Part shown: positions 1 through 64,000 of the stretch, in pieces
Layout of the letters: each line of letters begins with the position of its first letter
How positions within the stretch are numbered: position 1 is the first letter of the stretch
From: Escherichia phage ECBP1
Sequence record: NC_018854.1
DNA: 64,000 nt
Direction: 5' to 3' (one strand)
Translations under genes and position numbers: made by a program
Notes under the pieces: generated by a model
What the model was told of the DNA's origin: nothing
The model's database searches: none
The model's input: the letters and a program-made list of their open reading frames with translations, nothing else

Positions 1-2
1 CT

Positions 3-173
3 AAGGAAGTAATGGAGTTAGTGACCAAAGAAGGTAATAACTTCTCACTGGCTCACAAATATGACAAACGTGGGCGTACATATGCCTGTGGCTACCACAT
101 CAACTATCAGGGAACCAGTTACAACAAAGCTGTACTGGAGTTCGCTGATAAGGAGTTAGTAAATGAAGACTAA
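3..173 (+). CDS. 3' end of RNA polymerase II small-subunit gene (N4 gp15-like), truncated by window edge
   Basis: Open frame from window start to TAA at 171-173; translation ...DKRGRTYACGYHINYQGTSYNKAVLEF resembles the T7 RNAP 'DWRGRVYA..NPQG' region; sits directly upstream of the large-subunit gene. Confidence 0.5.
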   Translation, partial: KEVMELVTKEGNNFSLAHKYDKRGRTYACGYHINYQGTSYNKAVLEFADKELVNED

Positions 174-333
174 CATTGGCTCATATGAGCTATGGGTTAA
201 TGAAGAATGCGTTTACTCCGGTACATATGTGAAGTGCTTATACTTTGAAAAGCTTTACAAGCTTCAAAACCCTGAGAGTAAAACCATTATTTATAAACTA
301 TCTGCCGACGTAGTAACTGGCTAATCCATCCAA
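163..333 (+). CDS. small hypothetical protein (56 aa) between the two RNAP subunit genes
   Basis: ATG overlapping the upstream stop, 56 codons; not in ORF track (below length cutoff); no recognisable motif. Confidence 0.2.
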
Positions 334-381
334 TAAGCAGGCTCTCCATAGTGGGGAGCCAAGAAGCAAAAGGAACATAAA

Positions 382-1599
382 ATGCAACTGTTAACCGCTA
401 AACAATACCTGAAAGTAGATATCGCCAATAACTATGGTCTGGATAAAAAGACATGGGATGAGCGTATTGCCTGGTTCGATGAGAACGAAGCTAACCTGCT
501 TAATCTGGTAGATGAAGCTGAAGATTCTGCACTGTTCTATGCTGGTGTAAATGCATGGAAAGATATGAAAGCAGGTAAGCCTATTGGTTATGCCGTAGCT
601 CTGGATGCTACATCATCTGGCTTGCAATTACTGGCTTGTCTGACGGGTGACCGCTCTGCTGCTGAACTGTGTAACGTAGTTAATTACATGGGTGAGAATG
701 GTAAGCCATTACGTCGTGATGCTTATACAGTCATCTATCACAAGATGTTGGACATCCTTGGTGAAGCATCTCGTATTAAACGTAGTGACACTAAGCAGGC
801 AGTTATGACTGCGTTCTACGGCTCAGAAGCCAAGCCTAAAGAAGTATTCGGTGAAGGTATTCGTCTCAAGACTTTTGAGAATGTAATGGAAACTGTTGCT
901 AGTGGTCCTTGGGCATTGAACAAGTTCTTACTGCAATGTGGTAATCCAGATGCCAACCGTTACATATGGATACTTCCTGACAACTTCCACGCTGTCATTA
1001 AGGTCATGGTTCCAGAAGTACAGACTGTTAACTTCTTAGGCAAACCGTTCGACATTACTCGTATGGTTCAGGGTACTGAAGAGAAGACTCGTATGCTCTC
1101 TGCTAACATCACCCACTCTATTGATGGGATGGTGGTACGTGAGATGCTGCGTCGTTGTAACTTCGACCGTGACTTAGTGGAAGCTGTGCGAGAACTCTGC
1201 GATGAAGGTCCATCAGAATATGGGGAGATTGCAGGTAATCTGGAGAAGGTACAAGAGCTATGGAGCCATTATGAGAAGTCTGGCTTCTTATCTTTATCCA
1301 TCCTGGACTATCTTGACCCATGTACTATTGCTTATGTAGACCGTCAGGTAGTAGCAGATATGATTGACACTCTGCCTAAGAAACCATTCCCTGTAATGAC
1401 TGTACATGACTGCTTCCGTTGCCATCCTAACTACGGTAATGACCTGCGTCGTCAGTACAATCAGATCCTGTCTGATATTGCTAAGAGTGACCTACTGGGC
1501 TTCATCCTGTCTCAGGTACTGGGGCAAGAGTTCTCTGCTGGTAAGCTGGATGACAGCCTCTGGCAGGACATTCTTGAAACAGACTATGCGTTGAGTTAA
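382..1599 (+). CDS. RNA polymerase II large subunit (T7-like single-subunit RNAP catalytic half, N4 gp16-like)
   Basis: 405 aa; 'GKPIG', 'DATSSGLQ' (cf. T7 'DGSCSGIQH') and C-terminal 'VHDCF' (motif C-like HD) in T7 RNAP order. Confidence 0.8.
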   Translation: MQLLTAKQYLKVDIANNYGLDKKTWDERIAWFDENEANLLNLVDEAEDSALFYAGVNAWKDMKAGKPIGYAVALDATSSGLQLLACLTGDRSAAELCNVVNYMGENGKPLRRDAYTVIYHKMLDILGEASRIKRSDTKQAVMTAFYGSEAKPKEVFGEGIRLKTFENVMETVASGPWALNKFLLQCGNPDANRYIWILPDNFHAVIKVMVPEVQTVNFLGKPFDITRMVQGTEEKTRMLSANITHSIDGMVVREMLRRCNFDRDLVEAVRELCDEGPSEYGEIAGNLEKVQELWSHYEKSGFLSLSILDYLDPCTIAYVDRQVVADMIDTLPKKPFPVMTVHDCFRCHPNYGNDLRRQYNQILSDIAKSDLLGFILSQVLGQEFSAGKLDDSLWQDILETDYALS

Positions 1600-1606
1600 T
1601 AAACTA

Positions 1607-1639
1607 GCCTCATTCCTTCGGGAGTGAGGCATATTTTTT
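1607..1639 (+). terminator. intrinsic terminator after RNAP II gene
   Basis: GCCTCATTCC-ttcg-GGAGTGAGGC stem-loop followed by ATATTTTTT. Confidence 0.7.
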
Positions 1640-1656
1640 GCTTGGAGGTAACAACT

Positions 1657-1839
1657 ATGCTAATCCCTTTTGAAGTAATCTCTCAGTTAATACTGATAGT
1701 TTTATCTGTACTGGTTCTGTCTACAATAGTTCATGCCCACAAATCTAAGTTTGCTTATTACTACTATGGAGCATACTCACTAGGCTGCTTTGTAATGGCA
1801 GGATGGATAGCTTTTGCTATCTACTGTGTAAACAACTAA
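1657..1839 (+). CDS. small membrane protein (about 60 aa, two hydrophobic segments)
   Basis: ATG at 1657 preceded by GGAGG; track ORF start at 1624 lies inside the upstream terminator so internal start preferred; hydrophobic LILIVLSVLVL and FVMAGWIAFAIY. Confidence 0.5.
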   Translation: MLIPFEVISQLILIVLSVLVLSTIVHAHKSKFAYYYYGAYSLGCFVMAGWIAFAIYCVNN

Positions 1840-1866
1840 CCCTCCTAACGGAGGGTTTATTTTTTT
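1840..1866 (+). terminator. intrinsic terminator
   Basis: CCCTCC-taac-GGAGGG followed by TTTATTTTTTT. Confidence 0.7.
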
Positions 1867-1913
1867 ACATGTCATGTATACTAACTCTGCTATTTACTTA
1901 TGAGGAAATTGAT

Positions 1914-2747
1914 ATGCCAACTTTGAAAGTAGGTTTTAACAAAACCACTAATGTTGCAACTGTACTGGATGCCAGTGGTTCTATCCCAGGTGGTTCCGTA
2001 GAAGTAGGAACCTTTGTACACCCAGATGCCACTTACCCTGATAGCTTAGTTATCTTCCATGGTGTTCGTGACCTGCTGTATAAACGCTCTGCTAAAGATC
2101 CTTCTAAAGAAGGCTTCTGGCCTAACAACATCGTGGATATGCAGTCTATCTCTATTGATATGAAAGCTACTCCACGACTGACTATTGCTACCAAACTGCC
2201 TCGTGTAGTCTCTACTATCGAAGGTGAAGACATCAACTGGCACGTTGATGTAGCAGGTGGGAAAGCACCATTTACTTATAAATGGCAATTCAAAGCTGAT
2301 ACTGCTGGAGCAGCATTCGCTGATATTGATTCAGGTGAGAACGAATCCGCTGCTACTGCAACACTGACTCTTAATGACGTAACAGCTACTTCTGCTGGTA
2401 CTTACAAAGTGATTGTTACTGATGCTAATGGAACCACGGTAGAGGATGAGTCACTATTAGCTGTAGGCTATTACGAAGCAAGTTCACTGGTAGCTACTCC
2501 TGATTCGCTGGCTCTGTCTGTTGCTGCTGATACAACTGCTGGTAAGACTGTAACAATTGTTGCTATGCCTGTTGGTTCATCTTCTGGTGCTTTATCTATC
2601 AAGACTGCTCCAGATTCTGGTCGTGCTACGGCTACCATTGCTGGTAACGTACTGACAGTTAAGCCAGTGGCTGCTGGTGATACTACTTCTGTAGTAGTTA
2701 CCAATGGTACGGTAGATATAACTATCCCTGTTACTGTTGCAGAATAA
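1914..2747 (+). CDS. Ser/Thr/Ala-rich beta-rich (Ig-like) protein; possible capsid decoration protein (N4 gp17-like by position)
   Basis: ATG at 1914 with upstream GAGG; repeated T/A/V-rich stretches (TATLTLNDVTATSAGTYKVIVTDANGT) typical of Ig-like folds; located just after RNAP II genes. Confidence 0.45.
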   Translation: MPTLKVGFNKTTNVATVLDASGSIPGGSVEVGTFVHPDATYPDSLVIFHGVRDLLYKRSAKDPSKEGFWPNNIVDMQSISIDMKATPRLTIATKLPRVVSTIEGEDINWHVDVAGGKAPFTYKWQFKADTAGAAFADIDSGENESAATATLTLNDVTATSAGTYKVIVTDANGTTVEDESLLAVGYYEASSLVATPDSLALSVAADTTAGKTVTIVAMPVGSSSGALSIKTAPDSGRATATIAGNVLTVKPVAAGDTTSVVVTNGTVDITIPVTVAE

Positions 2748-2797
2748 GGGTATTCTTTGTTTGGGGTTATAAACCCTGAGATAAAACCCTCAAGTTT

Positions 2798-2827
2798 GAC
2801 CTCCCTATTGAAGGGAGGTCTTTTTTT
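2798..2827 (+). terminator. intrinsic terminator
   Basis: GACCTCCC-tattgaa-GGGAGGTC followed by TTTTTTT. Confidence 0.7.
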
Positions 2828-2852
2828 GACTTAAGCATCCTGGAGCCAGGAA

Positions 2853-3041
2853 ATGTACAAAGAAATTGCATTCTTCTCATTCTTATTAGGTGGTTTAATA
2901 GGTGCAGGATTTGTAGCTATTTCTAATACCTACTTTGGTTCTACTCCAAATTCTGTAACGCAAACCCTCAAGCATGAATGTGAATTGAATATTCCTCGTA
3001 ATCAAAACTGTGTAATGCAGTTCGTACCGGAGAAGAAATGA
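2853..3041 (+). CDS. hypothetical small membrane protein
   Basis: 62-aa ORF; hydrophobic N-terminus FFSFLLGGLIGAGFVAI; stop overlaps next start. Confidence 0.4.
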   Translation: MYKEIAFFSFLLGGLIGAGFVAISNTYFGSTPNSVTQTLKHECELNIPRNQNCVMQFVPEKK

Positions 3042-3298
3042 ATATCCACAATCTACATTTGGTTGAGAAACTGTATGAAGAATACAACAACAACCGACAA
3101 CAATTAGCTAGTTTGAAGAAGTCACCACATATGGTGAAAGTATCATTCAATGGTACGGATTTAGGACCACAAGCCCGTACAAGAATACTTCCTGGACTAC
3201 TGTCCTTTTATCAAAGGAGGGTTGCTGTTTTAGAGAAACGCTTTGAACATTTAGGTGTAGATTTATCACCACTTCCAGATGAAGGAGAAGAGGGATGA
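3038..3298 (+). CDS. hypothetical protein
   Basis: 86-aa ORF in tightly coupled (ATGA-overlap) gene series. Confidence 0.4.
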   Translation: MNIHNLHLVEKLYEEYNNNRQQLASLKKSPHMVKVSFNGTDLGPQARTRILPGLLSFYQRRVAVLEKRFEHLGVDLSPLPDEGEEG

Positions 3299-3504
3299 AA
3301 GTAACAAATCGTTCTGAGAACAATGAGGTAACTTTCGGTGATGTGGAGCCTGCTAATGGTTTTATTTATAACCAGACAGTGTGTTTAAAGATTCACTTAC
3401 CTGATGGTAAACCTGCTGCTGTTGCTGTAGAAACTGGTAAATCATTCTGTCTATCTGCAAGTACATTCGTAACACCAATAAACCTGGAAGGATATTACCT
3501 TTGA
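3295..3504 (+). CDS. hypothetical protein
   Basis: 69-aa ORF, start overlaps upstream stop. Confidence 0.4.
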   Translation: MKVTNRSENNEVTFGDVEPANGFIYNQTVCLKIHLPDGKPAAVAVETGKSFCLSASTFVTPINLEGYYL

Positions 3505-3686
3505 AATTAACACAGTCCCAAGCAATCTTCCTTCGTATGGTTCAAGGTGGCTCTGCCACCAGCAACCGTAATAACAAAACCGCACAGTCTCTTAAGAAGC
3601 TGGGCTTAGTACAGTTCAATGCTGGTCTTGGGTGGTCATTAACCCCTATCGGTGTACTTAAACTCAATGAATTAAAAGGTAACTAA
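3501..3686 (+). CDS. hypothetical protein
   Basis: 61-aa ORF, start overlaps upstream stop. Confidence 0.4.
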   Translation: MKLTQSQAIFLRMVQGGSATSNRNNKTAQSLKKLGLVQFNAGLGWSLTPIGVLKLNELKGN

Positions 3687-4016
3687 ATGAAAACTTTATT
3701 TAAAGGTATTGCAGTAGCTGCACTGATAGCTTTGGCTCCAAATGCACAAGCTATTGAACCAGAACCAATTTTGGAAGGTGCTCAGGCTTATCTGGACAAC
3801 ACCCATGATGAGTTCGGACAAGGATTCTTCATGGGCAGTATGATCTCTTACATCGAGAACACAAATAACTGTGTTCCAGATGGTATGAAGTATTCAGACA
3901 TTCTACCTAAGATTGCCAAAGTAGTTATTTATGACTCTGCAATCCTCAAACTGAAGAATACATCTCAAATTGTTGTGTACTCAGTACACAAGGCGTATCC
4001 CTGCACTAAATCTTAA
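3687..4016 (+). CDS. secreted/periplasmic protein with cleavable signal peptide
   Basis: N-terminus MKTLFKGIAVAALIALAPNAQA has n/h/c regions and AxA cleavage motif. Confidence 0.5.
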   Translation: MKTLFKGIAVAALIALAPNAQAIEPEPILEGAQAYLDNTHDEFGQGFFMGSMISYIENTNNCVPDGMKYSDILPKIAKVVIYDSAILKLKNTSQIVVYSVHKAYPCTKS

Positions 4017-4050
4017 TCAGTAATCCCATTAGCTTTAGGAGAGTAAGTAA

Positions 4051-5103
4051 ATGGCAAGCATTGACTCCTTGACTGTATGTAATTCACGTCAAGCTCGTAA
4101 CTTTATTATTCGTGCCCTGAAAGCAGGTAACGTACCATTCCTGACTTCATCACCTGGCATGGGTAAATCTGCAATCATTCGTTCTATTGCAGAAGAATTT
4201 GGTATGAAGTTGATAGATCATCGTCTGTCTACTTCTGCCCCAGAAGATCTTTCTGGTCTACCATTCCGTAATGGTGACCGTGCAGAGTTTATTCCATTCG
4301 CTGATTTATTCCCTATTGAAGGGGATGAAGTACCAGAAGGTTATAATGGCTGGCTCCTGTTCCTTGATGAGTTCAACTCAGCTAAGAAAGAAGTAGTAGC
4401 TGCTGCATACAAACTAATTCTCGACCGTATGACTGGTCAGAAAAAACTTCATCCTAATGTGATGATTGTCTGTGCTGGTAACAAAGCTACTGACCGTGCC
4501 ATTGTTAATCCTCTGGGTACTGCAATGCAGTCTCGTGTGGTTCACTTTGAAATGGAACTTAACTTCGACATCTTTGTTGAAGATGTAATGATTCCTCAAC
4601 AATGGGATGAACGTCTGGTTGCATTTCTACATGCTAACCCAGGTTATCTGCATGACTTCGACCCAGCCCATAAGAACAAAACATTCTGTTGCCCTCGTAC
4701 TTGGGACTTTGTTAACAAAGACCTTAAGAATCAGCCGGAAGGTGCTCTTCCTGATGAAGATTCTATCTACTATGCAGGTCACGTTACTGCTGGTAAGGCT
4801 ACAGAATTTGTTCAGTTTACCCAGGTATATAATCGTATGATTACGATTGAGAAGGTAGTCAAAGACCCTATGGGTTGTGCACTACCAGAAGATAACAACC
4901 TGTGTTGGGCTACCGTTAACCATCTAGCTAACAAAACTACTGAAGAGAACTTCGCTGATGTTCTTCAGTACATCGAACGCTTTAAAACGTTCACCCATAA
5001 GATTCTGTACTTCCGTACAGTAGGCAGAACATTACCAGAACTTCAGGCTACTCCTGAATGGCGTAAGGCTGCTGCTAATATCTCTCGTTACATTCACGGA
5101 TAA
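4051..5103 (+). CDS. AAA+ ATPase, MoxR-like
   Basis: Walker A SSPGMGKS, Walker B LFLDEFN; 350 aa; immediately followed by vWA partner. Confidence 0.8.
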   Translation: MASIDSLTVCNSRQARNFIIRALKAGNVPFLTSSPGMGKSAIIRSIAEEFGMKLIDHRLSTSAPEDLSGLPFRNGDRAEFIPFADLFPIEGDEVPEGYNGWLLFLDEFNSAKKEVVAAAYKLILDRMTGQKKLHPNVMIVCAGNKATDRAIVNPLGTAMQSRVVHFEMELNFDIFVEDVMIPQQWDERLVAFLHANPGYLHDFDPAHKNKTFCCPRTWDFVNKDLKNQPEGALPDEDSIYYAGHVTAGKATEFVQFTQVYNRMITIEKVVKDPMGCALPEDNNLCWATVNHLANKTTEENFADVLQYIERFKTFTHKILYFRTVGRTLPELQATPEWRKAAANISRYIHG

Positions 5104-5107
5104 AACA

Positions 5108-6283
5108 ATGAACCAATTTCCTCAGCACACACTTAGTGATGAACAACTCATGCGCGAATATGACCGTATTCAGGCGCAGGCGTTTCTCGGACGCAGTGCT
5201 GCCTTCTTTGGTTCATTACTATGTAGTCTTAAATTCTCATGGAAACGTGAGGATTGTCCCACTGCATGTACTGATGGGATAGAACTCCATTTCAACCCAG
5301 ACTTCTTTATCTGGATGTGTCCAGATGCAAGGGAAACAGTATTAATGCATGAACTATGGCATGTGGCATATCTACATGACATCCGTCGTGGAAGCCGTGA
5401 CCCGGAAGTCTGGAACCAGGCATGTGACCACTTCATTAACCTTCAGTTAGAGGAGGATGGTTACAAGTTCACTGGTATTAATGAAGGCATTTGCAAAGAC
5501 CCTCAATATAAAGGATGGGTCGAAGAAGACATCTACGATGACCTGATGAAGAACCCTCAGAAAAGGCAGAAGCCGTCAGGGGGTGCTGGAGCAGGTCTTG
5601 CTGGCGACATGAAATCCCCCACTTCGGGACAGTCCCAGGGTGCTGTCGTCAACAACGTAGTACGTGCAATGCAGAGCCAGAAGATGGCTGGTGGAACAAT
5701 GCCCGGTAAGGGTGCTGGTCGTATGGAAGAGGTTATTACCCAATTCCTTAAACCAGTGGTTCCATGGCAAGAAGTACTCATGAACTTCTTTACCGACATT
5801 GATGACACTCACTATACGTGGGCCAGACCTAACCGTCGTTACACTGACATTTATCTACCTTCCCTGGAAGATGATGAAGGACGTCTACGACACCTAGCCT
5901 ACTTTGAGGATGTATCTGGTTCTATTAGTAGTGCTGACTCTCTGCGTTTTAACTCAGAGGTTGCCTACGTTAAGAGTCAATTCAATCCTAAGAAGATGAC
6001 CCTAATCACCTTCGACGATGTTATCCAGGAAGAAATAGACATCACTGAAGAAGATACTTTCGAAGAGATTAAGATTACTGGACGTGGTGGTACAAACCTG
6101 GAACCAGTACGCGAATGGATTATTAAGAATAAGCCAACCGCTGCAATCATATTCTCTGATATGTATGTTCGTCCAATGGAAGAATTGCCATTTGATATTC
6201 CTATCATCTGGTGTGTTCTGAATAATCCTAATGCTACCGTACCTTTTGGGGAGGTAGTTCATATCCCTAAAGGAATGAAATAA
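5108..6283 (+). CDS. vWA-domain protein with N-terminal HExxH putative metallopeptidase-like domain (MoxR partner)
   Basis: 'MHELWHVAYLHD' HExxH motif; Gly-rich linker; C-terminal vWA-like region; canonical pairing with upstream MoxR ATPase. Confidence 0.7.
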   Translation: MNQFPQHTLSDEQLMREYDRIQAQAFLGRSAAFFGSLLCSLKFSWKREDCPTACTDGIELHFNPDFFIWMCPDARETVLMHELWHVAYLHDIRRGSRDPEVWNQACDHFINLQLEEDGYKFTGINEGICKDPQYKGWVEEDIYDDLMKNPQKRQKPSGGAGAGLAGDMKSPTSGQSQGAVVNNVVRAMQSQKMAGGTMPGKGAGRMEEVITQFLKPVVPWQEVLMNFFTDIDDTHYTWARPNRRYTDIYLPSLEDDEGRLRHLAYFEDVSGSISSADSLRFNSEVAYVKSQFNPKKMTLITFDDVIQEEIDITEEDTFEEIKITGRGGTNLEPVREWIIKNKPTAAIIFSDMYVRPMEELPFDIPIIWCVLNNPNATVPFGEVVHIPKGMK

Positions 6284-6789
6284 TGGTTGTTAATGGTAAT
6301 TCTCTATATCGTTCATCTCAGTTGCTGGATGTCCCAGACCGTAAGATATCCGAGCATGGTGTAAGCTATGGATTAGGTGAAGCTGGTTATGATATTCGTA
6401 TCAAACAGGATATTACCTTCTATCGCTTATTTGGGTTGATTCCAATGGTGAAAGTCGTTGATGGAGGTCAAGTATCACGCCATCTAGGTAAGTTCGCGTT
6501 GGCATCTGCAATTGAGAAGTTCAACATGTCCCCATCCTGTGTAGCTATCGTTCACGATAAGTCTACATGGGCAAGACGTGCATTATCTGTGTTCAATACC
6601 GTAATAGAACCAGGATGGAAAGGGTATTTGACTCTTGAACTGGTCTATCATGGTCGTAAGAAACTACATATCCCGGCTGGTGCTGGGATAGCTCAAGTAT
6701 TATTTCATCTGGTTCAGGAACCTGCTAATTACAATGGCAAGTATATGAACCAGGAAAACAAACCAGTGGCTGCTAGACCTTCAAAATAA
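6283..6789 (+). CDS. dCTP deaminase / dUTPase-family enzyme
   Basis: 'GLGEAGYDIRI' and 'IEPGWKGYLTLELVYHG' match dCD/dUTPase signature motifs. Confidence 0.6.
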   Translation: MVVNGNSLYRSSQLLDVPDRKISEHGVSYGLGEAGYDIRIKQDITFYRLFGLIPMVKVVDGGQVSRHLGKFALASAIEKFNMSPSCVAIVHDKSTWARRALSVFNTVIEPGWKGYLTLELVYHGRKKLHIPAGAGIAQVLFHLVQEPANYNGKYMNQENKPVAARPSK

Positions 6790-6819
6790 AAGGCTATCCG
6801 GCTTAATCAAGGAAACAAC

Positions 6820-7029
6820 ATGTCAGTATTTCAAGTAACTCATGCAACCTCAAATCTACGTTTAACCATTAATGCTGCAAATGTAGTTGCAGTGGAACAG
6901 ATTCCACTGTCTGATTGTGCACGTATTACGCTTGTAAATGAAGGTACTTTGGATACCAAAGAAAGCTATCGTTCAGTACGCAATTACCTGAAAAAAGCTC
7001 TTGCTCCTGCAAGCAAAGACGCTGAGTAA
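6820..7029 (+). CDS. hypothetical protein
   Basis: 69-aa ORF followed by weak stem-loop. Confidence 0.4.
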   Translation: MSVFQVTHATSNLRLTINAANVVAVEQIPLSDCARITLVNEGTLDTKESYRSVRNYLKKALAPASKDAE

Positions 7030-7102
7030 GTAGCTGCCTAAATAGCCCAGCATAGTTGGGCTATTTGAGAAGAAACTAACTCAACCTCACATAGGAACCA
7101 TC

Positions 7103-7345
7103 ATGGAATCTTTAGCAGCAATCCTTGTTTTCTTATTCATATTAGCTGTATACCTTATCCCTACTATCATTGCTTTTGCACGAGGCCATGCCTCTAAGTG
7201 GGGTATTGGTGTACTCAATATCGTATTAGGCTGGTCATTAGTATTCTGGGTAGTAGCACTGATTTGGGCACTGTCTAATAAAGGTCAGAATCAAGTTACA
7301 AACGTAACTGTTGTTCAAACCAATAGTGGCAGTAAAACAGAGTAA
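7103..7345 (+). CDS. small inner-membrane protein, Imm-like (superinfection-immunity family candidate)
   Basis: Two TM segments; 'YLIPTIIAFARGH...GWSLVFWVVALIWAL' resembles superinfection immunity protein family. Confidence 0.45.
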   Translation: MESLAAILVFLFILAVYLIPTIIAFARGHASKWGIGVLNIVLGWSLVFWVVALIWALSNKGQNQVTNVTVVQTNSGSKTE

Positions 7346-7419
7346 CTAACCTAAGCATCATTGCATAGTGGTGCTTGTGGAAGTTACTTCCAGCTCATTG
7401 CTTATCCATCTCCTAACCC

Positions 7420-7450
7420 AAGCCCACCTAACCCGTGGGCTTTTTTATTT
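7420..7450 (+). terminator. intrinsic terminator
   Basis: AAGCCCAC-ctaaccc-GTGGGCTT followed by TTTTTATTT. Confidence 0.7.
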
Positions 7451-7462
7451 ACAGGTACTCTT

Positions 7463-7849
7463 ATGTCAAGCAGACAAAATGGTAAGTCTATCCTGCAAGG
7501 ACTGGACTTAAGTAAGCTGGAACAAACTGCAATGCTTACTTTAGGTAAAACCATACATGACCAAGTGGAAATGGATGGGATTAGTTCTGATGTCTATGCA
7601 AAAATGCAGGCTCTTATTCAGAAAGGATGGCCCAGCAGAGTATTTAATATACCTACATACATTCCCCCAGAACCCCATCTGAAATCTAAGGTAGACCGAA
7701 TCATAGATAAGTTCTGGCTTAACCCATGTGGAGATGACATGCATCTTTACCTGGCTCAAATACAAAAGAATCCTCGTACTAAGGATGTGTTTAAAAGTAA
7801 GAGCACTACCCATCACTACCCATGGTATAGAAGGGGTAGTAAATACTAA
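7463..7849 (+). CDS. hypothetical protein
   Basis: Internal ATG chosen because track start 7361 precedes the terminator; 128 aa. Confidence 0.45.
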   Translation: MSSRQNGKSILQGLDLSKLEQTAMLTLGKTIHDQVEMDGISSDVYAKMQALIQKGWPSRVFNIPTYIPPEPHLKSKVDRIIDKFWLNPCGDDMHLYLAQIQKNPRTKDVFKSKSTTHHYPWYRRGSKY

Positions 7850-8292
7850 TGCGTATCCCATTCCTAAGAAAAAGGGAACGAAATCCTGTTCTTTATAATA
7901 AAGGCATAGAGGATGAGTATGAACTCAACCGTAAAGCTCGTTCCTACACAACAAAACTATTCATGGGGACTAACAACCCTGATAGATTATTGGACTTTGT
8001 TTTTGAACAAGTCTTTATCATATACAGCTTAGCTATGTCTGCTGGTTCACGAGAAGTAAGTGATAAGGCAAGACATGCTCTCTGTATGCTCCGTAAAGAG
8101 TATGAAGCCCTCATGTATGAAGACTTGTACTCCTTTAAAGAAGAAACCGCTGTAGCATGTTCTGTGGCTCTTACTGAAGGTGTAGCAGTATTACAAGAAC
8201 TACCCCGTAGTGAGTTTAAGCTGGTATACGTTCAGGTTAAGAGAATCACAGAGACAAGAAGTGGTATCACTAACTATCTAAGGTCATTCTAA
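7849..8292 (+). CDS. hypothetical protein
   Basis: 147-aa ORF with overlapping start/stop junctions. Confidence 0.45.
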   Translation: MRIPFLRKRERNPVLYNKGIEDEYELNRKARSYTTKLFMGTNNPDRLLDFVFEQVFIIYSLAMSAGSREVSDKARHALCMLRKEYEALMYEDLYSFKEETAVACSVALTEGVAVLQELPRSEFKLVYVQVKRITETRSGITNYLRSF

Positions 8293-9236
8293 TGATTAAG
8301 GCATCAGTAATTGCAGATTCCGTTCATCCAGAAACAGGAACCCGTATCACAACCTTTGAATTGGTTTATCCCCGATTCATTCACAGTGAGTTTATGACTC
8401 ACCGTGTATTCAACCGCAATGCTTCAAGTAGCCGTGCTATTCCTACCTCTAAGTTAATCGAACAGGTTCGCAATGAACCAGTGATGCCAAGTCACTGGGG
8501 CAAGAACCAGAAAGGTATGCAAGCAGATGGAGAACTCACTCCTATGGAGATTGAGGATGCTAAGTTTATCTGGGATAACGCTGCATCTGCTGCTGCTGTG
8601 TATGCTGAACAGCTACGCCGTGGGCAAGTACATAAACAGATTGTTAACCGTATTCTGGAACCCTTCACACATATCCGTGTAGTGGTAACCTCAACTAGCT
8701 GGGCTAATTTCTATGGACTGCGTGACCACAAAGATGCACAACCGGAGATTCGTGAACTGGCTCAAGCAATGCGTAAGGCACATGAAGAAAGCACACCAAG
8801 AGCATTACCGTATGGGCAATGGCATTTGCCATATATTGCTCATATTGACCGTGTTGGGGCTTACAATTTCTGCAAACGTAATCGAATTACACGCGATGAA
8901 CCAAGTGATGCAGAAGTGCATGGACTACTTCTCAAGGTAAGTGCTGCACGCTGTGCTCGTGCTTCCTATAACAACTTTGAGGGACGTCCCTCTACTATCG
9001 AAGAAGATCTTGGCTTATTCGCTAAGTTAGTGGAAAACCAACCTATTCATGCTTCACCAACGGAACATCAAGCTACGCCTATGAACCTTGGTGAGAAGTA
9101 TGTGAATAACATGAACCCAGTTACCTGGGAACAAGGTGTTACATCCATGGATAAAGAAGGGAATCTGTACTCAGGTAACCTGCTCCACTTTATCCAATTC
9201 CGTAAATTAATTCCTGGTGAGACTATTACTGAATGA
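8292..9236 (+). CDS. thyX: flavin-dependent thymidylate synthase ThyX
   Basis: ThyX signature 'RHRVFNRNASSSRAIP' (RHRxxxxxxxSxR) and overall length 314 aa. Confidence 0.85.
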   Translation: MIKASVIADSVHPETGTRITTFELVYPRFIHSEFMTHRVFNRNASSSRAIPTSKLIEQVRNEPVMPSHWGKNQKGMQADGELTPMEIEDAKFIWDNAASAAAVYAEQLRRGQVHKQIVNRILEPFTHIRVVVTSTSWANFYGLRDHKDAQPEIRELAQAMRKAHEESTPRALPYGQWHLPYIAHIDRVGAYNFCKRNRITRDEPSDAEVHGLLLKVSAARCARASYNNFEGRPSTIEEDLGLFAKLVENQPIHASPTEHQATPMNLGEKYVNNMNPVTWEQGVTSMDKEGNLYSGNLLHFIQFRKLIPGETITE

Positions 9237-9472
9237 AAAAACTAGCTCTATACGCAATGCTAATTAGTACCCTACTAACACTGACCTACGCATACAAAGT
9301 TGCCTTTGTCGTAGAAACAGATATGCAGTTCATTCGAGCTAGTATTCTGTTCTTTGTAAGCGAGATTGGTTTATGGTGTGTTTACTACTTTGCTCGTGAC
9401 TACGAAGCAATTCGTGAGCAAGAAGAAGTGAAAAAACAAATGATACGATTTGTAGAACAAAATCGTAAGTAA
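9233..9472 (+). CDS. hypothetical membrane protein
   Basis: Two hydrophobic segments (LALYAMLISTLLTL, ILFFVSEIGLWCVYYF). Confidence 0.45.
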   Translation: MKKLALYAMLISTLLTLTYAYKVAFVVETDMQFIRASILFFVSEIGLWCVYYFARDYEAIREQEEVKKQMIRFVEQNRK

Positions 9473-9477
9473 ACCTA

Positions 9478-9504
9478 AGACCTCCTCCGGGAGGTCTTTT
9501 TTTG
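9478..9504 (+). terminator. intrinsic terminator
   Basis: AGACCTCC-tccg-GGAGGTCT followed by TTTTTTT. Confidence 0.75.
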
Positions 9505-9532
9505 GTTTCAATTAACTCTTTCAGGAGGGCAT

Positions 9533-9745
9533 ATGCCTGCTAAATACCGTATCAAAGACACACCCGTAATGTGTGAGGGTGAGAAGGGCGACATTGTATA
9601 TGCCTGTATCCAGGATGATTTCAATGCTGCTCAGATGCTAACCCAAATGACAAATACACTGCATGTGTCAGTAACACTGGACCCTACCGGTGACTATCCA
9701 TGCTTCCCTATTCCTGCCCATAACCTGGAGCAAATCCATGATTAA
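9533..9745 (+). CDS. hypothetical protein
   Basis: 70-aa ORF with GGAGG-like RBS upstream. Confidence 0.4.
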   Translation: MPAKYRIKDTPVMCEGEKGDIVYACIQDDFNAAQMLTQMTNTLHVSVTLDPTGDYPCFPIPAHNLEQIHD

Positions 9746-10064
9746 CCCTGAAGTAATTCATAGTAAAACCGGTAAGGCTGTCCCACTCAGTGAGATTGCA
9801 GTAACTGGTGATATTGCTGCTTGTCCAGCTAACATTGCCTCTCTATGCATATGCATCGCTGCACTAGCAGAGGAACGTAAGTTATGGCTGGAACCAAGCA
9901 AGGAAATGATTCAGGCTGGTTTAGCTGAAGTACAAAACACGTTAGATAACTGGGAAGAGAACGGCCCACTACCATATGGAACGGTCAACGATATAACAGA
10001 TGACATGGCATCAGATATGGCTGTGTTTGTATTACAAGCAATGGCAGGTAAACGCAATGGCTAA
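9738..10064 (+). CDS. hypothetical protein
   Basis: ATG at 9738 overlapping upstream stop (ATGATTAA); about 108 aa. Confidence 0.4.
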   Translation: MINPEVIHSKTGKAVPLSEIAVTGDIAACPANIASLCICIAALAEERKLWLEPSKEMIQAGLAEVQNTLDNWEENGPLPYGTVNDITDDMASDMAVFVLQAMAGKRNG

Positions 10065-10248
10065 TGTAAATATCGCCTCAGAGAAAACGTATAGCATTCA
10101 GATTAATGGTTTAACCGAGTATCAGGTCTTATTCCTAATGAATGCTTTTCAAAATAGTCCTGTAGGTCACCATCCTAATGATGAACCACGGGAAGAAGCT
10201 GAACTTCGTAAAGCTATTTTTGATAAGTGTAAACAAGTTCTAATGTAA
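10057..10248 (+). CDS. hypothetical protein
   Basis: ATG at 10057 overlapping upstream stop; 63 aa. Confidence 0.35.
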   Translation: MANVNIASEKTYSIQINGLTEYQVLFLMNAFQNSPVGHHPNDEPREEAELRKAIFDKCKQVLM

Positions 10249-10275
10249 GCAACATTTAATCTGGAGAGTAAATAA

Positions 10276-12843
10276 ATGTTAGTTGCAGATACCAACGAAA
10301 TAGCTACCTCAGCGACACTGGGTGGCAAAGAAACAATTGCCTTTGGCATCTCAGATGACTCGGCATTCTTCCATGTATTAAGTACTTCCCTGTATAACAA
10401 TCCTACTCTGGCAGTAGTTCGTGAGACTATATGTAACAGCTGGGATGCTCATATTGAGGCAGGTAAAACTGATACCCCTATTCGTATCACCATTGATACA
10501 GACAACTTTATTACCTTCCGTGATTACGGTAGTGGTATTCCAGATGAACTCATTGGTTCCATTTATGGTGTCTATGGTGCATCTACTAAGAAAGCCAACA
10601 TTAGTGTTACTGGTGGCTTTGGTCTGGGATGTAAATCTCCATTCGCTTATACAGATAGCTTCCAGGTTACTTCATGGAACCAAGGAAAGATGTCTGTATA
10701 TAACGTAGCTAAGGCTGCGATTGAGAATGATGGTAAGCCGGGTATTGTCCCTATTGTTACCAATATACCTACTGAGGAATCCGGTCTGGAAGTTAAATTC
10801 CAGTTAGGCAAACATGATTTAAATACCTTTATTCATTACATCAAGTCAATCGTATTTAACGGTGAGATTAAAGCTGAGCTTAGTATCCCTAAACTCGTTA
10901 AAACAGAAGAAGGTAATAGTATTCAACAAGGTGACTACACTTTACTGAATACGCTGGGCATGTCATTTGAACCTGGTTCATATGATATGTCTGATAGATG
11001 GTATCAGGGCTATATGGGTAGCAGTAACATATACGTTCGCTACGGTAATGTAATGTACCCAATTGTATCCAGCCCAGCTAGTGAAGAAGCTGTAGGTCTT
11101 ATCCTCAACTTCATGAATATTATTGGTGCTGGCAATTTAGTAGTTCAGGCTGCACCAGACACCTTAGCTATTGCTCCTAGTCGAGAAACACTGTCTAACC
11201 AGAAGTTAACCGACGATGGTATTACTACTCTATGCGTAGATTTAGTAGACCGTATGGAGAAAGAGATTAAGGCTAAGATTCCTGAAGCCATTAAGCAGGT
11301 TGAAGAATATGCCTCTAAATCCTCTACTCGCTTTTGGGAATATCCATCTTTCTTGGGTGCTGTTACAGATAGAACTGTTCAACGCTATATGTCTTCTAGT
11401 TTATGGACTAAACAACGTAAGCATCACATAAAGCACTGGCGTAACTTATCCAATAAGGCGTTATTAGCTCGTCCTGAATATGCAGGTCTTAAGAAGCTGT
11501 ATGGTAAGGCTATGCATGCTCTTAAGGATACTCGTGAGGAAAGTACATACTCCCCATTCTCAGAATTAGTATATCGCCATCTGCATTTACCTCGGCTTGC
11601 TGCTTTAAAAACCTCTGGTATTAAGTGGTCTGGTTACATAATGAATCAAGGCAACCGTGTTGACTTGGTAAAAGGTAAACTTACTGACTACTTTAGGATA
11701 TACAATAACTCTCACCAAAGTATTGGCATATTTACTACCAAGAACGTTGTAGTTACCCGACGTTTATCTGACTGTGCAGACTCTTTCTCATACTTCCCTG
11801 AATACAATCGAGGTGACCTGGAGCGTACAGCTTTTGTTCATGTCGTTGGTCCTAAGAAAGGTGCAGCAGAGGAAGCTGTAGCTAAGTTCACTGCTATGGG
11901 TTATCGGGTGATTGACCTTACTCAATATAATGAGTGGGACAAACCAACTAACTTCCGCAGGGAACAAGCTAAGATAGCTGCTGAGAAACGAGCCAAGACA
12001 ATAGCTGCCAATAAAACCAAAGCAGGTGGTAAAACCAATGCTCTGATTTCATTGAATGCAGTTCTTGGTGCTACCCAGGTACGTAATAAAAATGGGGATT
12101 GGGAACCCAGGCCGTATATTCAGAAAGAATTTGCTGACCCAAGTCGTCATGAGAAATATGGTTTCGTTGAGATAGAACAGCCTAAGTACTACGTACTAGC
12201 CAATCAGGTTGGTTCTGGTAGTCCTGTAACTGCTCGAATTGGAACCATGTGGAAATGGTATGAGTTGCCTGATGAGATGAAAGCAGAGACTGTTGTCTGT
12301 CGTAATCAAATCGAAGCTAACAAGGCCAAACGACGAGGTGCTATCCACATTGATGATGTTCGCTTTAGTGAATTGATGTCTGTTATTACCAGCAAAGGCT
12401 TCAAGAAATATGTTACTGAACATCGCATCGGTATTCTTGAATACGTAGGACTGGATGACAGGGAATACTGGGAAATTCTAGACATACTGGGTCTAACCTT
12501 CAAACCCTTACAGAATCTGATTTTCAAACCAGAGTATGAATGGGCATATGACTTTTTACGAAATCGACCACACGACAACAAAGAAAAACTTGTTGAAATG
12601 GGTTGTATTAAGTCAGTTGATGACTTAGAGCCATATGTAAAACTGGTTAATCCCCGTAACCATAAGTACTTTAAAGTACTTAATGATTACAAAGAATTAT
12701 TCAGTTATAGCTGGAATAAAAATGACATCCTACAGACGCTGGACTTAGGTAGTTTGGTCAAACACCTTAAGAAGAATCCAGAGGATATTCCTGGGTTTAA
12801 GTCCCTCTACCGTAATCGTCTAAATAAACTGAAAGGTAACTAA
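10276..12843 (+). CDS. rIIA: rIIA-like protein with N-terminal GHKL (histidine kinase/HSP90-type) ATPase fold
   Basis: GHKL boxes: 'ETICNSWDAH' (N box), 'RDYGSGIP' (G1), 'GGFGLG' (G2); 855 aa; followed by rIIB-sized partner as in T4/N4. Confidence 0.65.
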   Translation: MLVADTNEIATSATLGGKETIAFGISDDSAFFHVLSTSLYNNPTLAVVRETICNSWDAHIEAGKTDTPIRITIDTDNFITFRDYGSGIPDELIGSIYGVYGASTKKANISVTGGFGLGCKSPFAYTDSFQVTSWNQGKMSVYNVAKAAIENDGKPGIVPIVTNIPTEESGLEVKFQLGKHDLNTFIHYIKSIVFNGEIKAELSIPKLVKTEEGNSIQQGDYTLLNTLGMSFEPGSYDMSDRWYQGYMGSSNIYVRYGNVMYPIVSSPASEEAVGLILNFMNIIGAGNLVVQAAPDTLAIAPSRETLSNQKLTDDGITTLCVDLVDRMEKEIKAKIPEAIKQVEEYASKSSTRFWEYPSFLGAVTDRTVQRYMSSSLWTKQRKHHIKHWRNLSNKALLARPEYAGLKKLYGKAMHALKDTREESTYSPFSELVYRHLHLPRLAALKTSGIKWSGYIMNQGNRVDLVKGKLTDYFRIYNNSHQSIGIFTTKNVVVTRRLSDCADSFSYFPEYNRGDLERTAFVHVVGPKKGAAEEAVAKFTAMGYRVIDLTQYNEWDKPTNFRREQAKIAAEKRAKTIAANKTKAGGKTNALISLNAVLGATQVRNKNGDWEPRPYIQKEFADPSRHEKYGFVEIEQPKYYVLANQVGSGSPVTARIGTMWKWYELPDEMKAETVVCRNQIEANKAKRRGAIHIDDVRFSELMSVITSKGFKKYVTEHRIGILEYVGLDDREYWEILDILGLTFKPLQNLIFKPEYEWAYDFLRNRPHDNKEKLVEMGCIKSVDDLEPYVKLVNPRNHKYFKVLNDYKELFSYSWNKNDILQTLDLGSLVKHLKKNPEDIPGFKSLYRNRLNKLKGN

Positions 12844-12847
12844 TCTG

Positions 12848-14896
12848 ATGAAAATCGAACTGATTTCTATCATCGCACTGGCAGTTGACAGTCGTAACCT
12901 TACATTGTGGAAGCCCGATGGCTCCACGATTGTATATCCTCAGAGCGACCCACGGGTTGCTCGCATTGTATCTGAAGCTCAAACTAAAGGTCTGGGAACT
13001 ACCAAAGACCAAATAGAAGTAAACATCGCACCAGAAGTAAACCTGCGTACTGAATATCTGGAAGCAGAGAAGAACACTAACGGATTCGTCCGTTTCTTCA
13101 AGGTAGCTAAAGCTAAACTCAAAGAGTTCTTTCAGGATGGTACAGGTGTTCCACCTGACCGTATTATTTCTGATATTAAGCTGGGTAATCCTACTAAGAC
13201 ACTGGTGTCTAAAGCTATGGATACCTTTCTGGCTGTACAGGCCAATGAACCAGAAGTAACTGTAACAGATGGTTGTTATGACAAACGTGACAATCTGATG
13301 TGGGTTACTGGCTGGGACAAAGACCATAACCATCCTGCACTGGTTCGTTTTATTAACGACGTAATGGGTTGTGGGTATGAATATACTAACACCATGCTCA
13401 AACAGGAATGGCCTGTTGCAGTTCGTGCAGTATCTGATGATGAAATGGGTGAGTTTGCTAAACAAGCCGAACACATCAAAGGGGTTCATGTTGTATTCAC
13501 CAGTCGTAAACATACCCCACCACCTTACATTGAAGTAACTAAAGTTACGAACCAGGATAAGCTGGCTGCTGCCTCGGAGAAACTAGCTGCATTGGGTGCT
13601 ATTAGTACTGATGACGCTAACTTCCACACCGATGTGAAGGAAGATGAAGTGGTTGTTGCTGTTACCAACAATGGGGTTATCCCCGGAGTTGAGAACCTGC
13701 AACGTCACTTACGTCAGTCTGCCAAGCTGAAAGACTACAAGGGCTTTACTAAGTTCCTTGAACGTCTGGCTCCGGTTATTAAAGACCGTCTGCACTCAGT
13801 AGAAGACCTGATGAAGTTCATGGAAACTGCTGAACTGCCTATTGCCGATGATGGTTCAATCCTGTTCCTCAAACGCCTTAAGTCTAGTGGTATAGAAAAC
13901 GGTAAACGTGTATTCGTTGACTGTCACTCGGGTAACATTCGTCAATGGGTAGGCTGTAAAGTGCAGGTACGCGAAGACCTGGTAGACCCTGACCGTCGTC
14001 AGGATTGCTCTAACGGTCTGCACGTAGCATCCATGAGCTATCTACGTGGCTTCGGTGGTAATGTGACCATCCTTGGTAAAGTAGCACCGGAAGATGTATT
14101 TGCTGTTCCTCAGTACAGCACCAATAAAATGCGTGTATCTGCATATCATATTATTGCTGAACTACCGGAAGAGGAACGTAATAATGTTAATAATGGTATC
14201 TACCTGTCTAAGACAGAAGTAGGTAAGAAATTGCTTAATGATGCCATCGTTGGGAACCATAGCTCACCTACCACACTTATTATGGTTGGGGGTCATTATG
14301 GTACTAACCTCAAATACACTAATCTCACATCTGGTTCTGTAGAACAATTCCGTACAGTTGCTAGCAAAGAAGCACTGAACATGGAAGAGTCACTGAATGA
14401 AGCTGTAGCTGCTGAACCAGTGAAGGCTACTGACCTTAAACCTGTTATTAAGAAGGCTCCTACTGTGAAAGAACAAATCCAGGAACTGGTCAAAGAGTTC
14501 CTTACTGCAACAACCCCAGAAGATAAGTTAGCTGCTGCTGACCTTCTGGTAGAACTGCGTGGTAAAGCTCGTAAGCCTTGGGCTGCATTCGATGTGGGTA
14601 ATGATGTAGTAGCTAAGATTGCTGATGTACGTGCTACCTATACAGCTAAGCCTATTGGTAAACCTAAAGCTGTTAAGCAGGATAAGACAGTTAAACCTAC
14701 TAAATCTAAGCCTGCTATTAATAGTACTAATGCCAACATCATCAGAGGTTATCTAGCAGATAGTGGTATGTCTGATTATCAGAAAGCCCACTCCATTCAT
14801 GACCTGAAACGTGCAGCTAAGAAGTCTTATGCTGCTATGGGTCTTACTGAAGAAGAGTGCAAAGCCATTGATAAGCTGAAGCACCACCTTAAGTAA
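12848..14896 (+). CDS. rIIB: rIIB-like protein (by position and size; weak sequence support)
   Basis: 682-aa ORF immediately downstream of rIIA-like gene; Lys-rich C-terminus. Confidence 0.4.
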   Translation: MKIELISIIALAVDSRNLTLWKPDGSTIVYPQSDPRVARIVSEAQTKGLGTTKDQIEVNIAPEVNLRTEYLEAEKNTNGFVRFFKVAKAKLKEFFQDGTGVPPDRIISDIKLGNPTKTLVSKAMDTFLAVQANEPEVTVTDGCYDKRDNLMWVTGWDKDHNHPALVRFINDVMGCGYEYTNTMLKQEWPVAVRAVSDDEMGEFAKQAEHIKGVHVVFTSRKHTPPPYIEVTKVTNQDKLAAASEKLAALGAISTDDANFHTDVKEDEVVVAVTNNGVIPGVENLQRHLRQSAKLKDYKGFTKFLERLAPVIKDRLHSVEDLMKFMETAELPIADDGSILFLKRLKSSGIENGKRVFVDCHSGNIRQWVGCKVQVREDLVDPDRRQDCSNGLHVASMSYLRGFGGNVTILGKVAPEDVFAVPQYSTNKMRVSAYHIIAELPEEERNNVNNGIYLSKTEVGKKLLNDAIVGNHSSPTTLIMVGGHYGTNLKYTNLTSGSVEQFRTVASKEALNMEESLNEAVAAEPVKATDLKPVIKKAPTVKEQIQELVKEFLTATTPEDKLAAADLLVELRGKARKPWAAFDVGNDVVAKIADVRATYTAKPIGKPKAVKQDKTVKPTKSKPAINSTNANIIRGYLADSGMSDYQKAHSIHDLKRAAKKSYAAMGLTEEECKAIDKLKHHLK

Positions 14897-14958
14897 TAGC
14901 CTGTTCAAATAGCCTCACTTATAATAAAGTGAGGCTATCTTTGAAGAGGAAATAAGCT

Positions 14959-15354
14959 ATGTCTAAAGTATTCAGAAGTAATCGCAAAGCAACTGATGAA
15001 GACATCATTCGTATGAATGCTGTTGGTCTGTCCCTCGCAACTATCGCTAAGACGTTGGGGGTTCACCCAACCACAGTCACTTTGCGATTGCGTTCTCTAA
15101 ACATTGAACCAGCCGACACACGTCGGACGTTCATGGAAAACGTATTACGACCTTTACCAACCCATGTGGCTGATTGGCTGTCAGAACAAGTTGGTCCTGC
15201 TTATGAGATTCGCTCATATGTAAGAGACTTGATTCTGGAGGCATATAATAATCGCCACCTTAACCAAGAGAGTGAGCATGACAAGTTCATCCGTTTGTAC
15301 GCTGGCAAATACGGAAGCCTGGTTCCGGAAAGCAGTAGCAAATCCAACAAGTAA
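14959..15354 (+). CDS. helix-turn-helix DNA-binding protein
   Basis: 'IIRMNAVGLSLATIAKTLGVHPTTV' is a typical HTH. Confidence 0.5.
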   Translation: MSKVFRSNRKATDEDIIRMNAVGLSLATIAKTLGVHPTTVTLRLRSLNIEPADTRRTFMENVLRPLPTHVADWLSEQVGPAYEIRSYVRDLILEAYNNRHLNQESEHDKFIRLYAGKYGSLVPESSSKSNK

Positions 15355-15739
15355 GAATATTAGTACCCAGATTGGTTGTCATCTGGAAGAAGTATGTGAA
15401 ATGTTAGATGAGTTGACCCCATCCTGTGAGGATAGTATGCAAGTATTAGCCGATGCACAGGCTGCTTTGAGTAAATTATCTCTGCTGATGAAAACAAATC
15501 ACATGGCTATTTTCCCAGCGAATAGCAATCGCTTAGCTTTGCTGGATTCACTGGCAGACCAGATTGTTACAGCAACTGGAGTCGGTACTTTTCTTGGGAT
15601 GAATGTCCCTGGAGCATTGGCTGAAGTCAATCGCTCAAACTATTCTAAGTTTGAAGATGGAGAACCTGTCTTCAATGGGAACATGAAAGTTATGAAAGGG
15701 AAAGACTACACTCCCCCGGATTTAACCCCTTACATCTAA
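15278..15739 (+). CDS. MazG-like nucleotide pyrophosphohydrolase (start uncertain)
   Basis: 'HLEEVCEMLDEL' EExxE-type metal motif; C-terminal 'NRSNYSKF...KGKDYTPPDL'; frame overlaps upstream gene by about 77 nt. Confidence 0.4.
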   Translation: MTSSSVCTLANTEAWFRKAVANPTSKNISTQIGCHLEEVCEMLDELTPSCEDSMQVLADAQAALSKLSLLMKTNHMAIFPANSNRLALLDSLADQIVTATGVGTFLGMNVPGALAEVNRSNYSKFEDGEPVFNGNMKVMKGKDYTPPDLTPYI

Positions 15740-15759
15740 CCCTCTACGGAGGGTTTTTT
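15740..15759 (+). terminator. intrinsic terminator
   Basis: CCCTC-tacg-GAGGG followed by TTTTTT. Confidence 0.7.
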
Positions 15760-15772
15760 ACTGGAGATTTTA

Positions 15773-17083
15773 ATGTTTTCCAAACCTACCAAAGCCCCAC
15801 TGAACAAGGGGCAAGAAGCGGTTGCGAAGGAGTTCTTCGACTTCCTGCTCGACCCTAATGCTACCGAATTCAATATTAGTGGCCCAGGGGGAACTGGCAA
15901 GACATTCCTGATGTCGCACCTCATTGATGACACTATGCCTGCATATATGGAAACTTGCTCCCTTATGGGAACCAAGCCCCTATATAACGAAGTTGTTATG
16001 ACTGCGACCACGAACAAGGCTGCTGAAGTTCTGGCTCAAGCTACTGGGCGTCCAACATCTACCTATCATTCCTTCCAGGGATTGATTGTTAAGAATGACT
16101 TTAAGACTGGTGAGGCTAATGTCGTACCGTCCAAATCATTCAATATTAAGAAGAACAAAATCATCTTCGTAGACGAAGCATCCATGATTGACCGTCAGTT
16201 ACTTAAGTATGCTCGTGAAGGTACTCACCAGTGCAAACTGGTATTTGTAGGCGATGCTTCTCAGCTTCTGCCTGTTAAAGAGAATAAGTCTCCAGTGTAT
16301 GCAGGTAATATCCCAACACACTATCTGACTGAACAGATGCGTACCGATGCACCGGAACTTAAAGCATTGCACCAGCAATTGCGTGATACGGTAGAAGGTA
16401 AGACAGGCTTCCTGCCTATTAAATGTATTCCAGGCATCATTGATTGGGTACAGGGGGAAGAGATGGAGAAACTGGTTCTCAGTCACTTCACTCAACCTAC
16501 TAATAGCCGTATTGTTGCTTACACAAATGACCAGGTTATTAATTACAATAACTACATTCGTGAAGCTAATGGCTACGTGGGTGAGTACTCCATTGGTGAA
16601 CAGCTAGTCTCTAACTCTGCTATTCGCTTAGGTGTGGATAATCGTCTGTCTATCGAGCAAGACGTAAAACTCATTGACCAGGATAGCAGTACTCGCATGA
16701 TTCCAGTTACAGATGACCTGGAACTGGAAGTTCGTGATAGTACTCTGGACCTTGGTTATGGTGGTATTGTAAGTGAAGTCCCAGTACCTACCGACCCAGA
16801 ATACTTCAACCGTTTGGTTAAGTGGCTAGGTAAAGAGAAGAACTGGGAACCCTACTTCCGTCTTAAAGAAACCATTCCAGACCTACGTGCTACTCATGCA
16901 TGTACTGTCCATAAATCACAAGGCTCTACTTACGACACAATCTTCATTGATGCAGATGACCTCTCAAGCTGTCGCCAACCTGATATGGTTGCCCGTCTGC
17001 TTTACGTCGCTGTGTCTCGTGCCCGTAAGCGAGTAGTGTTTTATGGCAATCTTGCCAGTAAGTATGGTGGTCTAACTTTCTAA
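15773..17083 (+). CDS. SF1 DNA helicase, Dda/RecD-like
   Basis: Walker A 'GPGGTGKT', Walker B 'IIFVDEASMID', C-terminal 'VHKSQGSTYD' RecD/Dda motif. Confidence 0.8.
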   Translation: MFSKPTKAPLNKGQEAVAKEFFDFLLDPNATEFNISGPGGTGKTFLMSHLIDDTMPAYMETCSLMGTKPLYNEVVMTATTNKAAEVLAQATGRPTSTYHSFQGLIVKNDFKTGEANVVPSKSFNIKKNKIIFVDEASMIDRQLLKYAREGTHQCKLVFVGDASQLLPVKENKSPVYAGNIPTHYLTEQMRTDAPELKALHQQLRDTVEGKTGFLPIKCIPGIIDWVQGEEMEKLVLSHFTQPTNSRIVAYTNDQVINYNNYIREANGYVGEYSIGEQLVSNSAIRLGVDNRLSIEQDVKLIDQDSSTRMIPVTDDLELEVRDSTLDLGYGGIVSEVPVPTDPEYFNRLVKWLGKEKNWEPYFRLKETIPDLRATHACTVHKSQGSTYDTIFIDADDLSSCRQPDMVARLLYVAVSRARKRVVFYGNLASKYGGLTF

Positions 17084-17093
17084 GGGAGGATAT

Positions 17094-17624
17094 ATGCCTC
17101 AGATTGGTTCAGCGACTATTGGTCAGGTTGCCAATAGCAGTGAGATAGTCAAACACCTGTTCTTAGCAGAACTGGTTCGTCTTGATAGTGTGTTAAACGG
17201 TATCATTGATAAGAACGACCGTATCAATGGTATTGATATATCGGCTGGATTTCTTTATCAAGGGGAGTTCTATCAGCGTTCTAATGCTGCCAGACCTCCA
17301 ACCTACGGTGAACGATTAACACTTAATCCAGAACTTTGGCCTGCAATGGACAAGTATCTGAAAGCCTCCAGTCGCCTGATTATGGAAGTACACCTTGTGA
17401 ACCAGACTGTATATCGCCTGGTTCGTGGTTGTATGTCCTATCAGGATGTACGTGATGCTTTACCTGAATGCCTGGTAGCCCAGGACCAGACTGGTAAGTA
17501 CAAGGAACTGCCACGTACTCGTGAAGCAGCCTGGACACTTGCTGGTGATCCTATGGCAATAAAACAGTATGAGAAGATTCTTCCCTCTATTGAGTACTAT
17601 GCAGCTTCCCATCTGATTTTCTAA
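17094..17624 (+). CDS. hypothetical protein
   Basis: 176-aa ORF between helicase and polymerase, RBS GGAGG upstream. Confidence 0.5.
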   Translation: MPQIGSATIGQVANSSEIVKHLFLAELVRLDSVLNGIIDKNDRINGIDISAGFLYQGEFYQRSNAARPPTYGERLTLNPELWPAMDKYLKASSRLIMEVHLVNQTVYRLVRGCMSYQDVRDALPECLVAQDQTGKYKELPRTREAAWTLAGDPMAIKQYEKILPSIEYYAASHLIF

Positions 17625-17633
17625 GGTAAGGCT

Positions 17634-20213
17634 ATGCGTTACATCACCTCTCAGGATACGGGTAAGTATCCTATTGCTATCCTCGGTCATCAAATCCGAA
17701 GGGAGGAGATGATTAAAACCTACCTGCTGCCTAATGACCTAAGCATGGAAGATTTCATCTTCATCGAACTTCATTCTGCCCCCGGCAAGAAGAAGACTCC
17801 TGCAAGGGAGATTAAGGAGTTCATACAGCAGGAGTTGCAACAAGTACTGGACGATGCAGAGACTCAATACATTATCTGTACCGATTCTGACTACTTCAAA
17901 ATACTGACTAAAGAAGCAAAAGCAGAGGCTAACCTCGGCTACGTTTGTGATTCAGTATGGGGTAAGCAGAAGGTTATCTATGCACCTAGCTACAGACAGG
18001 TCTTTTATGACCCTCCTGTAGTGAAATCTAAGATTGCTCAGGGTATGGATGCATTACTTAACCACATACGTGGGCAGTATGCAGAACCAGGTCAGGGAAT
18101 CATTGAGTTTGAGGCTTATCCAGATACCCCAGAGAAGATTAAAGCCTGGCTAGACCAGTTGCTTGAGATGAATAAGCCATTGGCTATAGACATCGAGGCA
18201 TTCGGTTTAAAGCACTATAACGCAGGTATAGGAACAATTACGTTCTGTTGGAGTAAGACACAAGGCATAGCCTTTAATGTGGACTACGAGCCGATTCCTG
18301 GAGCTACTGAAGCACCATACGGGCGTATCAACAGAAATGATGTTGTTCGAAATCTTCTTCGTGAGTTCTTCATTAAGTACACTCAACGGCAGATGTATCA
18401 CAACATTAGCTACGACGTGTATGTGCTTATCTATCAATTATTCATGGATAACCTGATTGATACAGAAGGCTTACTGCATGGTATGGAAATCATGCTACGC
18501 AACTGGGACTGTACTAAGTTAATCACCTACCTGGCTACTAACAGTTGTGCTGGTAATCACCTTAGTCTAAAAGACCAGGCTCAGGAGTATGCTGGTAACT
18601 ATGCTCAGGATGACATTAAAGACATTCGTCTTATTCCTAATGAGCAACTCTTACGTTACAACCTCATTGATGGTTTATGTACCTGGTACACCTATGAGAA
18701 ACACTGGGATACTCTCATTGCTGATGACCAACTAGATGTTTACAACAACATCTTTAAGCCAGCCTGTGAAGATATTATCCAGATGCAGTTAACTGGTATG
18801 CCCATGAATATGGATACCGTTAACCAAGTAGCTAAGGAGATGGAAACTGACAGGAACCAGGCTCTGAAAACTATTCGTGAGTCTAAGCTCATGAAGAACT
18901 TTACCCTGATGCTTCGTCAGGAATGGGTAGATGATAAGAATGCTAAGCTCAAGAAGAAGCAGGTAACACTTGCTGACTGTGATATCGAGTTTAATCCTAA
19001 CTCCGGTCCACAACTACAGAAGCTATTATTTGACTATATTGGCTTACCGGTTCTTGGTCTTACTAAGAGCAAGCAACCTGCTACTGACGGTGACACTATT
19101 AAAGCACTGCGTACACACACGCAGAGCGAAGATGTTAAGGAACTGCTCAATGCACTTATCGACTATAAGCTCGTGGATAAGATTATCACTTCATTCATCC
19201 CGGCTTTCCGTAATGCACAACCGGGACCAGATGGATGGCACTACCTATTCGGCAACCTCAATCTGGGGGGAACGGTTTCTGGTAGATTATCTGCCTCTGA
19301 GCCAAACCTGCAAACTATTCCGTCTGGCTCCAAATACGCCAAGAAGATTAAGAAATGCTTCGAAGCACCCCCAGGTTGGATCTTTTGTGGACTGGACTTT
19401 GCAAGCCTTGAGGACCGTATCTCAGCTTTAACTACTAAAGACCCTAATAAATTGCGTGTGTATACTGACGGGTTCGATGGGCACTCCCTCAGAGCTAAAT
19501 TTTATTTCGGCGAGCAAATGCCGGATATAGATGATTCTGTGGAAAGCATCAACTCTATTCAGAAAAAATATAAAGCCTTACGTAGTGAATCGAAAGCTCC
19601 CACTTTCTTATTGACTTACGGTGGGACTTATATGGGCTTGATGAAAAACTGCGGTTTCCCGGAAGGGAAGGCTAAGTTAATCGAATCCAGATACCATGAA
19701 ATGTATACGGTTAGTGATGCCTGGGTTCAAGCTAAGCTAGACGATGCTGCCAAAACTGGTTATGTTACTGCCGCATTCGGTTTGAGAGTGCGTACTCCTT
19801 TACTGGCTCAAGTATTACGTGGGACATGTAAGACTCCGTATGAAGCAGAAGCAGAAGGCAGAACTGCTGGTAATGCTTTAGGGCAAAGCTGGTGTCTACT
19901 AAATAACCGTGCTGGTTCAGAGTTTATGCGTAAAGTCAGAGCCAGTGAGTTCAGGTTAGATATTCGTCCTAGTATTCATATTCATGATGCTCAGTACTTC
20001 ATGATTCGTGACAACATGGATACTTTGCAATTCACGAACAAGCACTTGGTTGAAGCCGTTAACTGGCAAGACCATCCTGATATTGCTCACCCAGAAGTTG
20101 GTTTGGGTGGGGAACTATCCTTGTTTTACCCAACGTGGGCTAACGAGATTGAAATTCCAAATCACGCTACCCCAGAAGAAGTTCATCAAATAATTCAAAA
20201 GGCATTCGCATGA
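17634..20213 (+). CDS. family-A DNA polymerase with 3'-5' exonuclease domain
   Basis: Exo motif 'AIDIEAFGL'; pol motifs 'DFASLEDRISA' (A), 'KAPTFLLTYGG' (B), 'HIHDAQYF' (C); 859 aa. Confidence 0.9.
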   Translation: MRYITSQDTGKYPIAILGHQIRREEMIKTYLLPNDLSMEDFIFIELHSAPGKKKTPAREIKEFIQQELQQVLDDAETQYIICTDSDYFKILTKEAKAEANLGYVCDSVWGKQKVIYAPSYRQVFYDPPVVKSKIAQGMDALLNHIRGQYAEPGQGIIEFEAYPDTPEKIKAWLDQLLEMNKPLAIDIEAFGLKHYNAGIGTITFCWSKTQGIAFNVDYEPIPGATEAPYGRINRNDVVRNLLREFFIKYTQRQMYHNISYDVYVLIYQLFMDNLIDTEGLLHGMEIMLRNWDCTKLITYLATNSCAGNHLSLKDQAQEYAGNYAQDDIKDIRLIPNEQLLRYNLIDGLCTWYTYEKHWDTLIADDQLDVYNNIFKPACEDIIQMQLTGMPMNMDTVNQVAKEMETDRNQALKTIRESKLMKNFTLMLRQEWVDDKNAKLKKKQVTLADCDIEFNPNSGPQLQKLLFDYIGLPVLGLTKSKQPATDGDTIKALRTHTQSEDVKELLNALIDYKLVDKIITSFIPAFRNAQPGPDGWHYLFGNLNLGGTVSGRLSASEPNLQTIPSGSKYAKKIKKCFEAPPGWIFCGLDFASLEDRISALTTKDPNKLRVYTDGFDGHSLRAKFYFGEQMPDIDDSVESINSIQKKYKALRSESKAPTFLLTYGGTYMGLMKNCGFPEGKAKLIESRYHEMYTVSDAWVQAKLDDAAKTGYVTAAFGLRVRTPLLAQVLRGTCKTPYEAEAEGRTAGNALGQSWCLLNNRAGSEFMRKVRASEFRLDIRPSIHIHDAQYFMIRDNMDTLQFTNKHLVEAVNWQDHPDIAHPEVGLGGELSLFYPTWANEIEIPNHATPEEVHQIIQKAFA

Positions 20214-20515
20214 CCAAAAGTACTAAAGAAACTGTTGTCAGAAAATATCATTGGATGGTAGCAGCACAGGTAGTATTCCAACTTCCTAAAGTGGATGATG
20301 GTTCCCTGCTTACCATGAACACAATGTTGCTCACAGATGAACCTTACGTGACCTATAAAGATTTGGCTCGTGCCAATCACTCTCTGAAAATCAGTCTGGA
20401 CCAGCGTTTCGACACTTCAGTTGACTTGAAAGACATCGTTTATCTGTCTCTTAGCAACCTGGGTCTGATGTCTGAACCAGAGTTCCAGGCAAACATGATT
20501 CCCAAGGAGAAATAA
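20210..20515 (+). CDS. hypothetical protein
   Basis: 101-aa ORF overlapping polymerase stop. Confidence 0.45.
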   Translation: MTKSTKETVVRKYHWMVAAQVVFQLPKVDDGSLLTMNTMLLTDEPYVTYKDLARANHSLKISLDQRFDTSVDLKDIVYLSLSNLGLMSEPEFQANMIPKEK

Positions 20516-20991
20516 TGGCTAAGCTCTCCGGTGGATTGAATAACTGGTATGTAGTACCAGTTAAGCACCCTCAACGGAAAGAGCAAGAGCCATACCAAGC
20601 AGAGTGTGAGGATATTATCCAAGCACTGGGCATGACCTTCGATGAAGGTTGTGCCTTTAAAGCTCTATGGCGAAATGCTGCTGCCCGTATGGGTAATGGT
20701 AAACCTGGAAACACTGCTGTTTACGATGCAGAGAAGCTGGTTCATTATGCTAATCGTATTCTTGCTAAGGAGAAGTTAGCTAGTGAGTTATTTCCGGATC
20801 CTGCTACGAATGTAAATACCGTTGGTAGTTATTGGCACCATACAAACAATGGTAAACCTCACTTCACTAAAGAATTTTCATTCATTGAGATTGTTTATAA
20901 AGATGAACGAGATGAAATTTACTCGTATAACTTCAATCAGCTAAGTGAAATTAAGTGGAACTGGGTTCACAGATACAGGATTACTTACTAA
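20515..20991 (+). CDS. hypothetical protein
   Basis: 158-aa ORF. Confidence 0.45.
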   Translation: MAKLSGGLNNWYVVPVKHPQRKEQEPYQAECEDIIQALGMTFDEGCAFKALWRNAAARMGNGKPGNTAVYDAEKLVHYANRILAKEKLASELFPDPATNVNTVGSYWHHTNNGKPHFTKEFSFIEIVYKDERDEIYSYNFNQLSEIKWNWVHRYRITY

Positions 20992-21056
20992 TGAAGATAA
21001 CCAACAACCATGATGTATCACTGGCCCTGGCTGTATGGCTATTGCATGACGAGTAA
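20991..21056 (+). pseudogene. 21-codon remnant duplicating the 5' end of the gene at 21557
   Basis: MKITNNHDVSLALAVWLLHDE* versus downstream MKLTNKHDVSLALAVWLVTDD... (17/21 identical); sits immediately upstream of the HNH gene. Confidence 0.5.
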
Positions 21057-21062
21057 CTAATT

Positions 21063-21560
21063 ATGAAACAGAGGATTGCCCATGACAGGCTTTTACAGCT
21101 TGTTAGTTATGACCCTATTTCCGGGATTTTTACTCGTAGGAATACCGGAAAGGTATCTGGTTACCTAATGAAGAGTGGTTACGTTCAACTCCGTGTGGAT
21201 AGTGTGTTGTACTATGGGCATATCCTTGCATGGTTCTATGTGCACGGTGTATGGCCTACGGATAGAATTGACCATAAGGACAATATTCGCCATCACAACT
21301 GGATAGATAACCTCAGAGAAGCGACCCACAAGCAGAATAACCAGAGTGCTGTTTTATCTAAAACAAACACATCTGGATTTAAGGGGGTATCCTTTTCAAA
21401 GAATTTAGGTAAATACAGAGCAACTATTTGGGTTAACAGTAAACCAATTACATTAGGTTTTACAGATGACCCAAGAGAAGCTGCTGTTCTCTATGATGAA
21501 GCTGCTATAACTCATTATGGTGAGTTTGCTAAAACTAATAAGCAATTGGGACTGTTATGA
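21063..21560 (+). CDS. HNH homing endonuclease with AP2-type DNA-binding domain
   Basis: 'IDHKDNIRHHNWIDNLREATHKQNNQ' HNH_3 motif; 'FKGVSFSKNLGKYRATIWVNSKPITLGF' AP2 domain. Confidence 0.75.
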   Translation: MKQRIAHDRLLQLVSYDPISGIFTRRNTGKVSGYLMKSGYVQLRVDSVLYYGHILAWFYVHGVWPTDRIDHKDNIRHHNWIDNLREATHKQNNQSAVLSKTNTSGFKGVSFSKNLGKYRATIWVNSKPITLGFTDDPREAAVLYDEAAITHYGEFAKTNKQLGLL

Positions 21561-22537
21561 AACTTACCAACAAACACGACGTTAGTCTTGCACTAGCTGT
21601 ATGGCTTGTAACGGATGATTATGATTATGTAGACAATCCTAAGTATCTGTCTGTTACTACCTTGCTTAAGCCCATTAAGCAAATAGTCATGAAGCATCGT
21701 GTAGATCTTAGTGACCAGTCAATTGATGTTATGGATTTCGTCTCCACATCAATGGGTACTGGTTTACATGATTCTATCGAGAAGGCCTGGAAGCTGGGTC
21801 ATAAGACTGCATTGAAAAAGTTGGGTTATCCTCAACGAGTAATTGATGCAGTAGTCATTAACCCAACCAAAGCAGACTTTGATGCTAACCCTGACCTTAT
21901 CCCAATCTACATTGAACAGCGTGGAACCAGGATAGTTAAGGGTTGGACTATCGGTGGTAAGTTCGACATCGTAACAGAAGGTCTGCTGCAGGACTTTAAG
22001 TCTACCTCAACCTATTCCTGGGTTGCTGGTTCCCGTGATGATGAACATAAGATGCAAGGCAGCTTGTATCGTTGGATTCACAACGACATCATTACCGAAG
22101 ATGTAATCCGTATTAACTACATCTTCACTGACTTCATGAAACACATGGCTAATAGCAATCCGAACTATCCTGCTAATCGTATTATGCATAAGGATATTCC
22201 GTTGCTATCTGTCGAGAAAACTGAACGTTGGGTAGAAGAGAAGATTCACCTCATTGAAAAGTACTGGAATGCACCTGAAGAGGAAATTCCTGAATGTACT
22301 GATGAGGAGTTGTGGCGAACAGAGCCACAGTTCAAATACTTCTCTGATGCTTCTAAGGTAGATGTACCTGGAGCCAGAAGTACCAAAAAATTTGACGATA
22401 TGGCATCTGCTCGTATCTTCATGGCTGAAAAAGGTGGCAAGGGTGCTATCAAGGTCGTGGAGGGGCAGGTTAAGCGTTGTCTATACTGCCCTGTCGCGTC
22501 CATTTGCAAACAAAGAGAGAGATATTTTCCATCATGA
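21557..22537 (+). CDS. putative PD-(D/E)XK-family nuclease
   Basis: 'GGKFDIVTEGLLQDFK' D...E.K-like motif; C-terminal Cys pair 'CLYCPVASIC'. Confidence 0.4.
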   Translation: MKLTNKHDVSLALAVWLVTDDYDYVDNPKYLSVTTLLKPIKQIVMKHRVDLSDQSIDVMDFVSTSMGTGLHDSIEKAWKLGHKTALKKLGYPQRVIDAVVINPTKADFDANPDLIPIYIEQRGTRIVKGWTIGGKFDIVTEGLLQDFKSTSTYSWVAGSRDDEHKMQGSLYRWIHNDIITEDVIRINYIFTDFMKHMANSNPNYPANRIMHKDIPLLSVEKTERWVEEKIHLIEKYWNAPEEEIPECTDEELWRTEPQFKYFSDASKVDVPGARSTKKFDDMASARIFMAEKGGKGAIKVVEGQVKRCLYCPVASICKQRERYFPS

Positions 22538-24687
22538 GTATTGACCTGACCGGAGTCACTCACCACCCTGCAATTGAAGAAATTGTAGACGTGCTGTGTA
22601 ACAAGACACAAAACAACGACAGAGGATTCTTCCGTGTCGAAGTAGCCTACTTCCTGGCTAAAATGGCATCCTGCATGGGTGCAACCATTGTCACTAAAGA
22701 CCGTGGTGACTTACCAGTCAACATTTACGCTATGGCATTAGCAACGTCTGGCTTCGGTAAAGGTCACTCGGTAAATATTATTGAAGACGGCTTCATGACT
22801 GGCTTCCGTAAACGTTTTATGGAAGACACCATGCCCGTCATTGCAAATGACCGTTTATGGAAGATTGCTAACGAACGTGCTGCTCGACAAGGTACAGACC
22901 AGAATGATGAGTTTGATAAAGTCGAAGCAGAGTATAAACGTGCTGGAGCATATCCGTTTACGTTTGACTCTGGTACTCCACCAGCAGTTAAACAGCTACG
23001 ACATAAGCTGTTAATGGCTGGGTGTGGTTCAATCAACCTACAGATTGATGAAATTGGTTCAAACCTGTTGGCTAACACGGATGTATTAACTCTGTTCCTG
23101 GAATTATATGACCAGGGTAAGGTTAAACAGAAGTTAACCAAGAACACTGCTGAAAGTGTTCGTGGTGAAGAACTGGATGGTAAGACTCCAGCTAACCTGT
23201 TGCTGTTTGGCACGCCAAGTAAGCTACTAGATGGTGGTCAGACCGAAGACCAGTTCTATGACTTTCTGGATACAGGGTATGCACGTCGTTGCTTATTTGC
23301 CATTGGGCATTTAGATAAACGAGCACATGCAACAATGTCCCCAGAAGAAATCTACCGTAACCTGATTAAGCAGGATAACGTACAGTCTCTGGGTAAGTGG
23401 GCTAATCACTTCCACAGTCTGGCTGATCCAAACTTGTTCGGCTTTAAGATGGTTGTAGAAGATGCTGTGGGTATTGCTCTGATTACTTACAAGATCGATT
23501 GTGAGAAACAAGCAGAAGCTATGGCTGACCACGAAGAAATTCGTAAGGCTGAAATCTCCCACCGTTACTTTAAAGCTCTTAAGCTGGCTGGAGCACTGGC
23601 ATTTGTTGACCAAAGTTCATTCATTGAAATGTCTCATCTTAAACAAGCAATCTTGCTTGTAGAAGAATCCGGGGCAGCATTCCAGGGTATTCTCAATCGT
23701 GAGAAAGCCTATGTGAAGCTGGCTAAGTATATCGCTTCTGTAGGTAAAGAAGTGACTCATGCTGACTTACTGGAGTCGTTGCCGTTCTATAAGAGTGGCA
23801 ATGCAGCTCGTAATGAGATGATGACTCTTGCTACAGCATGGGGATACAAACAGCACATCATCATTAAGAAAACTTTTAATGAAGGTATTGAGTTCTTCCG
23901 TGGAGAGACTCTGAAAGAGACTGACATCAATGAGATGATAGTGGCCTATAGTGATAGCTTTGCTTATGACTACATTGGTGAACGTGTACCGTTCGACCAG
24001 TTGCATGTATTAACCCAAGCTCCCGGTATGCACTGGGTAAACCATCACATGAAGAACGGGCATCGTTCCGAAGAGAACGTTATTCCAGGATTTAACATGA
24101 TTGTTATTGACTGTGATGGTGGAGTACCACTGCATACGTGCCATGAACTGATGAAGGAATATAAGTTCATGACCTATACCACTAAACGTCATTCTGATGA
24201 AGAGAACCGCTTCCGACTGATTATTCCAATGAACTATGAGTTACACCTCGACACTGAGGAATACAAAGAGTTTATGAATAACGTTATGTCTTGGCTACCG
24301 TTCGAAACGGATGAATCTGCTAACCAGCGAGCCAAGAAATGGATGTCCTGTGAGACTGGTTCCTATCATTACAATCTTGAAGCAAATCTGTTGGACGTGC
24401 GTGACTTTATTCCTCGTACTAGTAAGAACGAGCAGTTCCAGAACCAGATGAAGGAAGTACAGTCGTTGGATAATCTGGAGCGTTGGTTCGCTAGTCGTAT
24501 TGCTACCGGTAATCGTAATAATCAAATGATTAAGTACGCACTGGCATTGGTTGACAGTGGTTGGGATTTTGCCCAAGTACAGCAAGCCGTCCACTCATTC
24601 AATAAGAAACTGGCTAATCCATTACCAGATGATGAATTGAATGCAACCGTAATGGTCACCGTGGCTAAACGCTTCGCTGGCAAATAA
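22534..24687 (+). CDS. replication protein, putative primase (AEP-like motifs in C-terminal half)
   Basis: ATG at 22534 overlapping upstream stop (ATGA); 'MIVIDCDGG' DxD and downstream 'KRHS' resemble primase-polymerase motifs I/II. Confidence 0.4.
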   Translation: MSIDLTGVTHHPAIEEIVDVLCNKTQNNDRGFFRVEVAYFLAKMASCMGATIVTKDRGDLPVNIYAMALATSGFGKGHSVNIIEDGFMTGFRKRFMEDTMPVIANDRLWKIANERAARQGTDQNDEFDKVEAEYKRAGAYPFTFDSGTPPAVKQLRHKLLMAGCGSINLQIDEIGSNLLANTDVLTLFLELYDQGKVKQKLTKNTAESVRGEELDGKTPANLLLFGTPSKLLDGGQTEDQFYDFLDTGYARRCLFAIGHLDKRAHATMSPEEIYRNLIKQDNVQSLGKWANHFHSLADPNLFGFKMVVEDAVGIALITYKIDCEKQAEAMADHEEIRKAEISHRYFKALKLAGALAFVDQSSFIEMSHLKQAILLVEESGAAFQGILNREKAYVKLAKYIASVGKEVTHADLLESLPFYKSGNAARNEMMTLATAWGYKQHIIIKKTFNEGIEFFRGETLKETDINEMIVAYSDSFAYDYIGERVPFDQLHVLTQAPGMHWVNHHMKNGHRSEENVIPGFNMIVIDCDGGVPLHTCHELMKEYKFMTYTTKRHSDEENRFRLIIPMNYELHLDTEEYKEFMNNVMSWLPFETDESANQRAKKWMSCETGSYHYNLEANLLDVRDFIPRTSKNEQFQNQMKEVQSLDNLERWFASRIATGNRNNQMIKYALALVDSGWDFAQVQQAVHSFNKKLANPLPDDELNATVMVTVAKRFAGK

Positions 24688-24743
24688 GCAAACAGGAGTC
24701 TTTCTTTGGTTTGAAGGACTCCTAAATTAAATGAGGAAAAATA

Positions 24744-25496
24744 ATGTCCGAAGTAATTCCCAATGATATGAACACTCAGCTAATCCTGATTGCAGGATTC
24801 TCAGCGAGTGGTAAATCAGCATCACTGCGTAACATCAGGAACCAGGAACGCTGGCTCTATCTGAACACTGAGGCAGGTAAACGTCTACCTTTCCGTAACA
24901 AGTTCAATACCTACAACATCGAAGACCCATACCAAATCTGGGAAGCATTTGATGTTGCATCTCCTGGTGGAGAAATGGCAGATGATGTTGATGGTATCAT
25001 CATTGACTCAGCAACTTTTATGATGGATATGCTGGAATCCCAGTATGTTCTGCCTTCTGCAAACACGCAAAAGGCATGGGGGGATTTTGCACAGTTCTTT
25101 AAGATACTGCTGCAACAAAAAGTCGTTAAGTTTGGTAAGCCAGTAATCATTACTGCTCATGCTAAAGACGAACTGGATGAAGCTGCTGGTGTGATGAAAA
25201 CGTTCATCCCAGTGAAAGGCTCTCTGAAGAATAACGGGCTTGAAGCCTACTTCTCTACAGTGGTTTACGCAGAACGTGTAGACATTAAAGAACTGGAGAA
25301 GTATGGAAACAAGATGCTTGAAATTACGGAGGAAGAACGTGATTTAGGCTATAAACATGTATTCCAGACCCGTCCAACCAAGAAGTCTGTTGGTAAACGA
25401 CTTCGTTCTCCTATGGGTATGTTCGATAAGTCCGAGACTTACATTGATAACGATGCCCAGAAACTCTTAGACCACCTGGCTGAATACTACGCTTAA
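24744..25496 (+). CDS. P-loop NTPase (replication/recombination-associated)
   Basis: Walker A 'GFSASGKS'; Walker B-like 'GIIIDSA'. Confidence 0.5.
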   Translation: MSEVIPNDMNTQLILIAGFSASGKSASLRNIRNQERWLYLNTEAGKRLPFRNKFNTYNIEDPYQIWEAFDVASPGGEMADDVDGIIIDSATFMMDMLESQYVLPSANTQKAWGDFAQFFKILLQQKVVKFGKPVIITAHAKDELDEAAGVMKTFIPVKGSLKNNGLEAYFSTVVYAERVDIKELEKYGNKMLEITEEERDLGYKHVFQTRPTKKSVGKRLRSPMGMFDKSETYIDNDAQKLLDHLAEYYA

Positions 25497-25535
25497 GCGT
25501 TTGTCTGGTTGTTAATCACTTATTAGGAAAATCAT

Positions 25536-26339
25536 ATGTCATTGTTCAGTAATCTGAAAGAAAAAACCAAAAACGTTGAAGCTGCTAAAGACTCTCTAGG
25601 TGGTGGTGGCTTCGGTGCAAAAGAAACCGATATCTACACTGGTACTGTAAAAGTAGCTTACGTAGGCAAAGCTGATTCTGGTGCAGACTGGATGCAGTTA
25701 ATTATTGAAGACCTGAAAAACTCTGATGGCGTGCCTGCTGGCGAGTTCCGTGCTCAGGTGTACTTCACTTCTGGTAATGCTAAAGGCAACAAGCCGACTT
25801 ACGAGAAAAATGGTAAAGAGTACTTCCTGCCTGGCTACACTGTCATTAACGACATGATGCTGATGGCTACTGGTACTGAACTGCCTGAAGCAGACTTCGA
25901 AGAGAAGATTGTTAAAGTCTACGACTACGACGCTAAAGCAGAAGTTAATAAATCTGTCATGGTTCCAGTTGACCTGGTAGGCCAGACTGTTACCTTCGCT
26001 CTGGAAAAAGTTCTGGAAAACAAGCAGGTTAAAGGCGACAACGGTTATGTAGACTCTGACGAAACTCGTGAAGTAAACGAGATTCAGAAAGTGTTTCACC
26101 CGGAACTGCTGGTCACAGTCGTCGAGGCTCAGGAAGCAGAGAAGGCTGAAAAAGAACTAACCCCAGAACTGGCTGTATTCTATGCAGCATGGCTGGAAAA
26201 GAACAAAGGCAAAACTCGTGACAAGACTAAGAGTTCTGCTGGTGGTAATGGTAAAGGTGGCTTGCCTCCTAAACCAGGTGCAGGTGCTGGCACGGGTACT
26301 GCTCCTGCTGGTGGTAAATCACTGTTTGGTAAACGTTAA
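25536..26339 (+). CDS. single-stranded DNA-binding protein (N4 gp45-like by size and position)
   Basis: 267 aa, Gly-rich N- and C-termini; gene order matches N4 SSB location. Confidence 0.5.
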   Translation: MSLFSNLKEKTKNVEAAKDSLGGGGFGAKETDIYTGTVKVAYVGKADSGADWMQLIIEDLKNSDGVPAGEFRAQVYFTSGNAKGNKPTYEKNGKEYFLPGYTVINDMMLMATGTELPEADFEEKIVKVYDYDAKAEVNKSVMVPVDLVGQTVTFALEKVLENKQVKGDNGYVDSDETREVNEIQKVFHPELLVTVVEAQEAEKAEKELTPELAVFYAAWLEKNKGKTRDKTKSSAGGNGKGGLPPKPGAGAGTGTAPAGGKSLFGKR

Positions 26340-26893
26340 TGAAAATCCCAATTGTCGGTGCAGACATTAGTCTCCGCAATTGGGGTTTAGCTCGTGGGAT
26401 GCTGGACATTGAGTCCGGCGTCTTCGAGCAGGTCGAACTTAAACTGGTTCAAACTGAAGTTGACCACAACAAACAAGTTCGAACCAACTCCAAAGATATA
26501 CAAGCCGCTCACGATTTGTTTCTTGGTTGTGAGGAATGGTTACGGTCTGCTAAAGCAGTATTCGTAGAAGTACCAGTAGGCTCTCAGTCTGCTAACGGTA
26601 TGAAATCCTATGGCGTATGCGTAGGATTAATAGGTGCATTTCGTGCATTGGGTTGTCCAATCTTTGAAGTATCCCCAATTGAAAACAAACTTGCACTGGT
26701 CGGTGATAAAACTGCATCTAAGGACACGATGATTCGTGCTGCTCATGCCATCTATCCTGAAGCCAACTGGCTCACAGATAAGAAGGGCAAACTTCTGAAT
26801 AAGAATGAGCACTTAGCTGATGCAATCGGTGCAATCCATGCTGGTGTAAATCTCCCAGCTTTCCAAAACCTCCTTAATTTAATAAAGGCATAA
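26339..26893 (+). CDS. RuvC-like Holliday junction resolvase
   Basis: N-terminal 'IVGADISLRNWG' and C-terminal 'EHLADAIGAIHAG' resemble RuvC catalytic motifs. Confidence 0.45.
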   Translation: MKIPIVGADISLRNWGLARGMLDIESGVFEQVELKLVQTEVDHNKQVRTNSKDIQAAHDLFLGCEEWLRSAKAVFVEVPVGSQSANGMKSYGVCVGLIGAFRALGCPIFEVSPIENKLALVGDKTASKDTMIRAAHAIYPEANWLTDKKGKLLNKNEHLADAIGAIHAGVNLPAFQNLLNLIKA

Positions 26894-26894
26894 C

Positions 26895-27335
26895 ATGCAA
26901 ATCATTTTGAACCAGTCCGAAGTAGAAGCTGCTGTACAGGCTTATGTCGATGATCAAATCAATCTTGCTGGTGACATCAATATTGTCATCAATGCAGACG
27001 GTACAGCTTCCGTTGGTATCAACGAAGAGGTTCATGAAGATACTCCACCCGTGGGAGTAGAGAAGAAAACTCGTCGTTCTCGTAAGAACCCACAGGAAGC
27101 TAAACATCGTCCGGTAGAACCAGAGCCGGAAGAAGTAGTTGAAGAGGTAAAGGTAGAAGAAACCCAGACCTCTACTGGTGGTCAGAACGAGAGTTCTACG
27201 CCGGAACCTGAAGAAGAAGCAGTATCTGAACCAGAAGCACAAGAAGAAGTTGTGCAGGAAGAGGCTAAGGCTGAAGAACCAGCAGAGAAACCTGCTACTA
27301 AGCCTTCACTGTTCGCTGGCCTTAAACGTAGTTAA
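26895..27335 (+). CDS. highly acidic Glu/Pro-rich protein
   Basis: 146 aa with long 'PEPEEVVEEVKVEE...EPEAQEEVVQEEAKAEEP' tract. Confidence 0.45.
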   Translation: MQIILNQSEVEAAVQAYVDDQINLAGDINIVINADGTASVGINEEVHEDTPPVGVEKKTRRSRKNPQEAKHRPVEPEPEEVVEEVKVEETQTSTGGQNESSTPEPEEEAVSEPEAQEEVVQEEAKAEEPAEKPATKPSLFAGLKRS

Positions 27336-27566
27336 TCTGGTAGGTGGCTCAGAAGCTGCTGCTAGGTGTGGTAGTGTTTATAGTCCTGATGCTACTACTG
27401 GTCAGGATTATAGACGTGTCGGCTCCATACATAGCTTTTATCATCACTGTCATTATCCTGTGGAAATGCAGTGGTAAACACGGTGGTGACAAGCCGCCAG
27501 AGTAACAACAACCGAACCAGTGTGCAGGAATACTCTCCCCTGTGCATTGGTTCAACTGAGGCTAAT

Positions 27567-27737
27567 ATGAACAAATTTACTATTCACTGGCTCAATGGAA
27601 AGGTTAGTTCTTTCATGGGTGGAGAACCCGTTGAAGGAAAGAAAGCATTTCACATTGAATCGGAAGGATGCAAAATCTTAGTACCGTATGCTTGGTATAA
27701 AGAAGGTGAAGTAGAAGCATTAAAAAAGAGTAGTTAA
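27567..27737 (+). CDS. hypothetical small protein
   Basis: ATG with GAGG RBS; 56 aa. Confidence 0.3.
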   Translation: MNKFTIHWLNGKVSSFMGGEPVEGKKAFHIESEGCKILVPYAWYKEGEVEALKKSS

Positions 27738-28155
27738 TATCGTGAAGGGTTCTGTTAGAATCCTTTGAGATAGGAACTCCTATCATAACCTTTCTTATCT
27801 TAATCTTTGCCGTATGGCACTGACGCTAGGGTTTATGCCCATCCGTCAGGTAGACTATTTTAAGAATGGGTTATCACAGAAAATGTAAAGCAACATTCGG
27901 GTTAATCAATGGCCTCTCCCTATAGGGGCCATTTCTGAATGATAGGCTATATCCCAAAGGTTAGTATCTTTGGGATAAGGCTTCAGATCCCTTATCAAAC
28001 TAACCTCTCAATGTTGAGCATTTTAATCACATAAGCCCCTATATGGGCTGGGTTAAATGTCGGATAGCATAGCTACCTACAGCATCGAATTGTTAGGTCT
28101 TACATGCAACATAGGGTATAAAGGGAGGACTCGTCCCCTCCCTCCTATTATAATG

Positions 28156-28225
28156 GTCGAGGTAGCACGTAGGCATGTGCAGATGGTCGCTACTTCTCTC
28201 GCTGGTTCGAATCCAGCCCCCGACC
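28156..28225 (+). tRNA. tRNA-like element, probably degenerate tRNA
   Basis: 7-bp acceptor (one A-C mismatch), U8-A9, D-arm GCAC/GTGC, canonical T-arm GCTGG-TTCGAAT-CCAGC; anticodon stem pairs poorly. Confidence 0.3.
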
Positions 28226-39700: not shown

Positions 39701-41427
39701 TGAATAGCTTCTACACGGTTAGTGGAACCAGAAACAGCTTCACGGATTGCTGGGTTAGTTTGTTCCAATTCTACCGGGTCAAACTTCATTGCTTGAGTTA
39801 AGTCAGCAGCATACTGGGTAGCAGCAGCTTTCTCTTCTGGAGAAATATCCATTGCATCCACTGCTTCCTGAACAGTTGCTTGAGCTTGTTCTGCCTGAGC
39901 AGTAGCTTCTTGTGCAGCAGCGTTAACCGTAGCATCAGATACGGGGGATGCTTGTTCATTACGCTTAGCAACTTCTTCCCCACGTTGAACCAGGATGTTA
40001 GTAATAGGAGAAGCTACTTTTGCTAGTGCCTTACCAGCCAAAGAAGCACCAGCCAGGGTAGTACGTACAGCAGGACCAACGGCAGCACCAGCAGCCTTAA
40101 CAGTTGCACCAGGAGCTTGAGCAACTCCAGCAGAACCGAAGCCATACAATGCACCAAGACCGGTTTGTTCACCCACACCTTTAAGCAAATCACGCTTAGC
40201 ATCTACATTACCTTGAATTGCCTTGTTCTGTGCAAACTGACTTGTACCAGACTGGATACCTTCTTCTACAGTCTCACGCAGCATGTTAGAACCAGCACCA
40301 GCCAGTGAACCTACCTTAAGTGGATTAAGTTCAAACTTGGATACCAGTGGACCAGTAAGAGCAGCAACCGGAGCAGTTAAGCCAGCAGCAGTAATACCCG
40401 TTTCAGATGCAGTCTGGCGACGTGCTTCTTCAGGAGATAAACCGTCTTTAATATGCTGTTGGTATACAGGAGATTTAGCAGCCAATTCACTGAATGGCAT
40501 TTCCATAATTTCATTAGCAGTCTGTTGGTATGCACCACCAGCTTCCATACCACCAATTGCTATAGCAGGTGCAGCAACACGACCAGTAGCTAATGCAGTA
40601 CGTGCAGGACGTGAACCTAACTCAGCAGCTAAGGTAATGCCTTTAACAGCTTTATCACCACCTACCATTACTTTACCGAGTGCAGATACACCACGAATCA
40701 ATGGACCGCCGGTAAAGAGAGAACCAACACCCTCAGCCAGACCATCAGTAGCAGCCATGCCATTGGACAAGGTGTTAGCAACAGAATCGTAAGCATCTCG
40801 ACCAATGCGAGACAGGGAAGCAACGAGATCACTTTCTCCTTTAGCAATATCCTGCTTATAGAGTTTCTCGTTTTCCTGTGCAGATATTACGTTCTGGTTC
40901 TGTACTACATTACGACGAGCATTTAATGCATCAGACTGTAGGTTGTGTACACCTTTATTCAACCAGTCAAGACCGGAAGCAATGGTTGCCCCGGCATTAT
41001 CATTGACCAAGCCTGTACCAAGAGCAGCAATGCCCCCAAGAGTATTAGCAACACCAAGACCAACACCAGAAAGGGTATCACCAAGTGCTTCACCATATGT
41101 ACGACTCTTAGTTAAATCACGACGAACAGCATTAGCTGCATTGACACGAGCATTGAGAATGTCCATTCCTTGCTCATTGCCATACTTGTTTATGATTTCA
41201 AGAGGAGAGGCATTAGTAAAATCTGCCTGAAAAGAACCTGGGTCAAATGCACCAGCACCTAAGTTACCAGCACGGCCTGCCTGTAATTGGTAAGCGTTCT
41301 GTGGGGTTAGTTGGAAGGGGCTTTGCCCTTGTTCAGCTTGTTTCCGAGAGGTTGCAGTAGAGACATCGACTTGCTTAGCAGTAGTGATGCTGTCTGCGAA
41401 ACCTGCCAGACGGTCAAATGTTGACAT
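30715..41427 (-). CDS. giant virion-encapsidated RNA polymerase (N4 gp50-like vRNAP)
   Basis: About 3570 aa single ORF; central region has T7-like RNAP-type motifs ('YVEADGVTNGPINAMVLM', 'KNPLTITIYGSGARGIAGK'); start taken at ATG 41427 (track start 41445 is TTG). Confidence 0.8.
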   Translation of the reverse strand: MSTFDRLAGFADSITTAKQVDVSTATSRKQAEQGQSPFQLTPQNAYQLQAGRAGNLGAGAFDPGSFQADFTNASPLEIINKYGNEQGMDILNARVNAANAVRRDLTKSRTYGEALGDTLSGVGLGVANTLGGIAALGTGLVNDNAGATIASGLDWLNKGVHNLQSDALNARRNVVQNQNVISAQENEKLYKQDIAKGESDLVASLSRIGRDAYDSVANTLSNGMAATDGLAEGVGSLFTGGPLIRGVSALGKVMVGGDKAVKGITLAAELGSRPARTALATGRVAAPAIAIGGMEAGGAYQQTANEIMEMPFSELAAKSPVYQQHIKDGLSPEEARRQTASETGITAAGLTAPVAALTGPLVSKFELNPLKVGSLAGAGSNMLRETVEEGIQSGTSQFAQNKAIQGNVDAKRDLLKGVGEQTGLGALYGFGSAGVAQAPGATVKAAGAAVGPAVRTTLAGASLAGKALAKVASPITNILVQRGEEVAKRNEQASPVSDATVNAAAQEATAQAEQAQATVQEAVDAMDISPEEKAAATQYAADLTQAMKFDPVELEQTNPAIREAVSGSTNRVEAIQKMADLVNTAEDPNVQMEAAIQMYDNIMSMDSFINRDPGALANLEQDSPAAAIVDQFSGLMANVQNTPKVLRAFRAIHSMIQEQAEAGKLKATEEANQAQANNIAMAADVSPEVLDADSVNMVLKHASEGKITLGNRQRAALQSAAALLQGAREFDAKAEELGLRPQDIVSKQIKTDESRSNEGQYSALQHAKRIRSAYNSGNFDLASAYLSDFMKFAQHMQNKVGALNEHLISGNADKNKSVHYQALSPSREWVRSRTGLGVNPYDTKSVKFAQQVALEAKTVADIANALATAYPELNVSHVKVTSLDSRLNKPAAQVVKEFRQGGLDATQSQQTNEPVNQVDETPALVQEDTTTVQPKDKPVVENKTAPTKETSPKAEEVSTTESERDAYVKENTISQETLNKNGDRRESPWLFADGTVVGSNGDHISLSDVFGHDGYRDMSLDTGAIRSTFYKGSEQPFVSLQLFDNQKLTAEQFNTVQSFVEANNALIQIGVDTSERNTNNVEKEEVSLAQLKADYTVGGKPLSEMETVFPVYNNDKTPNQFLKAFSLPEEPKSRTIGSESPLTDVKKALSSAARFEAFTQKENNALTSDVIKRYQDLFEFGETLKTTLSDRLAKFLANKNVGKRFAEGTEANRWVGGKLLNIVEKDGDTFKFNDQLLETAVLAGLQWRLTATQNAAVKDMKDVAAITGVEASLLPEGILADFENAQTLVEATNSLAQKIESYWGLNRNPNAPLGYTKGIPMAMATEILSSLIEMGEVKESMLDVSEIDPESNKTVGLYTIEKLDDNDAINKFPTAIEETVLLEPVEKLYLGDDIPSVAQTQLRNPAVKNTPEQKAALKAEQATEFRVHMPMVNFYEALGCDNILELMGAGALNPELLNVNTAKSLEGKNLSVSMAYDSLFGVINQIKEQENGLDTPIHYGYNMTRVGRMQMLGKNNPQSSKLVREAILPTFSTIDLSNENSQTFSDFQLGLAQALGIKVHKMSREVMSDELTKALEGKLKPAVDMMVEFDKSGHLPADAVDILKTSLGSDKSFVALMALMEYARYLNSDDRTNFNTPLYVEADGVTNGPINAMVLMTGGKFTPDWIKNTAKGGLFFGKAGKTMNEHHSHEDSVDLYEASTNGLQQALNELRSTYRNNVPVMNQMNHLQKLMDLFIKDFNLNEDGTLDLKRGIAKNPLTITIYGSGARGIAGKMVSAITDVIYERFSDVLQARAADPSISPAMAMFGKEAASEADAQAMLDTFLTSMEALTGNVPVMRKGELSIQQVDGALTGKLDPQKFTVSGNALKNLQENMLHLFVEPMRTGIRNTVGEGLMYSTENLQKATQIQSLVLQDMFQQRVQEKLAEKEKDPTWKKGDFLTQKELNEIQESLSPLAPMIETGSQTFYIAGSENTDVANQVLATNLDDRMRVPMSIYAPSQAGVAGIPFMTIGTGDGMMMQTLSTMKGAPKNTLKIFDGMNIGINDITDASRKANEAVYTSWQGNPIKNVYDSYAKFMKNVDFSKLSDKTKQAIAKSALEYDQREGATDDLLRVGAEQIERNLRNIALGVDIRHKVMNQVQVTVDQMAAVGAPYVNDGKISLEGLTVDQQVAKLNELFDAELNKRRDAVRAAKAEPAKEVPAMEQVGRVLKSGVRLLSNTAITKLAKEMSPEQQAVLKEVQKSLAAKDYKVVYGTPSQLDAYAIEKNITRPAPEDIEAAEAGNAYGWTNFDDKTIYLVTPSLETLVHELVHASTFESVLAHYEGTPNEAVQNIEDLMNQFRTLDVKNEPPAVREAYADALNTINGHLSNGFIEPAMAKAAALNEYMAWGLTNRELIGKQKKTTALKAMVQAVYEAIKRLVFGRKKAPANADDMFSGLLFNSAVVMRGQAPTAAVAKDTTLFHNKAYGDNTRLEELGKTFDKLITDYIGSEPVQQVIRKGKFSDAVVNATKVTRDVQAHGFTMNMQEQRLFTNIVAALATEAAINPAAMARAQEYYTHVTKNLTVEAFMADPDSTNPADRYYAQQKFDTIMGANNIEFDAQGRSSLLPTFVGLAMVSEEVRKVLADIPVMKADKKSGNTVDAMLTNIGTAAMASLNARVAGDTKATNVQEGMDALAQTIMQTSLNAESFYDSVATPTGNAIDRANQYLVDSIDALSTRALEGAREIAANTKNPLVKGAVHAAQLVAAIATEKNGAIVAEGVMAAMNQGKVWQPFHDLVNDIIGRTKSNASVYDLIKAVRAQVQADRQQFREHLPTTIASKFSRKLTNEEWKAMHTGMGKTDLAVLRDTMSLDEIRDLLTDQKIVDREVNKLEADLQKQAGRNWPLINRKSKQLAQYMIKGTVGNNLLRNATAISRLLGERKTTRSVVDVAQLDKLITLYALEAMNKTDREMLSSLAQTEIEGMDFATSYLVGQRKDEMAKAKSDSRATLNQYKGYIPSENKQGVNLIVAEDSQFADLIEKSYVRLGTYQGSSANRGPARSYYFAPVQAQAPFSQGILQNVRNTAGGVDLGTGFTMGTMVAGRITDKPSVDRITKALARGERGNEPLLPVYDANGNVVAYEQSIDPNMLKHIEGENHLARAIGVWRGRQVEEAKAQRFNDMLIENLHSMYENDIKMSASNKSQYVNLLGSKLDPVTADALKLMNSETRQKAESLFGPGELWVRRDMLNDALGYRAASVGDAWSGNSRWSPETLDTFKKAMLGVFGNRAYKYVMGGENLVQNLVKEAKTLIVVKSVVVPAVNFLANLYQMVARGVPVKNIAKSISQKTAEINQYLKSRLRQVDAEAELRAATNPNQIRKLKAEIQSISDSHKRLSIWPLLEAGEFSSIADAGIGRDDILITEGKLHEYMEKLADKLPKSVRNAGRYALITKDTALFQGIQKTVEYSDFIAKAIIYDELTQRKGKTREEALGRVTEEFINYDRLPGRFRGYMESVGLMWFYNFKIRSAKVAVSMIRNNPVHAAMAMLAPTPTMFGNVGLPIQDNIFSIAAQGNLGYSFGFGQGLRAHNLNPWLNLTN

Positions 41428-41490
41428 AGCATGATTCCTGTTCAAACTTATATCGTATAAGAAGATTCACTGTACAGTAAGTGAATGTAA

Positions 41491-41512
41491 GAGAAAAGCC
41501 CCGGATGGGGCT
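41491..41512 (-). terminator. minus-strand intrinsic terminator upstream of vRNAP gene
   Basis: AGCCCC-ggat-GGGGCT with T-run on minus strand (TTTTCTC). Confidence 0.5.
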
Positions 41513-41530
41513 TTATTAGTATGTAAGATT

Positions 41531-43477
41531 TTATCGAGGTTGCATATAGGGAGGTAAACCCTCTGCTAATTTTCGATAACGTTTAGCTCGTTCTTCATCT
41601 TCACGACTACGTTCACGTTCTACTGAAGCATTAGAACGGAAGTTCTGTGGAACCAGATTTCCCTGGTCAGCTACCACAGTATTAACAGCAGCATCTAATG
41701 CAGCTCGTGCCCTTGCTAACTCAGCCTCACGAGCAGGGATAGTAGCAGCAAGCCCGCTTTGCCCAGCAGCTACACGACGACGAGTATCAGCAAGTAAGGC
41801 TTCTGCTTGTGTTACCTGGTTCTGAGCATTAGCAATATTACCCTGTACCTGGGTAAGAACATTATCACGAGCAGTAGCTTCAATGCCTTCCCCACGACGT
41901 ACTGAACGTGCTAGTTCTCTGGCAACGGTATCATCAATACGAATACCTCCACCACCTTCATTGGAGATGAACGGATTAAGTGCATCAAGTGCTCGACTAA
42001 TCATACCTTCCGGTACGTTGGTAGTAGACTGCTTAAGAATCTCAGCAGCTACAGCAGGAGACTGCCCGGATTCTTGCATAACATCATTGAGTCGAGCAAT
42101 CATCCATCCTTTTTCAGAACCTTTAAAAGCATCCTTAAGAAGACGGTCTGCTACTTCACCAATAGTAGAGTTGTCACGTAATGCACGAGCATAATTAGCA
42201 GTAATGGTTCCAGTGTTATCTTCAGACTGACGTGCAGCAACTGTATTGCCTGCCATGTTTGAGACTACTTGCTGAGTCTGTAACTGATCAAGGGGTGCTC
42301 CTACTTCTGCCTGTGCAATTAACTGGCGTGCTTCACTCCACGGCATATCCTTATAACCACCTACACCTAAGTCAGGCAATGCAGCCCAGGTCTTAGAAAG
42401 GTTACCATTCTTACGGTCATTGAAGATTGCTTCTGCTATTTTGTCCTGTACTTCAGGAGTCATTTGCTGATTACGCCAATCTGAACCAAGCACTTTAGGG
42501 GCATAGTCTTCCAGAGTAGCTTTATTAATCTGAAATGCACCTACAGGAGAATGACCTTGTGACGGGTTATTAATCATACTCTGTTGATGATTAGTAACCT
42601 CACCTAGTGTCATCTCAGTAATAGGCTTATCAGTAGCAGCAAAGGTATAGGTTGCATCATAAGGAGAACCAGAACGAGTACCAGCAGTTCCCGGAGCAGA
42701 GCCAGAAGGAGACGTAGCGTAAGTACCTGGGAATCTCTGGTTTACACCTCGCATGATTGCAGCACGTACACCTGGAGAAGCATTCTGCATAGCAGACTCT
42801 GCCAATGTAAGAGCATCCATAGGAGTGGAAGCACTACGGAAAATATCCGTCAGTATACCGGATGCAGCTTGTGAATCAGCATCATTACGTTGAGCCACAC
42901 CCAAATCAAAGCGGTTCTGTGCTTGGTTAATAGCCTGACCACCTTGCCCTTGAAGACGGCTCAGCATATCCAGTTGTTGGTCGGCAGGGAGTGCAGATAA
43001 TGCATCACGGGTTTGGTCCAATGCAGTATTAATACGGTTCTGGTCACCAGACTGATAAGCCTCAGACAATAAACGAATAGCTGGAGAAGCATTATCTAAT
43101 GCAGAGTCAGTATTCTGTAAACGACCAAAACGATAAGCATTGTAGTCATTAATTCCCTGCTGACCTTGTTGAGTCAGAAGAGTACTTGCTCGCTCATCCA
43201 GATTCTGCAGGGTATGTTGGTTTACGAGTGAAGGGTCAACCCCCTGGAACAATGCACCGGATGCCAGAGCATTACGATACTCAGTAGGGTCTTGATACTG
43301 CATAGCATTCATCATGACGGCATTGCCAGCCTCCTGCTTGGCAGCGTTCTGGAAGTTACCCAGTGCATCACTTAAGCCGGAGGTGGCGTTACCAATCATG
43401 TTGCCAAATGTGCGAATGCTGTCACCAACTCCAGAGAAGTTAGGTGCATCAACATTACGCCATGTAATTTGAGCCAT
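41531..43477 (-). CDS. virion internal protein (N4 gp51-like position)
   Basis: 648 aa, Gln/Ala-rich, between ejection-protein genes and vRNAP. Confidence 0.45.
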   Translation of the reverse strand: MAQITWRNVDAPNFSGVGDSIRTFGNMIGNATSGLSDALGNFQNAAKQEAGNAVMMNAMQYQDPTEYRNALASGALFQGVDPSLVNQHTLQNLDERASTLLTQQGQQGINDYNAYRFGRLQNTDSALDNASPAIRLLSEAYQSGDQNRINTALDQTRDALSALPADQQLDMLSRLQGQGGQAINQAQNRFDLGVAQRNDADSQAASGILTDIFRSASTPMDALTLAESAMQNASPGVRAAIMRGVNQRFPGTYATSPSGSAPGTAGTRSGSPYDATYTFAATDKPITEMTLGEVTNHQQSMINNPSQGHSPVGAFQINKATLEDYAPKVLGSDWRNQQMTPEVQDKIAEAIFNDRKNGNLSKTWAALPDLGVGGYKDMPWSEARQLIAQAEVGAPLDQLQTQQVVSNMAGNTVAARQSEDNTGTITANYARALRDNSTIGEVADRLLKDAFKGSEKGWMIARLNDVMQESGQSPAVAAEILKQSTTNVPEGMISRALDALNPFISNEGGGGIRIDDTVARELARSVRRGEGIEATARDNVLTQVQGNIANAQNQVTQAEALLADTRRRVAAGQSGLAATIPAREAELARARAALDAAVNTVVADQGNLVPQNFRSNASVERERSREDEERAKRYRKLAEGLPPYMQPR

Positions 43478-43489
43478 GATGGTTTCCTA

Positions 43490-43954
43490 TTAACGAGTTA
43501 GCTTATTAGCTGCAATGTAAGCATCAGCTGAAGACTGGTCACGGTTCTCTGCAACAGCACGACTACGAGCACGGTCTTCCAGTGCAGTGTTATAAGACTT
43601 AATCTGGTTGTTCAGGTTAGTGTTAGTAACACTCTTAGCAAAGTTCAACTGGTCTTTGGCTAACTTATTGGCCTGGAAACCACTATAGATACCAGCTAAG
43701 GAACCAAGTGCACCGAGTCCTAGTTGGAAGGTGGGTACATTCATACCCAACTGATTAGCTGAACCAGACAAGAAGGAAGTAGGGGAGGCTACTCCTGTAC
43801 CTGCATTCATACCAATAGCTGCACCCGGATTGTAGTTCATAGCTGGGGTATTAAAATTCTGATTGTTATTAGACATCCAAGACATAGCAGCTGGCTGTGG
43901 GGTTTGGTTGCCTGTTAAGAATGACAAATCCATAGGGATTCTCCTGTTAAACAA
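43490..43954 (-). CDS. virion protein (N4 gp52-like size)
   Basis: 154 aa; Gly/Asn/Gln-rich. Confidence 0.4.
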   Translation of the reverse strand: MFNRRIPMDLSFLTGNQTPQPAAMSWMSNNNQNFNTPAMNYNPGAAIGMNAGTGVASPTSFLSGSANQLGMNVPTFQLGLGALGSLAGIYSGFQANKLAKDQLNFAKSVTNTNLNNQIKSYNTALEDRARSRAVAENRDQSSADAYIAANKLTR

Positions 43955-46601
43955 GGTCAGTATTAAGAGTCATATCAGAGTAGCTTCCAATCATGTTTAA
44001 AGACATGTCAGCTATATCCGAACCAGTCATGAGAGTACGTGAGAGGAAAGAATCCATCGACTCCATTGACACAAATTGCATAGGGTCAATTACACCCTGC
44101 CCAGCAGTACCAAACATCTCTTCATACTGCTTATTGATTGCCATCATATCAGTATTGTACTGCTGCATTACTTTCTCTGCTTTCTGAATAGTAGCAGCCG
44201 TAGATGCATTAATATACTGGCTAATACCATTACCTACTGAACTGGTAAGCTGCATGATGTTCTGAGCATTCATCATTTCACTGGCTAAGGTAGATAAGGA
44301 TGAACCAGTAGATAGAGCAGTACCAACATTCATAGCTACCATTGAAGCAACAGCAGTAATGATAAAACCTAGCTTATCACCAAAGAGTGAAGTGGATACT
44401 TTAGTGATAATAGATACCAGAATCATTGCAGCAATGGCGTTTGCTACAGCACCTACTATTACAGCAGCTAATCCAACAAAACCGAGTGACGCCCCAACTG
44501 CTCCATATGCCCCAAGTATACCTGCACCACCAGTACCCATAGTGAATACGGATACAACGACAGCAACCACAACAACCACAATCTTAAAGGCAGATGTTTG
44601 ATACCACTTCTGCTTAACCTTCTTATATGAGTTCATCACTAAGTAGGAGCAGGCAGTGGATAGCTGAGTACTTCGAATCAGTGACATTGAACGATAGATG
44701 TTAGTATGTAGTGGAATAATGAACCCACTCTCCTCTGCATCACCCATTGCTTCGGCAACATCAATATGCACTGACTTATTCTTATATACCCTGTTATTGT
44801 GATTTAGACCCAGTACTCTAAGTTTACGGTAAGTGTTATTACCATCCTGCCAAAGCAGTTCATACTCCTGCATAGAATAGAATGTAGTGGTAACCTCTAA
44901 CTTCTTAGCTGAACCGGAGTTACTAGCAGTTCGTATGTTCTTGCGAGTAAGAGTTATATCCCCTGCATACCTGGCTCGAAGTTGTCCTTGCTTAGCACCA
45001 GACCATGCTTGCCCTGAGTGGGTAGTTTCAGATACGTAATTCCAACCAATGGTCATGTCATACTTGTAATGCTTATTACTATGTACCCTAAATTCTCTCT
45101 TAGGTATGACTGGGTATTCTGGCAGTGGTGGAGGAGTTCCAATAGTGTGCCCTTCAGTCCTATTCCACCATTCTACATATGCATCAACTGCATCATTAGC
45201 TGCCTGATAACCTGCAATCACTGCCTCCAAGGTTGGATAGGTTGGGTCAGGTGGGAATGCTTCAGTAGCCATCTGAAAGAAACGGTAGATGTATTCCTTA
45301 GCAGTATCTTCAGGAGTATTAAGAGATACGCCAAATGTGCCATAAATGTACTGAATATCACCTATATCATCATTCTTCTTAAGCTCTGTTACTACCTTAT
45401 CAATTTTTCCACCGGTAGCTTTATAAAGAGCTTTCTTACAGTATGGATAGATTGGGTCATTCTCTACCCATTGTTTATCGTTCCTGATTGGAATAAATGG
45501 ATAGAATCGATTATCGGTAGCCTCAGTATCGAACAGTGAGTCTAGTGCAACGTTACCAGAGTTCTGCTTATAGATAAGCATCTTAGGTGTACCAACAGCA
45601 GTCATCTCTGTATCTGTACGAGTAGTCTGGGAGGAATACTTACGAACCAGTGTCTCTGTGGTTGTAGTAATTGTATCAGTACGAGTAACACCACCACCTA
45701 TATCAACTACGTTGGTAGTTACAGTAGTGCTGGATTGAATCTCACCAAACTTTTTATGAGTCATTACCCTGTCAGATACAACTACAGTTACATCATCGGG
45801 TTTCTCAGTGAATCCTTTACGGTAAACCTTAACGTAAGAGTTCCAGTTATCCACACTTGGTTCAGTGACAGTATTGTCTTCATCTGGTCTACCATCAGAG
45901 TAAACAGAGTGAGTATGTATGGTCTTAGTAAGGTTAGTTGTATTAGCTGTTGTATCACTTGATATGGTAGTCCATAGCAAAGTGGAAGGTAAGTCACCCT
46001 CACTATCATAGACAGTAGTCGGTCCTACTACCGGTGGATTGGTAGAGGGAGATTTATAGAAAGAGTAATCAGCATAGAGATACAAAGCACCTGGTTCAAA
46101 GTTAGTAGGTGTGAATTTAATAGTAGAACCACCATCCAGGGAGGTCATAGTAATTTCATTAGTATCTTCATTGATGTCTATGTCGAATCGTTCCATGATT
46201 CGACTAGGAGCATTTTCATAAAGATATTGGGCACACCATTGCTCAAAGTCAGCAAAGCCAATTTCTGCTGCCTGAACATAGACAGACTCTCCAGCAGGTG
46301 GTGTAATTTGACCCTCTATAACAGTAGGGTCAATCTTAGCCAATACACCCAACGAAGAACCAGCCATACCAACTTCTGAATCATAGTGGTTCTTACTCCA
46401 GCTGGAGAACAATCGCATACGAATACCAGGTCCATTCAGATAACTATCAGAGATAGTGTCTGCCATAGTGAATCCTGTATTGGAAACAATGTTACCGATG
46501 ACTACAGTCTTCATATAGTTAGGACGTTTGTGTATATCCCCTGCCATGTTATAGACAGAGGATGCTACGTATACTTTAGTCTTCCCACTGAATAAGCCCA
46601 T
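43947..46601 (-). CDS. large virion protein with long hydrophobic segments (putative ejection/channel protein)
   Basis: 884 aa; C-terminal 'KIVVVVVAVVVSVFTMGTGGAGILGAYGAVGASLGFVGLAAVIVGAVANAIAAMILVSIITKV'. Confidence 0.45.
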   Translation of the reverse strand: MGLFSGKTKVYVASSVYNMAGDIHKRPNYMKTVVIGNIVSNTGFTMADTISDSYLNGPGIRMRLFSSWSKNHYDSEVGMAGSSLGVLAKIDPTVIEGQITPPAGESVYVQAAEIGFADFEQWCAQYLYENAPSRIMERFDIDINEDTNEITMTSLDGGSTIKFTPTNFEPGALYLYADYSFYKSPSTNPPVVGPTTVYDSEGDLPSTLLWTTISSDTTANTTNLTKTIHTHSVYSDGRPDEDNTVTEPSVDNWNSYVKVYRKGFTEKPDDVTVVVSDRVMTHKKFGEIQSSTTVTTNVVDIGGGVTRTDTITTTTETLVRKYSSQTTRTDTEMTAVGTPKMLIYKQNSGNVALDSLFDTEATDNRFYPFIPIRNDKQWVENDPIYPYCKKALYKATGGKIDKVVTELKKNDDIGDIQYIYGTFGVSLNTPEDTAKEYIYRFFQMATEAFPPDPTYPTLEAVIAGYQAANDAVDAYVEWWNRTEGHTIGTPPPLPEYPVIPKREFRVHSNKHYKYDMTIGWNYVSETTHSGQAWSGAKQGQLRARYAGDITLTRKNIRTASNSGSAKKLEVTTTFYSMQEYELLWQDGNNTYRKLRVLGLNHNNRVYKNKSVHIDVAEAMGDAEESGFIIPLHTNIYRSMSLIRSTQLSTACSYLVMNSYKKVKQKWYQTSAFKIVVVVVAVVVSVFTMGTGGAGILGAYGAVGASLGFVGLAAVIVGAVANAIAAMILVSIITKVSTSLFGDKLGFIITAVASMVAMNVGTALSTGSSLSTLASEMMNAQNIMQLTSSVGNGISQYINASTAATIQKAEKVMQQYNTDMMAINKQYEEMFGTAGQGVIDPMQFVSMESMDSFLSRTLMTGSDIADMSLNMIGSYSDMTLNTDLV

Positions 46602-46602
46602 A

Positions 46603-47445
46603 TTAGTTCAGCCCGTTGTTAGTCTTCAGCTTGGTCAAAATGGTATCAATACTTGCGTTAGTGAAACCATTAGGAGGATTCAAGCCTTCATCAATAGTCT
46701 TCTGTGTAATCCATGCATCAGTAAACAACTTAGATGCTTTGACTTCTGCATCACGTTGGTAAGAAGTAATCTGTTGAGAGTACAACTCTTTCTGTTTACC
46801 TACAGAACCAGTAACAGTAGCACCATCACTACGAGTATCCAGTGTCTGTGCACGTTGTGCTTCTGTCTGCTCAGTAAGCAATTTAAGCTGTTGAGGTAAC
46901 ATCTGATTAGCATTAAACAATGCAGCACAATACGTCTCAGACTCAGTAGCAATCTTCATCTTAGTAAGAGCGTATTCACTCTTAGCAGACAATGCCTGAA
47001 TCTTAGCCAGTACAAACTGAGCCTTAGAAGTAGCCAGTTGAACACGAGCAGTAACTGCCTGAATCTGTGCCATAGCAGCAGCCCAGTATGCCTGGTCACG
47101 TCCAAGTAAGAACTGAACAGCATTACTCATGCATGATTCCATCATAGCAATGTATGCTTTGGTATATTCACCACCAGTAATACGGTTAGCTTTAAACTCA
47201 GCTTTAAGGTGATTGTGAGCAGATTCCATTAATGCATCAAACGTACCACTGCCTCCTACTTCACGGGTAGTAAGAGATTCATTGGTTATTTTAGTAATAG
47301 CCCCAAAGATTGGAGAATCATCTCCACCAGGGATATCCCATTCAGGACCAGACATATCAATATCAGGAAGGGTAAAGTCATCACCCTTAGTTAACTCTTC
47401 TAGGAGTCGGTTAGCTTCTACCTCAGCAGAACAAGACATAATCAT
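46603..47445 (-). CDS. virion structural protein
   Basis: 280 aa, coiled-coil-like Ala/Gln-rich centre. Confidence 0.4.
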
Positions 47446-47515
47446 TCCTCTTGGTTCAAAAAGAAACGGCCCACGGAGTTACCCCAGTGAGCCGTGTTGA
47501 ACTGTAGCTTATACG

Positions 47516-48157
47516 TTAATCGTTAAGGCTACCAGCAGCAATCTGTGCTTGAGCCAGCTGAGCCAATTCAGCTTCAGTCAACGGAGGCAGTACTTCAATG
47601 GAGAACTCACGTGCTTCTGTTGCACGAATGTCCGGTAAGCCATTCTTACCTTTACGAGTAGTAATGTTAATGAACTTACGTTCTTTAAGGAACTCGTAGA
47701 TACAGTACGGAATATGATAACCATTGTCGGTTACTTCACCGAACGGAACAAACTTACGTACAGTACCCATATATTCGTTAGCTACGGTGATAATTTCACC
47801 CGGCAGGTCTTTCTTCTTAGGGTCAAGGTTCTGGATACGTACACGAATCAGTCGAGTCTGTTCTGCACGAATCTTCTGACCCAGGGTCATCTTCTTAACA
47901 CCAGCTTCCTGCTTAGCACCCAATGGGTTAACAGCAGCTTCTTCTACTACTGGTTCATCTTTTACTTGTGCAGCTTCAATCTTCTCACGAAGCTTTTCAA
48001 CGGAAATGTTGTTAGAGAACTTAATATTCATCAACGTTGCACGTTGCTTAAGAACTTCAAGTTCGCTAGGCATTGCAATATCGTTAACGGTATCTTCGTT
48101 GCCCTGTACGTTCACTTCTACGTCAGTGGTCGGTTTATCGTTAATGCTCATGTTCAT
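47516..48157 (-). CDS. head-associated protein, unknown function
   Basis: 213 aa, directly downstream of capsid gene on minus strand. Confidence 0.4.
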   Translation of the reverse strand: MNMSINDKPTTDVEVNVQGNEDTVNDIAMPSELEVLKQRATLMNIKFSNNISVEKLREKIEAAQVKDEPVVEEAAVNPLGAKQEAGVKKMTLGQKIRAEQTRLIRVRIQNLDPKKKDLPGEIITVANEYMGTVRKFVPFGEVTDNGYHIPYCIYEFLKERKFINITTRKGKNGLPDIRATEAREFSIEVLPPLTEAELAQLAQAQIAAGSLND

Positions 48158-48224
48158 ATTTCCTGTGGTTCATTTAGTTTTATTAAGAGGGGGACTTATG
48201 TCCCCCTTGTTTTATTTCGGACTA

Positions 48225-49427
48225 TTACAGAGGAGCAACAGTCTTAATCAGAGCCAGACGTTCTGGACGTTTAACCAGGATACCATAGTACCACTTGATA
48301 GAACTGAAGCCAGTTTCGCCATACGGGTCATTACGGTCAGCAGTTTCTTTACCCGGCATCTTAGTCATGATGGTGAACTTAACAGACTTACCATCAGTCT
48401 GGAAGCCAATGGTAGAGAAGGAGTCATCACCAACTACCAGCATCGGGAATACGTCGTAGTGTTCCTGACCAGATACCATAGAGGTACGGTAACCCGGGTT
48501 AGTAGTAACCTGAGCACCAGCACCTGCCCAATGCAGCATCTCTGGAACCTGGATGATACGGAACTTATCAATACAACCAATTTCACCATTCATCAGAGTA
48601 CCAGCATCAGCATAGTGCTGAACTTCGATGAATGCTTTATTACCAAACAGGTCTTTCATCGCTTTCAGTTCTGGAACCAGTTCAGAACCAACGTACATTA
48701 CACGAGTACCACCGAGTACTTTGGTATCTGTCAGTTTAGAACCAGTGATGATAGTAGTCTGGGTCGGGGTACGGTTCTCAGTAAGAATCTGGTCAAGACG
48801 CATCAGGTTCTTATAAGAAACTACAGACGGGGTAGAACCTTCACCAGTAATGGTAGCATCAGAGACGGCAGCACCTGCATACAGTACAGTACCAGCAGCA
48901 GCCAGCAGGTCTTTCTGGAGAACAGCTTCAGTCAACTGTACAGCACCGTTCATCAGTTCACGAGACAGGTGTTCTTTCAGTTGGTCATCAGAATCAAAGT
49001 CCAGGGACTCTTGAGTAAATTCGTAGAAGAAGCCGAATTTATGAATAGAGCCTTCACGAGCCAGACGAGTAAAGCCTACACGGTTAACACGACCACCATT
49101 CTCTGACAGCAGAGGCAGTTTAGAAGTGATGTTACCAACGTCTTTGGAAGAGCCATAAAGGTTACCGTTAACGATGGTAGCACCATTAGCATCAATACCC
49201 TGGTCGTTAATGTTCTTATCGTCGAGCAAAGGAACATACTCGTACACCTTAACAGTCTTACCGTAGTTCTTCGGCATGTTAACGGTGTTAGCCAGAGGCA
49301 TAAAATACTGGTCTTTACGAGACTGAATAATAGCCTTCTTCAGCCAGTAATAGGTATTCATCTGGTCGGAACCAGCACCATCAATGCTAGATTTCTGACC
49401 GTCAATTGGAGCGTTATAGTTTAACAT
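48225..49427 (-). CDS. major capsid protein (N4 gp56-like)
   Basis: 400 aa, matching N4 MCP size, downstream of scaffold-like gene; strong RBS. Confidence 0.6.
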
Positions 49428-49443
49428 ATCATCTCATTCCTGT

Positions 49444-50664
49444 TTAAAGACTACCCGGTACTGGGAGTTTAGCGAAATCTTCATCACTCATAGCGAGTGG
49501 GTTTACAATAGGCGTTGCTTTACGTGTAGCAGCCCGATTAAGGGAAGCTGCTTTAGCTTGCTCACTGTTAGCCAGAGTCTGCTTAGGTTGTGCTACACGC
49601 ACTACCGGCTGAACTGCTGGTTTAACTGCTTGTACTGGTTCAGGCTTAGACACTTGGTTAAATGCTCCCTGCTGTGCAAGAAGGTTACCAACGTAGTTAT
49701 AAGCCTGAATAAACGGAGTACCTACCGGAATCTGACCTAACACCTGAAGACGATTCACTTCATTAGCAATGGTGTCATAAATACCATTCTCACGCTGTTC
49801 GTGAATGGTGTGGAGTAAGCCACGATTCTGATAAAGAGCATCTTTACTGGCAGCATCCCATGTCGAGCTAATAACACCTAATGTAGCTTGTCCTTCTTGA
49901 GTAGACTTTAAGTCGTCAATTTCGGTTGCAAAATCTGCTTCGGTGTCTGTAACACGGTGTTTGCCACCCTGGTAGTTAATTTCCTCTTCCGGATTAAAGT
50001 CCAGAGGATCTGTACCAGAGTCTTTCAACAACTTTTTAATGGCTTCAGGATTCTTCTTATCCAGGTCAATCAGGAAAGAAAGTTTTTCCTCATCCATTAA
50101 ACCGTTGTTCTGTAACATCAGCATTACCTTACGGTACGGCTGAAGTTCTTGCATCTTACGAGTATAGTTAGCACCCATCTGCATCAGGCTAATGGCCTCC
50201 TCCGGTGAACGGGGAGTAATCATTTTGCCGTTAGCTTTAAAAGGAGCCATCAACTTCTCATAACCTTCCTTATAGTTGAAGTCAGCAGGCAGACCTTCAG
50301 ACTGTTTGCCTTCTTCTTTCTGTTCCTGGCCTGGTTCAGCAGTAGAAGGTTCAGCTTCAGTAATCGGCTTACCGTTACTATCAACTTCTGTGTCAACAAC
50401 TTTATCATCAACTTTATCAGAAGTTAAAGAATTTGCTGAATCATCTTCATCTGCGTCAGTTTCGGGGGAGGTTTCTTCGGTTGGTAGGTCTTCAACAGCA
50501 GGGGTGTCAATTTCTTCATCAGGAGTCTGTACGCCATTGGTTTCTGGGTTGTTCTGAGTGGAAGTATCTTCCTCAGCAATAATAGCTGGGGCTTCCATAT
50601 TCAGAATCTCATCATCCGACATTGCGAGAATGTCGGAAGCTGTGGTTGCAGCTTCCGTAGTCAT
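49444..50664 (-). CDS. putative scaffolding protein
   Basis: 406 aa, strongly acidic N-terminal half, located between portal and capsid genes. Confidence 0.45.
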   Translation of the reverse strand: MTTEAATTASDILAMSDDEILNMEAPAIIAEEDTSTQNNPETNGVQTPDEEIDTPAVEDLPTEETSPETDADEDDSANSLTSDKVDDKVVDTEVDSNGKPITEAEPSTAEPGQEQKEEGKQSEGLPADFNYKEGYEKLMAPFKANGKMITPRSPEEAISLMQMGANYTRKMQELQPYRKVMLMLQNNGLMDEEKLSFLIDLDKKNPEAIKKLLKDSGTDPLDFNPEEEINYQGGKHRVTDTEADFATEIDDLKSTQEGQATLGVISSTWDAASKDALYQNRGLLHTIHEQRENGIYDTIANEVNRLQVLGQIPVGTPFIQAYNYVGNLLAQQGAFNQVSKPEPVQAVKPAVQPVVRVAQPKQTLANSEQAKAASLNRAATRKATPIVNPLAMSDEDFAKLPVPGSL

Positions 50665-50683
50665 AGGAAATATCTCCGGTTAA

Positions 50684-51028
50684 TTATTCGTCTTCGGGTT
50701 CAGCACGAACTGCATCGAGTTCTTCTTCTACCTGAAGAATAACGTCAGCTTCATTTTCACCCATACGAATGGCGAGGTCGAGCCAACGACGTAAGTGACC
50801 AGCAGCTTGAGCCATGTTAAGTGCATCTGCACGGTTATTCGGTTCAAGCAGTGGGTCACCAGACTCCTGCACGTAACGTGCACAATCTTCTACACAGAAC
50901 TGTCGAAGGATTACTTTACGGAACAGTGGATTCTCCAGAAGTTTACGTACATCCTCTGCGTGTGCAACTGCACCTTTAGCAGCTTCCAGTCGATGTTCCA
51001 GTCCTGCGATTGTTGATTCTTTACTCAT
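50684..51028 (-). CDS. hypothetical head-assembly protein
   Basis: 114-aa ORF between portal and scaffold. Confidence 0.4.
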   Translation of the reverse strand: MSKESTIAGLEHRLEAAKGAVAHAEDVRKLLENPLFRKVILRQFCVEDCARYVQESGDPLLEPNNRADALNMAQAAGHLRRWLDLAIRMGENEADVILQVEEELDAVRAEPEDE

Positions 51029-51041
51029 GTGAAGGTCTGCC

Positions 51042-53312
51042 TTATAAGTTCATACCAAGAGCCGATGCTGGGTCTTGGCTAGGGTCATAAAATTGGGAAC
51101 TAAGAGAATAAGTCGGGTCTTGCTGTGCAGCTAAGTCACGTTCCTGTAAAGAGTTCCCGTTAGTCAAAGCGTTATATCCGACAGCAGCAGATATGTTGGG
51201 GGTAGTTTCACCTTCTTTAGTAGGTGTTGTCAACGCCTTAGTTATTTGAAGGTTCTGGTTTCCTTGAGATTGTGCTTTTTGTTTTTCCATATCACGAGCA
51301 TGTTTAGTACCAGATTCCTGTTCCAGATAATCCAGGTCTTTAAGGTCACCACTAGAAATAGCTTCTTTAGCCTTAGCATTATTGAGTGCAATCTTACTTT
51401 TCAACTCTTCATTCTCAAGCTGTGCTTTTTGAATTGCCAATTGCTTAAGCTGTTCTTCCATAGGGTCTGGTTGTGGTCGCCAGGTACGTAATTCATGAGC
51501 AAGGTCTGGCATACGCTTAAGTTCTGCAATTTTAGCTACGAGAGATAATGTAATAGTCTGGTCAACTGTATTACCTAACGTTTGAACCATGAAGCTCAAG
51601 TCCTGAGATTTCTGGTTATCAATTTCAGCAGTATTAATATCAACCTCAATATCGAAATTACCTTTAAGGTCTTCACGGTTAATTTCTACGTACTGTTCAT
51701 TGGTAATACGTACTACTTCCTTCTCAGATAAGAATACGGCATTCATTGCACAAATCTTAGTACCAATGTCTGCCATACCCTTAGCTAATCGACGAAGGAT
51801 TGCCATCTCACGTTTGGATGCTGCATCGAGTGCACCACGAATACCAGCAGCCACATCTCCATAAGCTGCACCAGTTACACCTCCAGAGAATGCTTTAACA
51901 CCAGTTAGTGCTTCTGCTTCCTGGTTCTGCATCTGAGTCATAACTATTGCCGACTGAGGTAACTCAGGGAACTTATGTTCCATAATGGCCTGACTAGGGT
52001 TGCCCTGCATTGGGTTATACTCATAGTCTTGTCCGTCATCATATCGACGTCGGTTCAGAGTATCTAACATCCCTTTAGGATAACCACGCTGCCCGTTTGC
52101 ACTTCGACCTAACAGGTCAATCATCCCACGCATAGTTGCACCAAGAATTGCTTGGTTATCTCCTAACAATTCTGCATCTGCTTCACCGTAGAGTTCACGT
52201 TTACGTGGCATGTATGGAACAACTACCAAAGGTAACTTACCATCAGGGAATGGGTTCTTCTCCATACGAATAAGAGTAGAACCAATCCAGGTAGCAACAA
52301 TCGGTTCCAGTGAACCATCATCATTAATGTCGTAAAATCCCCAGTATTCATAAGCGACTACTTTCTTACGTAGTGCATCTTTAAACTGGAAGTCACCAGG
52401 AGTTTTACTTTCATGGTCTGGGTCAGTCATAGGACTGGAACTTTCCCAGTCAATCTTATCCAAATTGTGATAACGGTCTTTGTTCTTCATGAGGTCTGCT
52501 TTGCACGTCTCAAACGAGATAACTGCATACAGAGCCTTGTCCAAATCACCATTACAACTCGGGTCAATAACTACGTTATTAGGATTAAGCATTTCAACAG
52601 TAGGTCTGTTAACCAGTGCCTTCTCTACCTCTACCTCAGTAACTCCAGTCTGGATTGCATAAGTAGCTTCTCCAGTTTCATTGAAGTAGTTAACAGCTTC
52701 CTTAATATCTTCCGGCATTGTTTCGTCATACTCACGGGGATTTTCTGCCTGAAGCTGTAAAGCCTGCTGAAGAATATCTGCTTGTTCCTGGTTCTCAATT
52801 GGATACAACTGGAAGACTGGTGTTTCTGTTTTAATCTTAACGGTCTTACGTTCCCAACCAATACGGGCAATACCAGTACCATCATCTACGACACTATGTA
52901 CGTAATCATCCACCAGTTTTACTTTATTAAGCTGGGTACGGAATTGGTAGTTAAGAACTAATTCATTCTGTCGTGCAGCTAACTCATCCTCAAAAGTAAC
53001 AGGGGTTACCTTAAAGAGTTTATTAGATGAGAGAAATGGTTCAGATAATGGTGCATAACGCCACTCTGCCTGACGGCGAACCAGTCTAGGTTGGACTTGT
53101 GAGCGTCCTTTAACCTTTGGGGGTTTAGCCTTGCCTTTGACTTCCATCAAGTCATTCCACTCACGAATCTGAGCCATGATTGCATCGTGAGCAGGTTTAG
53201 CTGATTCCAAATCACCCTTCAGTAATTGGATACTTGGTTCCTTCTTCCAGTCCGTTAACTTCTCTGATTGAGCCGGGTCTGGTAAAGGCTTAAAAGTGTC
53301 TTGGTGTTCCAT
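51042..53312 (-). CDS. portal protein (N4 gp59-like)
   Basis: 756 aa (N4 portal about 760 aa); position upstream of scaffold/capsid. Confidence 0.6.
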
Positions 53313-53314
53313 AG

Positions 53315-53821
53315 TTATTCCTGTTCAAAAAGTTTACGGTCAGCCTGAATCTGTTTACCCAACTCAATTAGTTGGCTGTCACGGAGTCTAACAGTTGCCC
53401 GGAGTTCTTCAACCAAACGTCTGCCTTCTTCAAGACTGTTGTCGAGTCTGGCTGCATGGCTTGCAAGACTTCTGCACTCAAAGGTTCCGGCTTCGGCTTG
53501 ACGTTTATATACCGATGCTCGTCTTTCAGACTGTTGCATCCGGCTGTCATAATCACTGCTAACGCGAGCAAGCTCGCTTGCGTAATTACTCTCAGCCGTC
53601 TGCAACCGGGAAGTGAGTAACCCGACTTCGTAACTATGGTTTCTTTGGAGAGCATTGTATTTGTCCTGTAATTTTTGTAGTGCCTTCTGATCTTCAACCT
53701 TTTGGGCATCCCACTTCTTTTGAACAGTAGACTGTCCATTGGAATTACCCCAAAAGTAAATGGTGGCCCCGAGGACCACCACCAGAAGATAAGGCCAACC
53801 TTTAGAGATTAGCATCTTCAT
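53315..53821 (-). CDS. i-spanin (Rz-like)
   Basis: N-terminal TM '[16 protein letters not shown]' then coiled-coil periplasmic domain; start taken at internal Met. Confidence 0.55.
53368..53655 (-). CDS. o-spanin (Rz1-like lipoprotein) nested in +1 frame of i-spanin gene
   Basis: Signal peptide + lipobox-like '[12 protein letters not shown]' then Pro-rich mature region; fully embedded in i-spanin ORF. Confidence 0.45.
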   Translation of the reverse strand: MLSKETIVTKSGYSLPGCRRLRVITQASLLALAVIMTAGCNSLKDEHRYINVKPKPEPLSAEVLQAMQPDSTTVLKKADVWLKNSGQLLDSVTAN

Positions 53822-54437
53822 TACATGCCTCCAGTGGCACATTGCCTATTCGGTTAGCTACCCAACCATACGTAAAGTCTGGCATGTTTAATGAGGTGTA
53901 GTGGTTAAGTTGTTTAGCATCAAGTAACTTAATCATTACCTGACATGCTGCAACTTTGCCTCGTTTTTTCTGTAATGCTTTATATGCATTAACAGTACTT
54001 GTACCGACTTTACCATCAACCTGTATTTTAGGGTAGTCTTTGCCATCACGGGACATTTCATTAAGAGATTGCTGCAACCACTTAGCCGGACGGGTTACAC
54101 CCGTATTAACACCAGCATCTACCAGCTTATGTGTTACAGCAGGAGATATATCAGCGAAGGCTACGAAGTTAGGCTTAAGTACGTAATCATCAATGTATAT
54201 CTCAGCAGCCATCTCTTTAGATAAACCCTTCATAGAACCATCCCAGCCATACTCAGTAGCCAGAACTTCTTTGTGAGATTTAGCTACAGCTTGGGTAATA
54301 CCATGATTGGTTTCACCACCTGGGTCACGAGGATTATTTACATATCCCCCTTCCATATAAAACACTGCCCCCAGGATAGCAGCGACAACTCCTCCCACTG
54401 CACCACCTTTCGTAGCAAGTTTCTGTTTAGCTTTCAT
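53802..54437 (-). CDS. endolysin: GH108 N-acetylmuramidase with possible N-terminal SAR signal-anchor
   Basis: 'EGGYVNNPRDPGGETNHGIT' GH108 signature; Gly/Ala-rich weakly hydrophobic N-terminus 'KGGAVGGVVAAILGAVF'. Confidence 0.75.
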   Translation of the reverse strand: MKAKQKLATKGGAVGGVVAAILGAVFYMEGGYVNNPRDPGGETNHGITQAVAKSHKEVLATEYGWDGSMKGLSKEMAAEIYIDDYVLKPNFVAFADISPAVTHKLVDAGVNTGVTRPAKWLQQSLNEMSRDGKDYPKIQVDGKVGTSTVNAYKALQKKRGKVAACQVMIKLLDAKQLNHYTSLNMPDFTYGWVANRIGNVPLEACNEDANL

Positions 54438-54687
54438 GTGAATCTTCCTTTGATCGGAATCGTATTAATCTGCCTACAATATTTAAGGCAAACAGCGCGA
54501 TTGCAATATTGGAACCATGGGGAATATCTTCCAGGATGTGACGAGGTAATCCTGTCAGCATTGGTTGAATGATATCTATGGTAGAAAACATAATTAACCC
54601 GAGCGTACTAATCTGGATGGATGCCCACTTCCAGCATCTTTTCCAGTTAGGTACTAACTCTACTTTTCTTTTTAGCCTGCGAACCAT
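54427..54687 (-). CDS. putative holin (two TM segments)
   Basis: Hydrophobic 'WASIQISTLGLIMFSTIDII' and 'IAIALFALNIVGRLI'; adjacent to endolysin. Confidence 0.4.
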   Translation of the reverse strand: MVRRLKRKVELVPNWKRCWKWASIQISTLGLIMFSTIDIIQPMLTGLPRHILEDIPHGSNIAIALFALNIVGRLIRFRSKEDSHES

Positions 54688-55001
54688 GCGAATATCTCCC
54701 GTCTTGCAGCAGCCAATACACCAATAATTGCACCTGCCCCAGCCCACACCCACTTACCAAAAATTCCAGCACCAACAACTTTATGCTTAATGGTGATGAA
54801 CTCTTCAATAGTAGGTTCATTCTTAGCTAAGCTATCCTCCACATTTTTTAGTCTATTGCCTATGTCATTGATTGAATCCCGTAGTTCTACCAGAGTTTCC
54901 TCCAGCTTCTCACGATCCTGCCTGTCCCTTGTCTGGTTCTCAAACAGAGTCTTCAATCGTTCCTCCAGTCTGACTAGAAGCAGTTCACCTGATTCATTCA
55001 T
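54672..55001 (-). CDS. lysis-associated membrane protein (coiled-coil N-terminus, C-terminal TM)
   Basis: C-terminal 'VVGAGIFGKWVWAGAGAIIGVLAAA'; position at head of lysis cassette. Confidence 0.35.
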   Translation of the reverse strand: MNESGELLLVRLEERLKTLFENQTRDRQDREKLEETLVELRDSINDIGNRLKNVEDSLAKNEPTIEEFITIKHKVVGAGIFGKWVWAGAGAIIGVLAAARREIFAWFAG

Positions 55002-55211
55002 AAAATTACCGTAGTGATGTAGTTAGATTCCCCAACAGGGCCATATCATAAGATGACTCTTAGATAATACTTAGTATGATGGGATACATCCAGACATAGT
55101 GTCTGGTAGCAACCCATGGTGGATGGTATTCAGTTAGGTATGTTTAACATATCCGGGCAAGTAATTACCCTAACAGCAGTATCGGTTAGGGTAATGCAAA
55201 CAGTAACTCTA

Positions 55212-55237
55212 TATAAGAAAAGGCCCAAACTGGGCCT
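55212..55237 (-). terminator. minus-strand intrinsic terminator after tailspike gene
   Basis: AGGCCCA-aac-TGGGCCT with minus-strand T-run (TTTTCTT). Confidence 0.6.
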
Positions 55238-55246
55238 TAGTTTTAA

Positions 55247-57361
55247 TTAAATCAATCCGTAAACTGCATTGTGTATTACGACGCCCCCAACAACTGAAGA
55301 AACATTAAAATTAATTTCAGCTTTGTAGGCTCCTTGTGGAACGCAATCCACCAAAGCATAAAAGTTGAACGTGTTTACCACTGGGATGATATATCCTATG
55401 GAATCCGCAACAGCATTTCCTTGCTGGTCCAGGAATCTAATTGACGCCAGGGTGGTTGTTGTATTTTTAGCCCAAAAACCAAGCTGAAAATAACGACCCG
55501 GTTCACAATCAATGATTGTTTGAGTGAAGTTAGCTGCTGCATCTGCTGATGGTACAGATAAAACAAAAGAAGTTGTAAACATTAAATCGTTAGGAACATC
55601 GTTTGCTGTAGTAGCAGTGACAGCACCTGTTCCAGTTTGAGAGAGTGTCCAGTTAGATGTATTTCCAAACTGTCCTGAGCCATTGCTAATACTATTAATA
55701 TAAGGGCTTACAATGCTTCCTAGATTCCAGTTAGTTGTAATAAAGCCTGCACGAGGGAAGCACCCTCTAGACATTACTTTCTTGCTAGAGCCACCTATCA
55801 ACTGTCTTGTGGCAAATCCAGTAGCAATCGTTGTGTTACCGTAGAGGGGCAATGAGCAGTTATTTAAACTAACTACCCCGTCACCATTACTAGCAATAGG
55901 CACTGTACTGTAGCCTTCCGGAAGCAGAATAGTAGAATCTTTAATACTGAGGCGTGAGCTTCCACTCACAGTAAAGCCTACAAAGCTCTGCCCAGGTTGA
56001 TACTCAATATTACCGTTAGCAAATACTAGGGTAGCATTATCACTTAATGCCACTGCTGGATCGAAGTAGCCTGCCTTTTTACCTGCTGGTAATGAGCATG
56101 AATCAAAGATGAACTGCCCATTCTCAAAAGTAAATGGACCCCCATTATCAACCATCCAGCAGTGGTTGAATTTTATAACCTCACCAGTATTAGCCGGGGA
56201 ATTAAAGATTACAGAGTTAGTAAAACTGCGAGAAATAGTGCACTTATCAAATAGAATACGGTATGCATTATCTTTAAACTCAATACCTGCGGTAGATATA
56301 AACCCACAGTTAGATATACGTAATTCTGCTATCTCCCCTCCAGTACTACTACCCAAACACATCTTTCGAGTACCTTTACCTACAAAGGAAATACCTGTTA
56401 ATAGGGCAGTAGCATTAATGGCATCACGAGCTGTGTAATCCGTATTAGAGTTGATTATGGTTAAGTAATACTCTCCTGTTACACCTTCCAGTTCCGTAAG
56501 GGTACACTTATTAGCTCCTACTAAAGCCCCCTTAGCTACATCCAGTAAGATAGGTGTACTGATAGTCCCTGATGTAGGTACAAGACAATCGTAACCGGCA
56601 GAGTTTACCTTGTTAATGAATGGGGCAATATCCCCCGTACCAGTATAACCTGCATCATATACCGTAGCAGTACCTTCAAAGAACTTACGCTTCCAGACCA
56701 CACCTGCACCGGTGAAAGTTACAACTTCATCTACAGGAGTAGTATTAGGAACCGCAATCATAATACCCCCACCAACGGAAGAGCCTGAGTATGAATCTAG
56801 CATTACACTAGACCCTACTGTTGCTCCGACAGAAGCCAGGGCAGTTACGTCAGGTACACTACCAATTAAGGTCATACCATCCTGAGATGCCAACTGAGCA
56901 CGCAAATTAGGATCCGTTTGAGACTTCCAGTCCGTGTTGCCAACAGGGTTGGTCCCTTCAACAATAGTTACGGGTAGAGAACCTAAGTAGGTATAACCAA
57001 TACCATTATGCATCAAAAGCTCATTTCGAGTATTTACTACTAAGCCCGTAGTAAATGAATCAGATAAGCATACAAACTCTCTACGTGCAGCAGCCAGTTC
57101 ACCCAAATCAACTGTACCTGCTGAATGAACCAAGACTGCATGTTCACTGAGACTTACAGCAATGGTTCCTGCTGGAAGTACAGGCAATGAGTAAGCACGT
57201 TGAGTAGTCTTGTCATAAATGACTTTGTATCCACCCAAGTCTACTCCTACAGAAAAGTAGACCACTTCATTCTGCTTAATACCAAACTTACGGGCAATGG
57301 CTTGCTTGTTGGTAAGAATACCAGTGGAACCTTTACCGCCTTGACTGAACATCTCGTTCAT
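55247..57361 (-). CDS. tailspike/receptor-binding protein with predicted right-handed beta-helix (pectate-lyase-like)
   Basis: 704 aa; repetitive Gly/Asn/Thr/Ser-rich beta-strand pattern 'ISNCGFISTAGIEFKDNAYRILFDKCTISRSFTNSVIFN'. Confidence 0.5.
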   Translation of the reverse strand: MNEMFSQGGKGSTGILTNKQAIARKFGIKQNEVVYFSVGVDLGGYKVIYDKTTQRAYSLPVLPAGTIAVSLSEHAVLVHSAGTVDLGELAAARREFVCLSDSFTTGLVVNTRNELLMHNGIGYTYLGSLPVTIVEGTNPVGNTDWKSQTDPNLRAQLASQDGMTLIGSVPDVTALASVGATVGSSVMLDSYSGSSVGGGIMIAVPNTTPVDEVVTFTGAGVVWKRKFFEGTATVYDAGYTGTGDIAPFINKVNSAGYDCLVPTSGTISTPILLDVAKGALVGANKCTLTELEGVTGEYYLTIINSNTDYTARDAINATALLTGISFVGKGTRKMCLGSSTGGEIAELRISNCGFISTAGIEFKDNAYRILFDKCTISRSFTNSVIFNSPANTGEVIKFNHCWMVDNGGPFTFENGQFIFDSCSLPAGKKAGYFDPAVALSDNATLVFANGNIEYQPGQSFVGFTVSGSSRLSIKDSTILLPEGYSTVPIASNGDGVVSLNNCSLPLYGNTTIATGFATRQLIGGSSKKVMSRGCFPRAGFITTNWNLGSIVSPYINSISNGSGQFGNTSNWTLSQTGTGAVTATTANDVPNDLMFTTSFVLSVPSADAAANFTQTIIDCEPGRYFQLGFWAKNTTTTLASIRFLDQQGNAVADSIGYIIPVVNTFNFYALVDCVPQGAYKAEINFNVSSVVGGVVIHNAVYGLI

Positions 57362-57408
57362 ACGAACCTCTTTGTTTTTCTATTAAAGGTCACTTAGTGA
57401 CCCTTTGC

Positions 57409-58542
57409 TTAAATAATGTTAATTGGAATAAGGGAAACTGTAATGTTACCCGGAACGTAAGTGAGTAAATCCCCTACTACAGATTTAATTCTGACATTAG
57501 TTGGTAGTGTAGGGAGCTTGTATGACTTCTGCTGAGAAGCTACATACACAACCACTTTACCATTCAAGTAGGTAACAGTATCCGTATCTAAAATTATCTC
57601 AGAATCCCGTAAGTTGAATCCGCGAGCTACTTCCTGGATTGTTCTATCAGAAACATAAATTATTTCTTGATTGCCCCCAATAGTAATAATTACCCTATCA
57701 TCGGTTACAAGTGGTTCTGTCAGGAAGATTCTCTTATTCTCTGCATCGACAGTGTATGACTTATTGGGCAAACCTTTATACAATCTTGCCCCATTCTTAT
57801 ACACAGCAGGTACATCAATGAAAGCGAATGGGATATCTATAACCTGCTCACCTCCTACAGCATTACCAAAATTGTATAACCAGTTAACAACCTTCCAGTT
57901 ATCAATAGCAACAGTATCTGGGGAAGCAGGCACACCTGTAAGGAACATAATAACTTCGTCACCTTCTTCCAGTTCCTGAGCTAATTTAATCTCAGTATCA
58001 CCAGTAGAATATGTGAAACCCTTCCCATTGAGCTGTGTGAATCCCCCTACTGTAATAAAAGGTATGCCAACGGTATCAAACTCAACTGGTATAGAAGTTT
58101 CCCCTCCAGCAGAGGTATACCCAACAACTATATAGGTATTTGTATTAGTGGACTCACTACCACTTGAGGTCATGGATACTTGTACCCAGGAACCTGTAGC
58201 TGCCGGGTCATCCGGTATGATTCCAGATTTATCATCATCAACATATAAGTAGTCGGTAATGGTTCTTTTATTACTACGGTTCCTGCCATAAATGCGTGCA
58301 TACTTTGTTTTCAGAGGGAGTGATTTAAGTTCTATTTCAGACTGTACACCAATAACCATCCCGTACTGATTTAAGAAATCATACAGGAGTTTAAGATTAC
58401 CTAAGTTACAGTAGACAGTACGAACCACATGGTAAGCATTACCAAGTAGTGCATCTACCATTGGGTCATTAGAACTGTTCTGACAGTAAGGATTAGACCA
58501 ATCCTTCTTTGCATCAAAGGGGTTGTGTGCGTTCATCGCCAT
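57409..58542 (-). CDS. tail structural protein
   Basis: 377 aa between tailspike and terminase-proximal genes. Confidence 0.4.
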   Translation of the reverse strand: MAMNAHNPFDAKKDWSNPYCQNSSNDPMVDALLGNAYHVVRTVYCNLGNLKLLYDFLNQYGMVIGVQSEIELKSLPLKTKYARIYGRNRSNKRTITDYLYVDDDKSGIIPDDPAATGSWVQVSMTSSGSESTNTNTYIVVGYTSAGGETSIPVEFDTVGIPFITVGGFTQLNGKGFTYSTGDTEIKLAQELEEGDEVIMFLTGVPASPDTVAIDNWKVVNWLYNFGNAVGGEQVIDIPFAFIDVPAVYKNGARLYKGLPNKSYTVDAENKRIFLTEPLVTDDRVIITIGGNQEIIYVSDRTIQEVARGFNLRDSEIILDTDTVTYLNGKVVVYVASQQKSYKLPTLPTNVRIKSVVGDLLTYVPGNITVSLIPINII

Positions 58543-59243
58543 CCTCGTTGTTCAAATTTAGTTTCGGTAATTGAAATACTTCCATTAGCCAGATCGTAAT
58601 CAACAACCTCACCACAGATGCTTTCATATGTTTGCAGATACTCTGCTGCCTTAGCATTAGCTTCCGGAGTATTCAAACCAGTGTGGTAACGATAACCCAC
58701 CCAGTTATGAAGTGCCGTCATTAACGTATCTGCTAAGTCAACTTCCTGTTCTTCATCACCCGTAAGTACTGGGTGCTTAGCTTGATAAGTTACGTTAAGT
58801 GCCTCAAAGTGTCGAGGTCGCATACACTGAATAGTATCAGGCCGAGGGGTGAAAATTGCATGAGGATCTGAGTCGTCGTTCAGTCTACGTCGATTCCCTG
58901 AGTTATCAAACACATTTAGGATTTTAATAACGTCATCCTGGAAAGGTTTCATGAACCCATCCATGATGTATGGATATTGAATCTCAAGAGTAGGCTTAGT
59001 AAATCTGGAGTAAGCATATTTGGATTGAAGGGGATAATCAGTACGACCTTCCTTCATCTCCACAATGCAGCTATTAGTCCTCAGAGGGAAACGACTATGC
59101 AGTCGTACCAGTCCTTCATTAATAGCAGCCAATATCTCTGGCTTACTATCTGGTTCAATATCTAATCTGTCATCAGTGACTGCACCAGTACCTTTTAAGG
59201 TACTTAGTGCCAAGCCACGGTATACTTCCGATAATTTCTGCAT
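58533..59243 (-). CDS. tail/neck structural protein
   Basis: 236 aa, overlaps neighbours by a few nt. Confidence 0.4.
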   Translation of the reverse strand: MQKLSEVYRGLALSTLKGTGAVTDDRLDIEPDSKPEILAAINEGLVRLHSRFPLRTNSCIVEMKEGRTDYPLQSKYAYSRFTKPTLEIQYPYIMDGFMKPFQDDVIKILNVFDNSGNRRRLNDDSDPHAIFTPRPDTIQCMRPRHFEALNVTYQAKHPVLTGDEEQEVDLADTLMTALHNWVGYRYHTGLNTPEANAKAAEYLQTYESICGEVVDYDLANGSISITETKFEQRGWR

Positions 59244-59249
59244 GGTTCC

Positions 59250-60860
59250 TCACACAATGTATGAACGTAGGGGGTTAACACTATCTTCTTCTTCATCATC
59301 CCACATTGGGTCACCCTTATTATCCACCATAGTCATACCTGCTTGTGGTTTCCAAGGATTGAGATAACCCAGCATGGAGATAGTATCAATACAGTCATCC
59401 TTACCTTTGATTCCATTAATGGTAGCTAGTTTAATCTGGCCCATGAACAGACCCATAATAGTTGAATCTCTCAACTCTTCCGGGAAGTACATCTTACCAG
59501 CTTTGAACCATGGAACTACCAGGTTAAAGCGTGACAGCTTAGAGGTTACAGGACGTATACCCGGCTTACCACCTTCAGAAGATGCAAAGTTAAAGAAGAC
59601 ATTACGGTTAATCATTTCTTTCTGAAGGAGCGAAATGAATCCACCTTGCTGCCCTGTGATTTCGACACCAACGTTTTGTGGTTGGTATTCTTGAACCAGA
59701 CGGAACAGGTCATCAAAGTTTTTATCCATAAGCTGACGATTAGCCACACCATCAACCCAGAACCAATCTCCATTAGAACTATAAGCCCAAACTGATATGA
59801 CACTATAGTCACTGGTCTGTTTCTCCGATGTAGCAAAGTCAGTTGTAATATAATAGTTGTAGCAGGACTTCATCCTTAATAGTTGCTGTCTGCTATACCA
59901 TCTAATTTCACTATCCTGAACCAGTCTCTCATCTTCAGAGCTAATACGGAGCATAAGTTCCTGATAGAAGCCTGCCAGCTTACCCGTCTTAACTGCCATG
60001 TCATATTGGGCTTTGATGTAGTCGTAGGAGAAACGGTCATCCCATGCACCTTGAAATTCTTCCCTACTACAAGGGAACTTCTCACACACAGGCCATACGT
60101 TGACATCCCATGCACCAGACTCTACTGCTTCAATGATAATATCTTCCTTATTAAAGGGAGTACCATTGAAGATTACTTTACGACGGGTAGGATCAAGAGC
60201 ATGGTTCACACCTTTATAGACGGTATCCTTAATAGCTTCCATACTCGTCTTGGAGTTAGCATCACCATCACTAATCAAGTCATCCAGTACGCATAATGTT
60301 GGACGTTTACCATATATCTTCGTACCACGAAGACCTGTCTTAGCACCAAACAGCTTAACACCTAGACGATGTCCTTCTACATTACGAAACTCTAACAGGT
60401 TATCCGTAAAGGTAGCTTCAGGTATCCATTGCTGAAGGAACTCACTATTCTTGTAACGAAACTCAATGTTCTTACGTGCAGATTTAGCACCGTTATCCAT
60501 TGAGTCAGATACATAAATCATTCCTTCTACTTTACCCAGGCTTGGTAAATGCCCGAACACTGCCAGGAACAATGTAAAGTATTCCATGAATACAGCAGTC
60601 TTACCTGCACCACGGAAGCACAGATTAACTACATACTGGTTCGGGCTAATCATCTTATCCAACATTTTCAGGTGAACTGGAGGTGTTTTGTTGGATTCAC
60701 CCTCTTTACCATTAACCAACTTAATAAAGTTGGCAAAGGTAAGAGCAAACTGACTAGGAACATAGTTGGAAGAATTAAGGTGGGAGTAATCCACCTGGTC
60801 TAGCCATTCATCCAGTTCCTGCTTAATTAACTCAGACATCTGTAATGTCCTCATCTGCAC
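59250..60860 (-). CDS. terminase large subunit
   Basis: Walker A-like 'RGAGKTAVFMEY', Walker B 'LCVLDDLISDGD'; 536 aa with C-terminal nuclease-sized domain. Confidence 0.8.
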   Translation of the reverse strand: MQMRTLQMSELIKQELDEWLDQVDYSHLNSSNYVPSQFALTFANFIKLVNGKEGESNKTPPVHLKMLDKMISPNQYVVNLCFRGAGKTAVFMEYFTLFLAVFGHLPSLGKVEGMIYVSDSMDNGAKSARKNIEFRYKNSEFLQQWIPEATFTDNLLEFRNVEGHRLGVKLFGAKTGLRGTKIYGKRPTLCVLDDLISDGDANSKTSMEAIKDTVYKGVNHALDPTRRKVIFNGTPFNKEDIIIEAVESGAWDVNVWPVCEKFPCSREEFQGAWDDRFSYDYIKAQYDMAVKTGKLAGFYQELMLRISSEDERLVQDSEIRWYSRQQLLRMKSCYNYYITTDFATSEKQTSDYSVISVWAYSSNGDWFWVDGVANRQLMDKNFDDLFRLVQEYQPQNVGVEITGQQGGFISLLQKEMINRNVFFNFASSEGGKPGIRPVTSKLSRFNLVVPWFKAGKMYFPEELRDSTIMGLFMGQIKLATINGIKGKDDCIDTISMLGYLNPWKPQAGMTMVDNKGDPMWDDEEEDSVNPLRSYIV

Positions 60861-61521
60861 GTACTAGTTTAGAACCAGCAACCTCTTTGGTAGGTACACC
60901 ACTATTGATTGCATTAATTTGCTGCTCAGCTAATGCAGCAAGTGTTGCCTTGAGGTCAGTTAATCCAGAGTTCTCTCTCAAGTCCAGATTGATATTCGTT
61001 ACCTGGTCTTTTGGTTTAGCTAAGTGGGTAAGGATAGAGTTAGCTGCATCACATCTTACCTTCTCACTTGCTGCTGTAGTCATCAGTTCAACCTGAACAT
61101 TGATTGCCTTCTGATAATTATCCTGGTTCACAATCCACACTGGAACCAAACTTTGTTCCATGATGAGGTTAACTAACTTACCCCTGTGATAAGCAGATAC
61201 ATAAGCACTAATATCTTTCTCGCTGGTTCCTCGTGCAACAAGTTCTGCTTGTCGGTTAGGGAATGTCTTGAAGTAGGCTTCCTTATTGGAATAACCCATG
61301 TGTTTATAAGTCACATACTGAACTGCATTCATGTAGTCCTGTGTCTTAAACTTACCTTCCTTCATTACACCAGAGTAGGAGATAAAGTTTTCACGGAAGG
61401 ACTCAGCAACCAGTTGGTCTTGGGTTATGTTGTTGATCGTGTCTACCAACTCCTGGGTCACACTGTTTTTGAAGTTAGCAGGTAAGGCATTAACAATCTG
61501 CTGCTTAGTTAGTTCACTCAT
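60832..61521 (-). CDS. putative terminase small subunit (by position)
   Basis: 229-aa ORF immediately upstream of and overlapping the large terminase gene. Confidence 0.35.
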   Translation of the reverse strand: MSELTKQQIVNALPANFKNSVTQELVDTINNITQDQLVAESFRENFISYSGVMKEGKFKTQDYMNAVQYVTYKHMGYSNKEAYFKTFPNRQAELVARGTSEKDISAYVSAYHRGKLVNLIMEQSLVPVWIVNQDNYQKAINVQVELMTTAASEKVRCDAANSILTHLAKPKDQVTNINLDLRENSGLTDLKATLAALAEQQINAINSGVPTKEVAGSKLVRADEDITDV

Positions 61522-61692
61522 ACTTATCTCGCTACAAAGTTATGTCTATTAAAGAAGATTCTTTTCTTGGGGTGAGTTACCCCTTGAAGAAACGATACCA
61601 TACAGTTACACTTTAGTCATGATATAGAAAAAGTTCATGATACTAAATAGTATGTAATGTTCCGATGACCCTATTCCCAAAAGGAGTAACCT

Positions 61693-61983
61693 TTGAGAAT
61701 CTATATGAAAGCCCCAGACTCTAGTGACAAGTACTTCGAACTAGACCACACTAAGATTGGCTTCCTTTCAGATGATATTATCATTACACATGATGAAGAC
61801 ACCTACCATGAATTAGCTGGGATGATGCTGTTAGAGAATCGTCCAGGCATTAAAGTCTTAGAACCAAGAGAAACTTACTCTTTAGATAAAACAATTTCAT
61901 CTCTTGTGTTCTTCACAAAATTACCTCATAGTGTCTCCGTCAGGCGAAGCAAAGACAGTGTTCGGATGACGGTGACGATGTGA
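61693..61983 (+). CDS. small protein, member 1 of tandem paralog family
   Basis: TTG/ATG start after AGGAG; contains 'IIITHDEDTYHELAGMMLLEN'. Confidence 0.5.
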   Translation: MRIYMKAPDSSDKYFELDHTKIGFLSDDIIITHDEDTYHELAGMMLLENRPGIKVLEPRETYSLDKTISSLVFFTKLPHSVSVRRSKDSVRMTVTM

Positions 61984-62183
61984 TTAGTCATGCCGCCTAG
62001 TAGACAGTGGCGGTACTCGTAAAGAGTTAATAACTTCTACAGTCAGGGTTGCCCGGCTCCTTTCCTACCTAGTAGGCTAACGATACACATGTATCTAGGG
62101 TGATGAACTGACCCGTGATTGAAAACGGTAAGGGGTAGAGTCGAGAGGCTCTACCCCATTTCTTTTTCTGGAGGAATGCAATT

Positions 62184-62531
62184 ATGAGCATCTACGCTTT
62201 TGATATTGATATTACCGGAGTACTTCATAAGCAAGGACCTTATCTACTTGGGGAACCAGAAACAGTAAGTAAGTTCATTGCTCCCTGGCAATCTGTGTTC
62301 TTACCTAACTGTGAAGAGTCCCATGAGATTGTTGGCTGTCTTTTCTTATCAAACCTACAACTCAATACTGAGATACTTACCGAACCAAAGGTGTATGACC
62401 TCACTCGTTATGACGGATTCAATGAGTTCTTCCCTGGTATACGTTTCTATAAAATACCCGGTTGGGAATTGATAGTTGACCATAACGTCTTTAATAAAAC
62501 ACTTTCCATTTACTTCAGACCACTTTCCTAA
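62184..62531 (+). CDS. small protein, member 2 of tandem paralog family
   Basis: GGAGG RBS; contains 'VFLPNCEESHEIVGCLFLSN'. Confidence 0.5.
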   Translation: MSIYAFDIDITGVLHKQGPYLLGEPETVSKFIAPWQSVFLPNCEESHEIVGCLFLSNLQLNTEILTEPKVYDLTRYDGFNEFFPGIRFYKIPGWELIVDHNVFNKTLSIYFRPLS

Positions 62532-62548
62532 AGGAAGGAGAATCAATC

Positions 62549-62863
62549 ATGAAATTCATAATGACCATCCCCAGTTTTGCTGAAAGGGAGTCTATGTATA
62601 CAAATGACTTCTCTTTAGAAGAAGTCATGAATAGTAGCCCCCAACATGTAATCCTAGTTCCTACCTTAGAGGACTACCATGAAGTAAGGGGCCAGTTATT
62701 CTTAGCAGGTAATGACCGTAAGGTTGTATGTATTGTCCCACCTTCCGTCTACTCCTTTAGTGATGCATATGACGCTCTACCTTTCATGATGGTATCCGAT
62801 GAATACCAATGGGATAGTCGCCATAAGAATGAAGAATACCATTACTACTATGTAAGGAAGTAA
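62549..62863 (+). CDS. small protein, member 3 of tandem paralog family
   Basis: GGAGAA RBS; contains 'VILVPTLEDYHEVRGQLFLAGN'. Confidence 0.55.
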   Translation: MKFIMTIPSFAERESMYTNDFSLEEVMNSSPQHVILVPTLEDYHEVRGQLFLAGNDRKVVCIVPPSVYSFSDAYDALPFMMVSDEYQWDSRHKNEEYHYYYVRK

Positions 62864-62866
62864 GTT

Positions 62867-63181
62867 ATGCACTTCTTCGGTTTAAGTAGTCGTAGTACAT
62901 GTCCCCTTAATCTGGGAGTAGGTAAATCCCCCTGGTTGGGAATAAGTAAACCCATGACCATGTACTATGAACCCTGTAAAGAAGCAGATGAGTTCATAGG
63001 AACCTGTCTAATGTTAGGTGCACCTATTACCTTTATTAAGATAAATACTTCCATCGAAGTTCCAGAGGATGTCGCTGTATACATCTTCTCCTCCAGTGAA
63101 CCTATGGTAGCTACTACTCTTACAGGCAGACTCATTACCCTCTATCCTTCCTCATATTTATCTAGCGACGGAAGCTACTAA
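62867..63181 (+). CDS. small protein, member 4 of tandem paralog family (divergent)
   Basis: contains 'YYEPCKEADEFIGTCLMLG'. Confidence 0.45.
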   Translation: MHFFGLSSRSTCPLNLGVGKSPWLGISKPMTMYYEPCKEADEFIGTCLMLGAPITFIKINTSIEVPEDVAVYIFSSSEPMVATTLTGRLITLYPSSYLSSDGSY

Positions 63182-63465
63182 TGGTTATCAGTAAAATTTA
63201 TTCAGAGCTACCTGGGGATGAATACACCCACCATAAAGAATTAACTAACCTGGATGCTGATGTACTCATACTGGTTCCAGACGAACAGTCCTTGCATGAA
63301 CTACAAGGATTACTCTTCTTATACAATAAGAATTCGGAAGTACATCTACTTGAACCAGGAACACCGATGTCCTGGCAGGGTAGCTTCAGTCCTTGGCATC
63401 TCAATACGGACAAGTACATACTATCCTTCGAGGATAACACCCCAATCTATAAGGAAAGACAATGA
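63181..63465 (+). CDS. small protein, member 5 of tandem paralog family
   Basis: contains 'LILVPDEQSLHELQGLLFLYN'; start overlaps upstream stop. Confidence 0.55.
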   Translation: MVISKIYSELPGDEYTHHKELTNLDADVLILVPDEQSLHELQGLLFLYNKNSEVHLLEPGTPMSWQGSFSPWHLNTDKYILSFEDNTPIYKERQ

Positions 63466-63776
63466 AACTAAACACATCACCCTATCCGGTGCAGTTAGAA
63501 GTAGTACTCGACCGGGATACCTTCATTAAAAAGTACAAGAAACTTAAAGGGTATGAGCCAGATTTGGAAGGTTGTAAGGGGTATACTACATACTCTGATA
63601 ATAAGGTTCTTATGGGCATCTTCTCAGACCCCTTGCCAACGCTTATCCATGAAGTAAACCACTTCTGCTTATGGGTATTCGATTATATTGGTATGCCTAT
63701 AAACAGTAGTAATAGTGAAGCGTACTGTTACTACATGGATAGCATTCTTGAACAGGTACTGAAGAATGAACGTTAA
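63462..63776 (+). CDS. small protein, probable divergent member 6 of paralog family
   Basis: contains 'PLPTLIHEVNHFCLWVF', alignable with the PTL..HEV core of member 3. Confidence 0.45.
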   Translation: MKLNTSPYPVQLEVVLDRDTFIKKYKKLKGYEPDLEGCKGYTTYSDNKVLMGIFSDPLPTLIHEVNHFCLWVFDYIGMPINSSNSEAYCYYMDSILEQVLKNER

Positions 63777-64000
63777 ACTATTAGGTATGAAAGGTACTGA
63801 CTTACTGCACTATTCCTCTGAACCAGGGAAAGCAATCATTCACATTATGTCCTACGGAACCTCAACGCTAATAATGGAGCCAGGAGAGTTAGCAGACTTT
63901 GCACAGGGACATAAGCTAATTACTAACAGTAATGCAGAGATAGTTATCCTGCAAAATGGTGAGTCAGTATTCATACCATACGGTGATTATGCCTATGTAT
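63766..64000 (+). CDS. small protein, 3'-truncated by window edge; possible further family member
   Basis: ATG overlapping upstream stop; open to window end; 'LIMEPGELADFAQG' loosely fits family core. Confidence 0.35.
   Translation, partial: MNVKLLGMKGTDLLHYSSEPGKAIIHIMSYGTSTLIMEPGELADFAQGHKLITNSNAEIVILQNGESVFIPYGDYAYV

What the first reader, a model, noticed from the sequence alone, without database searches (positions are those of the whole stretch)
26895..27335. Highly acidic Glu/Pro-rich protein after the resolvase gene
The protein carries a long PEPEEVVEEV...EPEAQEEVVQEE tract with a strong net negative charge. Such proteins can act as DNA mimics (anti-restriction or nucleoid-protein decoys) or flexible acidic linkers; the location next to replication genes makes either plausible.
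Basis: inference. Interest (0 to 1): 0.4.

Follow-up and report, generated by a model that had tools for sequence, protein, structure and literature searches.

The report
Acidic tether protein sharing SSB's tip
The acidic protein is real, but its acidic tract is a floppy spacer between a small folded head and a nearly invariant tail peptide, and that peptide also caps both ends of the phage's DNA-binding protein, which makes this unstudied N4 gp47-family protein look like an adaptor rather than a DNA mimic.

Summary
The window is an N4-like coliphage (Gamaleyavirus, 99% identical to Bp4/PD38). ORF 26895-27335 (+) is real: 146 aa, net charge -20, the most acidic protein of the window, dN/dS 0.16-0.31. 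It is the ortholog of N4 gp47, which has no assigned function.

The family is large (712 clusters at 50% identity) and every locus examined was N4-like. It has four parts:
- a folded head of about 45 aa (pLDDT about 90, no known fold relative);
- a short basic patch;
- a disordered linker of 23-119 aa that is always net-acidic but not conserved in sequence;
- a near-invariant C-terminal peptide, [KR]xS[LI]F[AG][GN]L[KR][KR].

The same SLF peptide sits at both ends of the N4-type SSB two genes upstream (MSLFSNLK..., ...KSLFGKR). A review states that the SSB C-terminal residues are needed to activate host RNA polymerase.

The gene always follows a Holliday-junction resolvase of one of three kinds, and it is fused to the RusA-like kind.

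Best reading (inferred, not shown): a flexible adaptor that plugs into the same unidentified receptor as the SSB tips and works with the resolvase. A folded DNA mimic or anti-restriction role has no support. The "flexible acidic linker" reading does.

The parts
26895..27335 (+). Whole gene: ortholog of N4 gp47 / G7C gp47 / Bp4 orf35 (146 aa plus stop)
   Evidence: ORF. 100% identical to Bp4 orf35 and PD38. G7C gp47 is annotated 'similar to N4 gp47'. PHROG 7641, E = 6.5e-68, full length. dN/dS 0.16-0.31.
26884..26888 (+). Shine-Dalgarno AAAGG. The gp46 stop TAA is at 26891-26893, 1 nt before the ATG, so the two genes are tightly coupled.
   Evidence: Sequence. No promoter-like or terminator-like site above chance between gp44 and gp47.
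26895..27032 (+). N-terminal folded domain, residues 1-46 (strand, helix 7-21, hairpin 28-32/38-42)
27033..27119 (+). Basic patch, residues 47-75 (TPPV...EKKTRRSRKNPQEAKHRPV), net +3
   Evidence: dN/dS 0.03-0.16. The EAKH[RV] motif is kept in 12 of 150 representatives, the enterobacterial clade. The first third of the linker is net-positive family-wide, median +2.
27120..27299 (+).
   Evidence: pLDDT 52-65. Disordered side of the charge-hydropathy plot. Indels concentrate here and identity is lowest. dN/dS 0.31-0.65. Always net-negative in the family, but its sequence is not conserved.
27300..27332 (+). C-terminal tip peptide KPSLFAGLKRS, residues 136-146
   Evidence: No non-synonymous change against five relatives. 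99% identity among 135 close relatives. S[LI]F is near the C-terminus in 147 of 150 family representatives, and the other three are truncated fragments. pLDDT about 80, and 84-86 without the N-domain.
26339..26893 (+). Upstream partner gene: RuvC-like Holliday-junction resolvase (N4 gp46 homolog)
   Evidence: PHROG 159, E = 3e-42. The order resolvase then gp47 is kept in all 46 loci, and the RusA-like resolvase is fused to the module in one clade.
25536..26339 (+). N4-type SSB (gp45 homolog), which carries the same peptide at both ends
   Evidence: PHROG 743, E = 3e-89. Sequence.
25539..25559 (+). SSB N-terminal tip SLFSNLK (residues 2-8)
   Evidence: M(S)[LIM]F[GSNK]xL[KT] is conserved at the SSB N-terminus across loci. 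The string SLFGNLK at the SSB N-terminus of Zuri and L011 is identical to the gp47 tip of P0186, P0161 and P0169.
26310..26336 (+). SSB C-terminal tip GGKSLFGKR (residues 259-267)
   Evidence: 30 of 32 distinct SSB homologs carry [SK][LI]F in their last 14 residues. [quoted passage not shown]
24744..25496 (+). Sak4-like / AAA_24 ATPase (gp44 homolog), the first gene of the conserved block gp44-SSB-resolvase-gp47
   Evidence: Pfam AAA_24, E = 5e-11. Synteny.

Best explanation
The gene encodes the Gamaleyavirus ortholog of N4 gp47. This is a conserved, uncharacterised protein found only in N4-like (Schitoviridae-type) contexts in every locus examined, and it is built as a tethered short linear motif.

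Shown here:
- It has four parts: a folded head of about 45 aa, a short basic patch, a long disordered net-acidic spacer of free length and sequence, and a nearly invariant C-terminal peptide [KR]xS[LI]F[AG][GN]L[KR][KR].
- The same peptide caps both ends of the N4-type SSB encoded two genes upstream.
- The gene always follows a Holliday-junction resolvase gene, and it is fused to the resolvase in the RusA-like clade.

Inferred:
- The tip binds the same receptor as the SSB tips. That receptor is unidentified. Candidates are the host RNA polymerase beta' C-terminal region, the SSB core itself, another conserved phage replication protein, or the host beta clamp.
- The head plus basic patch anchors the protein elsewhere, most simply on DNA or at the resolvase.
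- gp47 would then act as a flexible adaptor or competitor, linking resolution of recombination and replication intermediates to the SSB-centred hub.
- The acidic tract serves as a spacer and electrostatic element: it keeps the basic ends apart, repels DNA, and perhaps masks the basic patch. It is not a folded DNA mimic.
For: Identity and reality:
- 99% DNA identity to Bp4/PD38. Bp4 orf35 corresponds to G7C gp47, which is annotated as similar to N4 gp47.
- dN/dS is 0.16-0.31 overall: 0.05-0.11 in the head, 0 in the tip, 0.31-0.65 in the linker.

Family:
- A profile search of 1.84 billion representatives gave 712 clusters at E <= 1e-3, mostly 130-180 aa and matched end to end.
- 147 of 150 keep S[LI]F near the C-terminus.
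- The linker is median 88 aa (range 23-119), net charge median -10 and never >= 0, basic at its start (+2) and acidic after (-12).

Structure:
- The head is confident, the linker is disordered, and the tip shows a confidence bump.
- The bump persists without the head, pLDDT 84-86. This is the pattern expected of a motif that folds on binding a partner.

Shared tip:
- In the 64-kb window, SLF within 10 residues of a protein end occurs only in the SSB (both ends) and gp47.
- Over 46 loci, 30 of 32 SSBs and 28 of 32 gp47s have [SK][LI]F in the last 14 residues, against 3 of 289 other ORF products.
- Lineage-specific variants run in parallel. L038 has KRSLF in both. L041 has RPSLF and KPSLF. The marine clade has KKLFG* in the SSB and KSIFSK..* in gp47.
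- A review of N4 states that N4SSB C-terminal residues are essential for late activation and that N4SSB binds the beta' C-terminus (PMC4496689).

Link to the resolvase:
- The block gp44-SSB-resolvase-gp47 is present in all loci.
- The resolvase is N4 gp46-type RuvC-like, or a different canonical GIDPG-type RuvC, or RusA-like and then fused to the module.
- All five fusion contigs are N4-like.
Against: - No binding was tested, and the receptor is unknown.
- The shared motif is short (3-7 residues). Its parallel variation in SSB and gp47 is only partial and is confounded by shared ancestry.
- The fusion could be a tolerated accident of two adjacent, translationally coupled genes. All five fusions keep a Shine-Dalgarno and a start codon at the module boundary, so the free module may be the functional form.
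- The head domain is nearly the same next to three unrelated resolvases. This argues against a specific head-resolvase contact.
- The RusA assignment rests on PHROG profiles. Pfam RusA reaches only E = 0.1, and hhalign against E. coli RusA gives a low probability, although the alignment falls on the catalytic core.
- The head domain has no fold relative, so its role is a guess.
Confidence: 0.45

Rival explanations
1. DNA mimic. The acidic tract imitates the DNA backbone and blocks a host DNA-binding protein such as a type I restriction enzyme or H-NS-like nucleoid protein, as Ocr and ArdA do.
For: Strong net negative charge (-20) that is conserved as a property in the whole family. There is a weak periodicity of acidic residues of about 4.8 residues, reached by 14 of 1000 shuffles.
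Against: - No Pfam family passes its threshold, Ocr and ArdA included.
- The acidic part is predicted disordered, not a rigid charged surface.
- Its sequence and length are free to vary.
- The parts under selection are the head, the basic patch and the basic-hydrophobic tip.
- The gene lies in the replication/recombination block next to SSB and the resolvase, not with early host-takeover genes.
- This idea explains neither the tip shared with the SSB nor the fusion to a resolvase.
Confidence: 0.08
2. Regulator of the SSB itself. The tip docks on the SSB core at the site used by the SSB's own N- and C-terminal arms for self-association. The acidic tail then acts as a single-stranded-DNA-like competitor. 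gp47 would chaperone free SSB, cap SSB filaments, or unload SSB where the resolvase must act.
For: - The SSB carries the motif at both ends, behind flexible Gly-rich segments.
- The string SLFGNLK is identical between SSB N-termini and some gp47 tips.
- The receptor would be present in every genome that has gp47.
- Acidic tails that compete with ssDNA are known from T7 gp2.5 and E. coli SSB (established knowledge).
- Clade-specific parallel changes fit a phage-encoded receptor.
Against: - There is no structure or interaction test.
- The literature assigns the N4SSB C-terminus to RNA polymerase activation, not to self-association.
- The tip is almost unchanged between phages whose SSBs are only distantly similar.
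Confidence: 0.2
3. Second ligand of host RNA polymerase. The tip binds the beta' C-terminal region as N4SSB is reported to. gp47 would tune or time late transcription as co-activator or antagonist, and its acidic tail would act near the polymerase nucleic-acid channels.
For: N4SSB C-terminal residues are essential for late activation and N4SSB binds a highly conserved beta' region (PMC4496689). The gp47 tip is the same kind of peptide. Its very high conservation across phages of Escherichia, Pseudomonas, Rhizobium, Achromobacter and Erwinia fits a universally conserved host target.
Against: - It is not shown that the SLF residues themselves contact beta'.
- A transcription role does not explain the constant pairing with, and fusion to, resolvases.
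- No transcription data were found for gp47.
Confidence: 0.15
4. Host sliding-clamp binder. The C-terminal xxSLF after a flexible linker is a degenerate beta-clamp-binding motif that brings SSB and the resolvase-associated module to DnaN.
For: Canonical clamp-binding motifs are QLSLF or QxxLF, and in some polymerases only xxxLF is kept. In PolC the motif is C-terminal (PMC12309361). The S-L-F core and the C-terminal position match.
Against: Positions 1 and 2 are K/R/P instead of Q and a hydrophobic residue. N4 is reported to inhibit the host clamp loader (Yano and Rothman-Denes 2011, title seen), which makes use of the host clamp less likely. The conserved +5 Leu and the basic residues after it are not part of the clamp motif.
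Confidence: 0.07

Closest known systems
Bacteriophage N4 gp47 (YP_950525) and its PHROG families 7641 / 18842
   Same: Homologous over the full length, with the same place in the genome after gp46, the same head domain and the same tip.
   Different: Nothing is known about its function. The deposited N4 sequence is out of frame at the C-terminus, which hides the conserved tip. The window protein belongs to the enterobacterial sub-clade with a divergent hairpin and an extra TPPV...EAKHRPV patch.
C-terminal activation region of N4 SSB (gp45)
   Same: The peptide [KR]xSLF[GA]..[KR] sits at the extreme C-terminus behind a disordered linker, is encoded in the same operon, and is conserved in the same set of phages.
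   Different: The SSB linker is Gly/Pro/Ala-rich and neutral to basic, whereas the gp47 linker is acidic. The gp47 tip is longer (SLFAGLK[KR]P) and looks more like the SSB N-terminal arm. gp47 has no ssDNA-binding domain that could be recognised.
E. coli SSB: disordered linker plus C-terminal tip used as an interaction hub (established knowledge)
   Same: The architecture is folded domain, low-complexity disordered linker of free sequence, then an invariant terminal peptide. The tip is shared logic for recruiting or competing partners.
   Different: The chemistry is reversed. The E. coli tip is acidic (DDDIPF) on a neutral linker. Here the tip is basic-hydrophobic on an acidic linker. There is no OB fold, and the family is unrelated.
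T4 / RB69 clamp-binding C-terminal tails shared by DNA polymerase gp43 and late-transcription factors gp33 and gp55 (recalled, not tested here)
   Same: One short hydrophobic terminal peptide is reused on several phage proteins so that replication and late transcription converge on one receptor.
   Different: N4-like phages encode no clamp that I could see in the window, and the receptor here is unknown. The resemblance is by analogy only.
DNA-mimic proteins Ocr (T7 gp0.3) and ArdA
   Same: Small, very acidic phage or plasmid proteins.
   Different: Those are folded, rigid, dimeric charge arrays encoded by early genes. Here the acidic part is disordered and unconserved, the gene lies in the replication block, and there is no sequence relationship.
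Acidic-tail regulators next to basic DNA-binding segments (HMGB1, HMGA, T7 gp2.5 tail; established knowledge)
   Same: A basic segment is followed by a long acidic disordered tail, and intramolecular electrostatic masking is possible.
   Different: No HMG box, OB fold or AT-hook is present in the window protein. An RGRP core occurs in only 3 of 150 family members. In gp47 the tail ends in a conserved basic-hydrophobic peptide.

Membership tests
N4 gp47 family (PHROG 7641) | Full-length sequence homology | tested here: met
   PHROG 7641, E = 6.5e-68, residues 1-146 on profile 1-151. Alignment with N4, G7C, KP8, Moo19, Jgk1 and Zuri.
N4 gp47 family (PHROG 7641) | Position directly after the resolvase gene in the block Sak4-SSB-resolvase-gp47 | tested here: met
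   All 46 loci, and the window.
N4 gp47 family (PHROG 7641) | C-terminal peptide [KR]xS[LI]F[AG][GN]L[KR][KR] | tested here: met
   KPSLFAGLKRS at residues 136-146. 147 of 150 representatives have it.
DNA-mimic anti-restriction proteins (Ocr, ArdA) | Sequence membership in the Ocr or ArdA families | tested here: not met
   No Pfam family passes its threshold for the protein or for 60 family members.
DNA-mimic anti-restriction proteins (Ocr, ArdA) | Acidic residues displayed on a rigid folded surface | tested here: not met
   AF2 gives pLDDT 52-65 for the acidic part and no secondary structure, with and without the head. This is a prediction only.
DNA-mimic anti-restriction proteins (Ocr, ArdA) | Inhibition of restriction enzymes or nucleoid proteins | not testable with these tools
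   Needs expression and restriction-protection or binding assays.
SSB-type 'disordered linker plus terminal tip' interaction module | Disordered linker of free sequence and length | tested here: met
SSB-type 'disordered linker plus terminal tip' interaction module | Invariant peptide at the extreme terminus, also present on other proteins of the same system | tested here: met
SSB-type 'disordered linker plus terminal tip' interaction module | Demonstrated binding of the tip to partner proteins | not testable with these tools
   No multimer prediction or experiment was available. The tip confidence bump is independent of the head.
Bacterial beta-clamp-binding motif (QL[SD]LF / QxxLF) | Gln at position 1 and a hydrophobic residue at position 2 | tested here: not met
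   Both positions are mostly K, R or P.
Bacterial beta-clamp-binding motif (QL[SD]LF / QxxLF) | S/D-L-F core, often at a flexible C-terminus | tested here: met
   S 140 of 142, L/I 142 of 142, F 142 of 142. For comparison, see PMC12309361.
DNABII (HU/IHF) fold for the head domain | Profile-profile similarity to HU/IHF | tested here: not met
   hhalign probability 1%.
AT-hook / HMGA-like | RGRP core flanked by basic residues | tested here: not met
   Absent from the window protein and present in only 3 of 150 family members.
Resolvase accessory subunit or domain | Constant gene adjacency and fusion to a Holliday-junction resolvase | tested here: met
   Adjacency. Fusions to a RusA-like domain in 9 of 150 representatives and in Rhizobium phages. 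The RusA call rests on PHROG profiles and is weak in Pfam.
Resolvase accessory subunit or domain | Physical or functional interaction with the resolvase | not testable with these tools
   Needs co-purification or junction-cleavage assays with and without gp47.

The most novel reading that the evidence does not exclude
gp47 is a second carrier of the N4SSB 'activation' peptide. It would occupy the same site on host RNA polymerase (beta' C-terminal region) as the SSB, with its acidic disordered tail acting as a nucleic-acid-like element at the polymerase. The phage would thereby couple resolution of branched replication intermediates, through the neighbouring or fused resolvase, to the switch to late transcription. 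This would be a recombination-to-transcription checkpoint built from one reusable peptide.
Probability: 0.12. Interest if true: 0.75.

Novelty: new variant of a known kind. Interest (0 to 1): 0.5.

Why it matters
N4 is a classic model system, and N4-like phages are a large group that includes many isolates characterised for phage therapy. How the N4 SSB uses its C-terminus to switch on host RNA polymerase has never been explained structurally.

Three observations turn a 'hypothetical acidic protein' into a concrete set of peptide-level experiments:
- The same terminal peptide sits on both ends of the SSB.
- It also sits on a conserved protein of unknown function.
- That protein always travels with a Holliday-junction resolvase and is sometimes fused to it.

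The questions that follow are which protein is the receptor, and whether SSB and gp47 compete for it.

The finding also warns against reading acidic low-complexity tracts as DNA mimics. Here the acidic part is the least constrained element.

Tried and rejected
1. The tip docks on gp47's own head domain. A control model without the head kept the tip confidence (84-86 against about 80), so cis-docking is not supported.
2. The head domain is a mini HU/IHF. hhalign gave a probability of 1%, so this is rejected.
4. The head profile has a weak, non-significant sequence resemblance to the first strand and helix of ribosome-associated protein Y/YfiA (E 0.2-0.4; Pfam S30AE E = 0.14 in 3 of 60 members). 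This is a lead only.
5. Mutual information between tip and head columns was dominated by clade structure and was uninformative.
6. The basic patch as an AT-hook: RGRP occurs in 3 of 150 members and not in the window protein.
7. The tract as a tandem-repeat DNA artefact: none found.
8. Promoter and terminator scans found nothing above chance.
9. Independent confirmation of RusA identity for the fusion partner was weak. A PDB sequence search found no RusA. Pfam RusA reached E = 0.1. The assignment therefore rests on PHROG profiles.
10. Literature searches for gp47 in N4-like phages found only gene tables. The Ab09 'gp47' in a 2026 preprint is an unrelated tail-fibre chaperone.

Full report
WHAT THE WINDOW IS. 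The region 24.7-28.0 kb is 99% identical to Escherichia phages Bp4 and PD38 (Schitoviridae, Gamaleyavirus). The window also holds the 3576-aa virion RNA polymerase ORF typical of N4-like phages. The local gene order is primase (N4 gp43), Sak4-like AAA_24 ATPase (gp44, 24744-25496), N4-type SSB (gp45, 25536-26339), RuvC-like resolvase (gp46, 26339-26893), then the ORF in question at 26895-27335. This ORF is Bp4 orf35. Its G7C counterpart is annotated gp47, 'similar to N4 gp47'.

The ORF is 146 aa with 29 Glu, 5 Asp and 12 Pro, and a net charge of -20. Both quoted strings are present. It is the most acidic of 66 non-overlapping ORFs in the window per residue, z = -3.1. The tract is not a tandem DNA repeat. 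The ATG lies 1 nt after the gp46 stop codon and has an AAAGG Shine-Dalgarno. Whole-gene dN/dS against five relatives is 0.16-0.31. The antisense 122-aa ORF at 26874-27242 is the Phe/Leu-rich mirror image of the GAA-rich sense strand.

ANATOMY. Aligning relatives from E. coli, Shigella, Klebsiella and Pseudomonas phages, and from N4, shows that the acidic tract is the least conserved part. Four segments emerge:
- Residues 1-46 form a folded head. AF2 with a 60-sequence alignment gives pLDDT 89-94, a helix at 7-21 and a hairpin at 28-32/38-42. dN/dS is 0.05-0.11.
- Residues 47-75 form a basic patch, TPPV...EKKTRRSRKNPQEAKHRPV, with net +3 and dN/dS 0.03-0.16. The EAKH[RV] signature is limited to the enterobacterial clade, 12 of 150 representatives.
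- Residues 76-135 are the acidic tract, net -18 and pLDDT 52-65. It lies on the disordered side of the charge-hydropathy plot, holds nearly all indels, and has dN/dS 0.31-0.65.
- Residues 136-146 are the tip, KPSLFAGLKRS. It has no non-synonymous change in five comparisons and is 99% identical among 135 close relatives.

THE FAMILY. Pfam has nothing above threshold. PHROG 7641, of unknown function, matches at E = 6.5e-68. A profile search of 1.84 billion representative proteins found 712 clusters at E <= 1e-3 and 116 at <= 1e-10. Most are 130-180 aa and match from first to last residue. Of the 150 best, 147 keep S[LI]F close to the C-terminus, and the other three are truncated fragments. The logo is [KRP][KRP]-S-[LI]-F-[AG]-[GN]-L-[KR]-[KR]-P-x-N.

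The linker in 145 of these has a median length of 88 aa (range 23-119). Its composition is dominated by Ala, Glu, Pro, Thr and Val, with 0.4% aromatics. Net charge has a median of -10 and is never >= 0. There is a constant polarity: the first third is net +2 and the rest is net -12. Acidity is therefore a selected property and the sequence is not.

tblastn against isolated phages finds the family in 68-78-kb phages of Escherichia, Shigella, Klebsiella, Salmonella, Erwinia, Pseudomonas, Achromobacter, Rhizobium, Agrobacterium, Xanthomonas and Stenotrophomonas. Every locus I inspected, 46 in all, is N4-like.

THE TIP IS SHARED WITH THE SSB. The SSB two genes upstream begins MSLFSNLKEK and ends GGKSLFGKR. 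N4, KP8, Moo19, Jgk1 and Zuri show the same pattern.
- In the 64-kb window, SLF within 10 residues of the end of a real protein occurs only at these three places.
- Over 46 loci, 30 of 32 distinct SSBs and 28 of 32 distinct gp47s carry [SK][LI]F in their last 14 residues. The figures are 0 of 33 for gp44, 0 of 19 for gp46 and 3 of 237 for other ORF products.
- The string SLFGNLK is identical between some SSB N-termini (Zuri, L011) and some gp47 tips (P0186, P0161, P0169).
- Lineage variants partly run in parallel. L038 has KRSLFGAKK and KRSLFKDMKRPA. L041 has RPSLFGKK and KPSLFANLGK. A marine clade has KKLFG* and KSIFSK..*.

A review of N4 transcription states that the ssDNA-binding activity of N4SSB is dispensable for late activation. 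[quoted passage not shown] I could not find residue-level data in the library, so it is not established that S, L and F themselves make that contact.

THE LINK TO RESOLVASES. The slot between SSB and gp47 is always filled by a junction resolvase, but not always the same one. There are three kinds:
- the N4 gp46-type RuvC-like protein in enterobacterial and Pseudomonas phages;
- a different 157-aa canonical RuvC with GIDPGFTG...KDDGRAEA motifs in six marine or metagenomic loci;
- a RusA-like domain, in which case the gp47 module is fused to its C-terminus. This occurs in 9 of the 150 best representatives (255-313 aa), in Rhizobium phages annotated 'RusA-like Holliday junction resolvase', and in a roseophage.

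The RusA label rests on PHROG profiles, with E down to 1e-40 and 2e-18 for phrog_34. Pfam RusA reaches only E = 0.1.

In all five fusion genes whose DNA I read, an AAGGAG-like Shine-Dalgarno lies 6-9 nt before an ATG or TTG exactly at the start of the module. These genes probably yield both the fusion and the free module. The head domain is almost identical whichever resolvase is next door. This argues that the module recognises something common to all these phages rather than the resolvase itself.

WHAT I TESTED ABOUT MECHANISM. The tip has a raised AF2 confidence of about 80 in the full model. I asked whether this reflects docking on the head. A control model of residues 50-146 with the trimmed alignment kept it at 84-86. 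The signal is therefore intrinsic to the motif, and cis-docking is not supported.

BEST EXPLANATION AND RIVALS. What is shown is the four-part architecture, the selection pattern, the tip shared with both SSB ends, and the constant pairing or fusion with resolvases.

What I infer is that gp47 is a tethered-peptide adaptor. The tip plugs into the receptor used by the SSB tips. The head plus basic patch holds on elsewhere, most simply to DNA. The acidic tract is the flexible, DNA-repelling spacer between them. I give this 0.45.

Within or beside it sit more specific versions: the receptor is the SSB core (0.2), RNA polymerase beta' (0.15), or the host beta clamp (0.07). For the clamp, the S-L-F core and C-terminal position match QLSLF/xxxLF motifs (PMC12309361). 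However, positions 1-2 are K/R/P, and N4 is reported to target the clamp loader (title seen).

There is no family match, no predicted rigid surface and no sequence conservation. The genomic neighbourhood is wrong for it, and it explains neither the tip nor the fusions.

COMPARISON WITH THE KNOWN. The closest analogue in design is the bacterial SSB with its disordered linker and terminal tip hub, but the chemistry is inverted: here an acidic linker carries a basic-hydrophobic tip. In logic the closest analogue is the reuse of one terminal peptide on several T4/RB69 replication and late-transcription proteins, which I recall from the literature and did not test. By descent the protein is simply a member of the N4 gp47 family, whose function is unknown. 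I found no paper that describes the architecture, the shared tip or the fusions.

VERDICT. The real interest lies outside the acidic tract. I rate novelty as a new variant of a known kind, the tethered terminal-peptide adaptor, and interest at 0.5.

Noticed in passing
L006 (N4 NC_008720) 5679-6113, i.e. record 31678-32112: The deposited N4 gp47 ends ...EEEKKYRKKRLKNQYKPNLLCLQV*. The +1 frame reads ...KEVQEEEAKEPVQAKPSLFAGLKR*, and a metagenomic N4-type protein (P0122, 147 aa) has that ending in frame. The reference therefore has a 1-nt indel in a GAAGAAGAAAAGAAG run, either a sequencing error or a strain mutation, and it hides the conserved tip.
   Followed up: partly
L042-L046 (RusA::gp47 fusion genes), e.g. 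L042 2726-3637, module start at codon 134: All five fusion genes keep an AAGGAG-like Shine-Dalgarno 6-9 nt before an ATG or TTG exactly at the first codon of the gp47 module. The ORF probably makes both the resolvase fusion and the free module. The junction peptide K/S-E-E/D-D/N is the translation of that Shine-Dalgarno.
   Followed up: partly
window 25536-26339 (SSB), residues 2-8 and 259-267: The N4-type SSB carries the SLF peptide at both ends (MSLFSNLK... and ...KSLFGKR), each behind a Gly-rich flexible segment. I did not find the N-terminal copy mentioned in the literature I could search.
   Followed up: partly
window 27344-27505 (+): A 53-aa ORF with a GTG start lies directly after gp47. 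It has a hydrophobic membrane-like core (MAQKLLLGVVVFIVLMLLLVRIID...) and matches PHROG 19025. A near-identical ORF exists in N4 at the same place but is not annotated there.
   Followed up: partly
L003 (Pseudomonas phage Zuri MK863032) 1155-2959; also OY979416 and OY978778: Product names are shifted by one gene in Zuri. 'DNA repair protein' is the SSB, 'ssDNA binding protein' is the RuvC-like resolvase, and 'Holliday junction resolvase' is the gp47 homolog. Two Klebsiella phage records label the gp47 homolog 'tail spike protein' and 'RIIA lysis inhibitor'.
   Followed up: yes
window 28155-29373: ARAGORN calls three tRNA genes with unusual anticodons: Ala(cgc), Cys(aca) and Ile(aat). They lie in the non-coding stretch between gp47 and the gp48 homolog, the place where N4 keeps its tRNA genes.
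   Followed up: no
L027, L031, L033, L034, L036, L039 (between SSB and gp47 homologs): In these marine or metagenomic N4-like loci the N4 gp46-type resolvase is replaced by an unrelated-looking 157-aa canonical RuvC (GIDPGFTG...KDDGRAEAALIALYG). This is a non-orthologous replacement in a fixed genomic slot.
   Followed up: partly
window 26895-27335 versus G7C (L014 6001-6447): Synonymous divergence is very uneven inside the gene. dS is about 1.2 in the head codons and about 0.22 in the acidic-linker codons. This suggests a recombination breakpoint within the gene or a constraint on the GA-rich DNA.
   Followed up: no
window 49444-50664 (-): A 406-aa ORF next to the major capsid gene has net charge -37 and a 40-aa stretch of net -16 (PDEEIDTPAVEDLPTEETSPETDADEDD...). 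That stretch is more acidic than any 40-aa stretch of gp47.
   Followed up: no
window 21063-21560 (+): An HNH homing-endonuclease gene is inserted between the gp41 and gp42 homologs, as annotated in Bp4. G7C instead has an HNH gene just after gp47. The replication block is therefore a hotspot for such insertions.
   Followed up: no

Follow-up and report, generated by a model that had tools for sequence, protein, structure and literature searches.

In phage N4, the tail is closed by gp53, a single-copy plug that lies outside the mouth of the tail tube and creates a 12:6:1 symmetry mismatch (PMC12633501). Two separate parts of the protein, residues 29-56 and 670-716, contribute six short helices that are woven into a 'hydrophobic knot' corking the tube at its distal mouth, the end facing the cell surface, and the last ~160 residues lie within the tail lumen, running upward and unresolved; the knot comes from a focused map at 3.6 A, interpreted with the help of an AlphaFold model and described in a preprint (Bellis et al. 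2025, PMC12633501). In the N4 virion, gp53 was detected by LC-MS and its structure modelled, and empty particles, emptied in vitro, still carry the plug density; the authors propose that the plug moves laterally and then re-binds (PMC12633501). The channel role belongs to gp52, gp51 and the N-terminal domain of the virion RNA polymerase (vRNAP) in N4 and to gp72/gp73 in DEV, and N4 gp51 and gp52 have channel activity in lipid bilayers without gp53 (PMC12633501). The plug protein is conserved in DEV and LIT1 and was seen in virion proteomics, and DEV gp74 is described as a plug 'conserved in N4-like phages', with a 12:1 mismatch (PMC12892993); Moo19 gp70 was detected in virions by mass spectrometry (PMC11654681). 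The plug identity of the N4 gp53 family is, in other words, already known. Zheng et al. 2025 (Structure 33:1250) is reportedly a second N4 tail study.

The window analysed here is the whole 64,000-nucleotide stretch from Escherichia phage ECBP1 (NC_018854.1). It holds a gene whose product, we believe, is very probably an ortholog of N4 gp53 and thus the tail plug in a schitovirus of the G7C/Bp4-like kind. The gene stands in the following block:

46603..47445, minus strand: tail tube gene (N4 gp54 ortholog), which stops 1 nt before the plug start codon
43947..46601, minus strand: probable tail plug gene (N4 gp53 ortholog), 884 aa, stop codon within the coordinates
43490..43933, minus strand: gp52-like ejection protein gene, 147 aa from the ATG at 43933, preceded by AGGAG
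41531..43477, minus strand: gp51-like ejection protein gene, 648 aa
30715..41445, minus strand: virion RNA polymerase gene, a 3576-aa ORF that closes the tube-plug-gp52-gp51-vRNAP block

The 884-aa ORF at 43947-46601 was already recognized in the preliminary description, as was its place between the capsid genes and the vRNAP gene, which the ORF map bears out. It begins with ATG and lies on the minus strand, since translation of the plus strand is full of stops and that reading was rejected. It is directly flanked upstream by the tail-tube gene, with the genes for the gp52-like and gp51-like proteins next to it downstream, and the order of the block is the same in N4, Pollock and JA-1. By phmmer, the tube protein matches the Moo19 tail protein (9d80_C, E 5e-150), N4 Gp54 (9yf4/9yft, E 2e-124) and the DEV gp75 tail tube (E 7e-20); the gp52-like protein matches the N4 '16.5 kDa protein' (9yf4_OA, E 6e-45), in an alignment that begins at residue 8 of the listed ORF, and also the DEV 'N4 gp52-like protein' (8vxq); and the gp51-like protein matches the N4 '66 kDa protein' (11mn_A, E 8e-114) and PHROG 6126, virion structural protein. 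No Pfam family was matched by the plug, gp51-like, gp52-like or tube proteins, and a lytic-transglycosylase-like motif considered at residues ~290-330 of the gp51-like protein (E...SPVGAFQI) was rejected, as Pfam gives it no support. Elsewhere in the window, at 53315-54753, holin, SAR-type endolysin and spanin genes form a separate, complete lysis set.

The plug protein itself matches N4 Gp53 over residues 1-883 (9YFT_FA, phmmer E=0) and PHROG 2220 from end to end (E=0). The two proteins are 54% identical, with 885 aa in N4 (PDB 9YFT) and 884 in ECBP1; both are encoded between the tube and gp52 genes, and both carry the conserved C-terminal tail. DEV gp74 is more distant, with 740 aa and only 12-14% identity in structural alignments (PDB 9ZE4 chain M), and is matched by phmmer at E 1e-17 (9ZE4_M). 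An earlier proposal that this is a virion protein holds up through the orthologs, namely N4 gp53, Moo19 gp70 and the DEV and LIT1 plugs. Its parts are as follows:

46434..46517, minus strand: N-terminal knot half, residues 29-56, two helices; corresponds to N4 29-56, 71% identical
45600..45971, minus strand: 'feather' protrusion, residues 211-334, four Thr-rich beta-strands of 24-31 residues in the AF2 model
44307..44582, minus strand: whole hydrophobic region, residues 674-765, with four transmembrane-like segments in hydropathy scans
44442..44582, minus strand: hydrophobic knot half, residues 674-720; corresponds to N4 gp53 670-716, 66% identical
43950..44417, minus strand: C-terminal tail, residues 729-884, with the terminal conserved motif E..FL.RTLMTGSD

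Identity to the N4 plug is 71-89% over residues 1-56 and 66-76% over residues 601-765, against 38-42% in the outer parts; judged on sequence, the parts predicted to contact the tube are the best conserved between the two plugs. Both knot halves (helices 29-56 and the stretch after the KWYQ motif) are present together with the ~150-residue tail, and the knot halves are conserved in 86-118 homologs, and also in homologs only 24-27% identical. Of the 2198 cluster representatives that the C-terminal module matched, 636 had E<=1e-30, and in all of the best 150 of the 2198 the module sits at the C-terminus of a 670-970-aa protein; within the tail, G831, E847, R855, T856 and G860 are invariant.

The AF2 model predicts, for residues 10-662, the expected fold, a globular core with the long beta-sheet protrusion that is a feature of the plug family. 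The four feather strands (211-234, 241-269, 272-302 and 305-334) have pLDDT 80-90 in a segment that is 24% Thr, helices are placed at residues 29-40 and 46-55, and the C-terminal tail is helical with low pLDDT. In the hydrophobic region, modelled with the tube absent, the predicted helices (H670-689, H699-705, H711-) are interrupted where Gly is abundant, with pLDDT 34-50; because pLDDT stays at 34-50 across residues 688-805, the knot fold lacks an independent prediction.

It was the hydrophobic region that first drew attention to this gene, and the exceptionally hydrophobic stretch is indeed there, with the string VVVVVAVVVSVF at residues 675-686 and the string GTGGAGILGAYGAVGASLGFVGL at residues 689-711. 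The stretch had been called C-terminal, which is not so, because ~120 polar residues come after it; it begins 211 and ends ~120 residues short of the C-terminus. Residues 674-733 form a 60-residue run without D, E, K or R, followed by a further uncharged run at 744-774. Chance does not account for the 60-residue run, because only ~0.004 such runs are expected per protein of this length at 18.4% charged residues. In 19-residue windows scored by the Kyte-Doolittle and summed Hessa scales, four segments are hydrophobic enough to span a membrane (Kyte-Doolittle 1.7-2.6; Hessa -0.7 to +2.7 kcal/mol): 671-689 (2.5; +0.4 kcal/mol for 674-692), 695-713 (1.7; +2.6 kcal/mol), 714-732 (2.6; -0.7 kcal/mol) and 745-763 (1.7; +2.7 kcal/mol for 744-762), the fourth segment as a whole covering residues 744-765. 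Among the virion proteins scanned, the plug ranks first in hydrophobicity, with a maximum of 2.6 in 19-residue Kyte-Doolittle windows against 1.76 for vRNAP, 1.08 for the gp52-like and 0.76 for the gp51-like protein; the hydropathy scan found no classical transmembrane-like segment in the latter two.

The region is conserved on a par with the best-kept parts of the plug family. It is kept in 118 homologs, as well as in Pollock gp62 and JA-1 gp56, and charged residues make up only 2% of positions 667-733 across 25 homologs. The preliminary description also saw a Gly-zipper-like pattern here, a view that survives in part. Small-xxx-small spacings are not enriched (15 observed against 13.2 expected in shuffles, p=0.28) and mostly reflect a composition of 14% Gly and 17% Ala, so that a 'glycine zipper' as a distinct motif was rejected (p=0.28 and 0.21 against composition-matched shuffles); single small residues are nonetheless conserved, with G694, G697, G703, G707, G710, A713, G717, N721, A724 and A725 each kept in at least 90% of 86 homologs. 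Because of these conserved Gly, Asn and Ala positions and the predicted helix breaks at Gly, short packed helices fit better than lipid-exposed spans.

These features also bear on the idea that the segments are true transmembrane helices in the infected cell, serving as an inner-membrane assembly anchor or in lysis or exclusion, and that their presence in the virion is incidental. The Lys-rich KKVKQKW ahead of the first segment resembles that of an N-in anchor, and four spans would leave both soluble ends on one side of the membrane. We nevertheless consider this idea extremely improbable: the modelled segments in the N4 virion fold with residues 29-56 as a lipid-free knot, the conserved Gly, Asn and Ala positions indicate a specific packed fold, the lysis genes at 53315-54753 are complete and separate, and no case is known in which a polytopic membrane protein is extracted to become part of a tail tip.

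For the tail plug, then, copy number, knot conformation and gating mechanism in ECBP1 can be inferred from the homologous tail-gating complex solved for N4. Consider a mature virion in which one plug copy would cap the 12-fold tail tube. Residues 1-662, the globular core and the beta-sheet feather, would lie outside the tube, and residues 674-720 would fold back on helices 29-56 to form a compact knot whose short helices jam the mouth of the tube, sealing in the DNA and the ejection proteins, with the final ~155 residues extending up the tail lumen. Upon receptor engagement the plug would be pushed sideways and its C-terminal tail drawn out, the 'ripcord' of the N4 authors. Once the tube is unplugged, gp52, gp51 and then vRNAP and DNA would exit, building the trans-envelope channel.

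The preliminary description had assigned the protein a different part in the same event, that of an internal ejected protein whose helices oligomerize in the envelope as the conduit for DNA and vRNAP. It was right that the protein lies in the path of DNA and vRNAP, where it appears to be a plug rather than a channel former. The transmembrane-like hydropathy of the stretch speaks for a conduit, as do the location of the gene, which shares its block with those of the ejection proteins and vRNAP, and the position of the C-terminal ~155 residues inside the tail lumen in N4. The ortholog, however, is single-copy, mostly outside the tube and kept on emptied particles, and a single copy with four helices offers too few to line a ~35 A conduit. 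Experiments have, moreover, assigned the channel role to other proteins in N4 and DEV, and the orthologs of gp51, gp52 and vRNAP are all present in ECBP1. As for insertion into the envelope, the N4 stretch folds instead with residues 29-56 into a compact knot, which comes close to the buried core of a soluble fold that the preliminary description itself had named as speaking against its proposal. We believe an ejected channel former to be very improbable, and the N4 and DEV tail-tip structures would seem to have largely refuted it already.

The distinction between a plug and the ejection proteins is worth drawing out, for T7 gp14/gp15/gp16, N4 gp52/gp51/gp50-NTD and DEV gp73/gp72/gp71 belong to the same gene block and delivery step as the plug, and in N4 the C-terminal tail of the plug shares the tail lumen with gp52. 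Ejection proteins are present in multiple copies inside the capsid or lumen, are driven out of the particle and form bilayer pores, whereas gp53 is single-copy, mostly external and retained. In ECBP1 the contrast extends to hydropathy, with four transmembrane-like segments in the plug and none in the gp51-like and gp52-like proteins.

How the tail plug is held in place is where ECBP1 departs from N4. The N4 sheath protein gp65 clamps the plug through its domains D9-D10; no gp64/gp65 sheath homologs were found in ECBP1, leaving its plug without an N4-type partner, and their slot is occupied by a CBA120 TSP4-like tailspike (704 aa) and a gp66-like adaptor (377 aa). In DEV, the LptD-recognising receptor-binding fibre gp56-gp55-gp54 keeps the plug in place (PMC12892993). 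Since ECBP1 lacks gp64/gp65, its trigger step cannot match that of N4 exactly, and its plug possibly has a different holding partner, or none. Such a clamp partner is an accessory specific to a lineage rather than a defining trait of the plug family. Because nothing homologous to the gp65 or gp56-55-54 clamps holds the ECBP1 plug, it might itself be the final sensor and then a membrane harpoon, with the core and feather meeting the outer membrane and the knot inserting to seed the gp52/gp51 channel, a scenario that we regard as rather unlikely. The contact with the outer membrane would be placed after the tailspikes clear the O-antigen, and the knot would be a single-copy anchor.

A related proposal concerns the hydrophobic segments themselves. 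Four transmembrane-grade segments go far beyond what a cork needs, leaving room for a second, membrane-related role, in which the protein is the virion plug and its dislodged knot unravels so that the four segments insert in the outer membrane. Such insertion would anchor the tail tip or nucleate the gp52/gp51 channel, as a step added to the plug function and not a replacement for it. Each segment is at least 19 residues long, with transmembrane-grade hydropathy and near-zero summed Hessa energies, and Phobius called four transmembrane helices in the KP8 ortholog (PMC6950046). The region is kept across all sampled subfamilies regardless of their receptor-binding partner, the knot in N4 occupies the tube end facing the cell surface, neither the gp51-like nor the gp52-like protein has a classical hydrophobic segment of its own, and low AF2 confidence is what would be expected of a context-dependent, metastable element. 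There is also an analogy in the tail-knob loops of phi29 gp9 and the segments of T5 pb2 (the C-terminus of a siphovirus tape measure), hydrophobic elements in the distal tube lumen that block or fill the tube, are the first to meet the host membrane and then enter it. They are present in 3-6 copies and reported to form a membrane pore, and no homology between them and the plug was detected. At the same time, the plug density in N4 stays on empty particles, albeit ones emptied in vitro, the authors favour lateral displacement and re-binding, and N4 gp51 and gp52 make their bilayer channels without gp53. On balance we hold a second role in the membrane to be possible, though on the unlikely side.

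As a tail plug, the protein does the same job as the tail needle gp26 of P22/Sf6, which closes the tail channel once packaging is complete and is dislodged on receptor engagement (PMC11445570). The means are different, and no sequence or fold match between the two was found: gp26 is a trimeric coiled-coil fibre on the symmetry axis, without a hydrophobic stretch, whereas the N4-type plug, a globular monomer, uses a knot of hydrophobic helices to shut a tube of 12-fold symmetry.

Regardless of what the knot does once it is dislodged, the main value of the present analysis lies in annotation. In the phage records sampled, the plug is mostly a 'hypothetical protein' and occasionally a 'baseplate wedge', and PHROG 2220 is annotated as 'unknown function', whereas its N4 and DEV orthologs are now solved as the plug that gates the release of DNA and the giant vRNAP. 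The seal itself is an unusual one, in which a greasy knot of short helices from one asymmetric protein would close a 12-fold tube in ECBP1, as it does in N4.

The window is that of an N4-like podovirus (Schitoviridae), and the hydrophobic stretch in one of its virion proteins would, judging from comparison with N4, best be understood as supplying the hydrophobic half of a tail plug's cork. The reading frame given in the preliminary description is real and encodes 884 aa from an ATG start, but it lies on the minus strand (43947-46601); a plus-strand reading was ruled out, its translation being riddled with stops. This gene, an ortholog of N4 gp53, is called here the plug gene, and its stretch spans residues 674-765. 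It belongs to a block that runs from the tail tube to the virion RNA polymerase (vRNAP).

Genes from the portal to vRNAP
51042-53312, minus, portal
between the portal and the N4 gp57-like ORF, minus, 114-aa ORF
49444-50664, minus, N4 gp57-like ORF, 406 aa, between portal and capsid genes
48225-49427, minus, major capsid protein
between the major capsid protein and tail tube genes, minus, 213-aa ORF
46603-47445, minus, tail tube, 280 aa, matching N4 Gp54 (tail tube) and a Moo19 tail protein
43947-46601, minus, plug gene, between the tail tube and gp52-like genes
likely ATG start 43933, minus, gp52-like, listed as a 154-aa ORF, matching the N4 '16.5 kDa protein' gp52
41531-43477, minus, gp51-like, 648 aa, matching the N4 '66 kDa protein' gp51
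30715-41445, minus, vRNAP, closing the tube-plug-gp52-gp51-vRNAP block

The tail tube, gp52-like and gp51-like proteins are orthologs of N4 proteins with solved structures. The tail tube stop codon and the plug start codon are 1 nt apart. In a mechanical ORF list the gp52-like gene begins at TTG 43954, overlapping the plug stop; ATG 43933, 13 nt past that stop and preceded by AGGAG, is the likely true start, and the alignment to N4 gp52 begins at residue 8 of the ORF as listed. The 406-aa gp57-like ORF is assigned to PHROG 2120, labeled 'tail length tape measure protein', which is probably an annotation error carried over, since the tail is short and the gene position unsuitable for such a role. 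Between the portal and tailspike genes lies a lysis cassette (53315-55001, minus) made up of a 175-aa spanin, a 211-aa endolysin whose N-terminal part has a SAR-like, Gly/Ala-rich hydrophobic segment at residues 7-25, a 108-aa holin and an ORF of 109 aa that has a C-terminal hydrophobic segment at residues 80-98.

Both hydrophobic strings quoted in the preliminary description were located, at residues 675-686 and 689-711 of the plug protein. Residues 674-733 contain no D, E, K or R, a 60-residue run for which about 0.004 occurrences are expected per protein of this length at 18.4% charged residues, and a fourth hydrophobic segment (744-765) follows a short loop, TKVSTSLFGDK. The four 19-residue windows of transmembrane grade have Kyte-Doolittle means of 2.5, 1.7, 2.6 and 1.7, in order, and sums of +0.4, +2.6, -0.7 and +2.7 kcal/mol on the Hessa biological scale. 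With a KD19 maximum of 2.6, against 1.76 for vRNAP, 1.08 for the gp52-like and 0.76 for the gp51-like protein, the plug is far more hydrophobic than any other virion protein scanned in the window, and its stretch also exceeds the holin, the spanin and the SAR-type endolysin signal. The gp52-like protein has its own 87 residues without charge, which are polar (rich in N, Q, G, S and A) and not hydrophobic. The plug's run, which had been described as C-terminal, is not strictly so, about 120 mostly polar residues coming after the stretch. The suggested glycine zipper is mainly a matter of composition (14% Gly, 17% Ala), with no excess of small-xxx-small spacings over shuffles in the stretch (p=0.28), but single positions are conserved: G694, G697, G703, G707, G710, A713, G717, N721, A724 and A725 are each kept in 90% or more of 86 homologs.

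The plug protein matches coliphage N4 'Gp53' (PDB 9YFT chain FA, 885 aa) over its full length (E=0), and the Pseudomonas phage DEV 'N4 gp53-like protein' (9ZE4 chain M, E 1e-17) most strongly over the hydrophobic region and tail (query 601-867). An AlphaFold2 model built from 86 homologs is confident for a mixed alpha/beta core at residues 10-662, with four strands of 24-31 residues within 211-334, and poor from 663 to the end (pLDDT 34-60). The published knot that corks the N4 tail-tube mouth consists of gp53 residues 29-56 and 670-716; mapped through P0053, a one-residue variant of N4 gp53, these correspond to plug residues 29-56 and 674-720, and N4 724 to plug 728, so the run singled out in the preliminary description starts exactly where the N4 knot does. 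Identity to N4 in the tube-facing parts is 89% (1-28), 71% (29-56), 74% (601-673), 66% (674-720) and 76% (721-765), and is lowest in external parts (38-42% for 57-340 and 481-600).

The asymmetric N4 tail tip solved by Bellis et al. (2025 preprint, PMC12633501) shows one copy of gp53 acting as tail plug, at a 12:6:1 symmetry mismatch and bound by domains D9-D10 of gp65, the sheath protein; the model lacks residues 1-8 and stops at residue 724, the final ~160 residues vanishing into the lumen. Zheng et al. 2025 (Structure 33:1250), as cited in PMC12892993, likewise identify gp53 as the plug. In DEV, the equivalent gp74, 'conserved in N4-like phages', is stabilized by the receptor-binding fiber gp56-gp55-gp54 (mBio 2026, PMC12892993). 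A virion protein is what the preliminary description had proposed, and this is supported by detection of N4 gp53 by LC-MS (PMC12633501) and, by mass spectrometry, of the gp53-like gp70 of Moo19, a Shigella phage also in the subfamily Enquatrovirinae (PMC11654681). Its placement on the exit route of DNA and vRNAP is also borne out. The proposed ejected, channel-forming role, by contrast, is unsupported, because the orthologs are single-copy, mostly external to the tube and kept on emptied particles, and because one four-segment region cannot line a ~35 A conduit; in N4 the hydrophobic region is, moreover, essentially buried in a fold, that of the knot, which the preliminary description had itself named as speaking against its proposal. 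For N4, the proposed conduit is gp52, gp51 and the vRNAP N-terminal domain, and channel formation in planar bilayers has been shown for gp51 and gp52 (PMC12633501). The abstract of that paper assigns the outer-membrane complex to gp51 and the periplasmic tunnel to gp52, the reverse of what stands in its Figure 7 legend, results and discussion; we therefore refer to the two jointly. None of the N4 ejection proteins appears to have peptidoglycan hydrolase activity (PMC12633501). Residues ~290-330 of the gp51-like protein carry a motif, 'ITEMTLGEV...SPVGAFQINKATLEDY', reminiscent of the lytic transglycosylase Glu...S-x-x-G-x-x-Q signature; it found no Pfam support at E<=10, the sole match being PDGLE (E 0.075).

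A more complicated model, in which the stretch is first a cork and, once dislodged, a membrane anchor or nucleator, seems to us unlikely, although it is compatible with the published N4 model, whose authors propose that the C-terminus of the plug serves as a 'ripcord' for gp52 in the lumen (PMC12633501). The hydrophobicity of the stretch seems greater than a tube seal would require, and a dislodged knot would face the outer membrane. Plug density is seen on full and on empty N4 particles, which weighs against ejection; at the same time, the empty particles that retain it had lost their DNA in vitro rather than into a cell (PMC12633501).

The N4-type sheath proteins gp64/gp65 were not found in the window, which instead encodes a tailspike and a gp66-like adaptor in the interval from the lysis genes to the head-to-tail adaptor.

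Tailspike and adaptor genes
55247-57361, minus, tailspike, 704 aa, CBA120 TSP4 and G7C gp63.1 matches
57409-58542, minus, gp66-like short adaptor, 377 aa, B2 Gp49 (9d83) and Moo19 (9d80_D) matches

Tailspike residues 20-704 match CBA120 TSP4 (PDB 5w6h, E=0), and the first ~230 match the N-terminal module of G7C gp63.1 (4qnl); over its first ~60 residues the gp66-like adaptor matches the N-terminal end of the N4 '60 kDa protein', which is present in N4 tail structures (9lc0/9yf4). With gp64/gp65 missing, the plug's clamping partner must differ from that of N4, and the weakly conserved outer surface of the plug would fit a different partner. The target of TSP4 is the O78 O-antigen of E. coli, and Bp4 is a phage of O78 APEC.

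The stretch is conserved across the family. Across residues 667-733, column conservation averages 0.65 in 25 diverse homologs, with just 2% of residues charged, and each of 118 homologs of at least 650 aa has 2-5 hydrophobic segments and an uncharged run (median 64 residues) always followed by 86-164 further residues. When residues 640-884, the C-terminal module, were searched as a profile against 1.84 billion cluster representatives, 2198 matched at E<=1e-3 and 636 at E<=1e-30; in the best 150 of the 2198 the module is C-terminal without exception (150/150), mostly in proteins of 670-970 aa that cluster around two lengths, near 740 and near 890 aa, plus some shorter entries that are probably truncated. 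Identity to the plug is only 24-27% for Pollock gp62 and Vibrio phage JA-1 gp56, and their tblastn alignments reached residue 674 and no further; both retain the KWYQ-GIFKV motif, three hydrophobic segments and, near the tail end, a hydrophobic-x-x-R motif (FFTRTL in Pollock, MYLQRKI in JA-1). Their annotated starts, 18 and 8 codons upstream of the conserved N-terminal MGLFS motif (L001 2670-2730; L002 2772-2800), are probably too early, since both precede it. In ECBP1 this motif lies at 46587-46601 (minus); M1 is invariant, and G2 and F4 occur in at least 90% of 86 sequences. Its likeness to a eukaryotic N-myristoylation signal is presumably coincidental in a phage.

Homologs occur in 276 phage records; most of the 40 sampled are labeled 'hypothetical protein', and one (Burkholderia phage HN04) 'baseplate wedge protein'. 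The closest of the 40 is Escherichia phage Bp4 (98.5%), where the match is split in two between a pair of annotated hypothetical proteins, suggesting that the Bp4 record contains a frameshift. In the KP8 ortholog (57% identity), four predicted transmembrane helices were noted already in 2019 (PMC6950046). The stretch is real and conserved and is accounted for by the structural literature of 2025-26, and a tail plug with a hydrophobic knot should supersede the ejected channel as its mechanism.

Follow-up and report, generated by a model that had tools for sequence, protein, structure and literature searches.

In the late arm of Escherichia phage ECBP1, a GC-rich hairpin separates the major capsid gene from the gene downstream of it, and its U-run faces the strand opposite to that of the surrounding genes; the question raised by this locus is whether such an element serves the capsid message, transcripts running antisense to it, or both. 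The window, i.e., the whole stretch of DNA analysed here (64,000 nucleotides, sequence record NC_018854.1), shares 99.9% identity with Escherichia phages Bp4 and PD38 and belongs with Gamaleyavirus, an N4-like group of the Schitoviridae. Genes are oriented on the plus strand to about 30.7 kb and on the minus strand from 30.7 to 61.5 kb, the latter arm including the 3576-aa virion RNA polymerase, and the local order gp57, capsid (gp56), hairpin, gp55, gp54 and gp53 is that of N4.

The hairpin, its two tails and its neighbours

The locus comprises the following features:

48225..49427, minus strand: major capsid protein gene, N4 gp56 homologue, 400 aa, with its stop codon at 48225-48227
48188..48207, both strands: GC-rich stem-loop with a GC core at 48189-48206; 8 Watson-Crick pairs on either strand
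48207..48217, plus (antisense) strand: U-run TTGTTTTATTT, tail score -4.54
48177..48188, minus strand: weak sense tail UCUUAAUAAAAC, tail score -3.14, background level
47516..48157 (ORF list) or start at 48151 (Bp4 annotation), minus strand: gp55-like gene, 211/213 aa, downstream of the hairpin
47457..47495, minus strand: canonical sense terminator after gp55, an imperfect hairpin (47466-47495) followed by UUUCUUUUU; the whole gap folds at -23.7 kcal/mol

The stem-loop AGGGGGAC-TTAT-GTCCCCCT consists of (i) the arm AGGGGGAC at 48188-48195, (ii) the loop TTAT at 48196-48199, and (iii) the arm GTCCCCCT at 48200-48207, with TGTTTTATTT (48208-48217) directly 3' of the plus-strand stem. A G.U wobble between 48187 and 48208 adds a ninth pair on the plus strand only, which comprises nine pairs, six of them G-C, closed by a 4-nt loop, whereas the minus-strand stem has eight. 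The plus-strand fold reaches -17.7 kcal/mol (z -3.75; equalled by 2 of 200 shuffles) and the minus-strand fold -16.0 kcal/mol (z -3.85; equalled by 0 of 200). In the capsid-gp55 gap of 67-73 nt, 21 nt separate the capsid stop codon from the GC core downstream of it. A sequence-only reading of this stretch had described a hairpin and tail at 48188-48217, between the capsid gene and the next gene; its sequence agrees to the base, and the element is indeed intergenic.

Folding leaves both flanks of the hairpin AU-rich and unstructured. Such flanks would suit a processing site, at which RNase E cuts the flanks and the hairpin guards the gp55 5' end or the capsid 3' end with no termination, a reading that we hold to be highly unlikely. 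RNase III acts on hairpins with some 20 bp of double-stranded RNA, about two turns of the helix, and the stem of 8-9 bp found here is too short for that enzyme.

The palindrome GGGGGAC-N4-GTCCCCC is single-copy in the window, with up to 3 mismatches allowed, which rules out a REP-like repeated palindromic element. Rfam covariance models find no match at E <= 1 between 44000 and 52000, and the GenBank entries for N4 and Bp4 list no regulatory feature where the hairpin lies. The consensus terminator scan calls the site on the plus strand only. Taken as a class, terminator-like sites show no clear enrichment between 40 and 56 kb (16 observed vs 10.4 +/- 3.3 expected), so the case for a real element is carried by the strength, position and conservation of this site, not by the scan count.

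Tails were evaluated with a TransTermHP-type score on both flanks of the GC core, with a permissive cut-off of -2.5; the GC-core definition of the hairpin was adopted since a minimum-free-energy finder pulled the A/U tracts into the stem and rendered tail counts meaningless. The plus-strand tail, TTGTTTTATTTCGGA, obtains a score equalled or bettered at only 0.16% of window positions, and because such tails are rare in the window the plus-strand U-run is not a compositional accident. For reference, the undoubted terminators of this phage display tails of -4.1 to -5.7 and back sides of about -3.3 to -3.6. The sense tail, UCUUAAUAAA (TCTTAATAAAACTAA as scored), has a score reached at 5-7% of positions, and nevertheless better than the cut-off: it begins UCUU and continues as an AU-rich stretch, weak rather than absent. 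The earlier statement that the minus strand lacks a U-run was essentially right, as the sense score is at background, although the tail is not empty. A terminator-grade tail is present on the plus side only, whereas a bidirectional terminator would have one on either side of its hairpin. Anatomically, the element is a plus-strand terminator within a minus-strand operon, with a predicted plus-strand RNA 3' end at about 48213-48217 and a predicted sense RNA 3' end, if any, at about 48180-48183.

Two readings that assign the hairpin to a single strand bear directly on these tails. In the first, the sense role has been lost in this lineage and the hairpin just blocks plus-strand transcription into the capsid gene, as would fit a terminator-grade tail and a scan call confined to the plus strand, and a canonical sense terminator that now stands after gp55. 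We regard this as quite unlikely, considering that a hairpin of -16 kcal/mol forms in the abundant sense mRNA regardless and that the sense UCUU and AU-rich tail passes the permissive cut-off. The second, the main rival, is unlikely but a serious contender: read on the sense strand, the bases of the plus-strand U-run are an A-rich 3'UTR, AAATAAAACAA, and the U-run would be a by-product of it, with the hairpin acting on the capsid mRNA only, by leaky termination or by stabilising its 3' end, and no plus-strand RNA arriving. In agreement with this, constraint on the A-tract is not demonstrable within the genus: tests for selection on either tail among 22 Gamaleyavirus sequences give P values of 0.20 and 0.39, the divergence being too shallow and the tests underpowered. 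On the other hand, a score of -4.54 or better occurs at just 0.5% of antisense positions in intergenic gaps.

Downstream of the hairpin, the true start of the gp55-like gene is likely the ATG at 48151, preceded by the ribosome-binding site AGGA (48161-48164) within the motif TGAACCACAGG (48162-48172); its product is 35% identical to the LUZ7 'N4 gp55-like protein' (E 9e-29). The sense terminator at 47457-47495, missed by the consensus scan, precedes TGAACCAAGAGGAA and the start codon of gp54; capsid transcripts that pass the hairpin probably end at this terminator. In addition, the motif TGAACCA(A/C)AGG(A) occurs on the minus strand at 48162-48172 and 47449-47461, ahead of the start codons of gp55 and gp54, as their ribosome-binding context. 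TGAACCA(A/C)AGG was rejected as a repeated signal, with 5 matches vs 2.7 expected in the window, not an enrichment.

Conservation of the post-capsid stem-loop

The comparison set comprised 71 IMG/VR loci encoding capsid relatives of 44-100% identity, reduced to 57 non-redundant loci with downstream sequence. A GC-rich hairpin is present on the sense strand, 7-29 nt past the capsid stop codon, in 57/57 of these N4-like loci, a positional conservation that excludes a chance palindrome. About 35 distinct stem sequences were recorded with 95-100% of positions paired, a count that is partly circular because it was made on hairpins picked as best; the MAFFT alignment moves some stems by one column and was not used for pair counting. 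The fairer test is against random 95-nt control windows from the same loci, which score a median of 12 (95th percentile 20) vs 26 for the hairpins. About 35 different stems at one position make the hairpin a conserved sense-strand element, and scores above the control windows make it a conserved element of the capsid transcript. Judged by these sequences, ECBP1 carries the Gamaleyavirus version of a stem-loop found between gp56 and gp55 in all N4-like phages. This family-wide conservation and the canonical sense terminator one gene further on are both additions to the sequence-only reading.

The tails behave differently from the stem. With terminator grade set at a score of -3.8 or better and tallied over 54 lineages, the sense tail qualifies in 13/54 (e.g., TTTTTT in L023 and LUZ7, TTTTCTTTT in L033 and TTTTT in L038), the antisense tail in 11/54, eight of which are Gamaleyavirus, and neither tail in 32/54. 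Canonical sense U-runs are found in L018, L021, L023, L033, L038, L039, L048, L064 and LUZ7, whereas Gamaleyavirus is the only lineage in which the antisense side alone is terminator-grade; in the related locus L061 both sides count as terminator tails (-4.09 and -3.54). On this sequence comparison the U-run is optional, not conserved, and the hairpin itself is what is conserved. Both the conservation of a hairpin in sense context across the family and the 32 lineages with a U-run on neither side count in favour of the main rival, in which only the capsid mRNA is served, and the lack of a U-run in most lineages also counts in favour of processing. Canonical terminator anatomy in many relatives, LUZ7 included, stands against processing.

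The N4 hairpin is GGGGAGG-GAAA-CCTCCCC followed by the sense tail TTACTTTATG, so that the position occupied by the weak ECBP1 tail holds TTACTTTATG in N4, TTTATTAACG in L061 and TTTTTT in LUZ7. A T-rich antisense flank is shared by Gamaleyavirus, L061 and the KP8-like Klebsiella phages, not by N4, and its sequence differs across these three diverged lineages (TTGTTTTATTT, ATTTTTTAATT and GTATTTTATTA). Antisense T-richness kept in different sequences argues against a U-run that is a by-product of the 3'UTR.

Among distant N4-like lineages, L019, L020, L025, L037, L040, L059 and L068 display a post-capsid stem of 17-24 pairs with a U-run on neither side, predicted to be long enough for an RNase III substrate rather than a terminator, and these possible substrates lend the processing reading some weight. 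In other N4-like lineages the words of the gp55/gp54 ribosome-binding motif, GAACCAAGG and CCTTGGTTC, make up the base of the post-capsid stem or lie on its other side (L013 vs L014).

Variation within the genus was examined in 22 Gamaleyavirus sequences (L001-L005, L044, L056, L062 and L075-L088), in which 4/4 loop columns and 0/14 stem columns are variable, compared with 25% of third codon positions. Six loop forms occur among these close relatives (ATAA, TTAT, ATTA, TAAT, TAGT and GTAA); they include the reverse-complement pairs ATAA/TTAT and ATTA/TAAT, with both orientations on the same flanking haplotypes, which suggests recurrent small inversions (flip-flop) of a perfect palindrome. A loop that is hypervariable and flips is not read in a sequence-specific manner. 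This bears on a further possibility, that the palindrome serves the virion or middle RNA polymerase as an N4-type DNA hairpin promoter: the LUZ7 middle promoters are described as GC-rich hairpins with 3-4 nt in the loop and 6 bp or more in the stem, a profile that the ECBP1 hairpin resembles, but N4 promoters carry 3-nt loops with an essential central purine, vs 4 nt here, and six loop forms with orientation flips in 22 close relatives argue further against it. In addition, no transcription start site adjoins the orthologous LUZ7 hairpin (Table S2/S4 data). The N4-type hairpin promoter was rejected for this loop and for the lack of an adjoining LUZ7 start and, together with a chance palindrome, is extremely improbable.

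Mapped RNA 3' ends in LUZ7 and the possible supply of plus-strand transcripts

The closest experimental counterpart is found in Pseudomonas phage LUZ7, in which RNA 3' ends were mapped by ONT-cappable-seq (Putzeys et al. 2022; PMC9163698; bioRxiv 10.1101/2022.03.18.484859, Table S3). The LUZ7 capsid gene is orf79 (59978-61171, minus strand) and the N4 gp55-like gene is orf78. Two ends fall between them: (i) T56 (59943, minus strand), predicted to be intrinsic, which leaves a 35-nt 3'UTR after orf79 and has an efficiency of 0.65 at 20 min; and (ii) T57 (59974, plus strand), with an efficiency of 0.39 at 10 min and 0.44 at 20 min (Table S3), while predicted intrinsic plus-strand terminators of LUZ7 have efficiencies of 0.68-0.95 at 10 min (Table S3). 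Both flank one hairpin, GGGGAGG-GAAA-CCTCCCC; T56 is the last U of a U6 run, which disfavours a processing origin, and T57 lies 8 nt past the stem without any U-run. The authors allow that processing may produce some of the mapped 3' ends (PMC9163698), a point in favour of the processing reading. T56 and T57 are 31 nt apart, within the 4-40 nt by which bidirectional pairs were defined (PMC9163698), and we infer that they constitute such a pair, though between co-directional genes.

The transcription units are consistent with use of the hairpin on both strands in LUZ7. TU70, a monocistronic capsid mRNA from the late promoter PL23, ends at T56, and TU71 is the read-through product that also covers orf78 (Tables S2/S4); TU69, a 214-nt antisense RNA from the weak start PL22 (59760, plus strand), ends at T57. 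Moreover, middle-phase Watson-strand transcripts span the whole genome of both LUZ7 and LIT1, running antisense over the late structural cassette (PMC9163698).

The structural correspondence between the two phages is close. T56 and T57 occupy the orthologous slot between the capsid and gp55-like genes, among co-directional late genes, and the LUZ7 hairpin comprises a 7-pair GC-rich stem and a 4-nt loop about 20 nt past the stop codon, as is likewise the case here. Besides these similarities, important differences exist: the LUZ7 hairpin has its U-run (U6) on the sense side and none on the antisense side, a polarity that is reversed in ECBP1; in LUZ7, 3' ends are mapped on both strands at 6-8 nt from the stem, whereas those of ECBP1 are predicted; and the host is Pseudomonas instead of E. 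coli, with a capsid identity of 54%. That the LUZ7 orthologue ends plus-strand RNAs argues against a hairpin that serves the capsid mRNA only, and that its U-less side still yields about 40% efficient 3' ends (T57) argues against one that acts solely on antisense transcripts.

The apparent lack of a source of plus-strand RNA in ECBP1 favours the main rival. Consensus and position-weight-matrix scans of the plus strand between 46600 and 48180 disclose no sigma-70-like promoter that stands out, and the search within gp55 for an antisense promoter resembling LUZ7 PL22, by the same two methods, returns background-level matches only. According to the ORF list, no plus-strand gene of the late arm lies upstream of the hairpin, and a strong bidirectional terminator at 30685-30710, where the two gene arms converge 17.5 kb before the hairpin, should stop most plus-strand read-through before it arrives. 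A literature search found no transcript maps of coliphage N4 or of G7C-like phages. As a separate observation, sigma-70 consensus-like sites are strongly depleted over the whole window relative to shuffles (11 vs 29.5, 12 vs 29.9, 20 vs 45.8 and 20 vs 28.6 expected), which fits selection against spurious initiation by the host polymerase.

Proposed function and related hairpins

Weighing this evidence, we lean, with a confidence a little above even, towards a bidirectional 3'-end element, leaky for the capsid mRNA and efficient against antisense transcripts. The sequence-only reading had offered two options: the element ends antisense transcripts, or it stabilises the 3' end of the capsid message as a hairpin. 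Each of them is supported, the functional evidence coming from homologues: the former through the terminator-grade plus-strand U-run, LUZ7 T57 and the antisense transcripts of LUZ7 and LIT1; the latter through the hairpin at every compared locus, the sense U-runs of distant relatives and LUZ7 T56/TU70. The two acting together are most likely, in preference to an either/or choice. From the homologues we infer that either activity would operate in this phage and that plus-strand transcripts would reach the site.

The proposed mechanism of the bidirectional element is as follows. On late minus-strand RNA made by the host RNA polymerase, the hairpin would form at the 3' terminus of the abundant capsid mRNA and act both as a leaky terminator and as a barrier to 3' exonucleases. 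Sense termination would be leaky because only UCUU and an AU-rich stretch stand behind the stem and, given that the sense tail is at background, it may be negligible; much sense transcription would continue via gp55 to the terminator at 47457-47495. The virion contains 535 copies of the capsid protein vs roughly 1-43 of the downstream gene products, a stoichiometry that leaky termination at the capsid end suits. On the plus strand, the 9-pair stem followed by UUGUUUUAUUU would constitute a full intrinsic terminator just before the capsid gene, which would halt antisense transcripts, presumably those that N4-like phages produce over their late block during the middle phase, before they enter it. 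In LUZ7, where predicted intrinsic plus-strand terminators reach the efficiencies given above, such signals would stop the middle-phase polymerase, and Rho is not known to act on a T7-like polymerase. Since the U-run faces the antisense strand, antisense transcripts are probably stopped efficiently, and the capsid mRNA weakly ended or stabilised.

A more specific and doubtful extension of the bidirectional reading is that the U-run was shifted to the antisense side under selection, not by mere decay, so that the element insulates the capsid gene from middle-phase RNA polymerase II, which Rho would not restrain, entering it antisense while capsid transcripts are freed to reach gp55. If true, the U-run shift would mean that a terminator within an operon had switched polarity during evolution.

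Among known systems, T-phi of phage T7 lies after gene 10, has its U-run on the sense side and works on the phage polymerase. The ECBP1 element resembles it as a hairpin right after the top-expressed structural gene, with partial read-through to genes needed at lower levels; unlike T-phi, it has only a vestigial U-run on the sense side, and the host polymerase is presumed to carry out late transcription, as in N4. Bidirectional intrinsic terminators, for which the LUZ7 authors cite Ju, Li and Liu (2019), likewise consist of one hairpin with an A-rich 5' flank and a T-containing 3' flank, readable both ways. The classic examples lie between convergent genes and have U-runs on both sides, whereas the ECBP1 hairpin stands in a co-directional operon with a good U-run on the antisense side only.

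From its sequence, the element belongs to a known class, being a terminator hairpin after the capsid gene and the orthologue of LUZ7 T56/T57; its novelty lies in the reversed polarity of the U-run, a minor lineage-specific variation on an ordinary element. The post-capsid hairpin is conserved while the side of the U-run varies by lineage, so a terminator on the seemingly wrong strand of a late phage operon is not necessarily a quirk of annotation. Should the antisense activity prove real, the site would offer (i) a handle on how N4-like phages control pre-late antisense transcription across their structural genes and (ii) a compact E. coli terminator part, strong one way and leaky the other; if not, it is routine punctuation of gene expression.

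Other hairpins of the window complete the picture. Those at 30151-30171 and 55220-55238 are terminator-like on both strands and lie between co-directional genes, and were counted for the bidirectional reading; a weak hairpin at 57388-57402 was flagged on the antisense strand only. On the minus strand at 41495-41514, the hairpin AAAGCCCC-ATCC-GGGGCTTT, followed by TCTCTT just upstream of the virion RNA polymerase gene, is likely an attenuator, as predicted from its sequence, before a protein needed at 1-2 copies per virion. Finally, the 245-nt non-coding gap of the late arm at 55002-55246 contains inverted repeats, including TTACCCTAAC...GTTAGGGTAA and CCAGACA-CTA-TGTCTGG, and may be a late promoter or regulatory region.

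Follow-up and report, generated by a model that had tools for sequence, protein, structure and literature searches.

The 64,000-nt stretch of Escherichia phage ECBP1 DNA analyzed here (NC_018854.1; hereafter the window, to which all positions refer) very probably carries the late-gene lysis cassette of a Gamaleyavirus (G7C/Bp4-like, N4 family) that is gene-for-gene orthologous to gp63-gp62-gp61-gp60/gp60a of phage N4. Five tightly overlapping genes, flanked by the tailspike and portal genes, occupy positions 53315-55001 of the minus strand, and their products share 58-72% identity with N4 gp63, gp62, gp61, gp60, and gp60a (E=1e-33 to 1e-110). The original prediction of a lysis cassette is thus borne out, with all five ORFs found at the coordinates it had given. 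The cassette type itself is already known: nested spanins are annotated in near-identical phages, and the N4 counterpart has been tested experimentally, with the gp60-63 cassette lysing E. coli in about 25 min (Awuah et al., bioRxiv preprint 10.1101/2025.11.12.688109, 2025-26). While gene anatomy, homology, and conservation were observed directly, the functional roles that we propose for the ECBP1 genes are all transferred from N4 at this level of identity.

Genomic context and gene order

The DNA is 96.8% identical to that of Escherichia phage Bp4 (Gamaleyavirus, Schitoviridae) and of PD38, and 102 phage records match it. The order and overlaps of the cassette genes agree with those in N4, St11Ph5, and G7C. 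Although N4 belongs to the genus Enquatrovirus and the window to Gamaleyavirus, the two share all five genes, their order, their overlaps, and their location between tailspike/fibre and portal genes. The gp62-like start overlaps the gp63-like stop, 11 nt are shared between the gp62-like stop and the endolysin start, and 20 nt between the i-spanin start and the 3′ end of the endolysin gene; the portal gene begins 2 nt past the i-spanin stop.

Upstream of the cassette, a GC-rich hairpin that has T-runs on both strands (55220-55238, not assigned to a strand) directly follows the tailspike stop. It was picked up in a terminator scan, as a consensus match only, and is likely a bidirectional intrinsic terminator. 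A promoter scan returned five candidates compared to 5.3 expected in shuffled sequence, i.e., no excess, and an Rfam search of positions 52500-56000 gave no match. Three antisense ORFs on the plus strand (99, 82, and 74 aa) have no PHROG match and were treated as spurious.

The endolysin and its putative SAR segment

The gp61-like gene (53802-54437, minus strand) encodes a protein of 211 aa with Pfam matches to Glyco_hydro_108 (E=4.2e-20) and PG_binding_3 (E=2.5e-08). It is 70% identical over residues 10-208 (E=9e-111) to N4 gp61, a muramidase (Stojkovic & Rothman-Denes 2007, as cited in 10.1101/2025.11.12.688109). Among PDB sequences its best match is Sen1395 (6v3z, E=3.6e-27), and the top Foldseek matches of its AlphaFold2 model (pLDDT 87.7) are TtsA and Sen1395 (TMt 0.72-0.76), so that the GH108 muramidase of the original prediction stands, here with an N-acetylmuramidase domain and a PG_binding_3 domain. 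In NCBIfam, only a sub-threshold match to ‘holin-associated N-acetylmuramidase’ was detected (59 bits vs a cut-off of 240).

Residues 11-28 (54354-54407, minus strand) form the hydrophobic segment GGAVGGVVAAILGAVFYM. As read directly from its composition, this 18-residue segment contains 50% Gly+Ala and zero charged residues, with a mean KD of 1.87; MKAKQKLATK (net charge +4) stands before it and E29-G-G-Y directly after it, and AlphaFold2 models a helix from residue 12 to 29. All 16 aligned N4-like endolysins have an equivalent segment, E29, G30, and G31 are invariant in the same 16 of 16, and the C165/C205 pair is likewise invariant in N4-like endolysins. M28-E29-G30-G31-Y32 aligns with the EGGY of Sen1395, and E29 is presumably the catalytic Glu of this family (Pfam PF05838). 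The positively charged N-terminus, the uncharged Gly/Ala-rich segment, and the identity to N4 gp61 support the SAR endolysin that had been suggested, and the protein is probably of this type, i.e., Sec-exported, tethered, and released uncleaved upon depolarization. The N4 orthologue complements endolysin defects with a holin or a pinholin alike, and its rapid-lysis mutations put negative charge into the SAR domain (10.1101/2025.11.12.688109).

A candidate pinholin and a putative two-TM accessory protein

The first gene of the cassette (54672-55001, minus strand) encodes a 109-aa protein with 69% identity to N4 gp63 (E=1.6e-54). Its N-terminal half is coiled-coil-like and predicted to be cytoplasmic, and a single Gly/Ala-rich TMD is located near the C-terminus (about residues 75-99), where we find one hydrophobic 19-mer (residues 80-98, 47% G+A). 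The TMD is preceded by the conserved ‘Receiver’ stretch PTIEEFITIKHK (residues 63-74; 54780-54815, minus strand), which is identical in N4 gp63 and there includes the rapid-lysis positions T65 and T71. Receiver and TMD are kept across 16 relatives, with PTIEEFITIKHKVVGAG...REIFAWFA conserved. The protein matches phrog_5211, which is labelled as function unknown.

C-terminally anchored N4 gp63 is a pinholin that rescues an S21 pinholin defect and not a lambda S105 defect (10.1101/2025.11.12.688109). By homology, the gp63-like protein would therefore be a pinholin, forming small lethal holes that release SAR but not soluble endolysins. S21-type pinholins have two TMDs, the first of them a SAR domain, whereas only one hydrophobic segment is present here; the gp63-like protein may work like S21, yet it does not belong to the S21-type pinholin family. 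One further feature of this gene is kept as a remark only, since it is not conserved among relatives: a dual-start motif in which codon 16, where N4 has its alternative start Met17, is a TTG with GGAGGA located 4 nt before it. The equivalent of Met17 is a CTG with GAAGAG in G7C and Bas96, and a TTT in Jgk1.

The neighboring gp62-like gene (54427-54687, minus strand) starts with an ATG that has a GGGAG Shine-Dalgarno sequence 8 nt before it, and encodes an 86-aa protein with hydrophobic segments at residues 22-40 and 59-77. It belongs to DUF7940 (Pfam, E=1.9e-14; 54.4 bits vs a cut-off of 27), matches phrog_1356 ‘holin’ (E=1.7e-29), and is 65% identical to N4 gp62, a dispensable lysis regulator with late and weak holin activity (10.1101/2025.11.12.688109). 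By homology, we consider the two-TM protein an accessory lysis regulator. The original prediction had called the gp63-like product a membrane protein and the gp62-like product a holin candidate, roles that are effectively swapped, since N4 gp63 is the pinholin and N4 gp62 the non-essential regulator.

A longer, 108-aa form of the gp62-like protein, starting at an ORF-finder GTG at 54753, was rejected, as it has neither a Shine-Dalgarno sequence nor independent support. An RTG upstream of the ATG appears “conserved” in 11 relatives because Lys-Trp codons (AAR TGG) are conserved in the gp63 frame, which overlaps it; stop codons interrupt the extension in Kuerle, Piffle, and RiverRider, and the PHROGs alignment reaches only about 6 residues into it.

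Nested spanin genes

The i-spanin gene (gp60-like; 53315-53821, minus strand) encodes a protein of 168 aa that matches phrog_6197 ‘Rz-like spanin’ (E=7.8e-78) and is 58% identical to N4 gp60; its best Pfam match is DUF2514 at only E=0.036. The ATG is preceded by GGAGG 6 nt upstream, and a further in-frame ATG of the same ORF is located upstream at 53842. The i-spanin CDS is identical in length to that of St11Ph5 gp60.2. A hydrophobic segment is located at residues 3-21, and an N-terminal TMD at about residues 8-25 and a subsequent long helical periplasmic domain are predicted. In 507 of 528 spanin systems, one or more periplasmic Cys residues are present that could form an intermolecular disulfide (PMC6139136). 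The window spanins have a single one, Cys116 of the i-spanin, as the mature o-spanin contains none besides the lipidated residue; Cys116 is absent in 6 distant relatives within an alignment of 20 homologues and is thus not a family-wide feature.

The i-spanin gene fully contains, in accordance with the nested arrangement originally described, the o-spanin gene (gp60a-like; 53368-53655, minus strand), which lies in the +1 frame because its start is 166 nt (55 × 3 + 1) after the i-spanin start. Its 95-aa precursor consists of a 39-residue signal sequence, with an n-region of about 25 aa (net charge +4), an h-region, and the lipobox TAGC, followed by a 56-residue mature lipoprotein that begins with C-N-S and contains VKPKPEP. 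The predicted acylation site is precursor residue 40, the Cys encoded by TGC at 53536-53538 (minus strand).

Several lines of evidence indicate that the embedded o-spanin is real. The +1 frame runs for 146 codons without a stop, compared to only 19 in the +2 frame, while open frames of 61.8±20.2 codons (codon permutation, P=0.002) and 59.1±17.9 codons (synonymous resampling, P=0.001) are expected. The original prediction had named loss of the embedded frame or of the lipobox Cys in relatives as an argument against the gene, and this argument falls away because both are conserved in 20 of 20 relatives, with mature parts of 54-63 residues, mostly 56. The mature protein is 72% identical to N4 gp60a, and the motif NVKP...LQAMQPDST...LLDSV is kept in Escherichia, Xanthomonas, Pseudomonas, and Alcaligenes phages. 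Moreover, the dual-coding constraint is directly visible in the i-spanin gene, where synonymous change falls about two-fold or more precisely over the mature o-spanin (codons 95-151): synonymous codon differences are 0.24 compared to 0.54-0.56 outside, 0.12 compared to 0.32-0.50 within the Enquatrovirinae, and 0/544 compared to 0.08-0.09 among close relatives.

The o-spanin start, described before as non-ideal, is a canonical ATG with an AGGA Shine-Dalgarno sequence 8 nt upstream, kept in 12 of 12 Gamaleyavirus-type sequences; it is unusually far from the Cys (39 codons). A second ATG at codon -31 is present in 11 relatives and replaced by ACG only in the window (1 of 12 sequences). An in-frame TTG located 11 codons ahead of the lipobox Cys occurs in most relatives but was rejected as a start, since it simply encodes a Leu in the h-region and the resulting 11-residue signal would lack an n-region. 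The lipobox, V-I-M-T-A-G-C, had also been called non-ideal, which is correct in that the T at -3 is outside the consensus [LVI][ASTVI][GAS]C, whereas TAGC is fixed in the genus and deviant yet functional lipoboxes are documented (PMC6139136).

Annotated relatives carry the same embedded ORF, including G7C gp60/gp60′ (HQ259105), St11Ph5 gp60.2/gp60.1 (NC_070873), and Bas96 (PQ850623), whose i-spanins are 97-99% identical to that of the window. Their annotated o-spanin starts differ, giving 372, 288, and 264 nt, respectively; St11Ph5 gp60.1 is exactly the 288-nt CDS that we propose, whereas the ATG of the 264-nt version in Bas96 is missing from the window, which has ACG instead. The Asn at position +2 of the mature o-spanin, in place of an Asp, is compatible with outer-membrane sorting under the Lol rule. 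Kongari et al. 2018 (PMC6139136) had already catalogued an N4 family of spanins (SpaninDB), with Bp4, G7C, and EC1-UPM among its members, and N4 gp60/gp60a complement lambda Rz/Rz1 (10.1101/2025.11.12.688109). From this homology we infer lipidation, outer-membrane sorting, and an Rz/Rz1-type function for the o-spanin.

Alternative interpretations

An unlikely alternative is a canonical holin-endolysin system, in which the endolysin would be released by the gp62-like protein, acting as a class II holin, and the gp63-like protein would be unrelated to lysis. Such a system would agree with the ‘holin’ label of phrog_1356, with relatives in which gp62 homologues are labelled holin and gp63 homologues ‘tail length tape-measure protein’ or hypothetical, with TMHMM predictions of class II holins (PMC3915230), and with the late, CCCP-triggerable lethality of N4 gp62 (10.1101/2025.11.12.688109). 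However, a tape measure is impossible for a 109-aa protein with a TMD, and the endolysin has its own membrane-targeting segment. This segment in turn could serve as a Sec signal peptide that is cleaved off, or anchor the enzyme permanently, instead of being a releasable SAR domain, as the N-terminus is laid out as n-region and h-region and L22-G23-A24 resembles, by eye, a weak signal-peptidase site. We regard this as very unlikely, since the hydrophobic stretch reaches the invariant E29 without spacer or c-region and overlaps the domain matches, which begin at residue 24 (Pfam GH108) and residue 23 (Sen1395 alignment), so that cleavage at A24 would cut away part of the domain. Moreover, the N4 orthologue is associated with the membrane and shows slow leakage, and negative charge in its segment speeds lysis, opposite to the effect of a signal-peptide defect (10.1101/2025.11.12.688109).

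For the embedded ORF, it is hardly credible that it represents an unexpressed by-product of the i-spanin codon composition. While no model in Pfam, PHROGs, or NCBIfam recognizes the o-spanin, its start is distant from the lipobox, and some close relatives lack an annotation of the ORF, a by-product is at odds with the low probability of so long an open frame (P≈0.001-0.002), with conservation of the lipobox Cys and motif from Escherichia to Xanthomonas, Pseudomonas, and Alcaligenes phages, with the suppression of synonymous change specifically over the mature o-spanin, and with the complementation of lambda Rz/Rz1 by the N4 pair (10.1101/2025.11.12.688109).

Proposed mechanism and comparison with other lysis systems

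Topology, export, hole size, lipidation, and timing are carried over here by homology to the N4 experiments, and the N4-type reading of the cassette suggests the following model. The endolysin would be exported by Sec and kept inactive at the inner membrane by its Gly/Ala-rich N-terminal SAR helix, which runs directly into the putatively catalytic EGGY motif. Meanwhile, the gp63-like protein, with its one C-terminal Gly/Ala-rich TMD, would build up in the inner membrane and, once triggered, form small holes that collapse the membrane potential. Depolarization would release the SAR helix, allowing the muramidase to refold and to degrade the peptidoglycan. With the wall gone, the i-spanin in the inner membrane and the o-spanin, an outer-membrane lipoprotein encoded in the +1 frame, would span the periplasm and disrupt the outer membrane. 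The two-TM gp62-like protein might act as an accessory regulator or as a late back-up holin.

Apart from gene order, N4 shares with the window the SAR segment, the EGGY motif, the gp63 Receiver and TMD, and a 56-residue mature o-spanin. The two differ in the o-spanin lipobox (TAGC vs IVGC in N4), in the o-spanin start, where an ATG lies 15 codons ahead of the Cys in N4 and the window has no Met close to the h-region, in the mean KD of the SAR segment (1.87 vs 2.48, the window being less hydrophobic), and in the internal gp63 start (TTG vs Met17).

The same logic, in which a Sec-exported enzyme is held by a weakly hydrophobic, Gly/Ala-rich N-terminal tether and freed by small-hole depolarization, applies to S21 68/R21 of phage 21 and to P1 Lyz, and N4 gp63 and gp61 complement S21 and R21 defects (10.1101/2025.11.12.688109). 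In contrast to these systems, whose enzymes have an unrelated T4-lysozyme-like fold, the window encodes a GH108 enzyme (the P1 Lyz fold match to our endolysin model is non-significant, E=3.4), and its pinholin has one C-terminal TMD instead of the two in S21. TtsA and Sen1395 (PDB 6v40, 6v3z) as well as Brucella SagA (7dnp) share the catalytic and PG_binding_3 fold and the EGGY with the window, but have a polar DEILGK aligned to the hydrophobic SAR segment and lack the C165/C205 pair of N4-like endolysins. As in lambda Rz/Rz1, the i-spanin gene encloses the entire o-spanin gene in its +1 frame, with a predicted type II inner-membrane i-spanin that has a helical periplasmic domain and a short, proline-containing mature o-spanin, although sequence similarity to the lambda proteins is not detectable.

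Implications for annotation and lysis timing

The discovery value of the cassette is small, given that a closely orthologous system has been dissected by experiment and that the annotation of nested spanins in the genus dates back to the G7C record (HQ259105); the practical value is in the annotation of GenBank relatives. Many of these records cut the i-spanin to its last 74 codons, omit the o-spanin, or name the pinholin “tail length tape-measure protein” and put the “holin” label on the accessory protein.

G7C-type phages reportedly lack the lysis inhibition typical of N4, and lysis regulation may thus differ from that of N4. It is conceivable, although rather improbable, that the weaker SAR anchor and the long o-spanin signal represent functional tuning relative to N4 and not drift. 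If so, a less hydrophobic SAR anchor combined with an identical Receiver could explain prompt G7C-type lysis as opposed to the hours-long lysis inhibition of N4. Likewise, the ATG-to-ACG change at codon -31 of the window would be a natural experiment indicating that the upstream ATG is sufficient, and the long o-spanin n-region, which carries a lipobox-like LPGC, could slow or regulate export. The o-spanin start variant and a SAR anchor weaker than that of N4 offer cheap, testable leads for the timing of N4-type lysis.

Organization of the lysis cassette

Five tightly packed genes on the minus strand (53315–55001) form a lysis cassette flanked by the genes for a 704-aa tailspike (55247–57361) and a 756-aa portal protein (51042–53312). 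In transcription order they encode homologs of the phage N4 lysis proteins gp63 (109 aa, 54672–55001, with a single C-terminal hydrophobic segment) and gp62 (86 aa, 54427–54687, with two transmembrane segments), an endolysin (211 aa, 53802–54437) and an i-spanin (168 aa, 53315–53821), whose gene entirely contains an o-spanin ORF of 95 codons in the +1 frame (53368–53655). ORF finding and reading of the sequence agree with the extent and description of the cassette in the original prediction. Adjacent genes abut or overlap: the gp62 start overlaps the gp63 stop, the 3′ end of gp62 and the endolysin start share 11 nt, the endolysin 3′ end and the i-spanin start share 20 nt, and 2 nt separate the i-spanin stop from the portal ATG. 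Shine-Dalgarno sequences are recognizable at four of the five starts, namely those of gp62 (GGGAG, 8 nt upstream of the ATG), the endolysin (AAGGAAG, 6 nt), the i-spanin (GGAGG, 6 nt) and the o-spanin (AGGA, 8 nt).

Directly 3′ of the tailspike stop, a GC-rich palindromic hairpin (55220–55238) that carries T-runs on either strand scored as a terminator in both orientations in a terminator scan. An Rfam search of 52500–56000 yielded no match, promoter-like sequences were as frequent as in shuffled sequence (5 versus 5.3 expected), and antisense ORFs matched no PHROG. Phage Bp4 (L001) carries a 654-nt opposite-strand ORF, orf14 (1685–2338), between the tailspike gene and gp63, where the window has only a 245-nt intergenic region (55002–55246) without orf14.

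The embedded o-spanin is under dual-coding constraint

The +1 frame of the 168-codon i-spanin gene is free of stops for 146 codons, compared to an expected open length of 61.8±20.2 codons under codon permutation (P=0.002) and 59.1±17.9 under synonymous resampling (P=0.001); the +2 frame is open for only 19 codons. While the i-spanin matches the PHROGs family “Rz-like spanin” (E=7.8e-78), the o-spanin has no match in Pfam, PHROGs or NCBIfam. We examined its conservation in the window and 19 relatives spanning Gamaleyavirus, N4, Klebsiella phage KP8 and phages of Achromobacter, Burkholderia, Erwinia, Stenotrophomonas, Xanthomonas, Pseudomonas and Alcaligenes. In all 20 sequences, an ORF in the +1 frame encodes a hydrophobic stretch, a lipobox with its Cys, and a mature part of 54–63 residues, 56 in most, with the motif Y-I-N-V-K-P...L-Q-A-M-Q-P-D-S-T...L-L-D-S-V. 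Mature N4 gp60a likewise has 56 residues, and gp60/gp60a fully complement lambda Rz/Rz1 (10.1101/2025.11.12.688109).

As a measure of dual coding, we determined how often codons differ between two sequences at i-spanin positions with identical amino acids. In codons 95–151, encoding the mature o-spanin, this rate was 0.24 among all representatives, 0.12 in Enquatrovirinae and 0/544 in close relatives, compared to 0.54–0.56, 0.32–0.47 and 0.08–0.09, respectively, outside the overlap. Codons 56–94, corresponding to the signal peptide, showed partial suppression in close relatives (0.036) and none at deeper divergence (0.55 in all representatives, 0.50 in Enquatrovirinae), as expected of a loosely constrained signal sequence. 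Because the embedded frame and its lipobox Cys are conserved throughout and synonymous differences are suppressed over the mature part, the proposal of nested i- and o-spanin genes holds, in line with the open-frame statistics.

Start codon, lipobox and cysteines of the spanins

Only two canonical starts lie upstream of the lipobox Cys in the window, an ATG at codon −39 (53655) and a TTG at −11; we rejected the latter, which is merely a Leu codon of the h-region. All 12 Gamaleyavirus-type sequences carry the −39 ATG together with its AGGA. An ATG at −31, the annotated start in phage Bas96 and also found in N4, occurs in the 11 other Gamaleyavirus-type sequences; in the window alone it is ACG (53629–53631, o-spanin codon 9), a change silent in the i-spanin frame, where TAT becomes TAC. 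The −39 ATG suffices if the phage is viable.

The resulting precursor has a 39-residue signal comprising an n-region of ∼25 residues (net charge +4), an h-region and the lipobox TAGC; an LPGC in the n-region resembles a lipobox and lacks a preceding hydrophobic core. The start and lipobox had been regarded as non-ideal, which applies to the signal length and to the T at −3, off the consensus [LVI][ASTVI][GAS]C, but not to the start codon, a normal ATG with AGGA. The source of this consensus also documents functional lipoboxes that deviate from it (PMC6139136). TAGC is fixed within the genus (12 Gamaleyavirus-type sequences). The lipobox Cys is followed by Asn; under the Lol sorting rule, a residue other than Asp here is compatible with outer-membrane targeting.

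The single periplasmic Cys of the i-spanin, C116 (53474–53476), is kept in most relatives and lost in six distant ones (L013, L019, L018, L010, L011 and L017). The mature o-spanin of the window contains no Cys besides the one predicted to be lipidated, and those of the six C116-less relatives likewise have no extra Cys, placing part of the N4 spanin family in the small minority without periplasmic cysteines.

A probable SAR endolysin

The endolysin matches Pfam Glyco_hydro_108 (E=4.2e-20) and PG_binding_3 (E=2.5e-08), and, among proteins of solved structure, is closest to the GH108 muramidases Sen1395 and TtsA (E=3.6e-27), to which its AlphaFold2 model (pLDDT 87.7) aligns with target-normalized TM-scores of 0.72–0.76. 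It shares 70% identity with N4 gp61, a SAR endolysin that leaks slowly on its own and complements endolysin defects together with a large-hole holin or a pinholin (10.1101/2025.11.12.688109). After the N-terminal MKAKQKLATK (net charge +4) comes GGAVGGVVAAILGAVFYM, a stretch of 18 residues without charge, with 50% Gly+Ala and a mean Kyte-Doolittle (KD) hydropathy of 1.87, which runs into E29-G-G-Y without a spacer. A basic-then-hydrophobic N-terminus is kept in 16 of 16 aligned N4-like endolysins, whose phages infect eleven host genera, and E29, G30 and G31 are invariant. In line with the original prediction, composition, conservation and homology support a probable SAR domain.

A cleavable signal peptide could also present a basic and hydrophobic N-terminus, but is unlikely here: the segment has no c-region, and cleavage would strip part of the catalytic domain. 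As the alignments to Pfam GH108 and Sen1395 begin at residues 24 and 23, respectively, the hydrophobic segment at its C-terminal end corresponds to the first catalytic-domain helix; residues 12–29 form one helix in the AlphaFold2 model. Moreover, negative charge introduced into the gp61 SAR domain by N4 rapid-lysis mutations speeds lysis rather than blocking it (10.1101/2025.11.12.688109). For a SAR domain, by analogy with R21, the membrane-embedded helix would hold the catalytic Glu at the bilayer and leave the domain incomplete, and its release would complete the fold. C165 and C205 are invariant in all 16 endolysins, have no matching Cys in the Sen1395 alignment and may form a periplasmic disulfide.

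Roles of the two membrane proteins

The remaining proteins are also similar to their N4 counterparts, with identities of 69% (gp63), 65% (gp62), 58% (i-spanin, gp60) and 72% (mature o-spanin, gp60a). The cloned N4 gp60–63 cassette lyses E. coli in ∼25 min; gp63 is the pinholin, whereas gp62 is dispensable, becomes lethal only late, can be triggered by CCCP and was termed a “lysis regulator” (10.1101/2025.11.12.688109). N4 rapid-lysis mutations in gp63, e.g., T65I and T71A, fall in the Receiver stretch (10.1101/2025.11.12.688109), which in the window (residues 63–74, PTIEEFITIKHK) is identical to N4. Based on this homology, the first membrane protein, originally left without a role, is the probable pinholin. 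The two-TM protein (Pfam DUF7940, E=1.9e-14) had been taken as the holin candidate and is labeled “holin” in PHROGs, but as a gp62 homolog it is predicted to be an accessory protein; the gp63-like protein matches a PHROG of unknown function.

The gp63 TM domain contains 47% Gly+Ala. The N-terminal cytoplasmic half (residues 1–61, 54819–55001) is mosaic within the genus, with 98–99% identity to Bp4 and St11Ph5 and ∼71% to G7C and Bas96, whereas residues 62–109 are nearly invariant and the Receiver stretch and TM domain essentially so. The same split is seen in gp62 (95% versus 83%). Codon 16 of gp63 is a TTG preceded by GGAGGA at the position of N4 Met17, making a dual start possible, although this motif is not conserved within the genus. 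A long gp62 isoform was discarded: it lacks independent support, and its apparently conserved start is dictated by overlapping gp63 Lys-Trp codons.

Relation to described N4-type cassettes and lysis timing

A 2.4-kb region covering the cassette shares 96.8% identity with Escherichia phages Bp4 and PD38 and matches 102 phage records, nearly all from N4-like podoviruses (Gamaleyavirus or its relatives), with the same gene set and order in annotated records. The G7C record HQ259105 already lists “gp60', embedded within ORF60; potential Rz/Rz1-like spanin”, and the annotated lengths of St11Ph5 gp60.2 and gp60.1 exactly equal those proposed here for the i- and o-spanin. A 2018 survey defined an “N4” family of i- and o-spanins with members including Bp4, G7C, EC1-UPM, pSb-1, PhAPEC5 and PhAPEC7 (PMC6139136).

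In the records of the closest GenBank relatives, Bp4 (3898–4122), HK2 (2783–3007) and PD205 (2283–2507), the i-spanin CDS comprises only the last 74 of 168 codons (225 nt), labeled “Rz-like spanin” or hypothetical, and the o-spanin is omitted; the full 168-codon frame is open in all three. The gp63 homolog is often called “tail length tape-measure protein” (e.g., L001 2436–2765 and L006 815–1147, two relatives' records; window 54672–55001), an implausible label for a 109-aa membrane protein that appears to have been copied between records. In Burkholderia phage HN01 (L008, 1989–2753), the i-spanin frame stays open for ∼85 codons after the position where it normally ends, reaching into the portal region; this is either a genuine fusion or an artefact of sequencing or of a frameshift.

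Thus, the lysis cassette is confirmed and its original interpretation supported, with corrections regarding the probable pinholin and the o-spanin start. It is an ordinary, already described N4-type pinholin/SAR-endolysin/embedded-spanin cassette, and what is new is limited to minor corrections of annotation and two small leads that can be tested. Lysis inhibition as known from N4 is reportedly absent in G7C-type phages, although their Receiver stretch is identical to that of N4. The SAR segments of the window and G7C are less hydrophobic than that of N4 (mean KD 1.87–1.89 versus 2.48). As a hypothesis drawn from two or three phenotyped phages, a weaker SAR anchor could lead to earlier release of the endolysin.

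Follow-up and report, generated by a model that had tools for sequence, protein, structure and literature searches.

A conserved divergent gap at the head of the late genes of Escherichia phage ECBP1 and a candidate bidirectional sigma70-type promoter within it

The 171-base gap between the divergently oriented gp69 and gp70 genes of Escherichia phage ECBP1 (NC_018854.1; "the window" is the whole stretch of 64,000 nucleotides that we analysed) is almost certainly a promoter region, and on balance we favor the reading that it holds a compact bidirectional promoter of the sigma70 type, for use by the host RNA polymerase. The best-supported conserved promoter in the gap appears to be directed leftward into the terminase operon, not toward the paralog array on its right. 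A two-way promoter of this sort would be ordinary in kind, if unusually well conserved across the phage family. The layout of the locus is as follows.

61519..61521, minus strand: start codon of gp69 (small-terminase-like, 229 aa), from the ORF list, homology to N4 gp69 and annotation in relatives
61522-61692: divergent gap, 171 bases, with gp69 as left and the gp70 homologue as right neighbour
61681..61695, plus strand: Shine-Dalgarno sequence AAGGAG and, 6 nt downstream, the TTG start (61693) of the gp70 homologue
62132..62167, plus strand: terminator-like hairpin with T-run between gp70 and the next paralog (62184), from a terminator scan

ECBP1 is a Gamaleyavirus and belongs to the G7C/Bp4-like branch of the N4 family. 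The first-pass annotation had the coordinates and the divergent layout of the region right, with gp69 starting at 61521 on the minus strand and the gp70 homologue at 61693. On the left, an uninterrupted leftward late block of about 31 kb (30715-61521) begins with gp69, and the minus-strand gene that follows gp69 (59250-60860) has a Terminase_6C match. On the right, the gp70 homologue, whose TTG start aligns with the ATG of its N4 counterpart, is the first rightward gene and is itself a distant paralog, the first of the paralog array. Since gp69 heads the leftward block and gp70 heads the rightward genes, the promoters of both must be in the gap. The terminator-like hairpin downstream of gp70 (ending at 62157) precedes the next paralog by 27 nt, an equivalent terminator-like site is found in N4, and a terminator is annotated at the same place in JWDelta; the array would thus be reached by read-through only. 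The region had been proposed as a regulatory hub for the paralog array, and what survives of that proposal is a promoter region ahead of gp70, the first paralog, but the rest of the array is separated from it by the terminator-like hairpin and the most strongly conserved promoter points leftward.

The clearly non-random feature of the gap is its conservation, and this conservation is block-wise. An early impression from BLAST, that the intergenic sequence is more conserved than the coding sequence, is contradicted by the overall identities to N4 and KP8, which are 0.64-0.67 for the gap, 0.72-0.73 for gp69 and 0.56-0.58 for gp70. The core C-TAAAGT-(C/G)TA-A (61605-61616) is present in one copy per genome across the family, as judged from 19 Schitoviridae lineages, and is not enriched in the 64-kb window, where it occurs once, or in positions 1-9000 of N4. 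In the 19-lineage alignment, information peaks at 1.7-2.0 bits over C-TAAAGT-cTA-A, 1.5-1.7 bits over a TTG and 1.0-1.1 bits over a CAA, and most remaining columns lie below 0.8 bits. The core is a unique motif, conserved more strictly than is usual for promoters, a point against the promoter reading. Likewise, CTAAAGTSTAAC is found in a single copy in the window and in a single copy per related locus. A metagenome scan with the pattern GCAATAGG-N(36-64)-CTAAAGTCTAA returned 56 matches, nearly all of them due to chance, and only those in KP8-like contigs were real. The hexamers proposed around the core are the following.

61584..61589, plus strand: TTGAAG, proposed -35 hexamer of the rightward promoter P_R1, 17 bp 5' of TACACT
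61607..61612, plus strand: TACACT, proposed -10 hexamer of P_R1, predicted start near A61619, sharing 3 bp with the leftward -10
61610..61615, minus strand: TAAAGT, proposed -10 hexamer of the leftward promoter P_L, almost invariant in 19 lineages, predicted start near G61603
61633..61638, minus strand: -35 position of P_L, ATGAAC in ECBP1 and TTGxxx in 14 of the 19 lineages

Read on the minus strand, TAAAGT carries 1.7-2.0 bits at every position and includes both the A at position 2 and the T at position 6 expected of a -10 hexamer. The TTG at the leftward -35 position occurs in 11 of the 14 lineages outside the Enquatrovirinae as well, against a background mean of 0.2 per offset, with the reservation that the lineages share kinship and that binomial values for all such TTG counts overstate their independence. 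Its distance from TAAAGT is exactly 17 bp in the lineages compared despite divergence of the spacer itself (18 bp in Rexella), and this constant spacing spans phages of E. coli, Klebsiella, Achromobacter and Stenotrophomonas. In a scan of eight taxa, TTGxAx-17-TAAAGT was the sole leftward sigma70-like site shared in position by all eight, the exceptions in detail being ATGAAC in the window and in Moo19 and the 18-bp spacer of Rexella. ECBP1 lacks the leftward TTG; its ATGAAC matches the consensus at 3/6 positions and the two hexamers together at 7/12. No sigma70 site of at least 9/12 was found in the gap, and the pattern TTGNNN-17-TANNNT occurs 17 times in the window, so a single instance means little and the case depends on conservation. 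A second TTGAAG-17-TAAAGT pair, at 14941-14969, overlaps the start codon of an HTH-protein ORF and was set aside as a chance match. A conserved G at -15, a conserved C at -13 and the CTAA in the spacer have no explanation as sigma70 contacts.

On the plus strand, TTGAAG had been paired with TACAGT (61601-61606) as sigma70-like hexamers. Both sequences are present, but they are only 11 bp apart where sigma70 needs 16-18, and the pair therefore cannot form a sigma70 promoter. TTGAAG is probably still the -35 of a rightward promoter, to judge from its conservation and spacing, with TACACT and not TACAGT as the likely partner. Each of these two hexamers matches the consensus at 4/6 positions (8/12 in all), and their 17-bp spacing falls within 16-18 bp. 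Of the 19 lineages, 13 carry a TTG at the rightward -35 position, as do 8/14 outside the Enquatrovirinae (background mean 0.4 per offset). Within Gamaleyavirus the proposed hexamers are invariant and variation is concentrated in the spacer that separates TTGAAG from TACACT, at about 61593-61601. The counterpart of TACACT is TAGACT in N4, KP8, JWDelta and Axy11; in N4 and KP8 the top-scoring rightward pair differs and is TTTAGA-16-TACAAT. The rightward promoter would most likely serve gp70.

Taken together, a TTG lies 17 bp from the core on either side, on opposite strands, a geometry that can be read directly from the aligned sequences along with its conservation. In the bidirectional promoter that we propose, the opposite-strand -10 hexamers, TAAAGT (61615..61610) leftward and TACACT rightward, would overlap by 3 bp, and each would have its -35 hexamer 17 bp upstream on its own strand (ATGAAC, 61638..61633, and TTGAAG). 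We infer that host sigma70 polymerase would start leftward at about 61603, producing a message for gp69-gp68 (terminase) and for the late genes beyond, and rightward at about 61619, producing the gp70 mRNA; the two predicted starts are 16 bp apart. By analogy with N4, the leftward transcription would be late. Because both polymerases must open the same ~10 bp, the directions should exclude each other, so that initiation would proceed in one direction at a time.

Host RNA polymerase recruitment to the late genes of the N4 family is understood only in part, and accessible papers say little about what determines the late promoters. In N4 itself, the host sigma70 polymerase transcribes the late genes leftward (PMC4496689), from promoters with only a remote likeness to sigma70 promoters (PMC9163698). 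The ECBP1 site resembles these promoters, at which sigma70 RNA polymerase is activated by N4 SSB (gp45), in several respects: it lies in the homologous gp69/gp70 gap with conserved sequence, it stands upstream of the rightmost leftward late genes and faces the same direction, and its match to the sigma70 consensus is weak (PMC4496689, PMC9163698). It differs in the bidirectional reading, which is unmentioned in the N4 literature that we searched. Bacteria are known to have a class of bidirectional promoters in which the -10 elements overlap and the starts are separated by 7-25 bp (Warman et al. 2021, as summarized in PMC10268837). As the class is described there, the likeness would extend to opposite-strand -10 elements that share base pairs, to the distance between starts (16 bp predicted here, within 7-25 bp) and to the use of one polymerase orientation at a time, which is predicted here. 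According to the same summary the commonest arrangement separates the starts by 18 bp and pairs -11A and -7T reciprocally, whereas the offset here is 3 bp and the distance 16 bp; a further difference from the class, again as summarized there, is that the ECBP1 site has conserved -35 TTGs on both sides and genes in both directions.

If the promoter assignment holds, the geometry conserved in phages of E. coli, Klebsiella, Achromobacter and Stenotrophomonas and in uncultured lineages amounts to a concrete template for late promoters. The exact positions given for the start of the terminase and late block make direct tests of SSB-dependent activation and of directional competition possible. The analysis also corrects the promoter assignment for the window and flags conserved boxes that lie outside current promoter models, and the short region is best kept intact when the right end of these therapeutic-candidate phages is engineered.

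Further elements of the gap, and one related copy elsewhere, are listed here.

61557..61595: near-invariant block GATTCTTTTCTT-GGGGTgagttACCCC-TTGAAGAAAC (T-rich flank, hairpin, A-rich flank), kept in N4, KP8, Moo19 and L111
61569..61583: hairpin GGGGT/gagtt/ACCCC, an inverted repeat with a 5-bp stem and 5-nt loop
61617-61624 and 61635-61642: two copies of TCATGATA, containing TATCAT on the minus strand (5/6 of TATAAT) and CATGAT on the plus strand
61640..61653: hairpin B, ATACT-aaat-AGTAT, adjoining the leftward -35 and within the predicted rightward 5' leader
61670..61677: box CCTATTCC (GGAATAGG on the leftward strand; the ACAATAGG box), matching a family-wide invariant (A)CAATAGG box
2752..2776, plus strand: second copy of the hairpin module, ATTCTTTnnTTGGGGTnnnnnACCC, giving 2 matches in the window against 0.04 expected

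The direct repeat of TCATGATA, put forward earlier as part of the regulatory equipment of the region, is present at both sites, but such a repeat is at chance level, since 25% of shuffles of the region contain an exact 8-mer direct repeat, as do 114 of the 374 real 171-nt window tiles; a regulatory role is not supported. The repeat is restricted to Gamaleyavirus and Moo19 and is absent from N4 and KP8. Its copies may serve as alternative -10 elements peculiar to the lineage, in the pairs TTTAGT-17-TATCAT (leftward) and TAGTCA-16-CATGAT (rightward), and as ECBP1 lacks the leftward TTG and has these better-looking TATCAT hexamers, the hexamer actually used is uncertain.

The GGGGT-gagtt-ACCCC hairpin is where the first-pass annotation placed it. 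In the leader of the leftward RNA it would span about +20 to +34, abutting the rightward -35 on its upstream side, and the block around it about +9 to +47; the hairpin may act in mRNA stability, as a protein site or as an upstream promoter element. It appears to be conserved as sequence and not through covariation. Variation falls in the loop. Of the five apical pairs four are constant, and the remaining one is broken in KP8-like phages, where the apical stem is reduced to GGT/ACC with the loss of 2-3 pairs and the flanks are unchanged. For an outer helix, L111 has a compensatory change (C-G to A-U) and KP8 a perfect 7-bp pairing, GAUUCUU/AAGAAUC; the L111 change is the single compensatory cell, and 40 of 500 shuffles reach the same. 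Hairpins with 5 bp or more, of which 4 or more are G-C pairs, arise in 2% of shuffles, yet 46 of the 374 real 171-nt window tiles contain one, the folding energies of the two transcript leaders are ordinary (z -0.45 and -0.36), and an Rfam search of the region gave no credible match (best mir-279, 22.9 bits against a cut-off of 56). The hairpin flank is not enriched in the window or in N4 1-9000, and an IMG/VR scan with the hairpin-flank pattern returned known lineages only.

Several known hairpin classes were compared with it. Intrinsic terminators share the intergenic G+C-rich stem-loop adjoining a T-rich run, but here the T-run comes before the hairpin on the plus strand and an A-run after it on the minus strand; the stem is followed by TTGAAGAA on the plus and AAGAAAAG on the minus strand, neither of which gives a U-tract, and the terminator scan was silent, so this reading was rejected. 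The early promoters of the N4 virion RNA polymerase (P1-P3) likewise have a small G+C-rich inverted repeat beside a TTG in an N4-family genome. In N4 and the Gamaleyavirus PD38 they have a 5-7 bp stem, a 3-nt loop, a GC-TCC-GC core and T/ATGG downstream, and they lie in the leftmost part of the genome (PMC4496689); in the sequences that we extracted, the core is at 90, 557 and 4546 in N4 and at 86, 562 and 4719 in PD38. The ECBP1 hairpin has a 5-nt loop, lacks that core on both strands and lies near the right end, and this candidate too was rejected. The middle promoters of LUZ7 have a G+C-rich hairpin ~15 bp before a G start, and G residues at 61586 and 61589 are 10-13 nt past the hairpin center; LUZ7 hairpins have a stem of at least 6 bp and a loop of 3-4 nt (PMC9163698), whereas that of ECBP1 has 5 bp and 5 nt, and 3 bp in KP8-like phages. 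For RNAPII promoters of the N4 type the description is of AT-rich sequence and not of hairpins (PMC4496689).

Four other readings of the region bear weighing against the bidirectional promoter. The composite element made up of the ACAATAGG box, hairpin B, three CTAA repeats and hairpin D might serve chiefly as a platform to which a protein of the phage or the host binds, whether as a replication origin, as an operator or as a packaging-related site by the small-terminase gene, with the hexamers secondary. We regard this as unlikely, if worth keeping in view. The core and the box are both single-copy in each genome region and do not vary even where gp69 proteins are only 54-60% identical, CTAA is repeated at offsets 0, +11 and +18, G-15, C-13 and the box are left unaccounted for by sigma70, both copies of the hairpin module lie on one genome strand whatever the local gene direction, and the gap is mildly AT-rich (GC 0.36 against ~0.41). 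Yet this AT enrichment is slight, our literature search gave no binding protein, origin or pac data, and the gap sits 1.2-3 kb from the physical right end and hence not at the terminal repeat. Exact 17-bp TTG geometry to either side is expected of a promoter and not of an origin, and a platform would in any case be compatible with a promoter, for example as an operator overlapping it. The possibility that the core is instead a promoter for the T7-like middle RNA polymerase of the phage (RNAPII, gp15/gp16), reading rightward to gp70 and the right-end genes with CTAAAG/CTATAG as its initiation region, seems to us very unlikely. The symmetric TTGs at 17 bp are a sigma70 signature and not a T7-like one, and conservation over very different hosts suits a universal host sigma better than a co-evolving phage polymerase. 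In favor of RNAPII, CTAAAG and CTATAG are akin to positions -5 to +1 of T3 and T7 promoters, and CCTATAG-type motifs are found in the same gap of more distant family members. A promoter specific to one polymerase should recur, though, and the core motif is single, not being repeated before middle genes in the window or in the first 9 kb of N4, which argues against this reading. N4 RNAPII promoters are AT-rich from -7 to +2 (PMC4496689) and the right-end ORFans of LUZ7 belong to middle-stage transcription (PMC9163698), but the mapped N4 RNAPII starts all lie in the left half of the genome (PMC4496689).

We also give little credence to the hairpin and its T-rich flank as an autonomous strand-specific module, two per genome, acting at the RNA or single-stranded-DNA level as a processing or stability element or a priming signal, its proximity to a promoter being incidental. 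Over 18 specified positions the plus-strand copies at 2752-2776 and 61558-61582 show an exact match, at a frequency well above the chance expectation already given; the copy at 2752-2776 is kept in Gamaleyavirus, the same pair exists in N4 (analogue at 7983-8003), and the L111 and KP8 changes back the outer helix. Against this, the covariation is negligible, the apical stem is lost in KP8-like phages, and the copy at 2752-2776 is simply a stem-loop in a 3' UTR before a canonical terminator, annotated as a stem_loop or terminator in relatives. Nor would a rightward transcript be expected across 61557-61583, because a strong terminator at 30685-30710 closes the rightward block. Highly improbable, finally, is the arrangement as first annotated, a rightward TTGAAG...TACAGT sigma70 promoter that works chiefly for the paralog array and is regulated at the hairpin and the TCATGATA repeat: TTGAAG is probably a true -35 and the region does precede rightward genes, but the 11-bp spacing, the chance-level and lineage-specific repeat, the terminator-like hairpin between gp70 and the array and the opposite orientation of the most strongly conserved promoter all speak against it.

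The bidirectional promoter, which we continue to prefer, leaves the ACAATAGG box, the CTAA repeats and the second copy of the hairpin module unexplained. The (A)CAATAGG box occurs once per locus in ~20 diverse lineages; its distance upstream of the leftward -35 is 12-37 nt, or 23-37 nt with Rexella set aside, and CCTATTG is not enriched in the window or in N4 1-9000. A speculative extension, which we consider distinctly unlikely as a whole, would make the cassette of box, hairpin, three CTAA repeats over back-to-back -10s and second hairpin a family-wide, single-copy and mutually exclusive switch. A conserved protein of the phage, or its SSB, might read this switch, which would flip the host polymerase from rightward accessory genes to leftward packaging and late genes at the onset of replication, with the T-tract and GGGGT module as a separate strand-specific signal.

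A rightward sigma54 promoter at the CCTATTGCC box (TGG-N9-TTGC) was considered and rejected: the pattern calls for GG and GC dinucleotides 10 nt apart (TGGCAC-N5-TTGC), and ECBP1 has GACCCTATTCC there, with GG and GC both missing. By eye, the sigma54-like pattern fits N4, KP8, JWDelta and Axy11. Also by eye, hairpins of other sequence are seen at the place of hairpin B in N4, JWDelta, Axy11, L169, L156, L128 and Philippe.

The phage is a Gamaleyavirus of the G7C/Bp4/PD38-like type within the N4 family Schitoviridae, with ~95% identity to PD38 and Bp4. Every ORF between 30715 and 61521 is encoded on the minus strand, so the 171-base intergenic gap at 61522-61692 lies ahead of both the opening gene of the whole leftward late block and the first rightward gene of the right end. 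A Terminase_6C match falls in the next minus-strand gene beyond gp69, and in complete relatives 1.2-3 kb separate the gap from the right end of the genome. The features in and around the gap are:

60832-61521, minus strand: gp69, called small terminase in the annotation of some relatives
61584-61589 (-35 TTGAAG), 61607-61612 (-10 TACACT), A61619 (start): predicted rightward promoter
61605-61616, minus strand: CTAAAGT(C/G)TAAC core, its sole occurrence in the window
61638..61633 (-35 ATGAAC), 61615..61610 (-10 TAAAGT), G61603 (start): predicted leftward promoter
61670-61677, plus strand reads CCTATTCC: (A)CAATAGG box, named on the gp69-direction strand
61693-61983, plus strand: gp70 homologue, the ORF on the other side of the gap

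Using 281 bases around the gap as query, a distant-mode search picked up N4 and Klebsiella phage KP8, the KP8 match being limited to the non-coding block directly upstream of gp69. The stretch GATTCTTTTCTTGGGGT...ACCCCTTGaAGAAAC is near-invariant in an alignment of three genera and also in the uncultured lineage L111. Identity of the gap to N4 and KP8 is 0.64-0.67, as against 0.72-0.73 for gp69 and 0.56-0.58 for gp70; conservation is block-wise, and the whole gap is not conserved above coding DNA. A second and much wider motif, CTAAAGT(C/G)TAAC in the gp69 direction, is found exactly once per locus in gp69 loci from other subfamilies. This conservation is the true signal of the region, unlike the features taken singly that had drawn the first-pass annotation to it. 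Those features are real, and each is unremarkable alone: the GGGGT/gagtt/ACCCC hairpin is at 61569-61583, the direct repeat TCATGATA at 61617-24 and 61635-42, and the hexamers TTGAAG and TACAGT at 61584-89 and 61601-06. Exact 8-mer repeats are common by chance (25% of shuffles; 114 of 374 real tiles of equal length) and nothing supports the repeat as a regulatory site. A comparable hairpin turns up in 46 of the 374 real tiles, against 2% of shuffles. Neither leader folds better than shuffled sequence, and the 11-bp spacing of TTGAAG and TACAGT is incompatible with the sigma70 pair they had been taken for.

When 19 distinct lineages were aligned on the core, C-TAAAGT-(C/G)TA-A, the standout columns were TTG (1.5-1.7 bits), C-TAAAGT-cTA-A (1.7-2.0 bits) and CAA (1.0-1.1 bits). 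A spacing of exactly 17 bp separates TAAAGT from the TTG upstream of it, and CAA is TTG on the opposite strand, exactly 17 bp from TA(G/C)ACT, the complement of AGT(C/G)TA. The trinucleotide occupies the leftward -35 position in 14 of the 19 lineages and the rightward one in 13; without the Enquatrovirinae these counts are 11/14 and 8/14, where the background per offset averages 0.2 and 0.4, with maxima of 2 and 3. Since the bases beside CAA vary (AAACAA, TATCAA, GCGCAA, ACCCAA, ACACAA, TAGCAA, ATGCAA), it is the trinucleotide itself that is kept. A scan of eight taxa identified TTGxAx-17-TAAAGT as the only leftward sigma70-like site co-positioned in all eight, counting ATGAAC in the window and in Moo19 and an 18-bp spacer in Rexella as exceptions; rightward, TTGxxx-17-TA(G/C)ACT is present in seven of the eight, the TAGACT of Philippe being in a different register.

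In the window the two -10 hexamers have 3 bp in common and the predicted starts are separated by 16 bp, a spacing inside the 7-25 bp that defines bacterial bidirectional promoters, among which 18 bp is commonest (PMC10268837). The host sigma70 polymerase, activated by N4 SSB, transcribes N4 late genes leftward (PMC4496689), and late promoters bear only a remote likeness to the sigma70 consensus (PMC9163698); the predicted window promoter agrees with both the direction and the weak likeness. Host-type polymerase would start leftward near G61603, heading the terminase/late block, and rightward near A61619, from TTGAAG-17-TACACT, towards gp70. From sequence comparison, the best-supported reading is that the gap would be a conserved bidirectional host-type promoter heading the terminase/late block, plus a conserved leader element. 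The promoter region of the first-pass annotation is retained in this reading; the paralog array as its main target is not, as the most strongly conserved predicted promoter heads the terminase/late block. The elements of the gap are a fresh instance of already known kinds, of moderate interest, and their draw for N4 specialists lies in family-wide conservation and in boxes beyond the sigma70 model.

The consensus matches of the predicted promoters are weak (7/12 leftward, 8/12 rightward), and a consensus scan at a threshold of 9/12 found no promoter-like sites in the gap. TTGNNN-17-TANNNT occurs 17 times in the window, and the leftward TTG is lost in the ECBP1 phage. Read on the minus strand the two TCATGATA copies give TATCAT (5/6), and on the plus strand CATGAT, so there are lineage-specific alternatives (leftward TTTAGT-17-TATCAT, rightward TAGTCA-16-CATGAT). 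The tool's top rightward site in N4 and KP8 is TTTAGA-16-TACAAT, its -10 overlapping the leftward -35. Conserved positions with no sigma70-contact explanation are G -15, C -13, the ACAATAGG box and the CTAA of the leftward spacer, one of three CTAA units in all. The composite element may be a protein-binding, origin or packaging site, which would account for its uniqueness and over-conservation and may coexist with a promoter; the accessible literature yielded nothing on where N4 has its origin or pac site. A promoter of the phage RNAPII instead is unlikely, because no further copies of the core motif stand ahead of middle genes, either in the window or in the first 9 kb of N4, and the mapped N4 RNAPII starts lie in the left half of the genome. 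Elsewhere, a TTGAAG-17-TAAAGT match at 14941-14969 is probably a chance match; it spans the start codon of a 104-aa ORF (14959-15270, plus strand) inside an apparent 375-nt gap, with weak helix-turn-helix matches (HTH_38, HTH_23), both below Pfam cut-offs.

In ~20 highly diverse Schitoviridae lineages (L002, L003, L017-L021, L120-L178) the (A)CAATAGG box never varies and is present as a single copy. It stands 12-37 nt upstream of the leftward -35, and at 23-37 nt in every lineage except Rexella; a C/G-rich run usually follows it, and then a hairpin whose sequence varies. Elsewhere in the window the box shows no enrichment. Rothmandenesvirinae, Erskinevirinae, Philippevirus and others (L017-L021, L029) carry at least one extra gene between the promoter core and gp69, that of Rexella being annotated as N4 gp48-like, and several phages of other subfamilies have tRNA genes on the rightward side of the same gap.

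The hairpin at 61569-61583 would occupy +20 to +34 of the leftward leader, directly upstream of the rightward -35. Without a U-tract on either strand it is ruled out as an intrinsic terminator. True early promoters in N4 (90, 557, 4546) and PD38 (86, 562, 4719) all carry a 3-nt loop set in GC-TCC-GC, with T/ATGG downstream; lacking both, the hairpin is likewise ruled out as a virion-polymerase promoter. Among 11 distinct Enquatrovirinae sequences four of the five apical pairs are invariant, and in KP8-like phages the stem is cut down to GGT/ACC. The sole compensatory change, C-G to A-U in L111, falls in the outer helix (61557-63 with 61587-93) and gives a score that 40 of 500 shuffles reach; given this and the invariant pairs, the element is conserved as sequence, and it may also have a structural role.

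ATTCTTTnnTTGGGGTnnnnnACCC has two exact plus-strand matches in the window, 61558-61582 and 2752-2776, where only 0.04 matches are expected even with three mismatches allowed. The latter copy, kept across Gamaleyavirus, lies just past the stop codon of a Hoc-like decoration gene and ~20 nt ahead of a canonical terminator; its N4 counterpart, TTTCTTGGGGTtaacgACCC, follows gp18 (N4 genome 7983-8003, L031). The ATTCTTTnnTTGGGGTnnnnnACCC module may be an independent strand-specific unit. At the second-copy spot some Gamaleyaviruses carry an inserted superinfection-exclusion gene. The terminator here and the terminator-like hairpin in the array are:

2798-2820 plus T-run: canonical terminator, after the second ATTCTTTnnTTGGGGTnnnnnACCC copy
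62132-62167, plus strand: strong terminator-like hairpin, GGGGTAGAG...CTCTACCCC plus ATTTCTTTTT, between gp70 and the next paralog

The gp70 start is most likely TTG 61693, judged from an AAGGAG 6 nt upstream and its alignment with the N4 ATG; the GenBank relatives G7C and UE-M6 are annotated from the ATG (61705) four codons downstream. With 28-31% identity to array ORFs 62184, 62549 and 63181 and a common HE(L/I/V)xGxL(F)L motif, gp70 is the first of a set of distant paralogs; ORFs 62867 and 63462 had no BLASTP similarity to these four, and all ORFs of the region (61693-63465) belong to PHROG families of unknown function. After gp70, a 9-bp G+C-rich stem (62132-62157) followed by ATTTCTTTTT leaves 27 nt to the next gene's ATG, so the gap promoters would need read-through to reach the remaining array genes. 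An equivalent site is present in N4 (L002 3678-3705), and a terminator is annotated there in JWDelta. The 62132-62157 stem starts GGGGT and ends ACCCC, as does the 61569-61583 hairpin.

Two long plus-strand hairpins at 7040-7066 and 14909-14938, AAATAGCC...GGCTAT and then TTTGAGAAGAAAC and CTTTGAAGAGGAAA, have weak T-runs and a tail resembling the TTGAAGAAAC after the GGGGT/ACCCC hairpin; they may be a distinct terminator type. The convergent rightward block and the virion RNA polymerase gene (30715-41445) have between them an 11-bp G+C-rich hairpin (30685-30710) that is flanked by A-runs and T-runs and resembles a bidirectional terminator. ARAGORN reported three plus-strand tRNA-like genes with the unusual anticodons Ala-cgc, Cys-aca and Ile-aat:

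28155-28226, 28518-28596 and 29299-29373, plus strand: tRNA-like genes, within an ORF-less ~2-kb stretch (27738-29676)
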